A stretch of DNA of 56,617 bases from positions 62,001 to 118,617 of the forward strand of contig CAUYUJ010000082.1 in assembly GCA_963575745.1 (NCBI GenBank). The letters run 5' to 3'. A program made the translations under genes and the position numbers. Shown here piece after piece: positions 1 through 56,617 of the stretch (positions within the stretch are counted from its first letter, which is position 1; every line of letters begins with the position of its first letter). The notes beneath the pieces are model-generated. The model was given only the letters and a program-made list of their open reading frames with translations, did no database searches and had not been told where the DNA came from. The DNA is from Prorocentrum cordatum (Eukaryota).

Positions 1-189
1 CCTACTCCGTCTACAAGTACACGCGATGAATACCATTATCCTTTTTCCCCTGACTCTGTCCGAAGAGTGTCCCGTCCTCTCCGCGTATTGTTTTTCATTC
101 ACCGGATTTTATTGCTATACATGTTTTTCCCGGTCGATTCTGGTTCTTCCAAAATGGTGCTCCCCCTGCAGCGCCGCCCGCATGTCCGC

Positions 190-240
190 GCTTCGGTCAT
201 TCAAAACCGTGCTCCCGCTGCAGCGCTGGCCTCGTTCAGC
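190..240. repeat. Dispersed repeat segment; diverged inverted copy at ~4460-4510
   Basis: Reverse complement of ttcggtcattcaaaaccgtgctcccgctgcagcgctggcctc resembles gaggcctacgctgcagcgggaacacgattctgaaataccgaa at ~4467-4508. Confidence 0.55.
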
Positions 241-384
241 GCCTCTGGACGGCATTTGGCATTCGAAAGCGCCCACATCGGGCAGGCACGTTTGCGGAGG
301 ACATGGAGCCGGCATTTCGGACAGGCCCTGTCCTCTCGTAGAGCGGCCATTTACCCTCCAAAACATTTGGTGTCACCCGCGGTA

Positions 385-500
385 TGTAATGCGATGCTGT
401 GTTGTGCACCGCCGCGCGATGCCATGCTTTGCGTTGCTATGCTTTGTGATGCAATGCTTCACTACGCAATGCCACGCCATGCTATGACATGCTATGTTCT
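385..500. repeat. Degenerate ATGCN pentanucleotide microsatellite
   Basis: Runs of atgcg/atgct/atgcc/atgca. Confidence 0.7.
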
Positions 501-604
501 GCCGTGCTCTTTTACGCCATGCTTTTCCATCCATCGCGTACCCTCTTGGGATCATTGCCCTGCTCGACATCCGACTGTGCGAATGTGTAGGATATCTACG
601 CCAC

Positions 605-658
605 TGTAGGGGATGGGAGGGACGGGTAGGACGTCAGATGTGACGCTAGCGCACCTAT
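605..658. repeat. Short dispersed repeat; inverted copy at ~3812-3865
   Basis: gtaggggatgggaggga...gtcagatgtgacgctagcgcaccta versus taggtgcgctcgcgtcaacatctgacatcctacccctccctcccatcccttac. Confidence 0.7.
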
Positions 659-1384
659 CTTGCCGCTCCCGCCTCCTCCCTCTCACCTCCCCCCTCCCTC
701 CTCTCCACCCTCGAAGGCAGCGACGGCGGCAGTGGCGGCGGCGGCGCCGTGCTCCTCTGCGCTTTCCCCCACATCCTAGATAAGGGGGTTCCTTTTATCA
801 GTGTGACGCCTCCGCCCCCTCCTATTCCTCCTCACCTCCCGCCTTCCCCTCCTCCACTCGTTCTCGTACTCGTTCACGCTCAGACCCGCTCACAGTCGGA
901 ATCATTTACGCTCAGCCTCATCCGCACCGATACTCATTCTGAGATGCACTCACACTCAGACCCATTCATATTTATAGCCAGCCATATCTATAGTCACGCT
1001 CACATCCAGACCAACTACCGCGACGTAGCAGGCCTAGCACTCGGGCGCCCCAAGTGGAAGCCGCCAGGGGCGGGGGTACTTACCCGTTCGCAGCCAGATT
1101 GTTGGGGTATCTTGAGCAAGGCGCTCGTTTTGAACTTCGGACCCTCTCTAATCAGGGCGCCGTGATCACGGCGAATGCAGCAGGCGAGGACTCTCTCACA
1201 TTTCGTCGCTGACCGCGGGAAGTGCCAGGAAACGGGGTGCACAAGGGGGATCTCCGCGTTGCTCATTTCCGTAACAGCGTTTGGCCAGGGTACCGTTTGT
1301 GGTTTTAAAGAAGGACCGCAGAAGAGGCCCGCAAGGGGGGGCGGGGAGCCCGAGGACCCCCGGTCTCCAGCAGCCGTTTCGCCG

Positions 1385-2565
1385 GAGGAGGAGGAGGAGG
1401 AGGAGGAGGAAGGAGGAGGAGGAGGAGGAGGGGGAGGAGGGGGAGGAGGAGGAGGAGGAGGAGGAGGAGGAGGAGGAGGGCCGACCGGCCCTGATCATGG
1501 ATCTCTCCAGCCACCCCTGAACCAGGAACCAACCCCTCCCCCATACCCCCCTCCCCTCGGGACCCGGGGCGGAGCGCGTCACGCTTCGCGGGCCGAGGAG
1601 CAGGAGGTCGGCTGCATGTTGTGGCTGCCATGAGCAGGGACACTCTAGCAGTCCTGTCACTGAACTACACATGTGTTGAAAATGTGTAAAGCATGTTCTG
1701 AAAAGGTTTCGAGCATGCTTTTAGATACTCACAACACGTTTGAAAACACCTGGAACTCACTTGGCAGCATGCTTCCTCTCCATGAATCGACTTCCACAAG
1801 CTCCTTCCCTCCCTCCCTCCCTCCCTCCCTCCCTCCTCCTCCTCCTCCCCCTCCCCCTCTCCTCCTCCTCCTCCTCCTCCTCCTCCTTCTCCTCCTCCTC
1901 CTCCTCCTCCTCCTCCTCCTCCTCCTCATGGCCAGGGGCAAACGCACGGCCGCGCGCACCCCAAGATGCCTCTCTGCACCGGACGTCGTGGCAGCCCGGG
2001 CCAGCAAAGCGAGGCCGCCTCGGAGGCGAGGGCACGACTCCCGAGGAAGCTGCGAGGAAGTCTCCTCCTCCTCCTCCTCCTCTTCCTCCTCCTCCTCCTT
2101 CTCCTCCTCCTCCTCCTCCGTTGGTCAAATCAGGTTGACGGGCGATCGAATGTCAATCATACCCGATCACATACATGAGCGATGCATTGAGCATAATAGT
2201 ATGGACCATTCAGCCCCCATTGAAGACCCCCTGTTGCAGACCCCCTCTTTCACCCTCCAATCAGGGCAAGGTGAGCCCTGGAGCCCCGTTCCACGCACGT
2301 TTTTTGTTTTTTTTCGCGCAGAGGTGGAAGCGTAGGAGACACAGACGGGGCAGGCAGGGAGGAGGGGAGGAGAACGCAGGCTCCTGACCTCGGGGGGAAG
2401 GAAGAGAGTGCGGAGGCTGGGGGAGGGGGCGAGCCCCCTCCCCGAAGTGGAGGAAGGGGGGGGGGGCCGGAAGGAGGAGGAGGAGGAGGAGGAGGAGGAG
2501 GAGGAGGAGGAGGAGGAGGAGGAGGAGGAGGAGGAGGAGGAGGAGGAGGAGGAGGAGGAGGAGGA
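1385..2565. repeat. Cluster of (GGA)n/(CCT)n microsatellites at ~1385-1480, 1800-1927, 2062-2118 and 2472-2565. Similar tracts at ~2985-3045, 4170-4270, 6373-6490, 7610-7722, 10880-11005 and 11197-11260
   Basis: Directly visible; source of the poly-E/G/R/L/P/S ORFs. Confidence 0.95.
1619..1800 (+). repeat. Dispersed repeat family member (~180 bp); inverted copy at 38034-38225
   Basis: ggcagcatgcttcctctccatgaatcgacttccacaag matches the reverse complement of cttgtggaagtcgatgaatggagaggaagcatgctgcc at 38034; the other end also aligns (ggacactctagcagtcctgtca / tgacaggattgttagagtgtcc). Confidence 0.85.
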
Positions 2566-2749
2566 GCGGCGCCTCCCTGAACAACTCGCGCCTCAGGTGC
2601 CGACGTGTGCGCTGCGGGACACGCCCGACCTAAGCCTACAGCCACCGTGCTACCACAGGGAGAGCACAGGAAGGAACGAAGGGGCTTCTGGCCGACCCTG
2701 GCGTTCGATGCTCGTTTTGGTGACCTTCCTGGGGGCCACCTAATGGATC

Positions 2750-2870
2750 TGTTCGACTCAGGTTCGACTCAAGTTCGACTCAGGTTCGACTCAGGTTCGA
2801 CTCAGGTTCGACTCAGGTTCGGCTCGTGTTCGACTCAGGTTTGACTCAGGTTCGACGCAACTTCGACGCA
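2750..2870 (+). repeat. Tandem array of 11 x 11-bp units, consensus GGTTCGACTCA
   Basis: Units counted from 2750 to 2870; the unit resembles the Pol III B-box GGTTCGANNC. Confidence 0.9.
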
Positions 2871-3191
2871 CGAGTGGAGCGAGTGGCTCCAGGAAGGTCC
2901 CCAGAATGAGCATCTAACTGGCGGGACTCCCCGACCCGCCTCTTCCCCTTTGCTGCCACTACAGGGTGCTTTGCGAGGGCTTTCCTCCTCCTCCTCCTCC
3001 TCCTCCTCCTGTTCCTCCTCCTCCTCCTCCTCCTCCTCCTCCTCCCTTTGTTTCCCTTGCCGCGGCCAGGCCGTCGGCTTCGTGCAGGGGGGCGAGGCCG
3101 GCGCCCCCGCCCCCGCCCGCCTGCGCTGGGCGCCCGCGGCGGCGGCGGCGAGGAGGGGGAGAAGACGACGGGGAGAAGACGATGGTCACCA

Positions 3192-3346
3192 CCCACCAAA
3201 CCACCCCAACCCAACCCGAAGGCCTCAATTTGCCCTCCATTTCCAGTGGGGGGGGGTCGGGGAACATCGAGAAAACACATATGGAACCCGTACCCCCCCC
3301 AACCCGAAATTCGGGTCTTCGGGTTGGGTTGGGGTGGTCTGGTAGG
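3192..3346. mobile_element. MITE-like element with ~33-bp terminal inverted repeats
   Basis: Left end cccaccaaaccaccccaacccaacccgaaggcc; right end reverse complement cctaccagaccaccccaacccaacccgaagacc (3 mismatches); no clear TSD. Confidence 0.6.
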
Positions 3347-3397
3347 TAGTCAGATGGGGGAGGACGGGGAGAGGGACAGTCGGGGGAAGAAGGGGTA

Positions 3398-3583
3398 CTC
3401 CAGATTTCGTAACAAAAGGGAGGGGTCTCAACCCTCTCAGACGAGAAGTTTTGGACCCCCCCCCCCTTGGAGAACCCTCCCAAACATCGTCCCCAGACCC
3501 TCCCGGGCCCTCCAAGATGGCCTGGAAAAGACCCCCCCCCCCCCCGAAATGAGACCCCCCTCCCTTTATTACGAAATCTGGAG
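3398..3583 (+). mobile_element. MITE, TA-flanked (Tc1/mariner-type), TIR CTCCAGATTTCGTAAYAAA(A)GGG
   Basis: TIRs at both ends and TA on both sides; second copy in opposite orientation at 40451-40630 with different flanks. Confidence 0.85.
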
Positions 3584-3591
3584 TACCCATA

Positions 3592-3718
3592 CCGCTGCCC
3601 TTCCCTCGTCTGCCCCTTGTCGGGCCTGCCGCGAGGACCTCGGCGCCACCGCGGGACGCGCCCCGAAGTCCTGGTCGGAGCGCGCCCCGGGAGAGGTCCG
3701 TGGAGCAGCGGAAGCGGT
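3592..3718 (+). repeat. Dispersed repeat segment; diverged direct copy at ~5195-5326
   Basis: cctcggcgccaccgcgggacgcgccccgaagtcctggtcggagcgcgccccgggagaggtccgtggagcagcgg versus cctcgtcgccaccgctggattcgcctcgaaaacttggtcagaacgcatcccaggaaaggcccggggagtagcgg. Confidence 0.65.
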
Positions 3719-4751
3719 GCCGCGTGGCTTCCCCAGATAGGGGGGAGGGGGGGAGACGGGGAAGGGGGGGGAAGGAGGGGGACTGGGGGAGGGGGAGGGG
3801 GGGAGGACAAGTTAGGTGCGCTCGCGTCAACATCTGACATCCTACCCCTCCCTCCCATCCCTTACCATGGCGCTGATTTTCTCTATCCGCGGACGCGTGT
3901 CGTAGCGGACCCGTGGCTCCGCGGAGGAGAGGGGTGGTGGGCGAGTCATGTGCGCTCGCGCCCTGTCTGACATCCTGCCCCTCGTACTCGCCTCTTTCTA
4001 TTGCGTGTTTTTTTCTTTATCCGCCAACGCGTGTTTTAGTGGACCTGGAATTTTAAATAGGATCTTATGGTGTTGCGTGTAATCGGCAAAAAAAGAGGCT
4101 GCGTACATTGGAGGAGGATGAGGTGGCGGATGAGCAGGTGGATGAGCAGGAGAAAAAGGAGGATGAGGAAGATGAGGGAGGAGGAGGAGGATGAGGATGA
4201 GGAGGAGGATGAGGAGGATGAGGAGGAGGAGGAGGAGGAGGAGGAGGAGGAGGAGGAGGAGGAGGAGGAGGACGTCGAGTACGAACAGCAGCGGCAGCAG
4301 AAACTAGATTGGAGGGAACGGGAGGAGCAGGAGTACCAGGGGAAGGCTGAGGAGGGGGCACGAAGGGGGCGACAACAATTCAAAATGACGCGGCTCCAGA
4401 AAAGTGGCCCGCGCTGGAGCGAGAGCGCCATCCTGAACGACGGGAGCAAAGCGCCGTTCCGAAAATGAGGCCTACGCTGCAGCGGGAACACGATTCTGAA
4501 ATACCGAAGAACTCGGATGGTACAACCCGTAAGAAAACACACTTAGAATCCTTGTAGAAACCGGTAAACATGCAGCGGGGGGATGTCACCTCCTGGCCCA
4601 CGCGCTTATCGCCCGTGCGTTGTGGCACCCACTGAGGAGGAGAGGGGTTGATGGGCGTGGGGACGGGGGGGGGAGGGGGAGGGACGCGGGAGTCGGCCGC
4701 TCCCCTGGGAGCTCCAGTCGTGCCCCCGACGGTACCAGCAGCAGCAGCAGC

Positions 4752-4785
<34 letters not shown>

Positions 4786-7314
4786 CTCGGGCTACGCTTC
4801 AGTCGGGCCTGTCCCTCTGCAGGGGGAATATTCAGAAATAGTCGAACACATAGTCTGGGGACTATTCTTTGATTAGTTTTTGACAATTTTGGAGCATTTT
4901 TTCAGTAATCGTTACTTTTCGTCGAAAACCCCCCTGTAGGGGGACACGCCCGACTTAGGGCCACGCTTCAGGTGGCCTCGGCGAGCATCGCGCACGGCCC
5001 GGAGGCGAAGCGCCAGATCCATCCGTGTGCTCCAGCCGCTGCGAGATTTGCGCACGGGCGCCGCGCCTCCGCGGCCGCACGGACACGGCCGGGAGAGCGG
5101 CTGCGCCCCGCCTCGCGCACATTTGGGCTGGACCTGAACGGTGTTTTTGGTGAGCTCGTGGGCCGTCTTCGTTTCTCGGAGGAGGAAAAGGTACCCGTAC
5201 CTCTACCCCCTCGCCCGTTTTCCCCTTTTTGGGCCTCCTGGGAGGCCCTCGTCGCCACCGCTGGATTCGCCTCGAAAACTTGGTCAGAACGCATCCCAGG
5301 AAAGGCCCGGGGAGTAGCGGCATCGGTACCTTTTGGTTTCCCCAGTTTCGACTTTGTTTTGCGGTAAAGGCGGATTCGAGGCAAAAGCGAGGGAAAACGA
5401 ACACAAAACGAACACGGAAGACACCGTTGAGGTTCAGCCCTGGCGCATATCCTGGTCGCAGCTTGCAGCGGCTGTGTGCGAAAACTTCAGAAGCGTCACG
5501 ATGGCTTCGCGCAGGTCCGCCAACGATTGGTCGAGCGGCACCTCCGCAGGGGCCCCTGCCGCAGCCGCTGCTCGCTCCTCCTCGGCCGCCGCGAGGACCG
5601 CGTCGGGGACCACGCCGTCACCTGCCATCACTACCTCCCTCGGACCCCTCTCCTTGTCCTTCCGCGAGCCGCCTGTTCGTTTGGCCCACTTTTTGTCCGG
5701 TCCTTCTCCGACGATCGACATTTTGTCCTCGTCGCCCGGCAACGTCCGTCGGCTTGGACGCATCCCTTTGCGGACCGCTTCCTGTTCAGCATCCTTGTCT
5801 AATACCCGCGCGGTTTTCGCGCTTTTGGGACTCGACGTTGTCCGTGCCCTCAGCTTCTCTGATTGGGCTCCACGGGGGTTGCCATGCTCGGATCGGCTTT
5901 GACTTGAGGTTCGCCAGCTTCAGTTCCCACACCCTTGCTGGGCTCCCACACGGCTTCGTGCGGCTCCGCCCTCAACTGCGCCACGCGCTGCTTGGACTTG
6001 CCCCTCGGCACGCACGCCGCGGCCGTCACGGTCTCAGTGTGCCTTCCTCCCGCGTCCCTTCTGGCCGTTCTTCCCCGCGTTCCGTTGGTGCCCAGCTTTG
6101 CTCCGGCGCCTCCCGCCGCCGCTTTGCCGCCGCCTTGGATCTCTCACGGCCGCCGACCAAAGACTGCCCGCTCAGCCTCTGCAGCTGCTCCCGCTGCCGA
6201 GGGGGAGGCCGTCGGACCGACGGCGGGCGCCTCGCCGGCAGCACCCGCGCCTGGGGCCCCCGCGGCCGCTTCGGCTTCTGGGCCAGGTGGCTGGGTCGTC
6301 CGCGCGGCCTCTGCCGCGTTCAGTGCCTGCGCCTGCCTTTGCCTCATCGAGAACAAACGAACCCCTAACCTCAGGAGGAGGAGGAAGGAGGAGGAGGAGG
6401 AGGAGGAGGAGGAGGAGGAGGGAGGAGGGAGGAGGAGGAGGAGGAGGAGGAGGAGGAGCAGGAGGAGGAGGAGGAGAAGGAGGAGGAAGAAAAGCGAGGA
6501 ATAGCGCGAGGAAGAGTTGGCCTCACTTAGGTCCCCGTCTTCGCACGAGAGGGATGATGCAGCTGGGCGGGACTTGGTCCGATACGCCTGCAGGAAGAGA
6601 CCGACCCCCGATGTTTGGCCCTCCTTACTTCGGCCCCCCCCCCCAAAAGGGTTAGGGGGGCATGTCTTTTGCTCATCGCCGCCCGCGGGGCGCACCGCCG
6701 CCAGGAGGGATGCCAGCCGACTCGCGCCGCAACCCGCCGGGGGGGCGCGGTGCGACAACACGGCGCGCCCGCGCGCCTTCCAGCAACACCTCGTCCTCGT
6801 CCCGCGCCCAGGTTGCCTTGGACCGCGGCGGCGAGGGCGGCGCCAGCGGCGGAGCCCTGAGCTCCGACGTGGCGACCTTGCGACGCCACGAAAAATCAAG
6901 ACGCGAGCCTCTGGATTCTACATCATTCTGCTGTGTTTCCCGGGTTGGGTCGATTTGTGAGGGTCCCAGGGTTTCGGGGGGCCCTAAACGGGGTGGTGAC
7001 ACCACACCGTGCGGTGAGTCGGTGGGGATCCGGGGCCACCGCACGGTTTTGGGACTCGAGTCGTGCTCCGAGGACGTCTCGGGCGACCGGGGCCTCCGGG
7101 GTCCCAAGACCGTGCGGCGCCGGACCGTGCGGTGAGGCCTTGGACGATCTCGAGGCCACCGCACGGTCTGCCACCGCACCGTTTCGGGACTTCACGAGTG
7201 CTCGAGGCGGTGCGAAAACGCCCAGAGTGAACAGAGAGGCGCCGCCCCGATCTGAGGGGAGCGCGCCGCGCCCCGACGCCATTCCGCGGCGAGCGAGCGG
7301 CGCGGCCCCGCGCG

Positions 7315-7316
<2 letters not shown>

Positions 7317-7376
<60 letters not shown>

Positions 7377-7420
7377 TCCGTCGTCGTCGTCGTCGTTCCG
7401 TCGTCGTCGTCGTCGTCGTT

Positions 7421-7468
<48 letters not shown>
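7317..7468. repeat. (CGT)n microsatellite
   Basis: Directly visible; a similar tract lies at ~37770-37875. Confidence 0.95.
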
Positions 7469-7469
<1 letters not shown>

Positions 7470-8004
7470 TGGCGTCGTTGTGCGCCCGGGCGGCGAGCGG
7501 CCGCGCGGCCCTCGGCTCGCTGGCGTCTTGTGCGCGCCCGCCGCTCGGCGGCCGGACGGCGCGGCCCCGCACGCCTCGACCTGCGCGACGCGGCAAGCCT
7601 CCTCATCCTTCTCCTCCTCCTACTCCTCCTCTTCCTCCAATCCTCCTCCTCCTCCTCCTCTTCCTCCTCCTCCTCCTCCTCCTCCTCCTCTTCCTCCTCC
7701 TCCTCCTCCTCCTCCTCCTCCTCCCGAGCGCGTTCCACTACTCGCAAAATGCCTACGCGCAAACGTCCGAGAAGCACAAGTCTGCTTCGATGTGATCTCT
7801 CGTGGATCCCCCGCGGCGGATCCAGGCCAGTTGCGAGCAGTCGGCTTGCGAGTCGTGGGACGCGCTCGTCTGCCAGTGGTGCTTGCTTGGGGATCGAGCC
7901 AGGCGGCAGGTTCGAGCCGAGCTGGCACTGGAGAAAAGGAGGAAGCATAGGAGGAGGATGACGAGGAGGAGGAGGAGGAGCAGGATGAGGAGGAGGAGGA
8001 GGAG

Positions 8005-8007
8005 TTA

Positions 8008-8053
<46 letters not shown>

Positions 8054-8578
8054 CTGATGCTGAGGATAAATGTGACGGCGATGACGATACGGATTCTTAT
8101 GCTGAAGGTGATAATGATGTTGATGATGTTGATGATTGTGAGCATGCTGTTGTTGATGATGACTATGTTGTTAATATTGTTGATGATGGTGATGGTGGTG
8201 GTGATGATGCAGCTGGGATTGTTGTTGTTGGTGATGGTGTTGATGCTGTTGATTAGGATTGTTATAACGATGATGGTGATGACGTTGATGACGATGATGA
8301 CGATGATGACGATGATGACGATGATGACGATGATGACGATGACGACGATGATGGCGATGACGATGACGATGACGACGATGATGATGAAGATGATGATGCT
8401 GCTGATGTTGATTGTGGTGATGATGATACTGATAGCGATGGTGATAGCGATGATGCTGATGACGATGCTGATTACGATGCTGCTGCTGATGATGGTGATG
8501 ATGATGATGATGATTATGTCGATGTTGATGATGGTGAGGATGAATAATAATATGCGGATTACGATGCTGACGATGATA

Positions 8579-8636
<58 letters not shown>

Positions 8637-9404
8637 CGCTGATGCTGATGCTGATGATGCAGTTGCTGCTGGTGTGGTTGCTGCTGATGCTGATGCTGAC
8701 GATGCAGTGCCCGCTCGGCTCGAACCTGCCTGGCTGGATCCCCAAGCAAGCACCACTGCAGCAGGAGGAGGAGGAACAGGAAGCAGAGGAGGAGGAGGAG
8801 GAGGAGGAGGAGGAGGAGTAGGAGGTTTGAGCAGGAGGAGTTAGATGATGATGGTGATGATGACGACGATGATGATCATGATGATGATGCTGATGATGAT
8901 GTTGATCATGAATATGACTGCGATGAAGATGATGACTTTTATGCTGATGGTGATAAGGATGTTGATGATGTAGATGATGGTGATCATGCTGTTGTTGATG
9001 ATGACTATGTTGTTGATGTTGTTGAAGATGGTGATGGTGGTGGTGATTATGCAGCTGGGATTGTTGTTTTTGATGATGCGGTTGTTGATGTTGTTGATGA
9101 TGATGGTTATGACGATGATGGTGATGACGTTGATGACGATGATGACGATGATGACGATGACGACGATGATGACGATGATGGCGATGACGATGACGATGAC
9201 GATGACGACGACGATGTTGAGGATTATGATGATGATGGTGATGAAGCTGATAGCGATGATGATAGCGATGATGCTGATGATGATGCTGACGACGATGATG
9301 CTGCTGATCATGATGGTGATGCTGACTATGTTGGTGTCGATGATGTTGATGATGATGAAGAAGAATATGCGTATTATGATGACGGTGATGACGGTGATGA
9401 TGAC

Positions 9405-9451
<47 letters not shown>

Positions 9452-10052
9452 CGTTGGCACTGATGTTGATGATGCAGTTGCTGCTGATGTGTTCGCTGCT
9501 GATGCTGATGAGGATGCTTGGAAGGATAAGGATGAGGATGATGCTGAGGATGATGATGATGAGGATGATGATGACGACGATGATTATAATGATGTTGATG
9601 ATACGGATGCTGATGATGATTTTCCTGATTGTGATGGCGACGATGATGATGCTGTTGTGTGGGATGCAAATGGTGATAGTGACTGTGATGGTGTTGGTGG
9701 TGACGATCATGATGATGATTCTGAAGTTTATGATGATGCTGATTCTGACTCAGCTTAGGATGATTCTGATTATGATGCTGATGATGCTTATGATGATGAC
9801 GATGATGCTGACTATGTTGATGACGATGGTGATGATGATGATGATAACGATGCTGATGATGATGCTCATGATGCTGATTCTGATGATGATTCTGATGATT
9901 CTGATGATGATGATGATGATGATGATGATGAGTGTGCGGCTGCTGCTGCTGCTAATGACTATGATGCTGATGATGATGCTGATGGTGGTGGTGGTGGTTG
10001 TGATGATGATGACGATGCTGCTGCTGCTGATGATGATGATGATGCTGACGAC

Positions 10053-10085
<33 letters not shown>

Positions 10086-10164
10086 CATGATGGTCGTGGT
10101 GGTGGTAGTGGCGATGATGATGATGACGATGATGATGATGATGATGATAATCATGATCATGATC

Positions 10165-10218
<54 letters not shown>

Positions 10219-10483
10219 ATGCTTGTGATGGTGGTTGTGGTGGTGGATGATTTGGAGGAGGATGAGCAGGAGGAAGAGGAGGAGGATAAGGAGGATGCGG
10301 AGAAGGAGGAGGGTAAGCAGGAGGGGGAGAAGGAGGAGTATAATGTGGAGGTGAAGGGGGATGATGATGATGATAATGATGAAGACGATGATGCTGATGC
10401 TGATGCTGATGCTGATGCTGATGCTGATGCTGATGCTGATGCCGATGGTGATGGTGATGGTGATGGTGATGGTGATGGTGATC

Positions 10484-10558
<75 letters not shown>

Positions 10559-10580
10559 ATTATGATGATGATGATGAGGA
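8005..10580. repeat. Very long degenerate (GAT)n satellite containing an internal ~840-bp tandem duplication
   Basis: GAT/GAC/GCT triplets; shared interruptions atgcagctgggattgttgtt (~8207, ~9049), aatatgcg (~8548, ~9364) and gatgcagttgctgctg (~8656, ~9471). Confidence 0.95.
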
Positions 10581-12219
10581 GGAGAAGGATGAGGAGGAAG
10601 AGGAATAATATGACAAGCAATGCAGGAGGAGGGGGAGTCGTGATTGGAGGAGGAGGAAGAGCAGGAGAGGGGATCACGAGTCAGGAGGACACGTGTGTTC
10701 GGGGGGATGCGGAAGGAGAGAAACAGGAGGAAGAGGAGGGGAAGGTAGAGTGGGCGGAAGGGGAAGAGAGGAGAAGGTTGTGGAATTCCCATTGGTTTTC
10801 ATGCGAAGAGGGAGCGGGGGGGGAGCTGGGGGAGTGGGAGGGACCAGAGGAGGGGGAGTGGGAGAGGGGGACTGTGAGGAGGTGGAGGAGGAGGAGGAGG
10901 AGGAGGAGGAGGAGGAGGAGAAGGAGGAAGAGGAGCAGGAGGAGGAGGAGGGGGAGGAGGAGGAGGAGGAGGAGAGGAGGAGGAGGAGGAGGAGGGAGGA
11001 GGAGGAGGGGGACAATTGGGATGCTCGTCCTCCCTTCTCGGCTCCCTCGTCCAAGTCCCCCTCCTCCTGCACCTTCTGCTCCTCCTGGCTGCCCTCCCCC
11101 CGCAGCTCCCGTGCTCCTGTCCTGCTCATCGTGCCCCTACTTCTCCCCCTCCCCTCTGTGCGCGCCCCCGTCAGCATGGACTACACCACGCCAGGGAGGA
11201 GGAGGAGGAGGAGGAGGAGGAGGAGGAGGAGGAGGAGGAGGAGGAGGAGGAGGAGGAGGGGGAGGAGGGGAGGAGGGGGAGGGAGGAAGGAGGAGGGAGG
11301 AGGGAGAAGGGAGCCAGTGTGTATCGGCCAGGCGCGCGGAGGCTCACACCAGCCTGGCACCCGCGCGGAGGCCGCGGGCCGACCGGCGACGCAGCATGCT
11401 GCCACGAGCAAGCACATGCTCGGCACGCGTGCGACGTATACACGCTGTTCATTTCTAATTCTTCGAGGGCTCTTTGATCTTTTTTGGGGGGCCAAGATCT
11501 TTTCGTTTCTAATTCTTCCATCCTGGGCCTCTTCCTGGCCACTGGGGGGCCAGGAACAATCAGAAACGAGCGCAATCAGAAATGAGCACGATTAGAAATG
11601 AACGACGTGTATATGAAGAGCAAAAGCGCTGCGACGTTGCTGCGAGGTAGCAGCCCAGCTGCTTCCCTTCCGCTCTTTGCTGGTCTCACCCCGAGCAGAC
11701 CAATCCAGGGCCGCGCATCCGGTTGACTGGGTCGACCCCTGTCTATTCTCGCCCTCCCCACCCGTCTTGCCCTCACCCTTCCCTCCCTCTCTGTCATACT
11801 CTGCCCCCCCCCCCCGACTCCGCCCACTCCTCCCCTCCCATTCCCTCACCTAGTTTGCCAGTGTTTTCCTTCCAAGGGGCTTTGAGAGTAGAACGGATGG
11901 GGCCCCGCTTTCCCTTGAGGTCTCCCTAGGTCTCCGGAGGACCCTGGAGGTCACCAGGTGCCTCGTGGACCTCCGCAGGCTTCGGGCCCAAGCAGGGCCC
12001 CCAAACGGTCGAAAACCTCGATCCTCGATCCTTCCCTCCCTCCTCTCTCTCCTCCTCCTCCTCCTTCCTGCGGGAACGCCCGCGGACAGATCTTGGTGAG
12101 CATATCCGCCGACCGCGACCACACGTTGGCCCTGTGGGCGTCTGCTAGGGACGGCTGGTTCGGCTACCAGCGCAAGGAGCTGCCACCGCTCCACTTGAGG
12201 AAGGAGGGAGGTGGAGGAG

Positions 12220-13590
12220 GACCAGTGTAAACCCAAGGCGCGTATTGCAATAACCCGTCCCTCCAAGTTCTCTTTTTTCATAGGTCCCTGCAATCACATA
12301 TTTCAAGTGCGGAAAGTACCCCATTGGAAGACAACCGTTTGAGAATCCTCAATTGTGGTAAATTTCAAATCTTGAGATTTCAACGCCTGGAATCAACTTG
12401 ACTGTCACGTCCTCTGAGTCCTAACTCGTGCCTCAACACCGCCCCTCGGACTTGAGCACCACGATTCAACTTGAATGTTGCGTCCTGACAGTTTTCAAGA
12501 GTGCCAGAACACCTTTCCAGGGACTTCAACTGTACGAATTCTTGAAACTGTTGCAAGCGTTTGAGAAGAATGAGTGCTGCGCTAATACGATAGTCGCATG
12601 TTGAAAACGGACTGGCCTCCATATTTGGAGCTGTTGCGAAGTTTTCAGACGAATGTACGCGGTGCTAAGACGAGAGCAATACTTTGAAAACGAACCGCTT
12701 ACCATCCGTGGAACTTCGGCAGACTTCAAGCTTCAATATTAAACGTGGTGAGGAAGTCTCAGGCGAAACGCTTGACCCGCCTTACCAACACGTGTGGGGG
12801 GTCGACAGGGGGGAGTTATGTTTAAAGACAACGGATGAAGCATGATGGTGATGATGATTATGATGAGGAGAAGGGTTGACCAGTACAAACCCAAGAGATC
12901 AACAACGATATTGCAACAAACCTTCCCTCCAAGTTCCCTCGTCATAGGCCCCTACAAGAGCTCTTCTTCACTGATGGAAGTGCCCCGTTCGAAGTCAGCC
13001 GTTTGATAATGTTGAACTGTGCCACAACATCAATCCTGGGACATCAGCGCCGCGAATCATCGTTACTGCTGCGTCTTCACGATCCGGAATCGTGCCAGAA
13101 CACCCTTGTTGGGATTTCAACACCGCAAATCAACGTGAAAGTCGCGCCCTGGCACTCCGCAGTCGTGCCAGAACACCATTTTTGGGACGTCAACCATGCA
13201 GCTCCATGAAACGGTTGCAAAGTTTTAAGACGAATGTGTGCGCGGCCTAAGGCGAGCGCCACAGTTTGAAAGGGAACCGCCCTCCATGCGTGAAGCTCTT
13301 GCATTTTTCCGACGCGTGTGCGCGACGCTATGGCGAGAGCCGCATTTTGAAAACGACCCGTCCTCCATGGGTGATGCTCGTGCAATGTTTCAGGACAGAT
13401 GGGCACGGCGACAGTCGCATTTTTCAAACGACCTGCTCTCCATGCCGGAAGCTCTTGCATCTTTTAATGTGTGCGGCTCTAAGGCGAGAGCCACATTTTG
13501 ACACCAGGGAAGTCTCCAGCGAAACGCCTGGCCCGCACTACTGACACGTCTAGGGGTACGGCAGGGAGACATTATTTATAAGGTAAAGGG
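12220..13590 (+). repeat. Two diverged tandem copies of a ~0.65-0.75 kb satellite-like unit
   Basis: accagt..aaacccaag...tattgcaa...ccctccaagttc...cataggyccct at ~12221 and ~12879; gaagtctc..gcgaaacgc.tg.cccgc at ~12752 and ~13509. Confidence 0.7.
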
Positions 13591-13850
13591 ATGGATGATG
13601 ATGATGATGCTGCTGCTGCTGATGATGATGATGATGACGATGATGATGATGATGATGCTGATGCTGATGCTGATGCTGATGCTGATGATGCTGATGCTGA
13701 TGCTGATGCTGATGTTGATGTTGATGTTGATGTTGACGTTGATGCTGATGATGGTGGTGATGCGGATGATGATGACGATGCTGATGACGAATAATCATAT
13801 GACGATGCTGATGATGAGGAGGAGGAGGAAGGGGAAGAGGAGGAGGAGGA
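13590..13850. repeat. (GAT/GCT)n and (GGA)n microsatellite
   Basis: Directly visible. Confidence 0.9.
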
Positions 13851-14243
13851 GGATTTTGCCTTTCAAGCGTTTGATGGTAATGTTAACCAGCATACGGCCA
13901 CGCGCAACCGCTGCTGGACTCAGGTCGAAGGCAAACAGGTGGCTGATAACCTCTGACGCCGAGTGAGGAGACGGCGCCACGGGCGAGGTTCGCCTCCCCC
14001 CGAAAGGGGGCCAGGGCAAAGTCCTTGCAGAGCCGCCGAGACCAGCGCCAGCACGAGCAGGCAAGACGAGATCGCTGCGAGACCGTGTCTCAGCTTATTC
14101 ATTCCGAGTCAGAACAATCCCTCCCCCGCTCACCCCCCCCACCGACCACAAGAGGAGGCGGAGGAGGAGGAGGAGGAGGAGGACGAGGAGGAAGAGGAGG
14201 AGAGGGGAGCGAGGCGAGAGGAGAGAAGAGAGAGAGGAGAGGG

Positions 14244-14282
<39 letters not shown>

Positions 14283-14765
14283 GGGAACGACGACGATCGC
14301 GACGACGACGCCTCCCACAGGACGGCCCGAGGGCGCCCCTGGCGGTCTGCTCGGCGTACAAGAGCGGCGGGGTGGGCGGCGTGCTGGGCGCGCCGGGCGG
14401 CGCGGCGCGGTTCCCGGCCCGCGGTCCCCGGGGCCCTTCGACGGCCCGCGACGGCGGCAGTGGCCGCCGCAGAGGCCGTCGCCGCCCCGCGGCCGTCGCC
14501 GCCACCGCGGGCGCAGTCGCCGCCGCGGCCGCCGCTGCCGTCGCCGTTGCGCGGTCGCCGCCGCCGCCGCCTTCGAGGATTGAAGCTGGTGGGGAGAGGC
14601 GCCGCGAAACTCGAAGGAACAGGCATACATCCCCACCTGGGTGGCCAGGCGCCCTTCTCGATGCATGGCCGCCTGCGGCGCCAGAGGGGCCCCACGAGGG
14701 CTAAAACGTAGCACCAGGACCCTTAAGAAGTATATATTCCGCCCGAGTTTTGCAGCAGCCCTGAG

Positions 14766-15108
14766 AGTAAACATGCTCCTCTCCGCCTCATATTCAATGA
14801 GAGCTTAAGATAAGTTGCATGCTTCGCACGTTCTGCCTGAACTACTGCTGCATCCTGCAGCTGTATTGATTGCTCAAACAAGCCAGCCTTGGCTTGCAGG
14901 AGAGAAAAGGAGCGCGCCAGCCCTCGGCCGTCGCGCGTCGTCGGTCGTAGGCCAGCCGGCCTCCTCCCTATACATTCCTGATCGAGTAATCTTGCTTAAC
15001 GGATACTTGTCTTATCGATGTCTCATCCCGTCCCTTCTCTCCCTGAGCAGAGTGAACGTGAGATTTTAATTCCTTTGGCATCTTATCCCGATTCTCAGAG
15101 GAAAGACT
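14766..15108 (+). repeat. 5' LTR (AGT...ACT termini)
   Basis: Colinear with 37206-37548; 13 substitutions and no indels by manual count (~96% identity). Confidence 0.96.
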
Positions 15109-15128
15109 GGTTATCAGCCGAAACGCGC
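15109..15128 (+). promoter_or_regulatory. Primer binding site, half-tRNA (hemivirus-like) type
   Basis: GGTTATCAGCCGAAACGCGC directly abuts the LTR. Its reverse complement GCGCGTTTCGG-CTGATAA-CC looks like a tRNA anticodon arm; compare the Drosophila copia PBS GGTTATGGGCCCAG. Confidence 0.7.
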
Positions 15129-15203
15129 GACTTAGTCGACGCGGGGCCGACCCACCCGGGAAAAGGAACTTCGGGTGAGCCTCGCGACTTAGTCGCTGCG
15201 GGA

Positions 15204-18200
15204 ATGAGCTGTGATAAGACAGATGACGAGTCCGTCGTTTCGCGAAGCGCCGAAAGGCATGTTGTACAACATGACGGACATAATGCTATTGAGAGCGGCC
15301 CGACTCAGGGCCGTATCCCTCCTTCTTATATCGCCGCTCGGGTATCTAGGGGCAGAAGCACTGAAGGGGTGGTAGAGATGTCGGCAGATGTCTCCCCCTC
15401 CGGGATTCCGATTGGTAACCGGGAACAAACCCCAGACACGCACGGGCGAAAAGGCACAACAGCGAGACCTAGACAAAGTGCGTTCTCGTCTTGGAGTGCC
15501 AAATCGACGGAGTCAATCAGCCCGATTCCAAATGCTACACATACAATCGTGCCTGCCACTGGTGAAACCAGTAGGCAAGGTGGTGCCCATGAGAACGCAG
15601 GCTTTTACCCCAGCGTCCCAGGCGAATGGGCAGGTGCGAATAGAGACGTCCCCGTCCCAATAGCGTTAAATTGACAACTCGGTCAGGACAGCGATGATCC
15701 CATTGATCAAGAACATGGAGTAAACTCAATGGAGGAGGATCTTGATAATATCAACAACGAAATCTCTCTGAGCCGAGAATTGCCCCTCATGATGGAAGAA
15801 GACCTCCCCGCCCAAGGCGAGAGGTGGTCTCCAGATGGATCTGATGAAGACACTAGTATCCTGACGCCTCAGGCGGACAGGACTGACGCTCAAGCGAAGC
15901 ACGAGAGGGAGTCCACAGGCCGAACCCCTGCACCTCACCTCAAGAAGCAGAGAAATGATGATTATGACCTAAATGTCTCACCACTGAAGGAAGGTTTCTT
16001 TCGTTCCGCGGTCACCTCGGGCGACTGGTAACCCTCTTTACCAGCTGTCGTTGAGGATGGGGAAATGGTTGGACAACCAGCTTCGTGCACTGAGCTAATA
16101 AAGCAGGACGAGAGGGATGATGAGCTCCTAGACGTACCCAAACCCCCAGAAAGCATTTTTGCTCGCCCCAGATCGAATGCGTCTAGTAGGGGAAGACCCA
16201 AAATACCTAGATCAGGAGCGAGGTCTACTTCAAGAAGCAACAGTACCATTTCTACTATGGAGGAATGCTGGAACCCGAGCACTGACTGTACGCCTCAGGC
16301 GGAAAGCAGATGTCCGGGGAAAGCCTACCGGACAGAAGGTGCATGTAAGCATCTAGTTTGTAAGAGTTGCTTTGAAGTACGCCGCAAGTGTAATGCCCAA
16401 TGGTTGTGTACCGAGTGTCTTCCCATGGAAGAACACAGCTGCATTTATTTTCTAATGCAGACAATCCAGGATCAGGCTGGGCTGGCCGAGGCTAACACCC
16501 AGCGAGACTTCCTCGCGAGTGAAGCACAGTTGGCCGAAAGGGCCCGCCTGGGTCGAGAAGAGATGATTGCGACCATGGAAGAAGTTCGGAGAACATTGGA
16601 GGCTGAGAGACTCGCCCTAGCTATGGCCGCTAGGGGGCGAGAGCGAGAACTGATGGAACGAATGTATCATCAGACCGCGGCCGCTCAGCGGCAGGCGGAG
16701 GTGGAAGCCGAAAACAGATATCGCGAGATGCTGGCTTCTGAACGGCAGGCCATTGCGGCGGCTACTGCTCAATCTGTCGATGCCGAAACGGTCGCTGCGG
16801 CTGTTGCGGTGGCCAGAGTAGAAGGAGGACGAATCGCTACAGCCAAGGCGGAGCGTGAAACGCCAGGCTGGAAGCGGTCAACACCCAAGCTGTAGCTGCG
16901 AAGATAGCCGACCAGAACAATCAATATTTGGAAGGACTTAGATCGCATGAAGGAGCTGGAACTTCCCTTCAGCGTATGCGATCGAGCAATGCTAAATGCC
17001 CGCCGGCGAAGCCGACTGGGACGAACGTGCACCAATTGTCGGCGGCTCAGTCGTCTGGCGCCGTGTCCGTTCCATCACAGTCTGACCTGACGAACATAGC
17101 AGATGCGGGGGCGTCAACCCTGGTGGTAAGAGAGATGGCGCATTCTCCACCCGAGGAGCGGGGCGAAACATTAGCAGAGAGATCCATATTGGCTCAGTTT
17201 TGCTCGGTTTGCTTTCGCCCGAAAACGGGGAATTGCGTCGGCTGTGGCCGATCGGCTTGTGAAGATCATTTCGATGCGAGCGCTAGAAGATGTTCAAAAT
17301 GTGATTTATGGAGTGAAAGGTCGGCTGCCAGCATGCGAGAAGAAGAGGCCATGGCGAACGCAGCTGAGACAGAGAAAGGAACGATGAGGCTCAAAGCCAT
17401 CATCACGGATCCAACTCCGTATGCTGAACAGAAGCGAAGTAAAGGGCTCGCTCTGAGCTCATTTGATGTGCCGTTACTGTTTCGGGACACTCCTATAAGG
17501 CCGTTGTTGCGCGATAACTTTACTGTCCCAGGTCCTGCCCTAGAGGGTCCGGCTACGCCGTGTATCCCTGAGAGTGGATTTCCAATTAACGTTAAACTGA
17601 CAGGTTCTAGTGGCGACAACACACTCGCCAATTACCGCCCATCCGCAAGGGATGGCTCTGCGGGGCCGACGGCGACTAAGTCGTCGGGTCGGGCGCTGAA
17701 GGGCAGGGCGGAAATGGGGATGACAAGAGTGACGCTCCGAACTCCGAGAACACGTCGATGCGTGACGACGGTCGAGGCAAAAGACCGCATAAGTCGCCTC
17801 CAGGAAGCCCAGGGGGTTCAGATCCCTCGGATGGCGGAGGCAGCCGCGGAGGACCTCAAGGCCCTCGCGGGCCGCAGGATCCAGTTGTCATTGATGAAGG
17901 TACGCCATCCATTAGATCAATGGAGACAGGTAGGCAATAATCAGAAAATCGACCTAATGGATATCCCCACCGTTGCTAACATAAGGGAGTGGCAAATGCA
18001 TGCGGTCCGGGCGATCGCCGGATCGTCGCCTGAGAGTCAGGCAGCGCATCGCTGGATCGCGGAAGCAATGGGCCCAGCCGTGGACGATGAGCAGCTAAAA
18101 GATGCAGGGCGCTGTCAGCGGCTTGACCTTATGATTGCTACAAATCTGATAGAAAAATCCAACAAGATGCGGATAAATCGTATGCAGACTGGTCATCATA

Positions 18201-19207
18201 TCCATTTCCTCCAACAGATCCAACGGATGGTGTGCAGCGCCCGGAATGAGGGAAGGCTCTTAACTGGACGCGTGATGGTACGAGCCATTTGCCATTGGTG
18301 CTCTGTCCGATCAGAGTTGGGCTAATGTCGCATTTCGCGGGGTATCTTCAAGGTAGTTATTGACCCCCGCAAGCCAGATGCTGACCTGCTTCATTTCTAT
18401 AGACGTGCTAGACAGGCACGTCTAGGCGGAGGTGGGGGTAATGACAACCGAAGGAATGCCGGCGGTAAAGCCGCTCCGGCAGAAGTGGCAGCCAAGCTGG
18501 GGAAACCCACTGATGTCATGAAAAGCGGATTGACTAAGGGCGAGACGACGGGCAAGTACGTGCGTAAGGGCGAAACCTGCCCGTATGCTGGGAAAGTTTG
18601 CCCCTTTAATCATAAGAAGCCCAAGAATGCCGCGCCGGCTCAGCCGAGTGCGGGAAAGAAAAACAGCGCTGCACCTGCCCAGGATAAGGGTGCCAGAGGG
18701 GGATCCAAAGACAGAAGCCGAAAAGGGCAGGGTCGATCCCAGACCCCGACGGGTGGACGCGGAAAAGGAGCGCAACAGAAAAACAGGAGTCAATCCAATC
18801 AATCGCGCGGAAGAGAGAGCAATATCCCATGTTACGCGTATTCCCGAGATCCCAAGAATTGTCGAGGGCCGGCAGATGGTTGCAACAAGGCTCACAGAAC
18901 GCTGAGTGACGCTGAGAAGCTCAAACGTGACAAGTGGGAGCAGTCGAAGCTTGACGCGGGACAATCTTTGGGATGTGAGCGTACGACCAAACAAGCCAAT
19001 GCCGCCGCTGCCAATGTCTCATCAACAGGAGGTAACACTGGCTCGAGAGCCTCTAACATTAATTCTGACAAACGCAAGAAGGATGGAGACAATAGCAAAG
19101 GCAAAGGCAAAGGCAAGGACATGGTCTTCCGCTCCTACAGGGAGACAGGTAAGTGCTCGCGCGGCAAAGAGTGCTGGTTTGCCCAGACCACGGACGGTCA
19201 TCCGTGA
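15204..19207 (+). pseudogene. gag: Large Gag-like ORF, disrupted: Cys-rich fingers, coiled coil, capsid-like region, C-terminal CCCH-type fingers
   Basis: Fragments 15018-15674, 15729-16031, 16065-16895, 16928-18325 and 18485-19207; motifs CKHLVCKSC..CTEC, CSVC..CVGC..CEDH..CSKC, CYAYSRDPKNC..GCNKAH; lies between the PBS and the protease. Confidence 0.7.
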
Positions 19208-19949
19208 CAGTGGCTTCACACTGGCGGCTCAGCCGTCAGTGTTGGAGGAATGATACATGTAATTTTGTTAAGGGTCTTCTTCCTTATCTTCCTTGCTCGG
19301 CGGATGTGGCGAAGCCCGCGTCGGTCAAGCAGAAAACGGGGGGGTCAGGAGAGACCCGCTGACCAAGTCAGCTTGGGTGCCATAGCGTGCCCCGCTCCGT
19401 TATTTCGGGGCCTCCCTGGGCAGAAACAAGCAAGCCCTAAGTTTTTGAAAGCTGTCGCTGCTACCGGTGGGGGGGGAGACTACCGGAATCCCTTCGGCGA
19501 CGAAGTTTACCAGGAAAGCAGGAAACAGGTCGAGAGTCTCGTCAATGTCCTTGCGAATTTCCTATATCCTCTTTCTCGGGGCGCGATCAAGAAGTACTGG
19601 TGCGTCCCCCCCTAGTAAGAGTTGCATCCGACATCATAAAAGCGATAGATGCAATCTCCGTGTCCGTTTTCACCCCTCTACTGAGGAACCCACTATCACT
19701 TGGAGGAAGGCGCGTCGCTACGACTTGAAAGAGTTGCCTTCGAGTAGCACAGACAGACGGAGGTTCCCGGGAGAAGCGCGCAGACATACATCCACTCTGT
19801 CGAGGGCATCTACTGTAGAAGCTTTGATCAGAGCGTCGGACCTGCAAGATGAAGTCTGGCACCTCTGGTTGAAGACTGAGGAGGGGGGAGAGGGCCCGCG
19901 CGGCGCAGCCGCTGCTGGATGCACAGACAAAGATGCTGCGTATCTCGGC

Positions 19950-20290
19950 GCGCTGAGCTTCATCATTGACACAGGATGTGGGTATAACCTCACAGCGGAA
20001 AAATGCATCAGAAGTGCAGGTGCAATGAGGTTGATTCGAAAGCTTCCGCAATCGATCACTCTGAACACTGCTGGGGGAGAATCCAAGGCCCTCGGTTCAG
20101 TTCGCATCGTTCTAACGCTTTAGTCATGCCGGAGACTCCGTGCGTGATTTCGGTAGGAGAGCGGTGCGTGGATCACGGCTTTAGCTTCTTCTGGCCAGCA
20201 GGCCAAAGACCCTACTTGTTATTGCCCAATGGCCAAAGAGTGGACCTGGCCGTTGAGGGCAAGATACCGTACTTGACCCTATCAGGCAAA
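19950..20290 (+). pseudogene. pol: Aspartic protease domain (frameshifted)
   Basis: FIIDTGCG (catalytic Asp codon at 19968) and LNTAGG; continues in the next frame as ETPCVISVGERC...IPYL. Confidence 0.85.
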
Positions 20291-20950
20291 GAGGCACTGG
20301 GTCAGTGGATGTGTGCGGTTGCCGCCGGAAAAGGTGAGGCCCCCGAGCGGTGGTGTTGCGTGACGCCAGGCGCCAAGGCATTCCTGGACAATGTGGAATC
20401 TGCGGGAGGCCCTCCGCCCCGCGCTGTCCAGACTCGCGTGACCATAGACCTGCATGCACATGAGTTGATTGGAACCCACAGCTACGCTGATGGACGGCCG
20501 ACTGAGATCGCGGCCGCCTTTCCATCTTCGATAGACTCTGCGGATACCACCACCTACTTCTATTATTCGCTTCAAAAGGCTAGTGAATGCGGTTGGAGTC
20601 GGACGCCGACCGGTATCGCTGCCTCTAAAAGTCTCTCAGCTTTGCCCGACCACGGTCAAGCCGTCGGTCAGTGCGACGAACAGCCCGGCAAAGCCGAGGC
20701 CTGCGCTGCCGCATACAGATACCCCCGTGGGTATGGAGTTTCCGGATGTCTTCCTTACGAAATATATCGAGGACTGGACTCATATGTGTGCAGCGCGGCC
20801 CCAGGACCCGAAGAGGGTGAAGTTGGAGACGCTGACGGTGTCGACTTAGTCGACGTCGACGCACCGCCAGATTTAGACCCAGACGTTGCGGAGGTTGAGG
20901 TGTCGGAGACCGTTGCCGAGCGGCTAAAGACGGCCGCAGCCTCCCTGCCG

Positions 20951-21730
20951 CACCTTCTAACTCATACTCCCAAGAACCCATATTGTTCATTATGCAATGG
21001 GGCCAAAATTATTAGAAAGCAACAGCGCAAAGCGCAACACAAAGGGCTTAAGGTTCCCCGCCCATGCGCTAACCCCACTTCGTTCGGACACCTGACGACG
21101 GTGGACCATTGGTTTGCGATGGATGAACTATCGCGGGGGCTCCACGACGAGACCGCGTGTGTGACTTTTCGCGACCGAGCTACGGACTTTCTCGGCGCTC
21201 AGGGTGTACACGACAAGTCTGCGGTTCACGCGTGTAACTTTGTAGTAAACCTGAGAGCCCCGGAGGATAAGTTATAATATTGTTATACAGATGGTGCAAG
21301 AGAGCTTGCGAGGGCATGTTGCGAGCTCAATATTGCCCATGATCCCACCATCCCAGGAAACAAGAAACATAGCGCTGTTGCCGAGCGTGCAAATGGCGTG
21401 GTGCAGATGGGGGCCAGAGCCTTACTCATGCAGGCCAGTCTTCCGCCACCGTTTTGGACCTATGCAGTCCGTTACTTCTGCTTATGCTACAATACTCGAA
21501 CCCCGGCAGAGGGGCAGTCAAGCTGGGAGCGACGCTTTGGATGTACATTCGACGCTCCGCTCCTTCCCTTCGGATCCCTCATGCGCTACGTGCCTCCACC
21601 TGAGTCCAGATTTCGGACCGCCAAGACTGGTGCAACGATGATTCCGGGGATATGCTTGGGGTATGTGCACAAAGCGGGGGGGCTGGTTGGACCAGATAGC
21701 TATGTTGTCCCTCTGAGGCAATTGGATGGA
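20951..21730 (+). pseudogene. pol: Integrase (HHCC plus DDE), with a stop and a frameshift
   Basis: HLLTHTPKNPYCSLC; LTTVDH; YTDGARE; AERANG; LLMQASLPPPFWTYAVRYFC; PFGS; GICLGY. Confidence 0.9.
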
Positions 21731-23189
21731 CTGAACATGGAGACAGGGCGTACCCCAGAGGGAAATCGACCCACCATTGAAAAGTCTGACCAGGTGTACA
21801 GCAACATCTTAGATGGTACTGCTGATGACCAGTCGCCCCAATTCCTTCTGCGAAAAGCGTACGAGAAAGCGGCGACATAAGTACGATCCGTCACGATCCC
21901 CACAGAAACACAGGAGAAGCTGCGGCCGTCCCAGACGGACCTCAACCAGCCACAGGGATAAGACCGGACAACACGTTTAATGTTGACGATCCTGTTATTG
22001 TTATGCCACCGCCTTCTCAAGGAGGCGAGGGCGTTCCACGCGTCGACTCAGAGGCCGTTCTAGAAGACGACGGCCCAGGGGGTTTGTGCGTGGGTGACGA
22101 GCCTATGGTTGTTGGCGGTAGGGATCCTCAACGCGACTCCCATCCAGCTGACAAGAATCAAAAGCTGGGACTCGCACGACTCGAGTATCGTTTGGACAGA
22201 CAGTCCAACTTCTCAGCGGCTAAGCCGCGCGAGAAGGTCCCCGGGAAAGGGCAACTTCTTGCTCGAACAACTCAAAACCTGGACACGATGGAATACTTCG
22301 AAGACAGACGAATCGTCGCTGGACTCACAAAAGAGGAGTTGACACATAAACTTCCAGTGACAGGTCGTCGAAAGACATGCAGGATTCGAGTTGTTCTTTA
22401 TTATGATCCCGACTACGTGCCTATAACACGAGTGTGGGTCACAGACCCTGAAAAAGCTGCCTGAATCCACCAATCCGGGGATGCATCCGGGACGATGGTT
22501 GAACGTGAATCAAGCGCAGCGCCGGCGGGCCGTGGAACAATACAAGGCAGAAAAGAGAGGATTCTTCGGTATTGAAGATCCCGGCCCTTGCCTCGGACTC
22601 CTGCGTGACATTGGCCTGGCTGTGGGCGACCCACCGACTCCGCCTGATCCCGCAGAGGCCCAGCCACTTGCGGCTCTTCTAGAGGTCAGGTTTTCAGCGC
22701 CTGAGGTGGCTGAGAGGCTGCGCCGATTGAAGAAAAACAGCCTGTGCTACACCCTTGGCAGCGGACGTGGGGCGGCGTCGCGACACACCCAGGGCGGTCA
22801 AGCCGCGCCAGCGACTGATGCATCCTCGGAGGAAGATGATTCGGTATGACATCTTTCGGATGATGAAGATATTTGATGGAAACAGACATGGTATGGAGAC
22901 ACTATTGCACGAGATGGGCTCCCCTCCGGCTCAGCCGGTAGGGATTCTTTGTCCGATGATCAAGATGACGGGTCTGAGGACAATCATGAGGCAAGCCAGA
23001 CCCCGAGTCCGGCGGCCGCCGCGTCGCGGCGAAGCGTGCCTCGGATGCCGCTACAGCATAACTCAGAGGCAGATCTCAGTCATTGTGAAAATGAAAAATT
23101 TGATTTGCAATATTTCTACAATCCTTTTACTGACCTTATTTCAATCGTCGATGAAGCCTTCCAACTTCCTAATGATTGGCGACGCGCCC

Positions 23190-24640
23190 ACGTAGATGCT
23201 GCTGTCGCCAGATCCGTCTCGAAAGACGAGGCCAAAGCAAATAAAGATGCCCAAGCTGCCCTGAGAAAAGATGGGATAGGTTGCGGGCCATAGGCACATG
23301 GACAGAAGATGGCGTCAGAGAGTGCTCTGATGTGGTTGCCGAACTCAAGGGAAAGACGGCCCATTTTGGCCGGCTGTTTGCGATCCTTGTTGAAAAGAAC
23401 TCGGAGTTACCGTTGGGACATAAAGGTCGCAGGTATAAAGGTCGGGTAGTTTGCGATGGCTCGAGTGTTCAAGATCAAACTAAGGATGTGGCATTATTCC
23501 AGGAACTTCCCAGCAGTCCCACCACGATGCAGGCCAGCAAAGCAGCCGACACCTACGGGCTATTCGAAGGTCACAGCATCGAGCAAGCGGATGCCCGCCA
23601 GGCCTACGCTCAGTCGAAACTGGGGGTCACCCCCACGTGGGTTTTCTTGCCTCGAGATGAATGGCCTAAGGCGTGGTCGCACATGCGTGGCCCCGTATGC
23701 CCACTGTATCTATACGGGCACCCTGATTCAGGTGGATATTGGGAGCAGAATTGTGAAGGGCATGTTACGGCAAAAGGCTTTGTGAAGTGTAGTCCGTGGC
23801 GCAGCTGTTATGTCCACAAGGAATTGCACATTTTCTGATTATCTATGTTGATGACTTTAAGCTGTCGGGACCTGCCGACAAGCTCGCCGAGGGCTGGAAA
23901 CTATTACAAGAGCCCTCTGGTAACTGTCCCAAGGGAATCGAGATAGATCCTCCAACTGCAGTTGGACAATACTTGGGATGTGAACATACATTGTCAACCC
24001 GAACGGTTGAATGGCAGGGTGAGTTACCTGCAATCTTAGACCCGCCTCCTCCCAATGTTAAGAAAAACGCCTCCGTCACAGACGAGAGTAGCGAGGAGGA
24101 AACGGGGGGTGACTCGGCGGTTCAACCGTCCGAGCCATATCAGCCGAGAGAACCAAAATTAGAAAAAGTCATAGAATATGACATGACGGAGTTCTTTGAG
24201 TCCTGTGTTACCTTGTATGCTCAGCTAACGGACACCGACCCAGCTACTTATCCGGACTCGGGTGCCCCGTTTGGCCCTGAGCTTACTGATCTAGAAGATG
24301 GCCAGGGCGGCCCAAGAGGCGAAATTTCCTCCCCCGCTGAGGAGGCAATAGCATCAGCCTTGCAAATCAATGTTGATTCTGGCCCCCTGATTGGAAGATA
24401 GAAGTTATTGGCCTTGACGCAGCAGTAGCAAGCCCTGATGACCCCGAGCCACCGACTCAGTCGGGTGTGCTCCAACCCATTGCAGCAAAAGTATTGATGA
24501 AGATACTTTATGGTGCGTGAATGGCAAGATGCGACTTGCTTCGAGCAGTATGTCAAACCGCAAGTTGCATCACAAAATAGACAGAACAACAAGACATGGA
24601 TCTATTCCGCCTCATATGTTATATCAAATGTACCTCCCAT
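23190..24640 (+). pseudogene. pol: Copia-type reverse transcriptase (frameshifted)
   Basis: GRLFAILVEK..YKGRVV; ADARQAYAQ; LYGHPDSGGYWEQ; IYVDDF (YVDD at 23844-23855); YLGC; KILYGARMARCDLL. Confidence 0.93.
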
Positions 24641-24679
24641 TGCCGTATGACTTCGTGGGTAGGCGACAAAAAGGAGGAT

Positions 24680-25140
24680 GTCATGTTAAAGCAATATTAT
24701 GATGCAGACTTGGCAAGCGACATTCGCACACATCGGAGCACGAATGTTAGCTATCAAGCCATTTGGGGCCCCTACACGAGAGCTGGACAGTCCATGGGAT
24801 CACAACGCCAAACGTGTGTTTCCCAGAGTACCCTTGAGGCTGAGATTGTCGCAGCCGACCTTGCGTTACGCAAGGAGCTGCTTGCGGCGCTACCGCTTTG
24901 GGAAATACTGCTTGACAGACCAGTGCGATGTCTATTTTTGGAAGATAACCAAGCGGTTTGCAAGGTCATCGAGGCGGGTGGGCCAATGAAGCTCATGCAT
25001 CTCTCGAGAACGCATATAATCGATGCTGCAGCTGTGTCTGAACAATTTTCTCGTGGCCTTGTTGAGCTCCAGTATGAAAGAACTCAAAACGAGGCTGCCG
25101 ATATTGGAACCAAAAGATTTATTGACCCTTTGGCATGGGT
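24680..25140 (+). pseudogene. pol: Copia RNase H
   Basis: YDADLA..RST; VSQSTLEAEIVA; EDNQAV; HLSRTH; AADIGTK. Confidence 0.93.
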
Positions 25141-26017
25141 GAAAGTTCTATATATTGTCAACATTGTTGCGCCTAAATTCTGGGCCACTAAGCGGTGCCA
25201 AGATTATCTGGGCTCGATGTTTTCAGACGGACTTCCCTTGAAACCCGGGGTGATTCTGAAGCCCCGCTTGGGCCCTAGTTCGGCCTTGCGGAGAGGAGCT
25301 GGTTTACCTAGCAAAACGATGAACAAAAATAACAAGCGCCCCAACAAGGGTAAACCTGTCGTGGCCGCTCCCGGCAAAGCCGCGGAGGCATGCGCTCTCA
25401 GTGCAACGAAAACTGCGGATGCATCCGGCTCCGCCGAAGACGCAGGTAATACAACTCCCCTTATGACCAGAGAAGGTTACAGCAGAGGCTCCGAGAAAAC
25501 GAGAGCGATGGATAATATAACCAAGAAAAGTTCTGATCGCGAAATGAAGGCAATGTTTGACATGACGGATAGCGAAAATTAGTCAAATGCCTCCATGGCG
25601 CCCGAAAGCGTGGAATATATTCCCGGTAACAATCATTTTCTTCCTCATCCTCCGCCTGCTGCGGCTGCTAGTTCCTTGGGTCAAAAGGACACGTAGGTGC
25701 AACAAGGACAGAATTTGAAAAGATGGCATTATGTTCCGAGACTTGTTACACTCATGCCTGCAATCGGTGATTGTCCCGTCGACCCCGGAAGATTAGATGA
25801 TAAGCGCCGCGCCTACGCTGTCAACATCCAGCAAGGTTTGACGATTGATCGCATTGACAATTGGCGCGACGAGGAGAGTAGATCTCATCACCCATTTGAA
25901 CATGACTCGAATGGTGATTCCAGCGATGGCGACTATGGCCCGAGTAGATGGACCGGATACACAGAGTTCTGGATCCGAGAAGATGGCGCCCCGGCCACTC
26001 AGTGGACCGGGGAAAGG

Positions 26018-26670
26018 CTTTTGTTAGAATGCTGTTGCGGCCCTCAGAGCAGGATAGGAGACCCAGAGAATTTCGTCGACAACTCATGTAAGGTAATTCG
26101 ATACACAGAGAAGGAAGACATGAGGACGGATGAGGGACTTAGAATAGCATTGAGCGATATTAATACGTTCAAGGGAAAACGCATCACGTTATGGGGTTCA
26201 ATGCCTTGCACGGGAGACTCTCCCTGGCAATGTGTCAATGAAGCGCACTATTTCCGTACTGGAAATCACAGAGCGATGCGTAGGCTTCGAGGTATTAGAA
26301 CTGATTTCAGATACCTGTTTTGGAACTTCCAGGAGATTGCCCGCGCTGTGCACAAAGCGGGGGGTGTTGTTTGCATTGAGTGGCCTACCCAGTTTATTGG
26401 AGGGACCCTCAGGTGAAAAGTTTCATGAGATAACTAGAGTTTGTGAAGACGGCGTTGCATGGATGTGCGTACGGGTCAAAGGATAGCAAGGGCAATTTCA
26501 TGAAAAAACCCTGGACGATAGCCGCTACCTCCTCTGTTGTTGCGGAGGGGCTCGAGCGCAGATGTGATGGCACGCATGAGCATGTGGAGGCTAGTGGGCG
26601 TGAGTGCAAGAGCGCTGAAGATTACACGGATGTTTTTGCTAAGCAGGTCCATGCTGTCATTGCTCGTGCT
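26018..26670 (+). pseudogene. C5-cytosine DNA methyltransferase domain (frameshift plus stop)
   Basis: Motif I-like LLLECCCG (26018), catalytic motif IV LWGSMPCT (PC at 26204-26209), motif VI-like IEWP (26375). After a frameshift: YW..HGCAYG..KKPWTI..HEH..G..KSAEDYT. Confidence 0.8.
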
Positions 26671-28799
26671 GCAGAGAATTTTTTGTCGTCTCGTCGTCGT
26701 CCTATCTCCTCCTCCATTCATGTTTGTGCCGCTGCCGTTTCGTCTCTAGAGCTTGCGCGGGCTGCCCTGCGGCCGGCCCCCCCTGGGATCGAGCGGTTGC
26801 CTTGCGGCGACTGCTCGAGCCTTGCCTGCCGCGCCCCTCGCGCATCTGAGAGAGTATCGACCGAACCCATGTGCCGACCGCTGAGGAACTCAGCGGTCAA
26901 GCCCCCGGGGGAGGAAGTTGTCTCCATCTGCTCAGATGACGTCGCAGATGATATCGACTCCGGCTCAGTCGGAGAAGAAAATCAAGGGAGAGAGATCCGA
27001 GACAATGCCCCTCCCAACGCAATTCGGAAAGCCACCCCACCGGCTCGGCCGAGAGGGGAGGCTGGCCCACCGGCTCAGCCGGGAGGGGCAAAAGACAACG
27101 ATTTCAGCCCGATCGATGTTGTATCAGAGATGGATGTCGAGATGGAGGCTGGCGTTGAGATCCGTGGCGAAGAAATAGCTGCACGCAAAAGGGCGGCAGA
27201 GGCAGCCTTCCGAGGCAGTCGGCACGCAAAGAAAGCGGCCAACTCTAATAATGAGGACACCGACTCCTGCAAGAACAGACCGATCTTCAAATGTTTCCCG
27301 GACAAGTTGAGGGAATGGTCCCGACAGGGACCTACTGGAAATGCCGAATTCGTTCCCACGAAAGGATGGGGTTGGCGCTACACGGTGTGGAGGCATGACA
27401 TACTGTATACGCGGAGCGACGAAGTCGTGGCCGCGTTGAAGGCAGATCTGGAAGCGACGTCACAGACGATATTTCAGCGTTTATATTCCCAAGTTTCACA
27501 AGATCCATGGACGGTTCAGTGGACAATGTTCGGCGGAAGGCTACTTGCCGCTTCGATTGCGCCCCTCCTGACCCGGATAAGATCCCTATTGGAACGTTCT
27601 TTCAGACGTATCCTGACGAAAAGACGAAGTTGGTCAGTGAGGTGTATGCGAACCCCCCTGGGGGATACCGTGGCATAGTTCGACCGCTCGAACCAGGGGA
27701 AATCATAGGTCCTACTGTCGGCTCAGCCGTTCAGTATGAGACCCCCTTTGGAAACTATGTAAGCGTGCCAGTGGTTGATTGCCGGACAGAGGGCTCCCCG
27801 CGTGTCTGGGTTGACATTTGGGCGCCATCTTCTCGAAAGCCTCCCCAGGGCTCAGCCACTGGGGATAGCTGGGGAACGATGTTTGCTCTTCCAGTGGTCA
27901 AGGGTTTATACCAGGCACCTGTGCACGTTGTCGAGGAGGCCCTTGCCGCCACTGCAAAAGCAGCATACTTCGAGGCCTCTCCCCAACAGGCGGTGCGTTG
28001 GCGGAAAAGACAGCGCCCATGGAAAAGACCGCATAATTTCGAAGAGTGGCTTGCCAGGGAGGGCCTTGATCCTGGGGCCGATGAAGACTCGCCGCCGAAA
28101 AAGCCAAGAGCTGCAGCGGAGGCAACGGATGACACTGTTACCGTGGCTAATCAGCAAGCAGTCTCCTGCGGCAATCAGCCCCCATTGAGCAACCCTGGGA
28201 CCGGAAGACAGGTGGCCGGCGAATCATCTTCCGGCCAATCGTCCGGCAATTGGTCAATGGCCCTCCCGGTTTAGCTGGTGGGGGCAATGGTGGTGAACCA
28301 CCCCGCGGCTCAGCCGGTGGAGGTGGGGCACCGCCAACATCTGGCGGACTCCCTTCGGGAAACGATCCACCCTCTCACCCCCCCTCAGGAGGTGGTGGAG
28401 GGGCCGCCCGACTCAGGGCCAGTAGCGGCTGGAGCTGAGTCTGACGATCAGCCATACATTGGGCGTGGTCCCTGGAACGTCCTAGAGTGTCTGCGGACGC
28501 AGGGGATCTTCGGGGAAGATCCCAGACCCCCCTCGAACGATTGGCGGGAGAAGGTGGACGAAATTTTGAGTCTCTATATTGGGGTCACGGATCCGAAAAT
28601 GAAAGACTGGTCGGACAAACTGACCTTCGTTAAGAAGTGTCAGGCCATTTCTAAGATCGCCGAAGTCAGCGGACATTTGTGGATCCCGTTTATAGGGGAG
28701 GGCCTCGCTGCCATGTCGTCCACGGGGAAACCCGCGACGGATTTCTTTCGCCCGCTGAGCCAGATGAGGTGCGGATCGAGACTTGCTTGGACTTGCTCT

Positions 28800-29420
28800 A
28801 TTCACATTGTTTCGGATTCTACAATTGTGTTCAAAGACAGGTCAGGGCCCGCGAAGCCTAGCCTGTGCCCTGAATATAACCTGCGTGAGAAGGTGTTCGG
28901 GAGTATACAGCAAGCCGTGAGTGGAGCACAGATTTCGGACATCCTTAATGCCTCCGCGAATTTTCGGTGGGAACAGAGCGGGTGTTACGAAAAAGGGACC
29001 CACTCCCCAATCCGTTTTACGTTCTGGAACTTCAACGACATTGTTGACAACATCCTAGCTAAACGGAGTTGGGAGTGGGCCCAAACGATACGAGAACCCG
29101 CTCGCTTTCGCCGGAAGCCTCAGGTTCATGATAAGAGATGCTGTTAAGTTGATTGATGCGCGATGCTCCGTTCACCTGAGGGGGCGATCGATATCATGCA
29201 TATTGGTGGGGGCCACACGTGCTGGCAGAACGATGGAGCTGGCGTTGACCCCATGTGGGACGACGTTGCCACACTAGTTCGAGCCAGAATGAAACGTCGG
29301 ATAGAGCACTACAAAGCAATAGGACTGTTTCCTAGACTAATGATTCTCGACGGGGTGAGCCTCTACCGACAGCTTAAGCACCGCCCAGGAGACGTCTTCC
29401 ATTTCGGTGCCAGCCACCCC
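28800..29420 (+). pseudogene. SGNH/GDSL hydrolase-like domain
   Basis: Block I IHIVSDST (Ser at 28818), block II AVSGA, block III FWNFND, block V DVFH (29391-29402), in the canonical order; in-frame stops at ~29145-29157. Confidence 0.6.
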
Positions 29421-30829
29421 GATTACAAACTGTATAGCGGAGGGCGTATTGAAGGCGCAAATGCTGGCCAATTGTGTGCGGATTACATGATCAAAACGGC
29501 TAAGCTAGCCATATCATTTTTCTGTCAGCCTTCCGGCGGCTCAGCCGTTCGGGATGGTCATATATCGTGCGCGACGAGAGATGGCGGATATGCCGAACAG
29601 GAGGCGGAAGTTAAATACCTTATTATGTACTGGCAGGACTGGTCTCCTGCTGAGGGCAATATCCCCACGTCGGTATTCGGCGCGCTCCCATTCAGGGAAC
29701 CTTCGACCAACGTCGATTTTTACAGCCGTTTCAAACGGAACTGGAGGTGGTGCAATACATTCATATTACTCAACGGATTTCAAGAGTTTCCTTGAAAGAG
29801 GGGCCGCGTACAGTGACTTTTTCCCATGGGCGGATGATGCCTACTTTCTGCCTCGCGGAGAAACTTTCTGCCCTGGAATGCCGCCGAAGGGAAAGAGCCA
29901 GAGATCGGTGAATGAGGGCGCGCAAAATGATGAGCCTATGCGTACAGCACTCAACGAGTTCAATAAAGCAGCGCCAACGGCTGCGCCGAGCGGCTTAGCC
30001 GTTGCGGTGAGTGGCGCAACGCCGGGCGGCATAGCTGTCCCCGTTCCCGCCGCGTCGTCGGCTGGTGCTGCTGCCCCAGCCGGAAATGCCAGGCCTGGCG
30101 GCTCAGCCGCTACAGGCTCCGGCTCCAGCGCGCGAACGGCTCAGTCGCCTCGCGCTCCCCCTCTGGCGCCACCGTCTAATGTCAAAGAAATAGAGACGCC
30201 TGGTGAAGCAGCAGAAAAACACATCCGCGAAAAGTGCCCCGAGGGAAAGTTGACCACACTCAGTCAACGTTACAAGTTTCCAAGGCGGCCAAAAGAAGGT
30301 AGCCCAGGATATGAAGAACTCCTCTGGCCGCATTGTCATCCGTATCAGCAGACAAAGAAGCTGTCTTTCCAGAAATCATCGGAGGCAGATGTTACCTATT
30401 ATGATTCTCTTTGTCCACTCACGGTTGCTAGCCGGAACCTCCATCGGGGCATGATGCCCATGAACGCCTATCCGGGCGAAGAAGGCCGCCTTGCTGAAGT
30501 CGCTCAAGGGAAGGAACCAGCTAGAAGCAAGGAAACGAAAATGGTCCTAAAAGCAACTAACAGTGAAGCGTGGCTGGCGTTCCAATTGCTACAGAAGACG
30601 ACGAAAGTTCCGGCTGCGACTCCACGTTGCATTATCCCGAACTGGGCGCGTTTCTTTAGAATCAAGGCCGACGGGTCGATTCCAGGCCCGACAGCCACCG
30701 TGGCTGACCGACTGAATTGGGCCAAATTGAGGACGACTGCCCACAAGGTGGGCAGGGCCCACTGTGTTGAGCTTGCACTGCCATTCTTCGTGACAGCTGA
30801 AAAGATTGCGGAAGTCTCAGACTCATCCG

Positions 30830-31150
30830 CAGGATGGACCAAACAGTCGCGCGGCACGTCTGTGACTGCACTTCACTCGATACTGAAAGGCCATCAGTTG
30901 CTCCCATCAGACCCCAAGTGCGGAGGGAATGTGAAAACGCATGCGGTTGGGGTATATTCCTTCCCGTGTAGCGACAACCCCAACACTCACGCGACATACT
31001 CCGTCGCGGAGGAGACCTTTGGAGATGGTATTTGGGTGACCGCGGAGATTGTTTTCTATGCCAAGAATACGAGACCCATCAGAGGGTCACCGACTCAGTA
31101 TGTGAGTGATCCGATGAGTGACGTATTGTATGAGTTGCGACTTTACTATT
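30830..31150 (+). pseudogene. PARP-like ADP-ribosyltransferase-fold domain within ORF 29554-31518
   Basis: RGTS..ALHSIL..LLPS...GVYSF...ATYS...QYV parallels HGT..SI..GL...GxY...xY...ExV; Arg codon CGC (30850) is one transition from His CAC. Confidence 0.5.
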
Positions 31151-32334
31151 GGTCCGCGGCAGCGTTGTATGTTACCGACGCGTGGTCACATTTGCTGCGT
31201 GTTGCCAAGCTAAACGGGTGGAGTCTGGAGCAGGACTTTGAGGTTGAGAGATATCGAGATGAAGCCCGGACGACGGCAACGGACAAAGTCCGAGAGGCGC
31301 AGATGGCCTGGGTCCCAAATTTGAAACGATTTGACTGGCAAAAGGGACAAAGCCAATATTTGAGGGGCAAAGGGGCAACCGACGATGAAACCTATGATGA
31401 CATTTGGCCTTGGCTCCAAGAGAAAGGAGTCATATTAACCAAGATTCATGCTATTCACAAGAGCGAGGCCTCGGAGAAGTCTTTTAACCTGGTTGAACAG
31501 AACAGACTGGAAACATAAAAGGAGCAGGAGGCGGACAAGATGGAGCCGGCGGCTAAGTCGTCCGGCGCCCCATTTACGATTGAAAGCAATGATTTCCCGA
31601 GCCTCGGACAGACCCTTGCAAATCTAGGGGAGACATGCAAAGCGCCGCCCCCTGGGGCCGCGGCTTGGTCTTCTACTCCTCAGGCTCCTCCTCCTGGAGG
31701 ACCAAGAGAGATTGCCCCCAAAAGGGCTCCGCCGGAGATTCGAACGTCGACGAAGTCGCCTGCCAACAAGCCGAATGTCCCCGTGCAGGGGAATGTTCCG
31801 CAGGCAAGAGATTTTCCCAAGAGAGCCCCGCCTCCGCCGAAGTTCGTGCCGAGATCACAGATATTGGGCCCTCCGCCAGCGAAGATGCTTCGAATTGAAG
31901 GAGATCTCGCTGCGCCCCCGGCTGCGCAGCCACCTGCGAAGCCGGGTGGCAAAGATGCAGCCGGCAGCCAAACTTGGAAGCCAAGTATTCCTGAGCCTCC
32001 GCCCAAGTTGACCAAATTTATCGGAGATAATGTTTCCGACTCTCCGCCCGTCGATCAGAGCCATCAGACAGGTGAGTTTCGATAAAAGTCTGCGCCCAGT
32101 TCGACTGGGCGATGGGGAGATGCATGGCGTGCCGAAGAAAGTGCCACAAGCAATCGGCCTGCAGAAGCGCACCCCCCGAACGACGAGGCACAAGCTGCCC
32201 CTGCTGAAGAGGCAGCTCCCGGTCAAGACGGAGACGGTAATACATCAGGCGAAAACCCCGCGACTCAGTCGGATGGGGATCGTTCATCTGAGGATTCGCC
32301 AATATTAGAAGGAGATGATGATATAACGTTTATT

Positions 32335-35136
32335 TTGAAAGCTCTCAAAGAGGTCTCAAATGAACACTTCTCGCGCCCGAGAGCCAGCAGAGCATTGATA
32401 CATGAGAAACAATTCTTCTACCGCATGAGAGGAGTGCGGTCGAGAGCGCAAGATGTCGACCTGCAGGAGACTCCTGAGTTAAGGAAATTCAGAATCACAG
32501 CGGCCTCGTTTATTCAGGCGGCGAACTGTGTTTATTCAATATACGCGCAGAACGATGGCCACGAACCAGATGCATATTCCACTGTGTGGAATGTTTTTTT
32601 TGATGCTGTTGTGGAGCAAATCAGAAAGGCGGATCCAGATTTTGTTCGCACCCCTGTGGCGTCGGAGAAACCCAGGAGGACTAGACATGCAGAGGCGGGC
32701 GATTCGGGAGCAGGTATGATTAGAGTCCCTACTCCCCCTGCCCCTCCGTCCGGCTCGGCCGCGGCGGACGATCTCCCGACTCCTCCACCTGGTTCGCCCA
32801 GAGCGGAACAGGATGATCAGTTTGATGCACCAGAAGAACCATCAGTGCCTACCACGGTGGAGCCATGGGACGAGGGGGCAACTACTGCCCCCAAGCATCA
32901 GCAAGACGCCCGGATGCCTCGGGCAATCCGGGTATCCCAGGAGCTGACGCAGAAGCTGAGGACATTAGTACAGTCTTTCCATATGAAGGGGATCCCGAGC
33001 TCATTGAATCTATGGAAGACGAGGATTGTTCCCTTGGTCCAGCATTTGAAAACATGTTTCGTAGATAGACTCTCCCGCCAGCTCCTGATAAAAGACAAAG
33101 TCAGCCCCTGCACACGGATCCTAACGACGAGGATCGAGACGTCACAGTGGGGCACGCTGTTTCATTCAAGGGCAAACAATTATGTTACGGCAGAAGAACG
33201 TGGGCAAATCAGTCGGAGGACCCCTGGACCATCGAAACAGATTATCTACGACGCACATATAACTGGACCCGTTCCGCCGCACATCGAAGCCATCCGCAAT
33301 CGGACTGGCAACGCACTTCGGTGCATGACCGAATTTGCGGAAGACCCGATTTTCGCGATGCTGGGGAGCCTCAATCAGGATGATGGCACTGTCGAAAAGG
33401 CGAAGGACTTTCTTAGAGCCGAATTTCATTCCGATGACGTCCCAGAAGGCTTTACCCCAGAAGTCTTTGGGTGTCTTGAGCCGCTGGTAGTTGGGGTCGA
33501 TGACAAAGAGAATCCGGCTGTTTTGGGCAGTTCGGACACTTGGTGCACTCAGAGCTGCCGTGCAGATGTATTCGCCGAGAAAGTAGGCAAGTGCGCTGTG
33601 TACCTCGTAAGGCATTGTTCCGACTATGCGAGATCGTCGGGAGGCTGGGTCTATTTTGGAGACCTAGTGCAGAAAACCAAAGACGACGGTTTTACTTTTC
33701 AATCATACGCCCTTGCTGCGCACGGCTTAGCCGTGTTGTCACCAGAGACAATTGAAGTTTTGGGCATACTCCCCAAGGGTAGTTATAAACTTATTGGGAC
33801 CAGTGTCCATGATATGTGGTCACGATATAAGACGTGCCCATCGCAAGAGGAAGCGAGGAGTGAGGCACCCATACCCATTTTCTATCGAGCATGCCAGGGA
33901 CATTCGACATTCGTTGCTTCCATTGAAAGGGTGTATGTCCCGTATGACCCTGGCCAAGCCAGGGGTCATGTATCTCTTCTTCATATCACGGACTTGCAGA
34001 CATTCCTGGAATCTACGGACGGAGCAGTCCGTTTCCCGAAGAGGGATTCAGGGCTTTGTCGTGACGCAGACAATGAGTTGCTGCGATTGCTTCCAACGAA
34101 CAGGAGCCCTACAATGCCTGATCCCACGCGTATTCCTCCGTGGCTCAGCCAGCGGACATACGGAGAACCTCTCCCTGCAAGAAGCCTACTGCCCATGGGC
34201 AATGTGGCACAGAGAGGAGAACCGCCAACGGTGGGGACTTGGCCCGCAGATGACACCAACCACCTATGGCAACAACTTCCCAATCATCGCGAGTTATGGG
34301 AGCTTGTTCTCGTTTTCACTGGCAGAGTGCTCACTCGCTTCTCGTGCAGGGTTTGTCCAGGCGGGACCATAGTGTCCCGTGAGGTGCCGAGGTTCACTGA
34401 CATTGACAAAGCTGTCTCTCTCGTCAAACAGGAGGACCAGATGCGCCGGTCGGTACTTTTCAATCGCGAGTGGGCTTCATATGAAGTGACTTTCGACAAT
34501 GAGTCGATTATTGCTTGGATCCACGCAGACGAGAGACGACTGTTGTCGTGGAGTCGCCGGCCAGCACTGGAACACGAAATCCAGGACCGGGTTTTAACCG
34601 TCTCCTGGGAAGACGACGGGAGGTCCCTGTGTTTCCGATATCATTGGGTGAGGACAGGTTTTGCAAATTGTCCTGTCTGCAGCTGTCCGATCAAATATAA
34701 ATATAGGGTCACGCATGATTTCGTGACTCAGACATGGAATCATACCACAATCCCGCGGTCTCTTGAGGCGAATGGACTTGTATTAGAGGTGATGAACTCG
34801 TACGACCTTCCTTGGTGGGATCGCACCCAGTATATAAAGGTGCGTGGAGAACGACAACAGAGAGCTTCTGCGCTTGTAATGAAAAACGTCAGCAGCAATC
34901 ATCAGCAGGAGCGAAAATGGGCGAATGGGGACTACGCTAAACTAGTGGCAGCTGGCCAGATATTCGGCAACAGCTTGCCGGGCAATTTCCCGGCTTGGGT
35001 GCCAGAGAAAGCCGTGGCTCAGCCACCGGCGCGCCATGCCCCTTTCTTCCGATATTCAAGGCCTTTGGGTCAGACGGTTCATGTCTTGGCTTGGGTTTTC
35101 CGCCAAAAGGATGAGCAGGCGGACCCCGGCGATTAA
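32335..35136 (+). CDS. 933-codon open segment of the element polyprotein containing a Tpt1/KptA RNA 2'-phosphotransferase-like domain (~33580-34420)
   Basis: YLVRH (33601), GGWVYFGDLV, RACQGHS (33886-33906), LLHIT, SGLCR and GGTIVSREVP match the Tpt1 motif series LRH/DGWV/RAxQGHS/HGT/GL..R/NGVxL. Confidence 0.75.
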   Translation: MKALKEVSNEHFSRPRASRALIHEKQFFYRMRGVRSRAQDVDLQETPELRKFRITAASFIQAANCVYSIYAQNDGHEPDAYSTVWNVFFDAVVEQIRKADPDFVRTPVASEKPRRTRHAEAGDSGAGMIRVPTPPAPPSGSAAADDLPTPPPGSPRAEQDDQFDAPEEPSVPTTVEPWDEGATTAPKHQQDARMPRAIRVSQELTQKLRTLVQSFHMKGIPSSLNLWKTRIVPLVQHLKTCFVDRLSRQLLIKDKVSPCTRILTTRIETSQWGTLFHSRANNYVTAEERGQISRRTPGPSKQIIYDAHITGPVPPHIEAIRNRTGNALRCMTEFAEDPIFAMLGSLNQDDGTVEKAKDFLRAEFHSDDVPEGFTPEVFGCLEPLVVGVDDKENPAVLGSSDTWCTQSCRADVFAEKVGKCAVYLVRHCSDYARSSGGWVYFGDLVQKTKDDGFTFQSYALAAHGLAVLSPETIEVLGILPKGSYKLIGTSVHDMWSRYKTCPSQEEARSEAPIPIFYRACQGHSTFVASIERVYVPYDPGQARGHVSLLHITDLQTFLESTDGAVRFPKRDSGLCRDADNELLRLLPTNRSPTMPDPTRIPPWLSQRTYGEPLPARSLLPMGNVAQRGEPPTVGTWPADDTNHLWQQLPNHRELWELVLVFTGRVLTRFSCRVCPGGTIVSREVPRFTDIDKAVSLVKQEDQMRRSVLFNREWASYEVTFDNESIIAWIHADERRLLSWSRRPALEHEIQDRVLTVSWEDDGRSLCFRYHWVRTGFANCPVCSCPIKYKYRVTHDFVTQTWNHTTIPRSLEANGLVLEVMNSYDLPWWDRTQYIKVRGERQQRASALVMKNVSSNHQQERKWANGDYAKLVAAGQIFGNSLPGNFPAWVPEKAVAQPPARHAPFFRYSRPLGQTVHVLAWVFRQKDEQADPGD

Positions 35137-35531
35137 TACCTGGTGGCCGGAACTATGGAAGACAAACTTTGATCAATACGCTCGCCCAAGAACTTGCCTG
35201 GCTCTGGCCGCCTTTGACTGGCCGAATGAAAGGGACGACTTATTCGTGCCCTTGACAGGCTGGAATAGATGGCATAGCGACATGATTAGGTCAAATGTCT
35301 TTGTTCCGACGCTTCAAACAGTTGATGGCGCGGTAAATTTCGGGAGACCATGGGTGCCCGTACAGAGTGAAAACGTCGTGGGAGACGTAGAAGCAAACGC
35401 CGGAGGGGAACCCCCCCCGCGCGATTGCCGCTCGCCTGGGAGAATATTTCAGAGCGAGGCCAACTCGCAGCTCCCAGTCCGTTTCAAGACGTGCCAATAA
35501 ATGTCGGGACCACCGCCTCATAGTCCCAGTA

Positions 35532-36920
35532 TTGTTACATGCCACCGGTGAAGCCGCGAGGGCAGGTGAACAATCACAAATGGGACTTGACTTTTCGGCA
35601 ACCAGCGGGCCTAAAGCCGCGCTGATAACCGATGGAACGATCAACCTTGATCATCCTGACGGACATGTGTACAATCACTGCGAAGACCGCTCGATCATAA
35701 TAACTTTGCTCGGGGCAGAGGCTCGGGCAACCGCGGCCCAATACGTGGTCGAACACGCTGGCGCAGACCCGAATAACCCTGGCATGGTAATGCTGCAAGG
35801 AGAAGCGAAACATGCGGTCCCGCCAATTATCAAGACCACAATGGATGACAACTGGTTGGCCCCTGTACAGAAGATGCAACTGGGTCTGCGGCCTATATGG
35901 AATTTTGCGGTTGTCAGTGAAATTATCAGCTCCTTCATATCAGAAGGACATTTTGTTGGATACCCGGGGCGAATAATTCGTCCCGATGTAGCGAGCACAG
36001 AAAATATTTCAACGAAGCAACGGACAGATGTGTATGCTCTGGACTGCCGTATTCGTGTTGCTGTTCAAACAGATGACATAATAGAGAAATGGGCCCGCAA
36101 TATGGGCAGGAAAGTGCAGAACGATGTCCGTTGTCAGGGTGCTCTCATACAAGAAGCCATTTTTGGGCTTCAGGACAAATATCCTGATCCTGGAACAGAG
36201 ATCCAGGATAAAGGGGATGGGCCCTTCCGCACTGCATGCGGAAAGTCTGGCGTCCCAGCGGCGACTGCTGCTAGGAGTTTATTACAAATTATGCGAGATC
36301 ATAGAACCGATGATCTGTACCACGACGGCCAAGCCGACCTCGTGGGGCCGAGAAGGGCACCGGATGAGGCGAAGGCTAGACCTTTAACGCCTCCCCCGCC
36401 GATTAGACCTGACGTCCCAGACGTTCGGGTTCCTGATGATGCCACCGAGTCCCCGCGGTCTGTCGCCGGCTCAGCCGTGACGACAAGAGAAGCATGCCCG
36501 CAGTATCCCAACACTTGGGATCGGTCGGTGCCCTGGCGCGCGCGCGATGGCGGCATGGGTGCTGGCGGCGGCGCTGCTGGCTACGACTACGTCTACGACC
36601 AGTCCCTGTCCTACCCGCGCTACGTAAACAATGTTCATGTCGGGTTCTATGTCCACAGGGGCCGGGTCGCGTGGCTGACCGACGAAGAGTGGTGCACTCT
36701 GGATTACTGGCACATACTGTCTACGTATGAGCACGACAATCGCTCCCCATCCAGAAGGAAGTCATCAAATAACAAGGAGAAGAACTACAGTGCTTCAGAT
36801 CAGGAGCGTTCCCGCTCGCCTCGCAGCGGAGAAGGATACACTGGAGGCGCGGCGTCGTCAAACCCGCCGCCGCCCGAGCCGCCCGTGGAAGGGTGCAGCC
36901 CGTGGGGGGGCCTGAACTGA
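35532..36920 (+). CDS. Last coding segment of the LTR element, unknown function
   Basis: 462 open codons of ordinary complexity, on the same strand, ending 285 bp before the 3' LTR. Confidence 0.55.
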   Translation: MLHATGEAARAGEQSQMGLDFSATSGPKAALITDGTINLDHPDGHVYNHCEDRSIIITLLGAEARATAAQYVVEHAGADPNNPGMVMLQGEAKHAVPPIIKTTMDDNWLAPVQKMQLGLRPIWNFAVVSEIISSFISEGHFVGYPGRIIRPDVASTENISTKQRTDVYALDCRIRVAVQTDDIIEKWARNMGRKVQNDVRCQGALIQEAIFGLQDKYPDPGTEIQDKGDGPFRTACGKSGVPAATAARSLLQIMRDHRTDDLYHDGQADLVGPRRAPDEAKARPLTPPPPIRPDVPDVRVPDDATESPRSVAGSAVTTREACPQYPNTWDRSVPWRARDGGMGAGGGAAGYDYVYDQSLSYPRYVNNVHVGFYVHRGRVAWLTDEEWCTLDYWHILSTYEHDNRSPSRRKSSNNKEKNYSASDQERSRSPRSGEGYTGGAASSNPPPPEPPVEGCSPWGGLN

Positions 36921-37196
36921 GTATTGCCCGCGTGACTCAGTCGCTGCAGGCGCATGCGAGAAAGTTCTCATCCACGCGCGATACGCGTGATGGATGAGTA
37001 TTACCTCAACTGGCCGGTGAAGCCGGACCAGCGGAGAGAATCTATTTAACATGATGGTGGGAATCGTCGAGCTTCTTCGGCCCTTGGCCCCCTGGCAGCC
37101 ACCGTTGAGCCGTAAAAGTTTTTGGGGTTGGGTCCGGTGGTTGTGTATATGTATAGGCCAGGGGTGCCGTGGCTGGATGGGTTCTACGAGGCCCGC

Positions 37197-37205
37197 CGCG
37201 GGGGG
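37197..37205 (+). promoter_or_regulatory. Short polypurine tract (G6) before the 3' LTR
   Basis: cgcGGGGGG immediately precedes AGTAA. Confidence 0.6.
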
Positions 37206-37548
37206 AGTAAATATGCTCCTCTCCGCCTCATATTCAATTAGAGCTTAAGATAACTTGTGTGCTTCGCACTGTCTGCCTGAACTACTGCTGCATCCTGCAG
37301 CTGTATTGATTGCTCAAACAAGCCAGCCTTGGCTTGCGGGATAGAAAAGGAGCGCGCCAGCCCTCGGCCGTCGCGCGTCGTCGGTCGTAGGCCAGCCGGC
37401 CTCCTCCCTATACATTCCTGATGGAGTAATCTTGCTTAACGGATACTTGTCTTATCGATGTCTCATCCCGCCCCCTCTCTCCCTGAGCAGAGTGAACGTG
37501 AGATCTTAATTCCTTTGGCATCTTATCCCGATTCTCAGAGGAAAGACT
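37206..37548 (+). repeat. 3' LTR
   Basis: Direct repeat of 14766-15108, followed by TSD CTGAG. Confidence 0.96.
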
Positions 37549-38033
37549 CTGAGGGCTACAGCACTCTGGTGGGGCATGGCTCGAGGACTGAGGGCTGAGG
37601 CTCGCTGATCGAGGATCCAGGATCTTGGACGCTCTTGGCGTCTGGTAGCCTCTGGGGGCCTCCAGAGGCTTCTGCGGAGATCGCCGGAGCCCTCCGGAGA
37701 CTTTTGGGGGCCTCCGGAGACTTCCAGTCGGCGGTCCTCAGTGCTCGGTCCTCGGTGCTCGTCCTTGTCTTCGTCCTCGCCGTTGTCTTCGTCTTTGTCT
37801 TCGTCGTCGTCGTCGTCGTCGTCGTCGTTGGCGTGGTCGTCAAAGTCGACGCCGACGTCGTCGTCAGCGTCGTCGCCAACGGGCTGGGCGGCGCGCGCAG
37901 GCGCGCGCGCGCGGTGCGGCGCCTCCGAGACGCCTCTCGTGGCCAGTGTCGGGCGGGGGCGCTCGGGCCAGTCGTTCGCTCCTCTCTGGAAGGGGGCGCC
38001 CTCCCTGCGTTGCAGGGGCCAACCCTGCCCAGT

Positions 38034-38225
38034 CTTGTGGAAGTCGATGAATGGAGAGGAAGCATGCTGCCAGATCATTTCCAGGTGTCTAAAACATGTT
38101 TCAAACATGTTTTAAACATGTAAAAACATGTTTGGAACGTTTTTCGAACATATTTCACACATCTTAAACACACAATTGATCCAATGACAGGATTGTTAGA
38201 GTGTCCATTGTCATGGCATCCACAA
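38034..38225 (-). repeat. Inverted copy of the dispersed repeat at 1619-1800
   Basis: See 1619-1800. Confidence 0.85.
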
Positions 38226-39059
38226 GCCTCGTCGATGCACCGCGCTGAGGGGTGCGACGCCTTCGGCGCGTGGCGCTTGCGCGCGGCGGGTGCCGGTCCG
38301 GGGTGGACTGGCGGGGGTGGCGACCCTCCCCGAACGTGCGAAGCGCAGAGTCTCCACCGACGCCTGCCTCCAACGCCATGAAAATGTCGAGGCGGAGTTT
38401 TTTCGCAATTTCTGGGCTTCGGGAAGAGAAACCATGGAAATGGCTTCTCATTCCAGTCTTTCCGAGGCCATGGAAAGACAAGCCAGGGCGAACAGAAACA
38501 GCCCGCGGGAAGGGAACGAGGCCTTCGCCTTCCCCCTTCCCCATGCTTCGCCTTTCCCTGTCCCCCCCCCCTTCGCCTCTCCATTTCCTTCCTCTTCCCC
38601 CTTCCTCTGTCCCTCTGCCTATGCCCCTCCTCCTTAGCCTTTCCCTTCCTCCCCCTCTCCCGCCTCCTCTTCTTCCTTCTCTCATCCTCTGCCGTCCCTG
38701 GGAAGTCCGACGGACCTGTTGCCTTGCGATGCATCCAATTCTCGCATGTCTCGCACCGTGCGCTATAAACCTTCACTGAATTTAGTGGGATGGTGCTTTC
38801 CTGCGCACGGCATATCGCGAACCCACGCGCCTGCCGAAACGGGGAAGCCCCCCGTTTTCCCAGCGTGCCTTCATCATAAGCGTCCATAGGGTGCCATTTA
38901 TAGACGCGCTGGTCTACTTACTTAGTGCCTCTCGTTATGTTTCGTTTTCGTCGTTCCGTCTTTTTTGTTTTAGCTATAGCTCTAGGTGTAGCTCAAGCTC
39001 TGGCTTGCGCTCGGTCGCCGACTGCTGGCCCAGCTTTCGATCTCTGCCTCGCACTTCCT

Positions 39060-39060
39060 C

Positions 39061-39121
<61 letters not shown>

Positions 39122-39157
39122 TTGTCAGCCAGTCTGCCTGCCAGTCTGCCTGCCAGT

Positions 39158-39210
<53 letters not shown>

Positions 39211-39280
39211 TGCTTGCCTGCCTGCCTGCCTGCCTGCCTGTCCGTCTGTCTGTCTGTCTGCCTGTCCGTCCGTCCGTCCG
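39060..39280. repeat. Compound tetranucleotide microsatellite (CTGT)n(CTGC)n(CCGT)n
   Basis: Directly visible. Confidence 0.95.
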
Positions 39281-40450
39281 TGCGTCGACACCGTTTCGGC
39301 CTCCGCGCTGCGTGAGCTGGCACGGCCCGTGCGCTCCTGCTGGACTTGCCTCACGCCGCGCCGCCGCGCGCGCGTGGCCGCGACGCCCAAAAGGTGTGGC
39401 GACTGCGTCGGCCACGCGCTCCCGCTCGACTCGCCCCACGCCGCGCCGCAGCGCGCGCGCGTGGCCGCGACGCCGAAAAAAGCGCGTCGACTGCGCCGGC
39501 TCAGTCGCGCAGGTTCCCTGCTGGACATCGCCTCGCTTTGCCGCCCCTCTCCGGCCCGCGTTCGCTTTGCATGCTCCCACCGCTCGGGAGCACGCCGCTT
39601 GTGGTTGCACACGCACACGCGCACGCTTACTTCGGCCGCCTCGCTGCATGCGTGCCGTCTCCAGTTCGGTCGACACGCCTCTGCCTGCCCGCACGGGACG
39701 GAGCTTCTTCGTCTTGCGTCGCTCTCTAAGTAGACTGACTTCCATCCACAAAATAGGGTGCAATTCACACCAAAGCGCCCTGTCATTGTTCAATCGCGAT
39801 TGTAGTGACACATCACCAACGGAGGAAGACTGTCTGTCTGTTTGTCCGTCTGTCAGTCTGTCTGTCCGAATCGAATTCTGGGGCGCTCGTTATTCCCCGC
39901 CGCCCTCCTGGAGCCCCCCATGGGAGCCGCTTTTGTCCCAGGTTCGTCACCTTCGGGCAGACGCACATCAAGTTCTGGCAGCGTGGGCCTCAGCTTTCGC
40001 ACCCTCCTCCTCGTACTTCCTGTCCGCCCTAGGTTGTCTTCCCTCGTGGTCGCTCCGCGTTGTTCCGTCCCACCCCTCGCCCTCCTCCATACCCCCTCGT
40101 CTCTCCTCTCACTTCTCTCCTCTGTCCTCCCACTGTTTTTTATTTTTTTGTTGTTGTTGTTTTCTGTGTGTGACTATGTGCAACTCAGAACTACAATGTT
40201 GAAGGTGGTTGGTTTGGAAACGTTGACATGAATGCGTTCACTGTTCTTTCGGTCAGCCATGGCCACATGAGTGTTAGCCGCCGTGAGGCATCGAGCCCTC
40301 TCTTATGCATTTTCTGTTCATGGGGTTCTTCACAATGAACGGAGCACCACAGCATGAGTAGAGTCTATGCTGAGCGGGGGAGCAGTGCTGTAGTAGTGTC
40401 TGGAAGGACAGGTGGAGTGTGACGCCACGGAGGACTTCGGGACATATGTA

Positions 40451-40630
40451 CTCCAGATTTCGTAATAAAGGGAGGGGGGTCTCATTTCGGGGGGGGTCTC
40501 TTCCAGGCTATCTTGGAGGGCCTGGGGGGGTCTGGGGACGATGTTTTGGAGGGTTCTCCCACGGGGGGGGGTCTAAAACTTCTCGTCTGGGAGGGTTGAG
40601 ACCCCTTCCCTTTTATTACGAAATCTGGAG
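40451..40630 (-). mobile_element. MITE, second copy of the 3398-3583 family
   Basis: TA|CTCCAGATTTCGTAATAAAGGG ... CCCTTTTATTACGAAATCTGGAG|TA; the interior is the reverse complement of copy 1. Confidence 0.85.
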
Positions 40631-40937
40631 TAGTATGACTGTATCATGAAGCCTGTGTCCCAGTTGTTGCCTCCGACTCCGCGTCTCAGGTCCGAGTGGG
40701 GGCCGCAGTCTTCGGGCTGTCTGGGAGCTCACCGATGACTCCTCCTCCTCCTCCTATCATAATGCCATCCGTGCCCAGCGCTCTGTCTTGCATGCGCGTC
40801 TTGACAAGTTCCGCCAGTGGGTCTTACAGTGGGACCGGCTAGGCGGCGGAGGGCTCCACACGAGGCGGAAGGACAAGCCTGTCTTCGCAGGGGGAGTGAG
40901 GGCCTGAGGTGGACCTGCTCTCGACTCCTGTCAGAAA

Positions 40938-41390
40938 ATGGAAGCACGTGGCAAGATTCGGAGTCTCAAGTGGAATGGGGGCCCGTCCACTTTTCAGCGT
41001 GTTTTTGACCTTTGGAGGAGGGCCCAGCCCAGAGCCAAAAAGCAGGAGCAGAGGGAGATCTCGGTGGATCACCTGACTAGGCTCATCTCGGCACTACCAG
41101 AAATGGCGCCAGGTGTGGACCAGATGTCCAAGCGAGATTTTTCTTGGTTGCCTAGAGCTGGCTTGGAAGACCTGACAGGCGTGCTCTCGAAGGTTGAGAG
41201 GTGTTGCCGCTGGCCATGGCAAGTTCTAGTCATCCTTGCCACTCTGCAAGTCAAAGATCTCGAGGCCGACGGGGCCATCGGGCTCCTAGCGTGATTTGTG
41301 CGCTTCTGGGGCAGAGTGCGCAACTCGGACAGGGCGGCTTGGACGGGAGACACTGCCAGGACGTGGGACACAGCCCTCGCAGGGTCGCGG
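40938..41390 (+). pseudogene. Fragment of a LINE reverse transcriptase N-terminal region
   Basis: APGVDQM..WLP..VERCCRWP..K..AIGLL*..RFWGRVR..W..WDTALAG resembles non-LTR RT domains 0-2; truncated by repeats. Confidence 0.65.
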
Positions 41391-41646
41391 GCGGGTCGCG
41401 GGCTCGGTCCTGGGTGGGTTGCGGGTGGGTCGCGGGGTGGGTCGCAGGTGGGTCGCGGGTGGGTCGCGGGGTGGGTCGCGGGTGGGTCGCGGGGGCGGGT
41501 CGCGGGTGGGACGACGACAACAACAAACAACAAACAACAAACAACAAACAACAAGCAACAAGCAACAAGCAACAAACAACAAACAGCAAACAACAAACAA
41601 CAAACAACAAACAACAAACAACAAACAACAAACACAACAACAACAA

Positions 41647-41680
<34 letters not shown>

Positions 41681-41775
41681 TACAACAACAGCAACAACAA
41701 CAACAACAACAACAACAGCAACAACAACAACAACAGCAGCAACAACAACAATAATAACAACAACAACAATAATCC
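41381..41775. repeat. GGGTCGCGGGT-type minisatellite followed by (ACAA/CAA/CAG)n tracts
   Basis: Directly visible. Confidence 0.9.
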
Positions 41776-41984
41776 GAATCGCGGAATGCCACTTCAGCAA
41801 CGCATCCAGGGACAGCGAATGACCGTTCGGTTCAGCCCCCTCACTCTGATGATGGGAAGCGCGCTTAGACTCGAAGAGTCGCGCGACGGACGTGTGTGAG
41901 TCCAGAGGGATATGTTCATCAAATGGGGAGGTGCAGGGGATTGGTTCGGGATCGCACCGGGAGTCATGACTGGTCATATTCCCA

Positions 41985-42740
41985 GCATGAGCGTTTCGCC
42001 TGAGACATTCTAGTTCAATCGCGACGTTTGGTGCTCTACCGTAAGACGTCTTATGCTATCAATGTGTGTTTTGATTGAGAAATCTTCAGGCCATAGGGAT
42101 GCCGACCTCGCTGGCCTAATTTTCTGGTCTTCTAAAATCGGGCTTCCGCCTGAGACATCTTCGAACACATCCGATGTTGAACAAGCTGGTTCAAGAACCG
42201 TTATGTTAACACTGAAGCTCTCGTTCAAGATATCCTCGTACAAAAGAGATGTTCCAATCGCTGGCGGAACCTTCGGATCTTCAAAGCTGGCGCTCTCGCC
42301 TCAGACATCCTCAAGCAATCAGATGTTTCAATACCTGTTGTACGACATCTTTTTTTGGGGGGGGCGGGCGCTGTTGGAGGACCCCCAAGACGGCTCAACA
42401 AGCGACACCATTGAACAGCCACTGGTTTTGCACTTACAATTCTCAAACATGCCTTCGGGCGGGTCTTCGAGCACATCAGCTTATGATGAAGATGCCGATG
42501 ACGGCGTCAGAACTTTAACAATGAGCGTTTCGCCTGAGACATCCTCGAACCATGCAATTCGCAAAGAGCTGTTTCGAGACATCTTTTCGGAGCGCCCGTG
42601 GATGACTTCCAAGATAGTCCATAAAGCGAAACCAGTGAACAGCACATACATGGTCATACTACTTTTGGTCGAAGGTAAGCGTTTCGCTCGAGATATCCCC
42701 TCAACAATGCCTTCGGACGGATCCTGGAAGCCATCAGGTC
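41985..42740 (-). repeat. Satellite-like repeat with recurring GCGTTTCGCCTGAGACAT, related in inverse orientation to 12220-13590
   Basis: Motif at ~41992, ~42143, ~42291 and ~42525; the reverse complement gtctcaggcgaaacgc is at ~12755. Confidence 0.6.
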
Positions 42741-43173
42741 ATGATGTAGATGCAGGTGATGACGATGACGCTGCTGCTGCTGATGATGATGCTGATGATG
42801 CTGATGAAGATGCTGATGATGCTGATGATGCTGATGATGACGATGCTAATGATTGTGATACTGCTGATGCTGCTGATGATGACGACGACGATGATGATGA
42901 TGATCATGACGATGATGATGATGCTGCTGATGATGATGATGATGATTGTGATTAGGATGAGGATGATGATGATGACGATGACGACGATGATGATAATGAT
43001 GATGCTGAGGCTGATGATGATGAAGCTGATGATGATGACGAGGTCTATGATGATGCTGATGATGATAATGCTGCTGCTGATGATGATGATGACTGGTGAT
43101 GGTGACGATTATGACGATGATGATGTTGCTGATGCTTGTGATGATGAGGATGATGATGAGGATGATGATAACT

Positions 43174-43217
<44 letters not shown>

Positions 43218-43229
43218 AATGATGATGAA

Positions 43230-43278
<49 letters not shown>

Positions 43279-43621
43279 CTGATGATGGTGCTGCTGATGC
43301 TGATGACGATGATGCTGATGCTGTTTATGATGATGATGATGATGGTGATGCTGCTGATGATGACGCTGATGATGTTGATGATGCTGATGATGACGACGAT
43401 GATGATTATGATGCTGTTGTTGTTGATGATGATGATGCTGATTATGCTGCTGCTGATGATGATGATTCTTATGATGATAATGATTATGATGATTTTGATG
43501 AGGATGAGAAGGAGGAGGAGGAGGATAATGACGATGCTGCTGCTGATGCTGCTGCTGCTGATGATGAGGATTATGATGCTGGTGATGGTGGTGATGGTGG
43601 TGATGATGATGCTGATGATGT

Positions 43622-43683
<62 letters not shown>

Positions 43684-43685
43684 CC
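42740..43685. repeat. Degenerate (GAT)n satellite
   Basis: Directly visible. Confidence 0.95.
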
Positions 43686-43696
43686 GACAGAACTTT

Positions 43697-44105
43697 ACGG
43701 CACGGCAGACCACAGCAGCCGGGCAGCTCAGCACGTCAGCCCGCAGGAACGTGGCACACCATAGGAGCACAGCAAACCACAGGAGCATGGCATACCACGC
43801 TGGCAGACCACAGCAGCATTGCAGACCTCAAGAGCACGGCGACGACTACAAGAACACGGCAGACCAGCACGGCAGACCACAGCAGCACGGCAGACAAGCA
43901 CGGCAGATGACAGCAACACGGCAGACAAGAACGGCAGACCGCAGAAGTATTGCAATTGCAACATAGCACGGGGGACCACAGCAGTATGGCAGATAAGCAT
44001 GGCAGACAACAGCAACATGGCTGACCAGCACGGCAGATCACAGCACAGGAATATGCCAGAGCAGCACGGCTGACCACAGCAGCGTGGCAGACCAACACGG
44101 CAGAG
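43697..44105 (+). repeat. Minisatellite of CACGGCAGAC/CACAGCAG units ending exactly at the spliced leader
   Basis: Repeated cacggcagac-cacagcag variants. Confidence 0.85.
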
Positions 44106-44127
44106 TCCGTAGCCATTTTGGGTCGAG
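44106..44127 (+). other. Relict dinoflagellate spliced leader (DinoSL)
   Basis: TCCGTAGCCATTTTGGGTCGAG matches DCCGTAGCCATTTTGGCTCAAG at 20 of 22 positions. Confidence 0.9.
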
Positions 44128-44144
44128 GCCGGCTCAGGGCTCCA

Positions 44145-44450
44145 TGGGCCCCGGACCATGGCGCGGGAGAAGCTGCCCGTGCGGCGGCCGACAATCTGGT
44201 GAGACGGCTGGAGCGCGAGCTGCGGGAGGCCCGGGCGGTTCTCGCCAGCCTTCGCTCGCAGCTGGTGTGCGGCTCGCAGGGCGACGCGGAGGCCGAGGCC
44301 CTTCGCCGAGAGGCCATCGCGCGGCCCGCCCTGGTGGAGCGCGCCCGCGGGCGGCGCGAGACCCAAGGGCAGCGGCTGCGGCGGCACGTCGCGTTGCATG
44401 CCGAGCCATCACCGAGTGCGTGGTCGAGATCTGCGTGGTTGAAATTCTAG
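44145..44450 (+). pseudogene. Short ORF1-like coiled-coil peptide of the LINE
   Basis: RRLERELREARAVLASL..EALRREAIARPAL..RRHVALHA between the SL and the endonuclease; nearby ATGs (44144, 44158) are out of frame. Confidence 0.5.
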
Positions 44451-44469
44451 ACGCTTCGCGTATCCCCAC

Positions 44470-44960
44470 CAGTTCTGGGACCCACTGGAGGGCTGGCCGG
44501 TGGGGTGGGGAGATCTCCTACCACACGGACCCCCCCTCCTGGACCAGCAAGACATGGTACCGGGTTGCGCAGTTGCGGCGATTGTGCAGCAGGGCGAAAG
44601 GAGAATCCGCCTTGTATCCATCTACCTCCCCTCCACCAGGAAGGAAGAAACCCTGGCAGAGATCGCATCGGCTGCGGAACAATGGGAGCCTCTCGACACC
44701 TACTGGGGAGGGGACGCAAACCTGCAGCTCCAACACCCGAGGGACGGGGAGGTGGAGGCCGCTGCCCTTCTGAGGGACATCCTCACCAGCTCCGGCTCCG
44801 TCGCCATCCACATGCATGGCCCAACCAGGATTGACAAGGAAAGTGAATCTCAAATCGACATCTGCGCCTGCCCAATCAATCACATCCACGCATACGACCC
44901 CCGAAAGCTCTGGCGGCTCACGCTTTCAGACCATGCCCTCATATCCCTCGACCCCCAGGG
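44470..44960 (+). pseudogene. Apurinic/apyrimidinic-like endonuclease domain (N-terminus apparently missing)
   Basis: GGLAGGV; LVSIYLP; WGGDAN; PTRI..SQIDI; LSDHALI. Confidence 0.88.
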
Positions 44961-45031
44961 CGCAAGGAGAGCCAGAAGGGACGACACCATGAGGGCTGCA
45001 GATTTGAGGAAACTCCCCAACCGCCGCGCAC

Positions 45032-47170
45032 GTGGAGCTGCGCAGGATCTACGCAGATCTGGAGATCCTCGTCGGCGTCCCAACCGTCAACCTTTGCGGC
45101 CCAATCCAGCCCTCGGACTGGATCAGGCCAGCTCGCCCTGGAGGCTTCCCTGACCACCACCCGGACAGCGACGACGGCGACGCCTTTCGCTTGCCCAGCG
45201 ACCCCGCCCCAACTCCAGGTGGTCTTGACAACCGCGCTCTCCTCCCCCCTGTCCTTCCCACCCTTCTGCTTTTCGGGAGGCACGCCCTCACCTTGGCCCT
45301 ACAGGACTGGTGGAAAAAGTGGAAGTCGCACAGAGCACGCGCCTCGGTGGGGACGCTACTGGCGGCAGCCAGCCAAAGACGGCAAGTCACGCGCCCGGTG
45401 GGGGCCCTGGCTGCTTGGCTATACGAGTTTGGATGGGACGGACACGACCTAACCCCAGAGCAGGCTGGGCGCTGGCTCAAAACTTGGGACGCGGAGGTCA
45501 CGCAGCGGAGGGCGATGCACCTATCCCCCGCCCAACGAGGCCCCGGGGCAGAGCGCTCCCACCTCGCAGCCCACTGCAGGACGGGGCGAGAGATATACAA
45601 AAAGACCCACGCCATTCTGGGGGTAAGGGACCATGATGGAAATTGGCACGACAGGCCCAACCAGGTGGGCAAGGTACTTTGGGACAGCCGCAGCTCGATT
45701 TGGCACACCGCTCCCCCTCTTCCTAACTCTGCCGGCCGGCTCCTCGACCAGTACTTCTTGGAGCACCCCGGCACCGACATACCCAGTCGTCCTGCTCCAT
45801 GTTGGGCCAAGCTAGCTACCACCGTCCTCACCCCCAGCGGGGGCGCCCCAGGGGTCGACGGGGTCCCTTACGAGGCCTTTCACCCAGGCGCAAGGTTCGT
45901 CACCTGCCTCCTCGCCCAGGCCTGGTACGCAGCGGACCTCAACCCGAGCCTCATAGACGAAGTACTGGGGCCCTCAGTCGATCTCCTGGTATGGATTTGG
46001 AAGAAGCCAGGCGCTGAGGGGCCCAACGACATGAGGCCGCTCCAACTCCCCACCTGCATACGGCGTCTCTACGGAGCATCCTTGGCCGACCTTATGGGCC
46101 CCATCGTCGAACCGCTCTTAAGTCCCAATCAGGCAGCCAAGAGAGGAGGACAGTGTGGACCCAATATCACCAGGGTCACTCAGCACCTAAGTGCTACCCC
46201 CAGTCCACCAACCGCCCCGGGCCCTAGCTGGGCCGCGCTTCTAGGTCAGCATCATGCGGTGGTGGAAGAGTACGTCGAGCGCATCGCCGCAACTCTGGGC
46301 GACGCCCCATGCACTGCCGTCATCTTCTGTGATCAGAACAAAGCGTTCGAAAGGATCTCGCTCCAATGGGTCGATGCCCTGCTACAAAGATGGGGACTCC
46401 CCTCATGGCTTCTCAACGCCTTAAAAGCCTTGGTTATTGAACGAAAGGTTAAGACGTGCAAGGGCAAGTACAAAGGGCCAGAACGCCTCCTCCTCAGATC
46501 CGTCGGCATGGGCGGCACCGCCTCCCCCCTCCTGTGGAATCTGGGCTACGACCCCCTCATAAGCGCCATTGCATCCATCACAGGAGAGGTCGACCCCACT
46601 TACGTAGACGACCTCGCTGCGCTTGTTAGCACAACAAGACAGGCTCTTCGCGCAGCAATCGCACTCCCCTGGGCAGCCAAGGCCGCCAGGCTCCTGGTCG
46701 AGGCGCGCAGATGTCGGGGGGCGCGCACCTACGACCCCCCTGATATCCGCATGGCGTTGGAGGAGGTCCCCGTGCACTTTGAGCAGGGCGGAGACTGCGT
46801 GCTCATCTCAGGTTTGAGCAGGGCGGAGACTGCGTGCTCATCTCAGGTCTCCCTGCACTCCTGACCCAGGCTCTTATCAACAGACACATGGGGGAAGGTG
46901 GCCCGATACGGTGCACGCACTACCAGCGCACCTGTAACTGCGCGTTCAAGACAGCGCTCGTACCCGCGGGAAACCAAGGGTGGTGGCGCTCACTCATGGG
47001 GCACACCCCCTTTGGAGGATCGGCGGTCAGGGAGCAATGGCCCTATTTGGGGGCAATAGTAGTATCCCGAGCAGCAGACGGGGACGAACCCCCTGAGAAG
47101 GAGGACTCACAGGGGAGCAGGAAGAGCTACTGCGCAAGGGCACGTGGAACCGCCCCCTCCCCAGGATGAG
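45032..47170 (+). pseudogene. Non-LTR reverse transcriptase, frameshifted by a 35-bp duplication
   Basis: APGVDGVPY; WKK..MRPLQL; DQNKAFERI; GMGGTASPLLW; YVDDL; PYLG. Confidence 0.92.
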
Positions 47171-47524
47171 AGAGATCCCTAGCGCTGCACTTGGCCAAGA
47201 TGTCTCCCTCCAGAACGGCCGCCGCATGGAACGCGCACCTGGTCTCGCTGATCCCCTACGCTGCCCACTGCGCCCCCCCGGACGCGACCCAGGAGCGTGA
47301 GCTGTGCGCCCAGTTGAGGACTGCCCTCGGGCTGGCTGGGGCATCCTGGGCCCCCGACATAATCCTTACCGGCCTTGGCATGCGCTTCCAGGTCCAGGGC
47401 GCCCCCAGGTGCCCTGTAGCCACTGCCCGCGCCGTTGCTGCAAGAGCGTTTGTGCTCGGGGACTTCCGGGGTCCCTGCGCGCTCAGGAAGCGCGCCAGCA
47501 CCAGATGGAAACTGCTGACCTGGA

Positions 47525-48556
47525 GTGGCCAGGCAGCCCATGCCCCAGAGGCACCCCCCCCCACGACCGAAAATTATCACAGAAAGAAAGGCCGCCCAGG
47601 CCCTGCTCACCTTGAGGCAGCGACCTCACCTTGTGGGGGCCAAGCAATGCGGCAGAATCACGTACGTGGCGGCTTGGGCGCAGATGAACAGTCATCACTT
47701 CACCGCCTGGCTCCAAAGAACCAGCCAAAGGAGGAGATGGCGACCGTCGTTGGGTGAGGAGTGGCAGCTGCTTCGGCACTGCGTCACATTCACCTGTGCG
47801 TACCACGTACTGAGGGTGCTCAGCAACGGCCTGCCAGGCCCGGCAAGGCGCAGGGGAAATGGCGAAAGAGTTCCCCGCAGATGCCCCTGCGGGGCGCCGG
47901 CCAGCAGAGTTTGGATCACCGCCGGCCCGAATGACGAGGGGGCGGCCTGGTGTTGCACATGCATCGGCAACGGTCCCCACGCCCTTGCCCTCTGGCAAAC
48001 GCTCCCCCCTGATTCTCTCCCTCCCCCCCTGAGACTTCAAGCCTGCGCCTATGCTGGCTCGGGGGGGCCCATGGGGCCGCCCATCAGGGAAGGGCCGTGC
48101 GGACGTTGCCCTCTCTGCGGACTGGGAGAAGCCACGACCAAGCACGTCTGGCACTGGTGCCCTGCTGCCGCTCTCGTCTGGGACACCATCCGCGGGCCCG
48201 ACGACCCGCCCCCCCTCGCCCAAGCAATCGCAAGCGAGGGCGAGCACCAGCCGCTGCTGGCCAGAATATTACACCAGATATCCTACCGCTACTGCGTCAA
48301 CCTCACTGCCACCCCTCTGGAAGCAAGCGACGCGGCCACTCTCATCCCGCGAGGGCTGGCCACCCCAGGCATCGACCCCCACGAGAGCGATGGGGACGAG
48401 CAGACTGACAGCGACCCTTCCAGGGGCGGCAGACACGATGAAGCGGCCGTGTGGACCGTGCGGCGCGACCATTGCCACACTTGTAACCCGGAAGCCCTCG
48501 CCAGCCTGGGCAATTCGCGGGGCTGCCAGGCCCCGCGCACAAAGGCGCGCAGATAG
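47525..48556 (+). pseudogene. LINE C-terminal region with CCHC zinc knuckle
   Basis: CPLCGLGEATTKHVWHWCP at 48107-48163. Confidence 0.8.
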
Positions 48557-48853
48557 GGCTGGAGGCGAAGCTCGGAGGCTCCCGGTGGCCAGCAGGCACT
48601 GCAACCCGGACGATAGGCTAGTGGTGGTTCAGGCCACGCACAGCCGCGCCGCGTGGATGCCTCCCGGCAGAGGTTGGTTCCTTTGCCCAAGGACTGACAA
48701 CTCTCCAACCGCGTGCTGGACGACAACCTTCTGTCGTGAATGTTGCTTGCGTACCCCACTCTCAGGGCCAACATCAGACTCGAGCCAGGCGACGAGATAA
48801 CCGTCCGCGACTCCCCTTTTCCCGACTCCGACTCCACCCATTGGCCCTGCTAG

Positions 48854-49260
48854 ATCACCTTTGACGGGGGGGCAAGATCCATCGGGGAGGGCGATGAAGT
48901 TTCTGGGGCTGGGGCCATACTCTGGCACCGCAACCCCAACACCGGGGCTCCCCGCGTGCTCGCCATTGCCATAATCGCTCTCCCAGATTGCAGCAACGCC
49001 CAAATGGCGGAGGTTGCAGGCTGTCGTGCAGGGCTGGCACTGCTCCCCCACATCAACAGCCCCACCCGCACTGCGCGGATTGTCGGCGACAACTTAGCCG
49101 CAGTAAGGTACGGAGCTGGCACAACCAGATACCGAAGGCTACATCTGGCTCAGCAGATGGAGGAAGCCTTGGGGCTGGTCGAGGGAGCAGGTTGGGTTCT
49201 CACTTGGCAGGCCGCCAGGCGCAGACTTAACAAAGCGGCGGACAGTCTGGCCACCATAGG
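48854..49260 (+). pseudogene. RNase H (archaeal/plant-type) of the LINE
   Basis: ITFDGGAR..GAGA; AQMAEVAG; IVGDN; RRLNKAADSLA. Confidence 0.88.
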
Positions 49261-51210
49261 GGTGTATTGGGCAGACGCCCTCCACAGGGCAGGAGTTACA
49301 GCAGTCACTTCCCGCGCTCAGTGGAGTGGGGCCGTCCACCCTATTCCCGCCCACTTCCCGTGCGCCCCCCCTCGCTCTGCCTGTCTGTGCGACCTCATTG
49401 TGGCGGCTGAGGTTGCCCGCTCTCTCGCGCACCCCTCCCCTGCCCCGCTCCCTGACCCCCCTCATTCTGTGCCCCGTCCGCCCGACCGCCGCAGCATCTG
49501 GGCCCGCGCCGTGTCGGCTCAAGCAACTCCTCCCATGTGCGTTCTTTCAGTTCTCGCAGCTATCGGCTGGACTCCCCCACACTGCACCGCCGCGCGATGG
49601 TAAAGAAGAACAGCGGTGGGCCCCTTGTCAGATGGCCGTCTCCGTTCGAGCCCTGCAAGAGTGGCCCCAGTACGGAAGATGCATCCAAGCCCTTTCGTGC
49701 CCGTGAGCGCCCCTGGATGCGCTGGGCGCACTTCCACACGGAGTGGTGTTGGTGGTGCGAGGTCTGCCAGGAACACTGCGGCGGCAAGGCGCATCTTGAG
49801 TAGCGAGCATTACCAGGAGGCCGCCAAGCAGAAGGAGCACGGGTGGCCCGACCCCAGGTGCTACACGGAGGCGGGCAACCTATGGGCCAGGACCCGAGGA
49901 GGGACCAGAGACTGCATCACCAATAACATAATCGAGAGGTACGAGTGGCCTGGGTGGGTACTCCCCTGTCCGGACGTGGAAGACGGCCATCGGCACCTAC
50001 CAGGCTGGACGTTCCCAGAGGACTGGGACCACGTACCAGTCGACTTTCCTTATCGGGACGACGATTTAAGCTTTATAACCACCGCCGACGCGATCCCGTC
50101 TGCCAGCCTGCGGCCAGCAGACTTGCACCGACGTGGCGGGAGGGCGAACCCATGGCTCGGCGGAAGGACGGCGGGGGGCAGCGTCATGCCTCCCCCTCGC
50201 AACATCGCAGAGGGACCGCCTCCCCCCAGCTTGTGTGACAGGTTGGTTGGATCCAGCAGGGCGTCGTCGCAAGACCCCGCCGAGCGGGGCGGGTCACGAA
50301 AGGGGGAGGGACCCAGTGGGTCCAGCAGTCGCCACCCACTCCCCTCGCTGACACCCCCAGACCCCCCAGCTGACACCGCGGCCAAGGCCATCGTACAGTT
50401 GTTCTGCGTGCCAGCGGAGCGCCCTGGAGCCCAGTTCCGTCTGCATGTCCCACTGGGGAAAAATCTTAGAGGGAGTTAACCTGCCGGTGTACTGGGAGCA
50501 GGACCCACGACAGAGGGGGATCGTTCTGACCAGACTGGCATGGACGGAGACCATGGCCCCCACAGAGACAACATGGGACGGATCAGTAAAGGCCAGAACA
50601 GATTTGGTGCGCAAGCGGAGCTGCGCCGTGGAAGTGGCGGTAACCCCCGCGCACGAGCAGTCCGACTGTCACGTGCTTGACAGGTTCAAGCTTCGCCAGG
50701 CGTTCCCCCCCCAGGAGGGGAAGACACTCCTACACCTGCAATGGCCGAGCGAATTCCGGCTATCGCTCCAGGGAATGGACGGCGTACAGGACTCGCAATC
50801 CCGGATGCTGCTCTTCAGCCTCACCAGTCCCACAGAGGACCAGGTCGCCTCCCTCAGGCTGGTGTGGCCCCCGGAGTTTGGTGGCCACATCACCAGCAGC
50901 GAGTGCGTCGCAATGGATCTCGGGGAAGGCACAAGGTACCCCACCAACCAGGCATTGGCATGGTGCGACTCCAAGGAGGCAGAGGAATTATTGGCTCTCG
51001 GCAAGGAAACAAGTTCTGGCAGCAAGAAACAAGTCCTGTTCCGACTGGACAGAGCGCCATCGAGGCTGCAGTATTGGAGGATCTATCAGGCCATCTCCGA
51101 CATCCACAAGCTGCAACAGTCGCCGGAGGAATTCGCGGGCTCTCCACTGGACGTGATAACGTTCTACCTCGATATAAGGACTCCCCAACGAGACGACAGG
51201 CTAAGGGCCA

Positions 51211-53505
51211 ATGAAGTGGAGAAAACGAGGGCGGGCGGGGCTTCTCTCCTGGCAAGGGCAAGGGCCACCATGGAGAGCCGAGGACAGCCTACTGGGAGTA
51301 TCCGCGGTAGGGGGGACCACGCAGCAACAGCGCAGCCAAGCGCAAGCGGTCGCGCCGTTCACGGACGATGAATTTGATGGATCAATCGGGCAGGTCCTCC
51401 AGCGAGTGCGGAACCTCCCCTCCGTCCACAGCCCCAACGAGGCCGCCGCACGACACCGTCTAAACAGCAGCGCGGCCAAGGCATTGACCTCCACCATCCT
51501 ACACCACGTGACGATTGTACATGGACCCCCTGGGGCTGGCAAGACTCTGTTCACAGTGGCCACCATGGACGCATGGGCCAGTTCACTTCCCGCGAGGCAG
51601 TCGGTAGCCCTCGCAGCTGGATCGAACACAGCAGCCGACCAGCCCGCTATTGGGCCCGGAGTGGCGCAGAAGGAGAACAGGCTTGCGGGTGAGACCGGGT
51701 TTCCCAACAGGTGCGTCAGGCTCGCGAAGGACGCCAGAGTGGCGCAGGGAATTGCGTCCTTGACCCCTGTGGGACACTTTCAGAGGACCCACAATCGCCC
51801 GCCCAAGCAGAATGGACCCTCCAAGGAGCTCCAGTCTTTCCGCTCCCAACTATTAAGCGACGCCAAGCTGGTTATCGCTACCCACGAGGCGGCCGAGTCG
51901 CTCAAACTAGTATCAACGGCGCTACTCATCATCGACGAGGCGGAACAGGCCCACGAACTCATGGCGGCAATGTCCCTCGTCAATGTCATAGGGTCAGGTG
52001 GGCGCCTAGTGCTGGTTGGTGACCCCAGGCAGCTACCCCCCACGGTTCTCTCCGGGAAGGCGGCTGTCAGGGGGCCTTGTCTCTCCATATTCGACAAGCT
52101 GCACAACGCACTGGGCGGGGGCAGCCCAGCGGTGGTGCAGCTAAACCTGTGCTACCGTATGCATCCTCTCATTCTCTCCTGGCCAAGCGCGGCCTTCTAC
52201 AACAAGGCTATTCGGTCTGGGCTCGCCGACCCCCTGGCGCAGAGGCCAATCGTGGAAGGAATACCGTGGCAGCAGGTGCAGCCCTGGGACGAAAGGAGAC
52301 TCCGGGCGCTAGCAGCATCGGCCAACGCTACCACGGATGACATGGAGACGTTACCGCGGGACCTTCAACCCCCACCGCAGCACTCTGAAGAAAGGCACCG
52401 ATTTCTCCTGGTCGACAACCCCTCAGTTGAGGTCACCTCCAATCTTCATTCCGGCTACGCGAACATCCCAGAGGCCGCGCAGACGGTGGACGTGGTGAGG
52501 GCCCTCATGCCTGCCATGGAAGAAGGGACCACTGTCCTGGTCGTGGTAGGGTACCAGCTTCAGTGCGCGGTGCTCGAGGAGGGCTGGCCCCAGTCGGGTC
52601 GCAACATCATCGGCTCCCTCGGGCAGGCTAGGAACAGGGGCAAAGGTGACGGCAAAGGCGAATTCAAAGGGCCATGCGACCCCCGGGACCAGCGAGGGCA
52701 CGAACAGGTCTTTGAGCAATGGAGCTCCCAGTCCAATGGAATCGGGCTTCAATTCCCAGGGATATGCCAAGTAGCTGGGAGATACCTGGCCAGTGGCAAG
52801 CTCAACATCTCCACCATCGTCTCCAGCCAGGGCGGTGAGGCCGACATCGTGGTCTACCTGACTACGCGATCCAACTGCAACCACGACTGGGGTTTCATGG
52901 GCAATCCCAATAGAGTCAACGTCATTATCACGCGTGCCAGGTCACACGTGATCATCATCGGGGATGGAAGAATGTTCACCACGGCCACGGGGTCGCACCT
53001 CAGGGAGCTCTCTGAATATGGGCGGATGGCCGGGCTTTGGATACGCTTCCATGGGGACAACCTGGGCAACCGTGCCTCCCTACGCTGCGACGAGGGATTC
53101 GACCCCATCAAGGACCTGGAGTCTTGGATCCCAGCTGCTCCCACACACGACGGAGACGCCAGCGTAAAGGGCTTGGGCGACGCCATCAGGAAGGCCGAGG
53201 CCAAATTGGAAAGCTCATTCGCAGACCGTATTGCAGCACCACTGGGGCAGAAGTTCTCGTGGGAACAGCTAGGGGCCGCCCTCTCGGACAGCATCCAGAC
53301 GCTAGTCGACGACCCACTCATGGGCATTCTGATGTACACCATCTCTGGACTGCACCCCCACCAGTGGCAGGTGGGGGCCACGCCCAGGCAGCCTGGCAGC
53401 TTTGACAGGCAGGCATGGAGCCATTTGGGCTACTGCTTTGACCCGGAGGTCGGGATCGACGCGAGCAACCGGGTGTACAACCTCACGTGGGCGGCCATCG
53501 TCTAA
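51211..53505 (+). CDS. Upf1/Dna2/Sen1-like superfamily 1B helicase (core ~51460-53030); N-terminal part probably in ORF 50445-51371 via a frameshift
   Basis: Motif I HGPPGAGKT (51520-51546), Ia AGSNTAAD, II IIDEAEQ, III LVGDPRQLPP, YRMHP, V STIVSSQGGEAD, VI NRVNVIITRAR. Confidence 0.92.
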   Translation: MKWRKRGRAGLLSWQGQGPPWRAEDSLLGVSAVGGTTQQQRSQAQAVAPFTDDEFDGSIGQVLQRVRNLPSVHSPNEAAARHRLNSSAAKALTSTILHHVTIVHGPPGAGKTLFTVATMDAWASSLPARQSVALAAGSNTAADQPAIGPGVAQKENRLAGETGFPNRCVRLAKDARVAQGIASLTPVGHFQRTHNRPPKQNGPSKELQSFRSQLLSDAKLVIATHEAAESLKLVSTALLIIDEAEQAHELMAAMSLVNVIGSGGRLVLVGDPRQLPPTVLSGKAAVRGPCLSIFDKLHNALGGGSPAVVQLNLCYRMHPLILSWPSAAFYNKAIRSGLADPLAQRPIVEGIPWQQVQPWDERRLRALAASANATTDDMETLPRDLQPPPQHSEERHRFLLVDNPSVEVTSNLHSGYANIPEAAQTVDVVRALMPAMEEGTTVLVVVGYQLQCAVLEEGWPQSGRNIIGSLGQARNRGKGDGKGEFKGPCDPRDQRGHEQVFEQWSSQSNGIGLQFPGICQVAGRYLASGKLNISTIVSSQGGEADIVVYLTTRSNCNHDWGFMGNPNRVNVIITRARSHVIIIGDGRMFTTATGSHLRELSEYGRMAGLWIRFHGDNLGNRASLRCDEGFDPIKDLESWIPAAPTHDGDASVKGLGDAIRKAEAKLESSFADRIAAPLGQKFSWEQLGAALSDSIQTLVDDPLMGILMYTISGLHPHQWQVGATPRQPGSFDRQAWSHLGYCFDPEVGIDASNRVYNLTWAAIV

Positions 53506-53930
53506 TTCTTCGGGCTTGGCACGCCATGGTGCGACAAAAAGCTCGGGGTCGCGTGCGAGTCGCTCCCCCCCTACCTCGCATGGTGGGCTCCAACAGGGTC
53601 CCCAAGAAGAAAAGTCACTGCGCTCCCCGGAGCACGCTCCATCAGTTTCCAGCGGCATGGAGCTCTACCACCTGCAATTGCCGTCGGCACAGGTTACACC
53701 CAGGTATGGAGAACCTGGGCGCCGTGTTCCAGCACGAGGGGATCGATGCAATGCTCGCAGACATGCTGGTCAGTGCGAGCGGACAGCCGCTCTCCCCACA
53801 CGCACTCAGAGTACTACTGGTGGTCATGATGTTGCAGCTATGTGAGCCCCGGGCCACGCTATGGCCCTTCCCGAACCCCGAGGTCACTGGCGACATCTTC
53901 GAGGCCATGATGGGCCTGTGCCTCCCGTGG
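53440..53930 (+). pseudogene. RNase III-like motifs, possibly two degenerate domains
   Basis: SNRVY...DKKLGVACESL (helicase frame, past the TAA at 53503) and ENLGAVF..G...VTGDIFEAMMG (53883-53915) resemble the RNase III N..La / K.laD.fEAl.G helices; no ERLEFLGD signature found. Confidence 0.4.
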
Positions 53931-54072
53931 CAGGAAGCGCACAGAGATTTCCGCGCGCAGTTCGCCACGACGTGGGGTTACCAGCTGGCGGACCTCGATA
54001 ATCTCCGCGCCAAGCTCGCCAAGGTCATCCGTCACTCAGGTGCCCTAGCAACCTTCGCCCACCACCGCAATA

Positions 54073-55238
54073 TTGCCGACAAGCACGGCTGTCCAAAGAC
54101 TTGGGCCGAGATGGAGGCGCACGACTTCACGTCGGAAGCTCCCCGTGCGCGTATTAGAGGACATTGTGCAGCCAGCCGGCGCGTGCCATCTACACCACGG
54201 AGAGTGTTCCATCTGCCTTCTCCACGCCGCGCCGGCAGGGGCGGAGATCGGGCTGGGGTGCCCACGTAATATGGGGGACCTACAGTACATTGGCGGGGGG
54301 ATTGCCATCTCTAACCACCGTCTCGACGAAGACATCCCCGCCTCACCCGCCCCAGGTACTGCGCTGATTCCCCCCGTTGTGCACGACGGGCGCTTCAGCA
54401 GGCTTCAGGAGGAAGCCGCGTACTGCTGCGACGGATGCCACAATGGAGGGCTACAAGGCTCCGCAGGCACTTGGGTGGATGACTACACCCGGGAGCTACT
54501 CGCTCAGAACCGCCTGCAGGCGCACGCGAAGGGGAGAAATTGCAGATGGCTCTGCCAACGCTGTTGGGTCGCCTCATTGGAAGAGAAGGGCATTTCTCTC
54601 CCCGGGCCGGACCCCGACGAGCGCTTCAGCAAGGAGTCCATGCAATGGCTACTGCAGGAATACAAGCGCAGGCTACTGGACAGCCGGGGGCAGAAGAGGG
54701 CCAAAACCTTCCCACCCATGGACGGGCTTCATTGGGGTTGCAGGAGCCTAAGGGCGCTGGAGCCGAGGTCTCCCTCAAGGAGCTACTATTACGTACGACG
54801 CGCCACTATCGCCCTTCCTGTGCAGGCACCACCCTGCCACCACAAAGGCTCTCCGACGGCAGGTTCGGAGTGGAGGCGCACCGTAGCGGATGCTATTCAG
54901 CAAAGTGCGACTTTTGCCCCGCGCACACCCCAGTGCTTGAATGGTCGGCAGGCACACCCGCCCTGGGGTGCTTCATCTGGCACCCTGAACAAGGCGCTGA
55001 GTGCTGCGACCGCACAGGCCTCCCAGTATGGGAAGCAATGCTTACGCTGTGGACCAAGGGGCAATGGAGCGCCAGCTGGGCCTGCAGGAGGTGTTTGGTG
55101 CACATTTGGGACGTCGCACCCAGCGCTCTCAACAATGTGCTGAACGCATACTCCAACATGATCTACCCCCCCAGTCCTGTCCCAATGGTGGCGAGCGAAG
55201 GTGCAGAAGAGGGTCGGGGGCGGAAAAGAGGGGGGTGA
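54073..55238 (+). pseudogene. Cys-rich coding region of unknown function, frameshifted
   Basis: CHLHHGECSIC, YCCDGC, WLCQRCW, CDFC and WACRRC in overlapping + strand ORFs. Confidence 0.45.
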
Positions 55239-55427
55239 TGACTAGGGGGGGGTGGATATCATGGCGTGGGCCATGATATTTCCCCAGATTTCATGGCGAC
55301 TCTTCTCATTTCATTACGTCCCTGGCCCCCCCGCTGGGCCGCGCACATGCCGCCGGTCATGATTTGCACCCCCCCCTCTTGGACACCCCCCTCCTGGCCG
55401 CTCCCGAGAGGGGGGCATCTATGATAT

Positions 55428-56617
55428 GTGTGCGCACCTGTCTCCGGTCACCACTTCCCCAAAGGACGGCTCCTCCGCGAGCTCCCCCCTGTGCTCGAGG
55501 CGCGGGCGGTGAGAATCACCAAGGACAATGCTGCACTCGGGTGCGCTCTGCCGCCGCTCCCTCCGCCCGACGCCCCCCCGCTGCCCGCGCGCGCGACCCT
55601 CTGCCTGGGAGGGGGGCAGGCGTGCAGGCCAGTACGCAAGCTGGTGAATTGTCTGCTGGAATGGAACCATGAGATTTATACCCGTTGGTCGACATTTGGT
55701 GGAGAAAGGGTCGGAGACCAAGTGTGTGAGGACAGCGAGATATCCGACTGGTCTCACAGCCAATTGCTGCGTTTTCTCCACTCCATCTACAGTGACCAGA
55801 TCCCCATGAATGGGCACCCCTCTCACATTCCTCGGGGCGGCCATAGAGCTGCAGCAGCCAATGCCATTGCGCTGTTGGTTGGGAGTAATGGAAAGTTCCA
55901 GGAGGATCGGATCACCTTCTCGGCCGCGCTCGACTGCCAAAGAGGGCAAGACCCGTGGCTGCAGCCGATGGAAGCGCTGCGCCGCTTCTTATCCCTCAGG
56001 AAGGACGATCTCGCAGGAGGAACGCTGAAATCCTCGCTGGCGAGCACAGCGCCCCGAACAGCAACGAAGCTAGGGATGACTCCCCCGCCGCCGCCTGGCG
56101 CAAGCGCCCTCCAGCCTCGGACGGCCACGCCAACTGTGATGACCTCAGTCAGCAGCCCCCAGGGGCCACAGAAGCGACGAAGGAGATAAAGGAGGAACCG
56201 TCCTCGGATAGGGGCTCTCACGGTAACGGCGACAATCCGTTCGAGGTAGACTGGGATGAGGATAATCCAGAGAGAACAGTCTCCATGATCTATAGCCCCC
56301 CGCAGCAGGACGAAGAAGCCGAAATCAGCGGCCTCAGTGGCAGAGAAGTCCCCTTCATGCGGACAGTGCTGTGGTCAGTCCCCCCCGACGAAGAGGAAGC
56401 TGCCAATTGGGCGCCCTGCGCCGCGGCCCGCTTCAAAGAGGACATAGAACAAATCCGTGACAAAAGGGCTGACCAAAGGAAACTTCGAGGGAAAGGGGGC
56501 GCCAGACCGCAATCAGGAGTCTATCCAGGAGCGAGCAGCCCCGGCGCACGAGACTCGACGGGCGCTCAGCCCCCGGCAGGACAGCAGCCCAGAGAGACGG
56601 CCGCGCCCGCAGGCTGA
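55428..56617 (+). pseudogene. Further + strand coding-like region of unknown function
   Basis: ORFs 55428-56189 and 55955-56617 with ordinary amino-acid complexity; no recognisable motif. Confidence 0.35.

What the first reader, a model, noticed from the sequence alone, without database searches (positions are those of the whole stretch)
33580..34420. Tpt1/KptA tRNA-repair enzyme domain in a Copia element that appears to use a cleaved tRNA primer
Seen: RH, GWV, RACQGHS, HxT and C-terminal GTIVS motifs in Tpt1 order, with insertions. Known: Tpt1 transfers RNA 2'-phosphate to NAD+ after tRNA splicing; some homologs also remove terminal 2'/3' phosphates or ADP-ribose-cap 5'-phosphorylated RNA/DNA. 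Inference: it could heal the 3' end of the half-tRNA primer, repair host-cleaved RNA, or cap element RNA/cDNA ends. Co-occurrence with a half-tRNA PBS gives a testable mechanistic link.
Basis: partly seen in the sequence, partly recalled or inferred. Interest (0 to 1): 0.85.

Follow-up and report, generated by a model that had tools for sequence, protein, structure and literature searches.

The report
Diverged Tpt1-like domain in giant retrotransposon
A 22.8-kb copia-type jumping gene of a green alga carries, far downstream of its reverse transcriptase, a strongly diverged relative of the RNA-repair enzyme Tpt1/KptA, but whether it still works as an enzyme is unproven.

Summary
That ORF lies in a 22.8-kb LTR element with 343-nt LTRs (330/343 identical), a CTGAG target duplication and PR-IN-RT-RNaseH order.

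Against the Tpt1 reading:
- Pfam PF01885 matches neither the window nor any of 72 relatives.
- HMMER, Foldseek and PDB sequence searches find nothing.

For it:
- A profile of about 130 relatives, almost all Pyramimonas fragments, aligns to a diverse Tpt1 profile. The N-lobe gives hhalign probability 96.7%, P=4.6e-10; 100 shuffled controls score at most 21 against 62.
- The AlphaFold N-lobe is a winged helix. Three Tpt1 structures are among its nine best matches out of 48,161 chains.
- Arg-His, GGW, RAxQGHS and the NAD-ribose H-x-T motif are conserved.

Still open:
- The third and fourth tetrad arginines cannot be assigned. The Arg in RACQGHS is not a tetrad residue.
- The NAD lobe carries a conserved ~100-residue insertion and did not fold.

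The PBS matches tRNA anticodon-arm positions 27-40 (Ile-GAU/Asn-GUU type), so a half-tRNA primer is plausible. The primer-healing link remains speculation.

Verdict: a real, new, very divergent Tpt1-derived domain with unknown activity, in a degenerate element copy.

The parts
14761..14765 (+). target-site duplication CTGAG (left)
   Evidence: Identical 5-mer at 37549-37553.
14766..15108 (+). 5' LTR, 343 nt, termini AGT...ACT
   Evidence: Found as repeat family D8 and aligned. 330/343 identical to the 3' LTR.
15109..15131 (+). PBS-like stretch GGTTATCAGCCGAAACGCGCGAC; the first 14 nt are complementary to tRNA anticodon-arm positions 27-40
   Evidence: The reverse complement TTCGGCTGATAACC, completed to a stem, is found in viral contigs. 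Of 118 loci, 109 are the arm of tRNA-Asn(gtt) genes (1 mismatch to the window) and 4 are tRNA-Ile(gat) genes (exact). No host tRNA was available.
19449..21877 (+). protease (FIIDTGCGYN) and integrase (H-H-C-C finger, D..D..E), with one frame change and an in-frame TAA at 21275
   Evidence: Read by eye in the translations. Pfam, NCBIfam and PHROGs do not recognise them.
23245..25579 (+). reverse transcriptase (LIIYVDDFKLSG) and RNase H (STLEAEIVAA, EDNQAV, ADIGTK), split over three frames
   Evidence: Read by eye. No library hit.
25697..36917 (+). about 11 kb of accessory + strand coding sequence with no library match
   Evidence: ORF map. Pfam, NCBIfam and PHROGs all negative.
32086..35136 (+). 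1016-codon ORF that holds the domain. It shares its frame with 29509-31515 and 31519-32082, separated by single TAA codons.
   Evidence: The family HMM matches ORF residues 480-798 without interruption, 560 bits.
33550..33939 (+). Tpt1-like N-terminal (RNA) lobe: a winged helix with about 35 extra residues in the wing
   Evidence: AF2 pLDDT 76-90. VIA Z 5.6/5.3/5.3 to TkoTpt1 9ld3, RslTpt1 7kw9 and mouse TRPT1 7yw2, with 18-24% identity. hhalign global probability 96.7%, P=4.6e-10 over 92 columns.
33610..33615 (+). Arg-His dyad (tetrad residues 1 and 2)
   Evidence: Aligned to KptA R21-H22. Conserved in 20/28 and 27/29 relatives.
33886..33906 (+). RACQGHS strand, equivalent to Tpt1 RAxQGHS
   Evidence: hhalign of this segment alone: P=9.7e-8, probability 94.3%. 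Conservation.
33982..33990 (+). H-I-T, equivalent to the HGT motif that binds the NAD+ adenosine ribose
   Evidence: Aligned to LYHGT. H conserved 44/49 and T 34/49. The role of HGT is taken from PMC6333775.
33991..34314 (+). conserved but unassignable stretch (LLRLLP, P.WL.QRR.GE, G.WP..D..LW); presumed to be a remodelled NAD lobe with a ~100-residue insertion
   Evidence: Conservation. AF2 pLDDT below 50. No significant hhalign match.
34315..34404 (+). C-terminal motif F.GRV.TRF..R.C.dGT.VS.EVPRF.DI, collinear with Tpt1 F..a.NGVWLT..VP..F
   Evidence: It is always the best local hhalign hit of the C part, but it is not significant (P 0.018-0.12).
37200..37205 (+). short purine run (GGGGGG) abutting the 3' LTR; presumed polypurine tract
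   Evidence: Inference only.
37206..37548 (+). 3' LTR
37549..37553 (+). target-site duplication CTGAG (right)

Best explanation
Window 33550-34404 encodes a strongly diverged, Tpt1/KptA-derived two-lobed domain. It is embedded in a large accessory polyprotein of a 22.8-kb LTR retrotransposon family with Ty1/copia gene order, which is multicopy in Pyramimonas-type green algae.

Shown here:
- Homology of the RNA-binding winged-helix lobe to Tpt1.
- Conservation of the Arg-His dyad, the GGW turn, the RAxQGHS strand and the first NAD-lobe motif (H-x-T).
- Placement inside an LTR element with a target-site duplication.

Inferred:
- The domain still grips a phosphorylated RNA or DNA end through Arg-His and Gln.
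- It uses or binds NAD+ through H-x-T in a remodelled NAD lobe.
- It therefore removes or ADP-ribosylates a 2', 3' or 5' phosphate on an RNA the element depends on: primer tRNA fragment, genomic RNA or cDNA end.

My odds: Tpt1 descent about 0.8; retained catalysis about 0.35.
For: Profile-profile evidence:
- hhalign of the family (A3) against a 32-sequence diverse Tpt1 profile gives probability 95.6%, P=1.2e-8, score 62.3 on the RH/GGW segment.
- The N-lobe aligned globally gives probability 96.7%, P=4.6e-10 over 92 columns.
- The two halves score independently: P=1.7e-6 and P=9.7e-8.
- Controls: 100 column-shuffled templates score at most 21.2; the reversed template scores 13.1.

Structure:
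- The AF2 N-lobe has pLDDT 76-90.
- 3 of the 9 chains with Z>=5, out of 48,161 compared, are Tpt1 enzymes. They have the highest identities in the list, 18-24%.

Other support:
- Weak HMMER hits in both directions fall on the same segments, 13-14 bits.
- The catalytic-type columns are conserved across relatives of 22-80% identity, including the distant P0257/P0061 lineage.
- The family HMM matches the window ORF without a break.
Against: - PF01885 is not matched by the window (E<=1) or by any of 72 family members (E<=10).
- hmmsearch --max with the diverse Tpt1 HMM does not list the ORF among 806 window ORFs at E<=100.
- PDB phmmer and hmmsearch find no Tpt1. Foldseek finds nothing.
- The VIA Z-scores for Tpt1 are tied with those for unrelated winged helices such as ScpA, Scc1 and ESCRT-II.
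- The third tetrad Arg (K-x-R) aligns to a non-conserved Met column. Candidate R113 is lost in the divergent lineages.
- The fourth tetrad Arg and the NAD-phosphate arginines are unassigned.
- The C lobe did not fold (pLDDT 47), and its only sequence match has P 0.018-0.12.
- This copy's pol is broken by frame changes and stops.
Confidence: 0.55

Rival explanations
1. Tpt1-derived pseudoenzyme. The domain descends from Tpt1 but has lost phosphotransfer. It serves only as an RNA-end or RNA-binding module of the element's accessory protein, for example in RNA selection or packaging.
For: - No conserved basic residue at the K-x-R position.
- The fourth Arg and the Arg cage for the NAD phosphates are unassignable.
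- The Ser-Lys of the SK.LS motif is replaced by Ile/Gly.
- The NAD lobe is interrupted by a ~100-residue conserved insertion.
- An earlier, unchecked note of this scan describes degenerate Tpt1 relatives in bacteria.
Against: - Arg-His, Gln126 and H-x-T are conserved, and these residues have only catalytic or ligand-binding roles in Tpt1.
- They persist even in lineages at 22-26% identity.
Confidence: 0.25
2. One reading: the domain heals the 3' end of a nuclease-cut tRNA 5' half, converting a 2'/3' phosphate to a hydroxyl, so that the half can prime reverse transcription.
For: - The PBS is complementary to tRNA positions 27-40, ending inside the anticodon stem.
- Drosophila copia is primed by a 5' tRNA half (passages of PMC10275265 citing Kikuchi 1986).
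- Some Tpt1 enzymes remove terminal 2' and 3' phosphates (abstract of PMC6573784).
Against: - Co-occurrence is seen in one copy only. No relatives with context were found.
- The host tRNA is unknown, and the window holds no tRNA gene.
- Tpt1 does not open a 2',3'-cyclic phosphate, and no 2H, cyclic phosphodiesterase, kinase or ligase domain was detected in the element.
- From recall, not checked here: an RNase P-type cleavage has been proposed for the copia primer, and it would leave a 3'-OH needing no healing.
- The same 12 nt can also be read, with the LTR's last T, as TGG plus the complement of a tRNA 3' end.
Confidence: 0.1
3. Not Tpt1 at all: a generic La-motif-like winged-helix RNA-binding domain followed by an unrelated domain, with motif resemblance by chance or convergence.
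For: - Z-scores are tied with many winged helices. La motifs appear in both lists, as they do for true Tpt1 (PMC6333775).
- All HMM libraries are negative.
Against: - Two independent collinear segments each reach P<2e-6 against the Tpt1 profile.
- Shuffled and reversed controls score far lower.
- The conserved residues coincide with Tpt1's RH, Q-G-H-S and H-x-T.
Confidence: 0.1
4. Passenger sequence: a captured host or viral gene fragment, or a nested insertion, that plays no part in the element's life cycle.
For: - The accessory 11 kb has no known retroelement function.
- This copy is decayed.
Against: - The domain is multicopy and diverse. There are 71 cluster representatives at 50% identity and 81 clusters at 90%, of which 77 are Pyramimonas fragments.
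- It shows column-specific conservation.
- It lies in the same larger protein in its relatives.
- It is on the same strand as pol, inside the LTRs.
Confidence: 0.1

Closest known systems
Tpt1/KptA/TRPT1 RNA 2'-phosphotransferases (Pfam PF01885; CthTpt1, TkoTpt1 9LD3, RslTpt1 7KW9, mouse TRPT1 7YW2, E. coli KptA)
   Same: - Winged-helix RNA lobe.
- Arg-His dyad after helix 1, and a GW turn.
- RAxQGHS strand, with H-x-T about 20-25 residues later.
- A collinear C-terminal G-[TV]-x-[VL]-[ST]..VP..F motif.

   Different: - Not detected by PF01885.
- About 320 residues against about 180.
- About 35 extra residues in the wing and about 100 in the NAD lobe.
- The K-x-R arginine and the NAD-lobe arginines are unassigned.
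- HGT reads H-[IV]-T, and SK.LS is absent.
- Embedded in a polyprotein of more than 1000 residues in a retrotransposon.
KptA domains embedded in virus polyproteins and giant-virus proteins (Iyer et al. 2022, PMC9503650; passages read)
   Same: A KptA-type domain carried by a selfish replicon inside a large multidomain protein, proposed to process RNA ends.
   Different: Those are phages, the Bodo saltans virus, sawfly nucleopolyhedroviruses and two positive-strand RNA viruses. The paper's main text contains neither 'retrotransposon' nor 'retroelement'.
Drosophila copia and other Ty1/copia elements primed by a tRNA 5' half
   Same: - PR-IN-RT-RH order and a 5-bp target duplication.
- A PBS complementary to an internal tRNA stretch ending in the anticodon stem.

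   Different: - Copia uses initiator tRNA-Met. Here the arm is of the Ile(GAU)/Asn(GUU) type.
- The element is about four times longer, with 11 kb of accessory coding sequence.
- Its pol is so divergent that Pfam does not recognise it.
La-motif and other winged-helix RNA-binding domains
   Same: The fold of the N-lobe. The Tpt1 RNA lobe itself resembles La (PMC6333775).
   Different: La lacks the Arg-His and Arg residues (PMC6333775). The present family keeps RH and QGHS.

Membership tests
Tpt1/KptA (PF01885, PTS_2-RNA) | Match to the Pfam PF01885 model above its gathering score | tested here: not met
   0 families for the window at E<=1. PF01885 matched 0 of 72 family members at E<=10. My own Tpt1 HMM run with --max does not list the ORF.
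Tpt1/KptA (PF01885, PTS_2-RNA) | Profile-profile homology to Tpt1 | tested here: met
   hhalign probability 95.6-96.7%, P=1.2e-8 to 4.6e-10. The two segments are independently significant. Shuffle and reversal controls are low.
Tpt1/KptA (PF01885, PTS_2-RNA) | N-terminal winged-helix RNA lobe | tested here: met
   AF2 pLDDT 76-90. VIA Z 5.3-5.6, rmsd 2.7-3.4 A, 74-82 residues aligned to three Tpt1 structures. The scores are tied with other winged helices.
Tpt1/KptA (PF01885, PTS_2-RNA) | Tetrad residues 1 and 2 (Arg-His) | tested here: met
   R31-H32 align to KptA R21-H22. Conserved 20/28 and 27/29.
Tpt1/KptA (PF01885, PTS_2-RNA) | Tetrad residue 3 (Arg of the K-x-R motif on strand beta2) | tested here: inconclusive
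   - The aligned column is M99 (M10, L6, H5 of 32), but the alignment there has near-zero confidence.
- No basic residue is conserved across lineages between residues 74 and 116.
- R113 is present in 25/35 relatives but lost in P0017, P0025 and P0257/P0061.
Tpt1/KptA (PF01885, PTS_2-RNA) | Tetrad residue 4 and the Arg cage for the NAD phosphates (NAD lobe) | tested here: inconclusive
   - Candidates are R189 (47/50, but Tyr in P0257/P0061), R195 (31/50) and R212/R213.
- No significant alignment exists to decide between them.
Tpt1/KptA (PF01885, PTS_2-RNA) | QGHS strand and the HGT motif (NAD ribose contact) | tested here: met
   RAcQGHS and LLH[IV]T align to RAxQGHS and LYHGT with P=9.7e-8. 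Conservation. The Gly of HGT is replaced.
Tpt1/KptA (PF01885, PTS_2-RNA) | C-terminal ADP-ribosyltransferase-type NAD+ lobe | tested here: inconclusive
   AF2 gives pLDDT below 50 to 66 in the whole model and 47 for the lobe alone. No fold search was possible on it.
Tpt1/KptA (PF01885, PTS_2-RNA) | NAD+-dependent 2'-phosphotransferase activity | not testable with these tools
   Needs biochemistry or yeast tpt1 complementation.
Ty1/copia-type LTR retrotransposon | LTRs with target-site duplication, and PR-IN-RT-RH order | tested here: met
   LTRs 330/343 identical, with CTGAG on both sides. The DTG, HHCC, D..D..E, YVDD and RNase H motifs occur in that order.
Ty1/copia-type LTR retrotransposon | Match to RVT_2 / rve / RNase H library models | tested here: not met
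   No Pfam, NCBIfam or PHROGs hit for any pol ORF. A different RT in the same window is recognised (RVT_1).

The most novel reading that the evidence does not exclude
A retrotransposon that makes its own primer usable. The element-encoded Tpt1-like enzyme uses NAD+ to strip the 2'/3' phosphate left on a nuclease-cut tRNA 5' half (Ile-GAU/Asn-GUU type). This creates the 3'-OH from which reverse transcription starts. It would be the first RNA-end-healing enzyme known in a retroelement.
Probability: 0.08. Interest if true: 0.85.

Novelty: new variant of a known kind. Interest (0 to 1): 0.6.

Why it matters
Tpt1/KptA is widespread, but its role outside fungal and plant tRNA splicing is an open question (abstracts of PMC6573784 and PMC12678800). 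I found no paper linking it to a retrotransposon. The searches were 'tpt1'+'retrotransposon' and 'phosphotransferase tpt1'+'retrotransposon'. The survey of viral NAD/ADP-ribose systems does not mention retroelements.

A selfish element that has kept such a domain through deep divergence implies a substrate within the retrotransposition cycle. That makes it a natural handle on what Tpt1-type chemistry is for.

The finding also exposes a giant, library-invisible copia-like lineage with 11 kb of unknown genes in prasinophyte algae.

Tried and rejected
Searches that found nothing:
- Own genome: not held.
- PDB phmmer with the domain: 0 hits at E<=10.
- Family profile against PDB: 4 hits at E 0.43-1.5, none of them Tpt1.
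- Foldseek PDB: no match at E<=0.001.
- VIA re-ranking of Foldseek's 594 top chains: winged helices and La motifs only, best Z 4.7, no Tpt1 chain among them.
- ESM Atlas, whole domain and residues 10-165: no usable hit.
- The search for homologous proteins with the 1016-residue ORF, near-length only: none.

Steps that failed or added nothing:
- The second AF2 job, on the C lobe alone, failed with pLDDT 47, so the NAD-lobe fold is untested.
- The genome-contig scan with the KptA alignment returned only close proteobacterial KptA (55-95% identity) and added no diversity. Diversity came instead from a PF01885 search of 151 genomes of one phylum, 26 of which had a match.
- The search for related loci with the family alignment found no relative in metagenome contigs or viral contigs. 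Linkage of the domain to RT in other copies therefore could not be tested.
- Sequencing runs: one DNA holder (share 0.31) and no RNA holder listed.
- Rfam at the PBS: no tRNA match. ARAGORN found no tRNA gene in the window.
- PDB searches with the integrase and RNase H ORFs: only chance hits.
- NCBIfam and PHROGs on 16 element ORFs: nothing relevant.

Idea considered and rejected:
- That the two H-x-T-like motifs (GHST, LHIT) mark a 2H phosphoesterase. They are 27 residues apart and align to Tpt1's QGHS and HGT.
Full report
**Observation.**
- AVYLVRHCS
- SSGGWVY
- IFYRACQGHS
- LLHIT
- GGTIVSREVPRF

They lie in a 1016-codon open frame, 32086-35136. Two further ORFs in the same frame (29509-31515 and 31519-32082) precede it, each separated from the next by a single TAA.

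**Genomic setting.** A direct repeat pair (family D8) resolves into two 343-nt LTRs at 14766-15108 and 37206-37548.
- They are 330/343 identical, with AGT...ACT termini.
- They are flanked on both sides by CTGAG.

The element is therefore a 22.8-kb LTR insertion. Almost all of its + strand is coding. Read by eye, it holds these features in Ty1/copia order:
- a DTG protease
- an HHCC plus D..D..E integrase
- a YVDD reverse transcriptase
- a copia-like RNase H (TEAE, DNQ and ADIGTK motifs)

None of them is recognised by Pfam, NCBIfam or PHROGs. Pfam does recognise a different RT (RVT_1) and an SF1 helicase further downstream in the window.

This copy's pol is broken. There are frame changes inside PR and RT and an in-frame TAA in the integrase core. 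About 11 kb of accessory coding sequence (25697-36917) follows RNase H, and the candidate domain lies within it.

- PF01885 does not match the ORF or the 280-residue stretch at E<=1.
- It matches none of 18 relatives at E<=1 and none of 72 family members at E<=10.
- PDB sequence searches, Foldseek and the ESM Atlas find nothing.
- A Tpt1 HMM I built, run without filters, does not list the ORF among 806 window ORFs at E<=100.

**The family.** An exhaustive HMMER search found 71 cluster representatives, 10 of them below 1e-30. A profile search found 81 clusters. Of these, 77 are EukProt 'Pyramimonas sp.' fragments and 4 come from short ENA, JGI or NCBI contigs. So the domain is multicopy and diverse (22-80% identity) in a prasinophyte alga.

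Column conservation among about 130 relatives:

| Residue | Conserved |
|---|---|
| R31 | 20/28 |
| H32 | 27/29 |
| G41, G42 | 26/28 each |
| W43 | 25/28 |
| R123 | 35/39 |
| Q126 | 32/38 |
| G127 | 36/38 |
| H128 | 31/38 |
| S129 | 30/38 |
| H155 | 44/49 |
| T157 | 34/49 |
| R189 | 47/50 |
| G282 | 38/40 |
| V285 | 36/38 |
| P290 | 34/38 |
| F292 | 28/32 |

The most distant lineage (P0257/P0061, 21-22% identity) keeps RH, GGW, R...GHS and H-x-[TS]. The stretch between H-x-T and the C-terminal motif is also conserved (LLRLLP, P.WL.QRR.GE, G.WP..D..LW). It is therefore not a disordered linker.

**Homology to Tpt1.** I took E. coli KptA from its annotated locus and collected relatives. I then added diverse PF01885 matches from 26 of 151 genomes of one bacterial phylum. 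This gave a 32-sequence Tpt1 profile.

| hhalign comparison | Probability | P |
|---|---|---|
| Family vs narrow KptA profile | 45-67% | 5e-5 to 2e-4 |
| Family vs diverse Tpt1 profile (RH/GGW segment, score 62.3) | 95.6% | 1.2e-8 |
| Family 1-100 vs Tpt1 1-70 | 90% | 1.7e-6 |
| Family 100-165 vs Tpt1 60-115 (RAxQGHS to H-x-T) | 94.3% | 9.7e-8 |
| N-lobe, global, 92 columns | 96.7% | 4.6e-10 |

- Controls: 100 column-shuffled templates reached at most 21.2 (median 13.4), and the reversed template 13.1.
- As an inference, even multiplied by about 25,000 Pfam families the N-lobe P-value stays near 1e-5.
- HMMER in both directions gives only 13-14 bits, but on the same segments. That explains why Pfam misses the domain.

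**Structure.**
- AlphaFold2 on the 72-row alignment gave a confident N part (residues 1-125, pLDDT 76-90) and a poor C part.
- An all-against-representatives structural search of 48,161 chains placed three Tpt1 enzymes among the nine chains with Z>=5. They are TkoTpt1 9LD3 (Z 5.6, 22% identity), Runella Tpt1 7KW9 (Z 5.3, 24%) and mouse TRPT1 7YW2 (Z 5.3, 18%).
- These scores are tied with those for unrelated winged helices such as ScpA, Scc1 and ESCRT-II. 9LD3 is identified as TkoTpt1 in PMC12678800.
- La motifs also appear. This fits the published observation that the Tpt1 RNA lobe resembles La (PMC6333775).
- The model's wing carries about 35 extra residues.
- A second prediction, of the C part alone, failed (pLDDT 47). 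The NAD-lobe fold is therefore untested.

**Catalytic residues.** The literature passages I read give the following (PMC6333775; PMC12678800):
- The essential tetrad is CthTpt1 R18-H19-R68-R121, equivalent to TkoTpt1 R17-H18-R65-R118.
- K66 and Y80 (Gln in Runella) contact the transferred phosphate.
- HGT (H101, T103) binds the NAD adenosine ribose.
- R121, R139 and R140 cage the NAD phosphates.

In KptA numbering these are R21, H22, R69 (in KKRF), R125, Q83, H105/T107 and R143.

| Tpt1 feature (KptA numbering) | Family equivalent | Status |
|---|---|---|
| R21-H22 | R31-H32 | kept |
| Q83 | Q126 | kept |
| H105/T107 (HGT) | H155-x-T157 | kept |
| R80 (RAxQGHS Arg) | R123 | kept, but not a tetrad residue |
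| R69 (K-x-R) | aligns to non-conserved M99 | no conserved counterpart |
| R125 and Arg cage | R189, R195 or R212/R213 | unassigned |
| S13-K14 (SK.LS) | Ile/Gly | replaced |

- The RACQGHS arginine corresponds to KptA R80. It is invariant in Tpt1 (32/32) but lies outside the tetrad.
- For the K-x-R arginine, hhalign puts it on M99 in a low-confidence stretch. The nearby R113 is lost in divergent lineages.
- For the fourth Arg, R189 is Tyr in P0257/P0061, and there is no alignment to decide among the candidates.
- The best local match of the C part is always F..R.C.dGT.VS..vPrF against F..a.NGVWLT..VP. It is collinear but not significant (P 0.018-0.12).

Descent from Tpt1 is therefore well supported. 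Retained catalysis is not.

**Primer-binding site.** The 14 nt after the 5' LTR (15109-15122, GGTTATCAGCCGAA) have the reverse complement TTCGGCTGATAACC.
- This has the form of an anticodon arm: stem TTCGG, loop CTGATAA, then CC.
- I completed it to a stem, left the middle anticodon base free, and scanned viral contigs with the pattern. It hit 118 loci: 109 tRNA-Asn(gtt) genes, 4 tRNA-Ile(gat) genes that match the window exactly, and 5 without a tRNA call.
- The PBS therefore pairs with tRNA positions 27-40 and ends inside the anticodon stem. This is the geometry known for Drosophila copia, which uses a 5' half of initiator tRNA-Met (PMC10275265 citing Kikuchi 1986).

Caveats:
- The host's tRNAs are unavailable.
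- Rfam sees no tRNA at the PBS.
- With the LTR's last T, the same bases can be read as TGG plus the complement of a tRNA 3' end.

**Mechanism.** The most likely account is that the accessory polyprotein carries a Tpt1-derived module. The module recognises a phosphorylated RNA or DNA end through Arg-His and Gln126, and engages NAD+ through H-x-T in a remodelled NAD lobe. These steps are inferred, not shown.

Known Tpt1 chemistry offers three outcomes:
- removal of an internal 2'-PO4
- removal of terminal 2' or 3' phosphates by a subset of enzymes (PMC6573784 abstract)
- 5'-phosphate ADP-ribosylation (PMC12678800 abstract)

The primer-healing idea fits the PBS but has no further support. Tpt1 cannot open a cyclic phosphate, and no 2H, kinase or ligase partner was detected in the element. 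No second copy with context could be obtained. A binding-only pseudoenzyme is a serious rival, given the unassigned arginines.

**Novelty.**
- Full-text searches for Tpt1 with retrotransposon returned no relevant paper.
- The survey of NAD/ADP-ribose systems in viruses reports KptA in phages, a few giant and insect viruses and two RNA-virus polyproteins. It does not mention retroelements.
- Supplements of these papers were not examined.

I rate the finding a new, highly divergent variant of a known domain in a new context. It is interesting mainly as a lead to Tpt1 function and to an unrecognised giant copia-like lineage.

Noticed in passing
window 14766-37548: The LTR element is 22.8 kb, about four times a typical copia element. 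About 11 kb of + strand accessory ORFs (25697-36917) match nothing in Pfam, NCBIfam or PHROGs.
   Followed up: partly
window 19449-25579: The PR, IN, RT and RNase H motifs are plain by eye, yet no Pfam model (RVT_2, rve, RNase H) matches. This points to a very divergent copia-like lineage. This copy has frame changes in PR and RT and a TAA in the integrase core.
   Followed up: partly
window 45008-46861 and 51205-53502: A second retroelement-type ORF (RVT_1, E=6e-11) and an SF1 helicase ORF (AAA_11/AAA_12, E=1e-22 to 4e-27) lie on the + strand downstream of the LTR element.
   Followed up: no
window 31516-31521 and 32083-32088: Both in-frame stops that split the long frame carrying the domain are TAA followed by AAG. 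I did not test whether this reflects decay or a read-through context.
   Followed up: no
window 15126-15143 and 15183-15200: The leader just after the PBS holds two copies of CGCGACTTAGTCG(A/C)(C/T)GCG about 57 nt apart. They can pair with each other's surroundings in a long hairpin; the weak Rfam alignments trace it.
   Followed up: no
window 7900-11600: A very long G-rich low-complexity array with 9-15-nt periodicity (GC skew up to 0.57) fills more than 3 kb upstream of the element.
   Followed up: no
window 18326-19204: The gag-like region holds CCCH-type zinc knuckles (weak zf-CCCH_RBM22 hit, E=0.008) instead of the usual CCHC knuckle.
   Followed up: no
window 34480-34800: Directly after the Tpt1-like domain, the ORF and relative P0017 share a conserved stretch with a Cys-rich CP.C...P motif, possibly a zinc ribbon.
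   Followed up: no

What the first reader, a model, noticed from the sequence alone, without database searches (positions are those of the whole stretch)
49537..53505. Upf1-like SF1B helicase apparently carried by a LINE
Seen: directly after RNase H, the same strand continues through a zinc finger (WCEVC..CGGKAHL..EH, ~49750-49810) and ~1.5 kb of coding sequence into a helicase with motifs I-VI. I see no introns, tail or microsatellite break. Known: some insect LINEs carry viral-type SF1 helicases; Upf1/MOV10-family helicases are host factors that bind and restrict LINE RNPs. Inference: a captured Upf1-family helicase used for RNP remodelling or to counter NMD/silencing, making the element larger than 12.5 kb.
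Basis: partly seen in the sequence, partly recalled or inferred. Interest (0 to 1): 0.82.

Follow-up and report, generated by a model that had tools for sequence, protein, structure and literature searches.

The report
Dinoflagellate LINE with giant helicase ORF
A decayed copy of a jumping gene (LINE) from a dinoflagellate-type genome carries, right behind its reverse-transcriptase gene, a second huge gene with an Upf1-like RNA helicase, an arrangement the literature searches run here did not find described for LINEs.

Summary
On the + strand, 44.4-49.6 kb encodes APE endonuclease, RT and RNase H. From 49,597 a second reading frame runs through a conserved C2H2-like zinc finger into an Upf1-like SF1B helicase with motifs I-VI, and on past the window end.

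It is not one open frame. The window copy is 5'-truncated and carries at least 13 frame breaks. Intact relatives show two cistrons: ORF1 (1870 aa) and ORF2 (2541 and 2945 aa, uninterrupted).

Evidence that ORF2 belongs to the LINE:
- The ORF2 ATG overlaps the ORF1 stop (ATGGTAA).
- No tail, repeat or clear spliced-leader relic separates them.
- Both halves are multicopy at similar depth in one sequencing run, and some of that run's contigs carry indels at ORF2's first three breaks that would keep the frame.
- One Prorocentrum cordatum gene model joins an ORF1 segment to the ORF2 N-terminus.

A 20/22 DinoSL relic at 44,106 marks the 5' end of the retroposed RNA.

"Captured host Upf1" is not shown: the helicase forms its own long-branch clade. 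Its function is inferred only. Direct ORF1-ORF2 junctions in other full copies, the 3' end and the TSD could not be seen.

Verdict: real, a new variant of a LINE with an accessory helicase. Interest is moderate to high.

The parts
44106..44127 (+). Relic dinoflagellate spliced leader (DinoSL), 20 of 22 bases. It marks the 5' end of the retroposed RNA and sits directly after the tandem array 43700-44104.
   Evidence: 1 match with 3 or fewer mismatches, 0.01 expected. Sequence read. Consensus confirmed in PMC5585692 (abstract and passages).
44128..44440 (+). Low-copy leader of 313 nt between the SL relic and the start of element homology. It is not shared with other copies.
   Evidence: depth 14.8 in bin 43938-44375, against 55-230 along most of the element. 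8 contigs diverge upstream of 44441.
44446..45057 (+). APE-type endonuclease, C-terminal part only. It corresponds to residues 151-349 of the intact 1870-aa ORF1 relative P0198, so the copy is 5'-truncated.
45017..46816 (+). Reverse transcriptase region of ORF1 (frame 2). It is 47% identical to P0123 over 605 aa and carries the YVDD motif.
46778..46848 (+). Perfect 35-bp tandem duplication that shifts the ORF1 frame in this copy.
   Evidence: The frame change is seen.
46840..48853 (+). Post-RT region of ORF1 with Cys/His motifs, colinear with P0198 residues 1018-1700 and with metagenome contig L001.
48854..49603 (+). RNase H (RVT_3) and the ORF1 tail, ending at stop TAA 49601-49603.
49503..49523 (+). 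Weak DinoSL-like stretch 74 nt upstream of the ORF2 ATG (15 of 21 bases; last 12 bases 10 of 12). A lead only.
   Evidence: About 2 such 12-mers per strand are expected by chance in the window, and about 0.03 in the 900 nt searched.
49597..49599 (+). ORF2 start codon, overlapping the ORF1 stop (ATGGTAA). It aligns within 1 codon of the start of P0128 and within 11 codons of the start of P0201.
49744..49810 (+). C2H2-like zinc finger of ORF2, split in this copy by a frameshift near 49796.
   Evidence: pLDDT 70-82 for the equivalent residues of P0203.
50457..51278 (+). Pre-helicase domain of ORF2. It is possibly the stalk and 1B beta-barrel typical of Upf1-like helicases.
   Evidence: Z 5.6-6.2 to that region of Sen1, SETX, ZNFX1, IGHMBP2 and DNA2, tied with unrelated barrels.
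51478..52965 (+). Upf1-like SF1B helicase core (AAA_11 and AAA_12). Motifs I-VI lie at 51523-52944.
53517..56617 (+). Rest of ORF2, running off the window end: a conserved helical region, two Cys-rich modules and a Pro-rich region. It is colinear with P0128 residues 1319-2150, and no family is recognised.

Best explanation
Window 44,106 to beyond 56,617 (+ strand) is one retroposed, 5'-truncated and now frameshifted copy of a multicopy APE-type LINE family found in dinoflagellates and marine metagenomes.

Intact members are bicistronic:
- ORF1 (about 1870 aa) holds APE endonuclease, RT, a Cys/His region and RNase H.
- ORF2 (2541-2945 aa) starts at an ATG that overlaps the ORF1 stop. It holds an N-terminal C2H2-like zinc finger, an Upf1-like SF1B helicase, and about 1400 further residues with Cys-rich modules.

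Shown: the domain content, the colinearity, the multicopy state, the conserved ORF2 start, and conservation of all helicase motifs at about 30% identity.

Inferred: both ORFs are made from one SL-capped element RNA, with ORF2 expressed by reinitiation at the overlapping stop/start. The ORF2 protein then acts in the element's RNP as a 5'-3' RNA or RNA/DNA translocase. In that role it would unwind the long GC-rich template or strip RNA and protein during target-primed reverse transcription.

The confidence given (0.75) is for the structural claim that the helicase ORF is an integral cistron of this LINE family. The mechanical role of the helicase stands at about 0.4.
For: - Colinearity. ORF1 relative P0198 aligns to 44446-49252 and ORF2 relative P0128 to 49603-56177. 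Both are on the same strand with no gap.
- Stop/start overlap ATGGTAA. The ORF2 N-terminus is conserved in P0128 and P0201.
- P0128 and P0201 are uninterrupted ORFs of 2541 and 2945 aa. That fits an intronless mobile gene in an intron-rich host.
- No break between the ORFs: no tandem repeat, no A run, and no DinoSL with 5 or fewer mismatches.
- Run X1 laid 3981 contigs, 80-100% alike, along the whole stretch. Depth was similar over RT (55-161) and helicase (59-227). Some X1 contigs differ from the window by indels at 49796 (+2; 1 contig, depth 12.9 of 52.6), 50459 (-1; 2 contigs, 16.5 of 31) and 51285 (+2; 2 contigs, 15.6 of 21.7), each of which would keep the ORF2 frame across one of its first three breaks. 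The later three ORF2 breaks have no such indel among the 12 of 60 rows shown.
- P0205, a P. cordatum gene model, has an ORF1 post-RT segment at residues 325-395 (52% identical to the window, E 6e-19) followed at residue 404 by the ORF2 N-terminus.
- A piece of ORF2 (P0182) and a piece of ORF1 (P0190) both come from contigs of 2489 bp.
- Frame breaks are about equally dense in the two halves: about 7 in 5.2 kb against at least 6 in 6.6 kb.
- GC3 is 0.70-0.72 in ORF1 and 0.68-0.75 in ORF2.
- The DinoSL relic at 44106 shows RNA-mediated origin.
- Motifs I-VI are intact in all 3 full family helicases.
Against: - No second full copy with both ORFs could be read. The 25 metagenome loci found with the RT are too short (the best is 4937 bp) and none holds ORF2.
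- The four long contigs with P0128-type ORF2 (15.6-27 kb) share no contig length with the listed ORF1 clusters except the 2489-bp pair. That RT search saw only proteins of 339-1082 aa.
- X1 depth falls to 15.3 in the junction bin 49194-49631, and no listed contig bridges 49,600 (only 16 of 4036 pieces were shown).
- P0205 is a gene model and may skip sequence between its two parts.
- A weak SL-like stretch sits 74 nt upstream of the ORF2 ATG, which would also fit a separately retroposed gene.
- Some frame breaks might be assembly errors: at four listed indels every covering X1 contig differs from the window.
- The function is not tested at all.
Confidence: 0.75

Rival explanations
1. The helicase ORF is a separate multicopy unit that merely lies downstream of a LINE here. 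It could be a retroposed, SL-capped helicase gene family or another mobile element. Alternatively it was joined to the LINE once, by RT template switching, in a lineage of dead chimeric copies.
For: - A weak DinoSL-like stretch lies 74 nt before the ORF2 ATG.
- Depth dips at the junction bin.
- Retroposed multicopy genes are common in dinoflagellates (PMC5585692, passages read).
Against: - The SL-like stretch matches only 15 of 21 bases and is within chance for the whole window.
- No LINE 3' tail or TSD lies before it.
- The ORF1-then-ORF2 order recurs in P0205 from a named dinoflagellate, with its ORF2 part 36% identical to the relative P0128.
- The start/stop overlap and the equal decay of both halves fit a single unit.
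Confidence: 0.14
2. ORF2 is part of the LINE, but its role is counter-defence, not mechanics of reverse transcription. As an Upf1 paralogue it would blunt nonsense-mediated decay of a bicistronic RNA whose first stop is followed by more than 7 kb. Alternatively it would interfere with RNA silencing.
For: - UPF1 is the closest solved helicase by profile (4e-42).
- The element RNA has a very long region downstream of the ORF1 stop.
- Insect LINE helicases were reported to suppress silencing weakly (PMC6338049, passage read).
Against: - No UPF1 CH domain or UPF2-binding region was recognised.
- All ATPase motifs are kept, which a simple decoy would not need.
- The family is not nested in any host clade sampled.
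- Nothing was tested.
Confidence: 0.2
3. It is an ordinary single-copy host helicase gene next to a dead LINE.
For: Upf1-like helicases are common host genes.
Against: - The stretch is multicopy at 80-100% likeness in X1 across the whole ORF2.
- There are at least 6 frame breaks.
- Relatives have intronless ORFs of 2541-2945 aa.
- Only 14 relatives reach E<=1e-30 among 1.84 billion representatives.
Confidence: 0.02

Closest known systems
Insect R1/TRAS and Jockey LINEs with an added viral SF1 helicase domain (Lazareva 2015 PMC4686597; Morozov 2017 PMC5563155; Morozov 2019 PMC6338049)
   Same: An APE-type LINE that carries an accessory superfamily-1 helicase with all motifs kept. Its role is unknown, and RNP help or silencing suppression has been discussed.
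   Different: - In insects the helicase is a tobamovirus-like (Viral_helicase1) domain fused to the C-terminus of the RT polyprotein.
- Here it is an Upf1-like AAA_11/AAA_12 helicase (E 1e-22 to 1e-27, against 1.8e-4 for Viral_helicase1).
- It sits inside a separate 2,500-2,900-aa ORF with its own start.
- The host is a dinoflagellate-type genome.
Upf1-like SF1B helicases (UPF1/Nam7, SETX/Sen1, IGHMBP2, DNA2, ZNFX1, Aquarius)
   Same: - The Pfam pair AAA_11 and AAA_12 and motifs I-VI are present.
- Profile match to UPF1 is 4e-42, Sen1 2.7e-36 and IGHMBP2 1.4e-30.
- There is a possible 1B barrel.
   Different: - No CH, R3H or other signature accessory domain of those proteins was recognised.
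- It forms its own long-branch clade.
- It is multicopy and linked to an RT.
Dualen/RandI LINEs of green algae (APE, RT, RNase H, RLE, cysteine protease; PMC9977147 passages read)
   Same: A large protist/algal LINE with APE, RT and RNase H followed by further unusual coding sequence.
   Different: No RLE or protease was recognised here. The extra part is a helicase ORF. RT relatedness to Dualen was not tested.
Bicistronic LINEs with overlapping stop/start and translational coupling (for example SART1 UAAUG; recalled, not read here)
   Same: Two ORFs on one RNA with a stop/start overlap.
   Different: In those elements the upstream ORF is the small RNA-binding one and the RT ORF is downstream. 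Here the RT ORF is upstream and the giant helicase ORF is downstream.

Membership tests
APE-type non-LTR retrotransposon (LINE) | APE endonuclease upstream of an RT with the YxDD motif in one ORF | tested here: met
   Window Pfam gives RVT_1 6e-11 and Exo_endo_phos_2 0.0014. The YVDD motif is seen. Intact relative P0198 has Exo_endo_phos 2.6e-11, RVT_1 6.1e-07 and RVT_3 4.4e-08 and is colinear with the window.
APE-type non-LTR retrotransposon (LINE) | Multicopy, with 5'-truncated copies | tested here: met
   3981 X1 contigs, 80-100% alike, cover the stretch. The window copy starts at residue 151 of the 1870-aa ORF1.
APE-type non-LTR retrotransposon (LINE) | 3' tail (poly-A or simple repeat) and target-site duplication around the whole unit | not testable with these tools
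   ORF2 homology still runs at 56177, with about 390 residues of P0128 unmatched. The 3' end therefore lies beyond the window.
APE-type non-LTR retrotransposon (LINE) | Helicase ORF linked to the RT in independent copies | tested here: inconclusive
   Support comes from one gene model (P0205) and one contig-length coincidence. No contig read here spans both ORFs.
Upf1-like SF1B helicase | Motifs I, Ia, II, III, IV, V and VI, and the Pfam pair AAA_11 plus AAA_12 | tested here: met
   The motifs are conserved in the window copy, P0128 and P0201.
Upf1-like SF1B helicase | Stalk helices and 1B beta-barrel before RecA1 | tested here: inconclusive
   The model of P0203 has pLDDT 65-88 over residues 250-490. 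It matches that region of Sen1, SETX, ZNFX1, IGHMBP2 and DNA2 at Z 5.6-6.2, with UPF1 at 4.6. FAD-binding barrels score the same, and all values are below the tool's Z 8 guide. Foldseek found nothing at E<=0.001.
UPF1 proper (orthologue) | N-terminal CH zinc-knuckle domain that binds UPF2 | tested here: not met
   No such Pfam family appears in P0128 at E<=1. The N-terminus instead has a single C2H2-like finger.
Upf1-like SF1B helicase | ATP-driven 5'-3' unwinding | not testable with these tools
   This needs biochemistry.
Insect LINE plus viral SF1H class | Helicase of the alpha-like virus type, fused in the RT polyprotein | tested here: not met
   Viral_helicase1 scores only 1.8e-4, against 4.2e-27 for AAA_12. 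The helicase sits in a separate ORF with its own ATG.
Dualen/RandI LINE | Restriction-like endonuclease and cysteine protease after RNase H | tested here: inconclusive
   There is no Pfam hit in ORF2 outside the helicase, but about 1400 residues remain unassigned. One fold attempt gave pLDDT 44.

The most novel reading that the evidence does not exclude
The helicase ORF was acquired when the LINE's RT, while copying an SL-capped cellular mRNA, switched template onto LINE RNA. The SL-like stretch 74 nt before the ORF2 ATG would be the scar of that event.

The resulting LINE of 13 kb or more, armed with its own Upf1-like helicase, would be a main source of the still unidentified machinery behind the massive mRNA retroposition of dinoflagellates. 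The helicase would make long, GC-rich, SL-capped RNAs copyable, or shield them from decay.
Probability: 0.12. Interest if true: 0.85.

Novelty: new variant of a known kind. Interest (0 to 1): 0.62.

Why it matters
LINEs normally carry a small RNA-binding ORF and an EN-RT ORF. Added helicases are in print only for insect elements, as small viral-type domains.

A LINE of 13 kb or more, whose larger cistron is a 2,500-2,900-aa protein built around an Upf1-like helicase, would widen the known gene content of non-LTR elements. It would also provide a natural case of an RT working with its own SF1B helicase.

Dinoflagellate genomes are shaped by retroposition of SL-capped mRNAs, and the enzyme source is stated to be unknown (PMC5585692, passage read). 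This family has a copy that itself starts with a DinoSL relic. That makes it a concrete candidate to test.

Tried and rejected
- No whole genome is held for the window.
- The RT-based scan of JGI metagenome contigs gave 25 loci. Four were close (L001-L004), but all were too short to reach ORF2. tblastn of P0128 found nothing in any of the 25.
- The scan of prokaryote genome contigs with P0128 gave 26 pattern matches and no relative.
- The scan of viral contigs gave 4 generic helicases and no family member. A first try with 7 sequences had no usable conserved stretch.
- No RNA holder was listed for the stretch, so expression is unknown. X2 laid nothing. X3 laid 11 short pieces, all under 90% alike.
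- A possible RNase III-like motif (G-D-[IV]-F-E-A, invariant in 5 rows; the resemblance is recalled) found no support. There is no Pfam hit and no PDB profile hit outside helicases. The AF2 model has pLDDT 44, and the Atlas had no usable hit.
- ORF1 (P0198) has no PDB sequence match at E<=0.01, so the LINE clade was not assigned.
- The tree is the quick one; the careful search did not finish. It lacks UPF1, MOV10 and ZNFX1 rows because no tool supplied those sequences.
- The DinoSL search of L001 and L002 gave 0 matches.
- Earlier findings of this scan held nothing.
- Literature searches for an Upf1-like helicase in a LINE or in dinoflagellate elements found none. Repbase and subscription journals could not be searched.
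Full report
**What is there**

The window is GC-rich (0.60-0.66 over 44-56 kb). On the + strand, Pfam finds four things in order (19 ORFs scanned, 4 with hits):
- a partial APE endonuclease (44443-45153; Exo_endo_phos_2, E 0.0014, below the cut-off);
- a reverse transcriptase (45008-46864; RVT_1, 6e-11);
- an RNase H-like domain (48854-49603; RVT_3, 7.4e-5);
- an Upf1-like SF1B helicase in a 766-aa open frame (51205-53505; AAA_12 4.2e-27, AAA_11 1.1e-22).

Helicase motifs I, Ia, II, III, IV, V and VI lie at 51523-52944. The best solved relatives by sequence are UPF1 (8e-22), IGHMBP2 (8.7e-21) and Sen1 (1.1e-19).

It is conserved as W-x-C-x2-C-x8-9-H-x5-H in 5 of 6 aligned family members.

**It is two ORFs, and this copy is broken**

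The domains sit in different frames. Relatives explain why.

The RT ORF has only 5 relatives of 339-1082 aa in the 5.8-billion-protein collection. One of them, P0123, reads straight through two of the window's frame changes. A cluster mate, P0198, is a complete 1870-aa ORF1 with Exo_endo_phos, RVT_1 and RVT_3. It aligns colinearly to 44446-49252, starting at its residue 151. The window copy therefore lacks the first 150 or so residues.

The helicase ORF has no close relative of similar length (best 31% identity over 37% of the query). Among longer proteins there is P0128, a 2541-aa uninterrupted ORF (E 1e-198, 46% identity, 94% coverage). Its residues 4-1863 align colinearly to 49603-55178 with six frame changes in the window, and residues 1811-2150 align on to 56177. 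The gene therefore runs off the window.

A search of 1.84 billion representatives found 14 proteins at E<=1e-30. One is P0201, a 2945-aa uninterrupted ORF aligned from its residue 2 at about 30% identity.

One ORF1 frame break is a perfect 35-bp tandem duplication at 46778-46848.

**Where ORF2 starts**

ORF1 stops at TAA 49601-49603. The ATG at 49597-49599, in the -1 frame, opens the frame that carries the zinc finger, so the two overlap as ATGGTAA. This Met aligns within one codon of the P0128 start and within 11 codons of the P0201 start. The helicase protein is thus a separate cistron with a conserved start. It is not a continuation of the RNase H polyprotein.

**Is the helicase part of the LINE?**

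Evidence for:
- The two ORFs abut without any tandem repeat, any A run of 6 or more, or any DinoSL with 5 or fewer mismatches.
- Contigs of run X1, laid at 80% likeness or better, cover the whole stretch. There were 3981 contigs: 447 at 99% or more, 1030 at 95-99%, 1337 at 90-95% and 1167 below 90%. Summed depth was similar over RT (55-161) and helicase (59-227).
- Some of those contigs carry indels at 49796 (+2; 1 contig, depth 12.9 of 52.6), 50459 (-1; 2 contigs, 16.5 of 31) and 51285 (+2; 2 contigs, 15.6 of 21.7). Each would carry the ORF2 frame across one of the window's first three ORF2 breaks. No such indel is among the 12 of 60 rows shown for the breaks near 53.5, 54.1 and 54.8 kb.
- P0205 is named by its source as an unnamed protein of Prorocentrum cordatum. 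It holds an ORF1 post-RT segment (residues 325-395; 52% identical to the window, E 6e-19) followed at residue 404 by the ORF2 N-terminus and further ORF2 pieces.
- A C-terminal ORF2 piece and an internal ORF1 piece each come from a contig of exactly 2489 bp.
- Frame breaks are about equally dense in the two halves, and GC3 is alike.

Evidence against or missing:
- I could read no second full copy. The 25 metagenome loci found with the RT are at most 5.7 kb, and none holds ORF2.
- The long contigs with P0128-type ORF2 share no length with the listed ORF1 clusters apart from the 2489-bp pair.
- X1 depth drops to 15.3 in the junction bin, and no listed piece bridges 49,600 (16 of 4036 pieces were shown).
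- P0205 is a gene model that may skip sequence.

I put the probability that ORF2 is an integral cistron of this LINE family at about 0.75-0.8.

**A spliced-leader relic**

At 44106-44127, directly after the tandem array 43700-44104, the + strand reads a 20/22 match to the dinoflagellate spliced leader. This was the only match with 3 or fewer mismatches, against 0.01 expected.

After the relic come 313 nt that are low-copy in X1 (depth 14.8). Element homology then begins at 44441-44446, where 8 X1 contigs diverge upstream. This copy therefore derives from an SL-capped RNA. That RNA could have been a transcript trans-spliced or fused upstream of a truncated element, or a template-switch product.

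This fits a dinoflagellate-type host, as does the naming of five relatives as P. cordatum (5 of 10 looked up). That genome is reported at 59.7% G+C (PMC10666404, passage read).

A much weaker SL-like stretch lies 74 nt before the ORF2 ATG (15 of 21 bases; last 12 bases 10 of 12; 49503-49523). About two such 12-mers per strand are expected by chance in the window, and about 0.03 in the 900 nt I searched. I treat it as a lead only.

**What ORF2 is made of**

- A profile of the family matches UPF1 best (4e-42), then Nam7, SETX, Sen1 (2.7e-36), IGHMBP2 (1.4e-30), DNA2, Aquarius and ZNFX1. Nothing outside the helicase matches.
- In a quick tree of 40 rows, the window, P0128 and P0201 form a clade (SH-aLRT 99) on a long branch. 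It lies outside the SETX/Sen1, HELZ2 and IGHMBP2 groups. No UPF1, MOV10 or ZNFX1 rows were available, and the careful search was unfinished.
- The nearest non-family helicases are a mix of bacterial IGHMBP2-family proteins and protist transcripts. No donor is identified.
- An AF2 model of the N-terminal part (P0203, 13-row alignment, mean pLDDT 53) is confident for the finger (70-82) and for a domain at residues 250-490 (65-88).
- That domain matches the stalk/1B-barrel region of Sen1, SETX, ZNFX1, IGHMBP2 and DNA2 at Z 5.6-6.2. Unrelated FAD-binding barrels score the same, so the result is inconclusive.
- The roughly 1400 residues after the helicase have no Pfam family. One fold attempt failed (pLDDT 44).

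**How it most likely works**

Shown: the architecture, and conservation of all ATPase/helicase motifs at about 30% identity.

Inferred:
- One SL-capped element RNA carries both ORFs.
- ORF2 is translated by reinitiation at the overlapping stop/start, or from a trans-spliced sub-mRNA.
- The ORF2 protein joins the RNP and acts as a 5'-3' translocase on the long GC-rich template or on RNA/DNA hybrids during target-primed reverse transcription.

I give this mechanical role about 0.4. I give a counter-defence role (anti-NMD or anti-silencing) about 0.2. The rest is open.

**Comparison and novelty**

Helicase-bearing LINEs are in print for insects, but there the helicase is a viral-type SF1 domain fused to the RT polyprotein (PMC4686597 and PMC5563155, listings and abstracts; PMC6338049, passages).

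My six searches found no description of a LINE with a separate giant ORF holding an Upf1-like helicase, in dinoflagellates or elsewhere. I also read passages in a dinoflagellate genomics review (PMC11453091) and in the P. cordatum genome paper (PMC10666404). Repbase and non-open journals were not searchable.

I file it as a new variant of a known kind.

Noticed in passing
window 14765-15108 and 37205-37548: A 344-bp direct repeat, 96% identical, brackets a 22.8-kb stretch full of long + strand ORFs (up to 1016 aa). None of the 18 ORFs of 200 aa or more has a Pfam hit at E<=0.001, and the 1016-aa ORF has no PDB sequence match. It looks like a large element with terminal direct repeats but no recognisable RT or integrase.
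   Followed up: partly
window 42757-43683, 8000-10600, 13594-13850: Long G-rich TGA-type microsatellite blocks with strong GC skew are shared between three places in the window.
   Followed up: no
window 43700-44104: A tandem array of a 31-bp unit (12 copies, 66% matches) ends two bases before the DinoSL relic. It may be the target site of the retroposition.
   Followed up: no
window 44441-44472 and 55214-55407: Two short pieces have very high contig depth in run X1 (bins at 1922 and at 6300-7700). Many contigs diverge on both sides of each piece. They are small high-copy repeats or low-complexity sequence inside the element copy.
   Followed up: no
window 53800-53900 (ORF2, P0128 residues about 1420-1450): An invariant G-D-x-x-E-A-x-x-G motif lies in an all-helical region and recalls (from memory) the RNase III signature. 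No tool supported this.
   Followed up: partly
window 44128-44440: The 313-nt low-copy leader between the SL relic and the LINE has an open frame with a coiled-coil-like Arg/Glu/Leu-rich sequence. Its origin is unknown: a host 5' exon, a template-switch partner, or an element 5' region.
   Followed up: no
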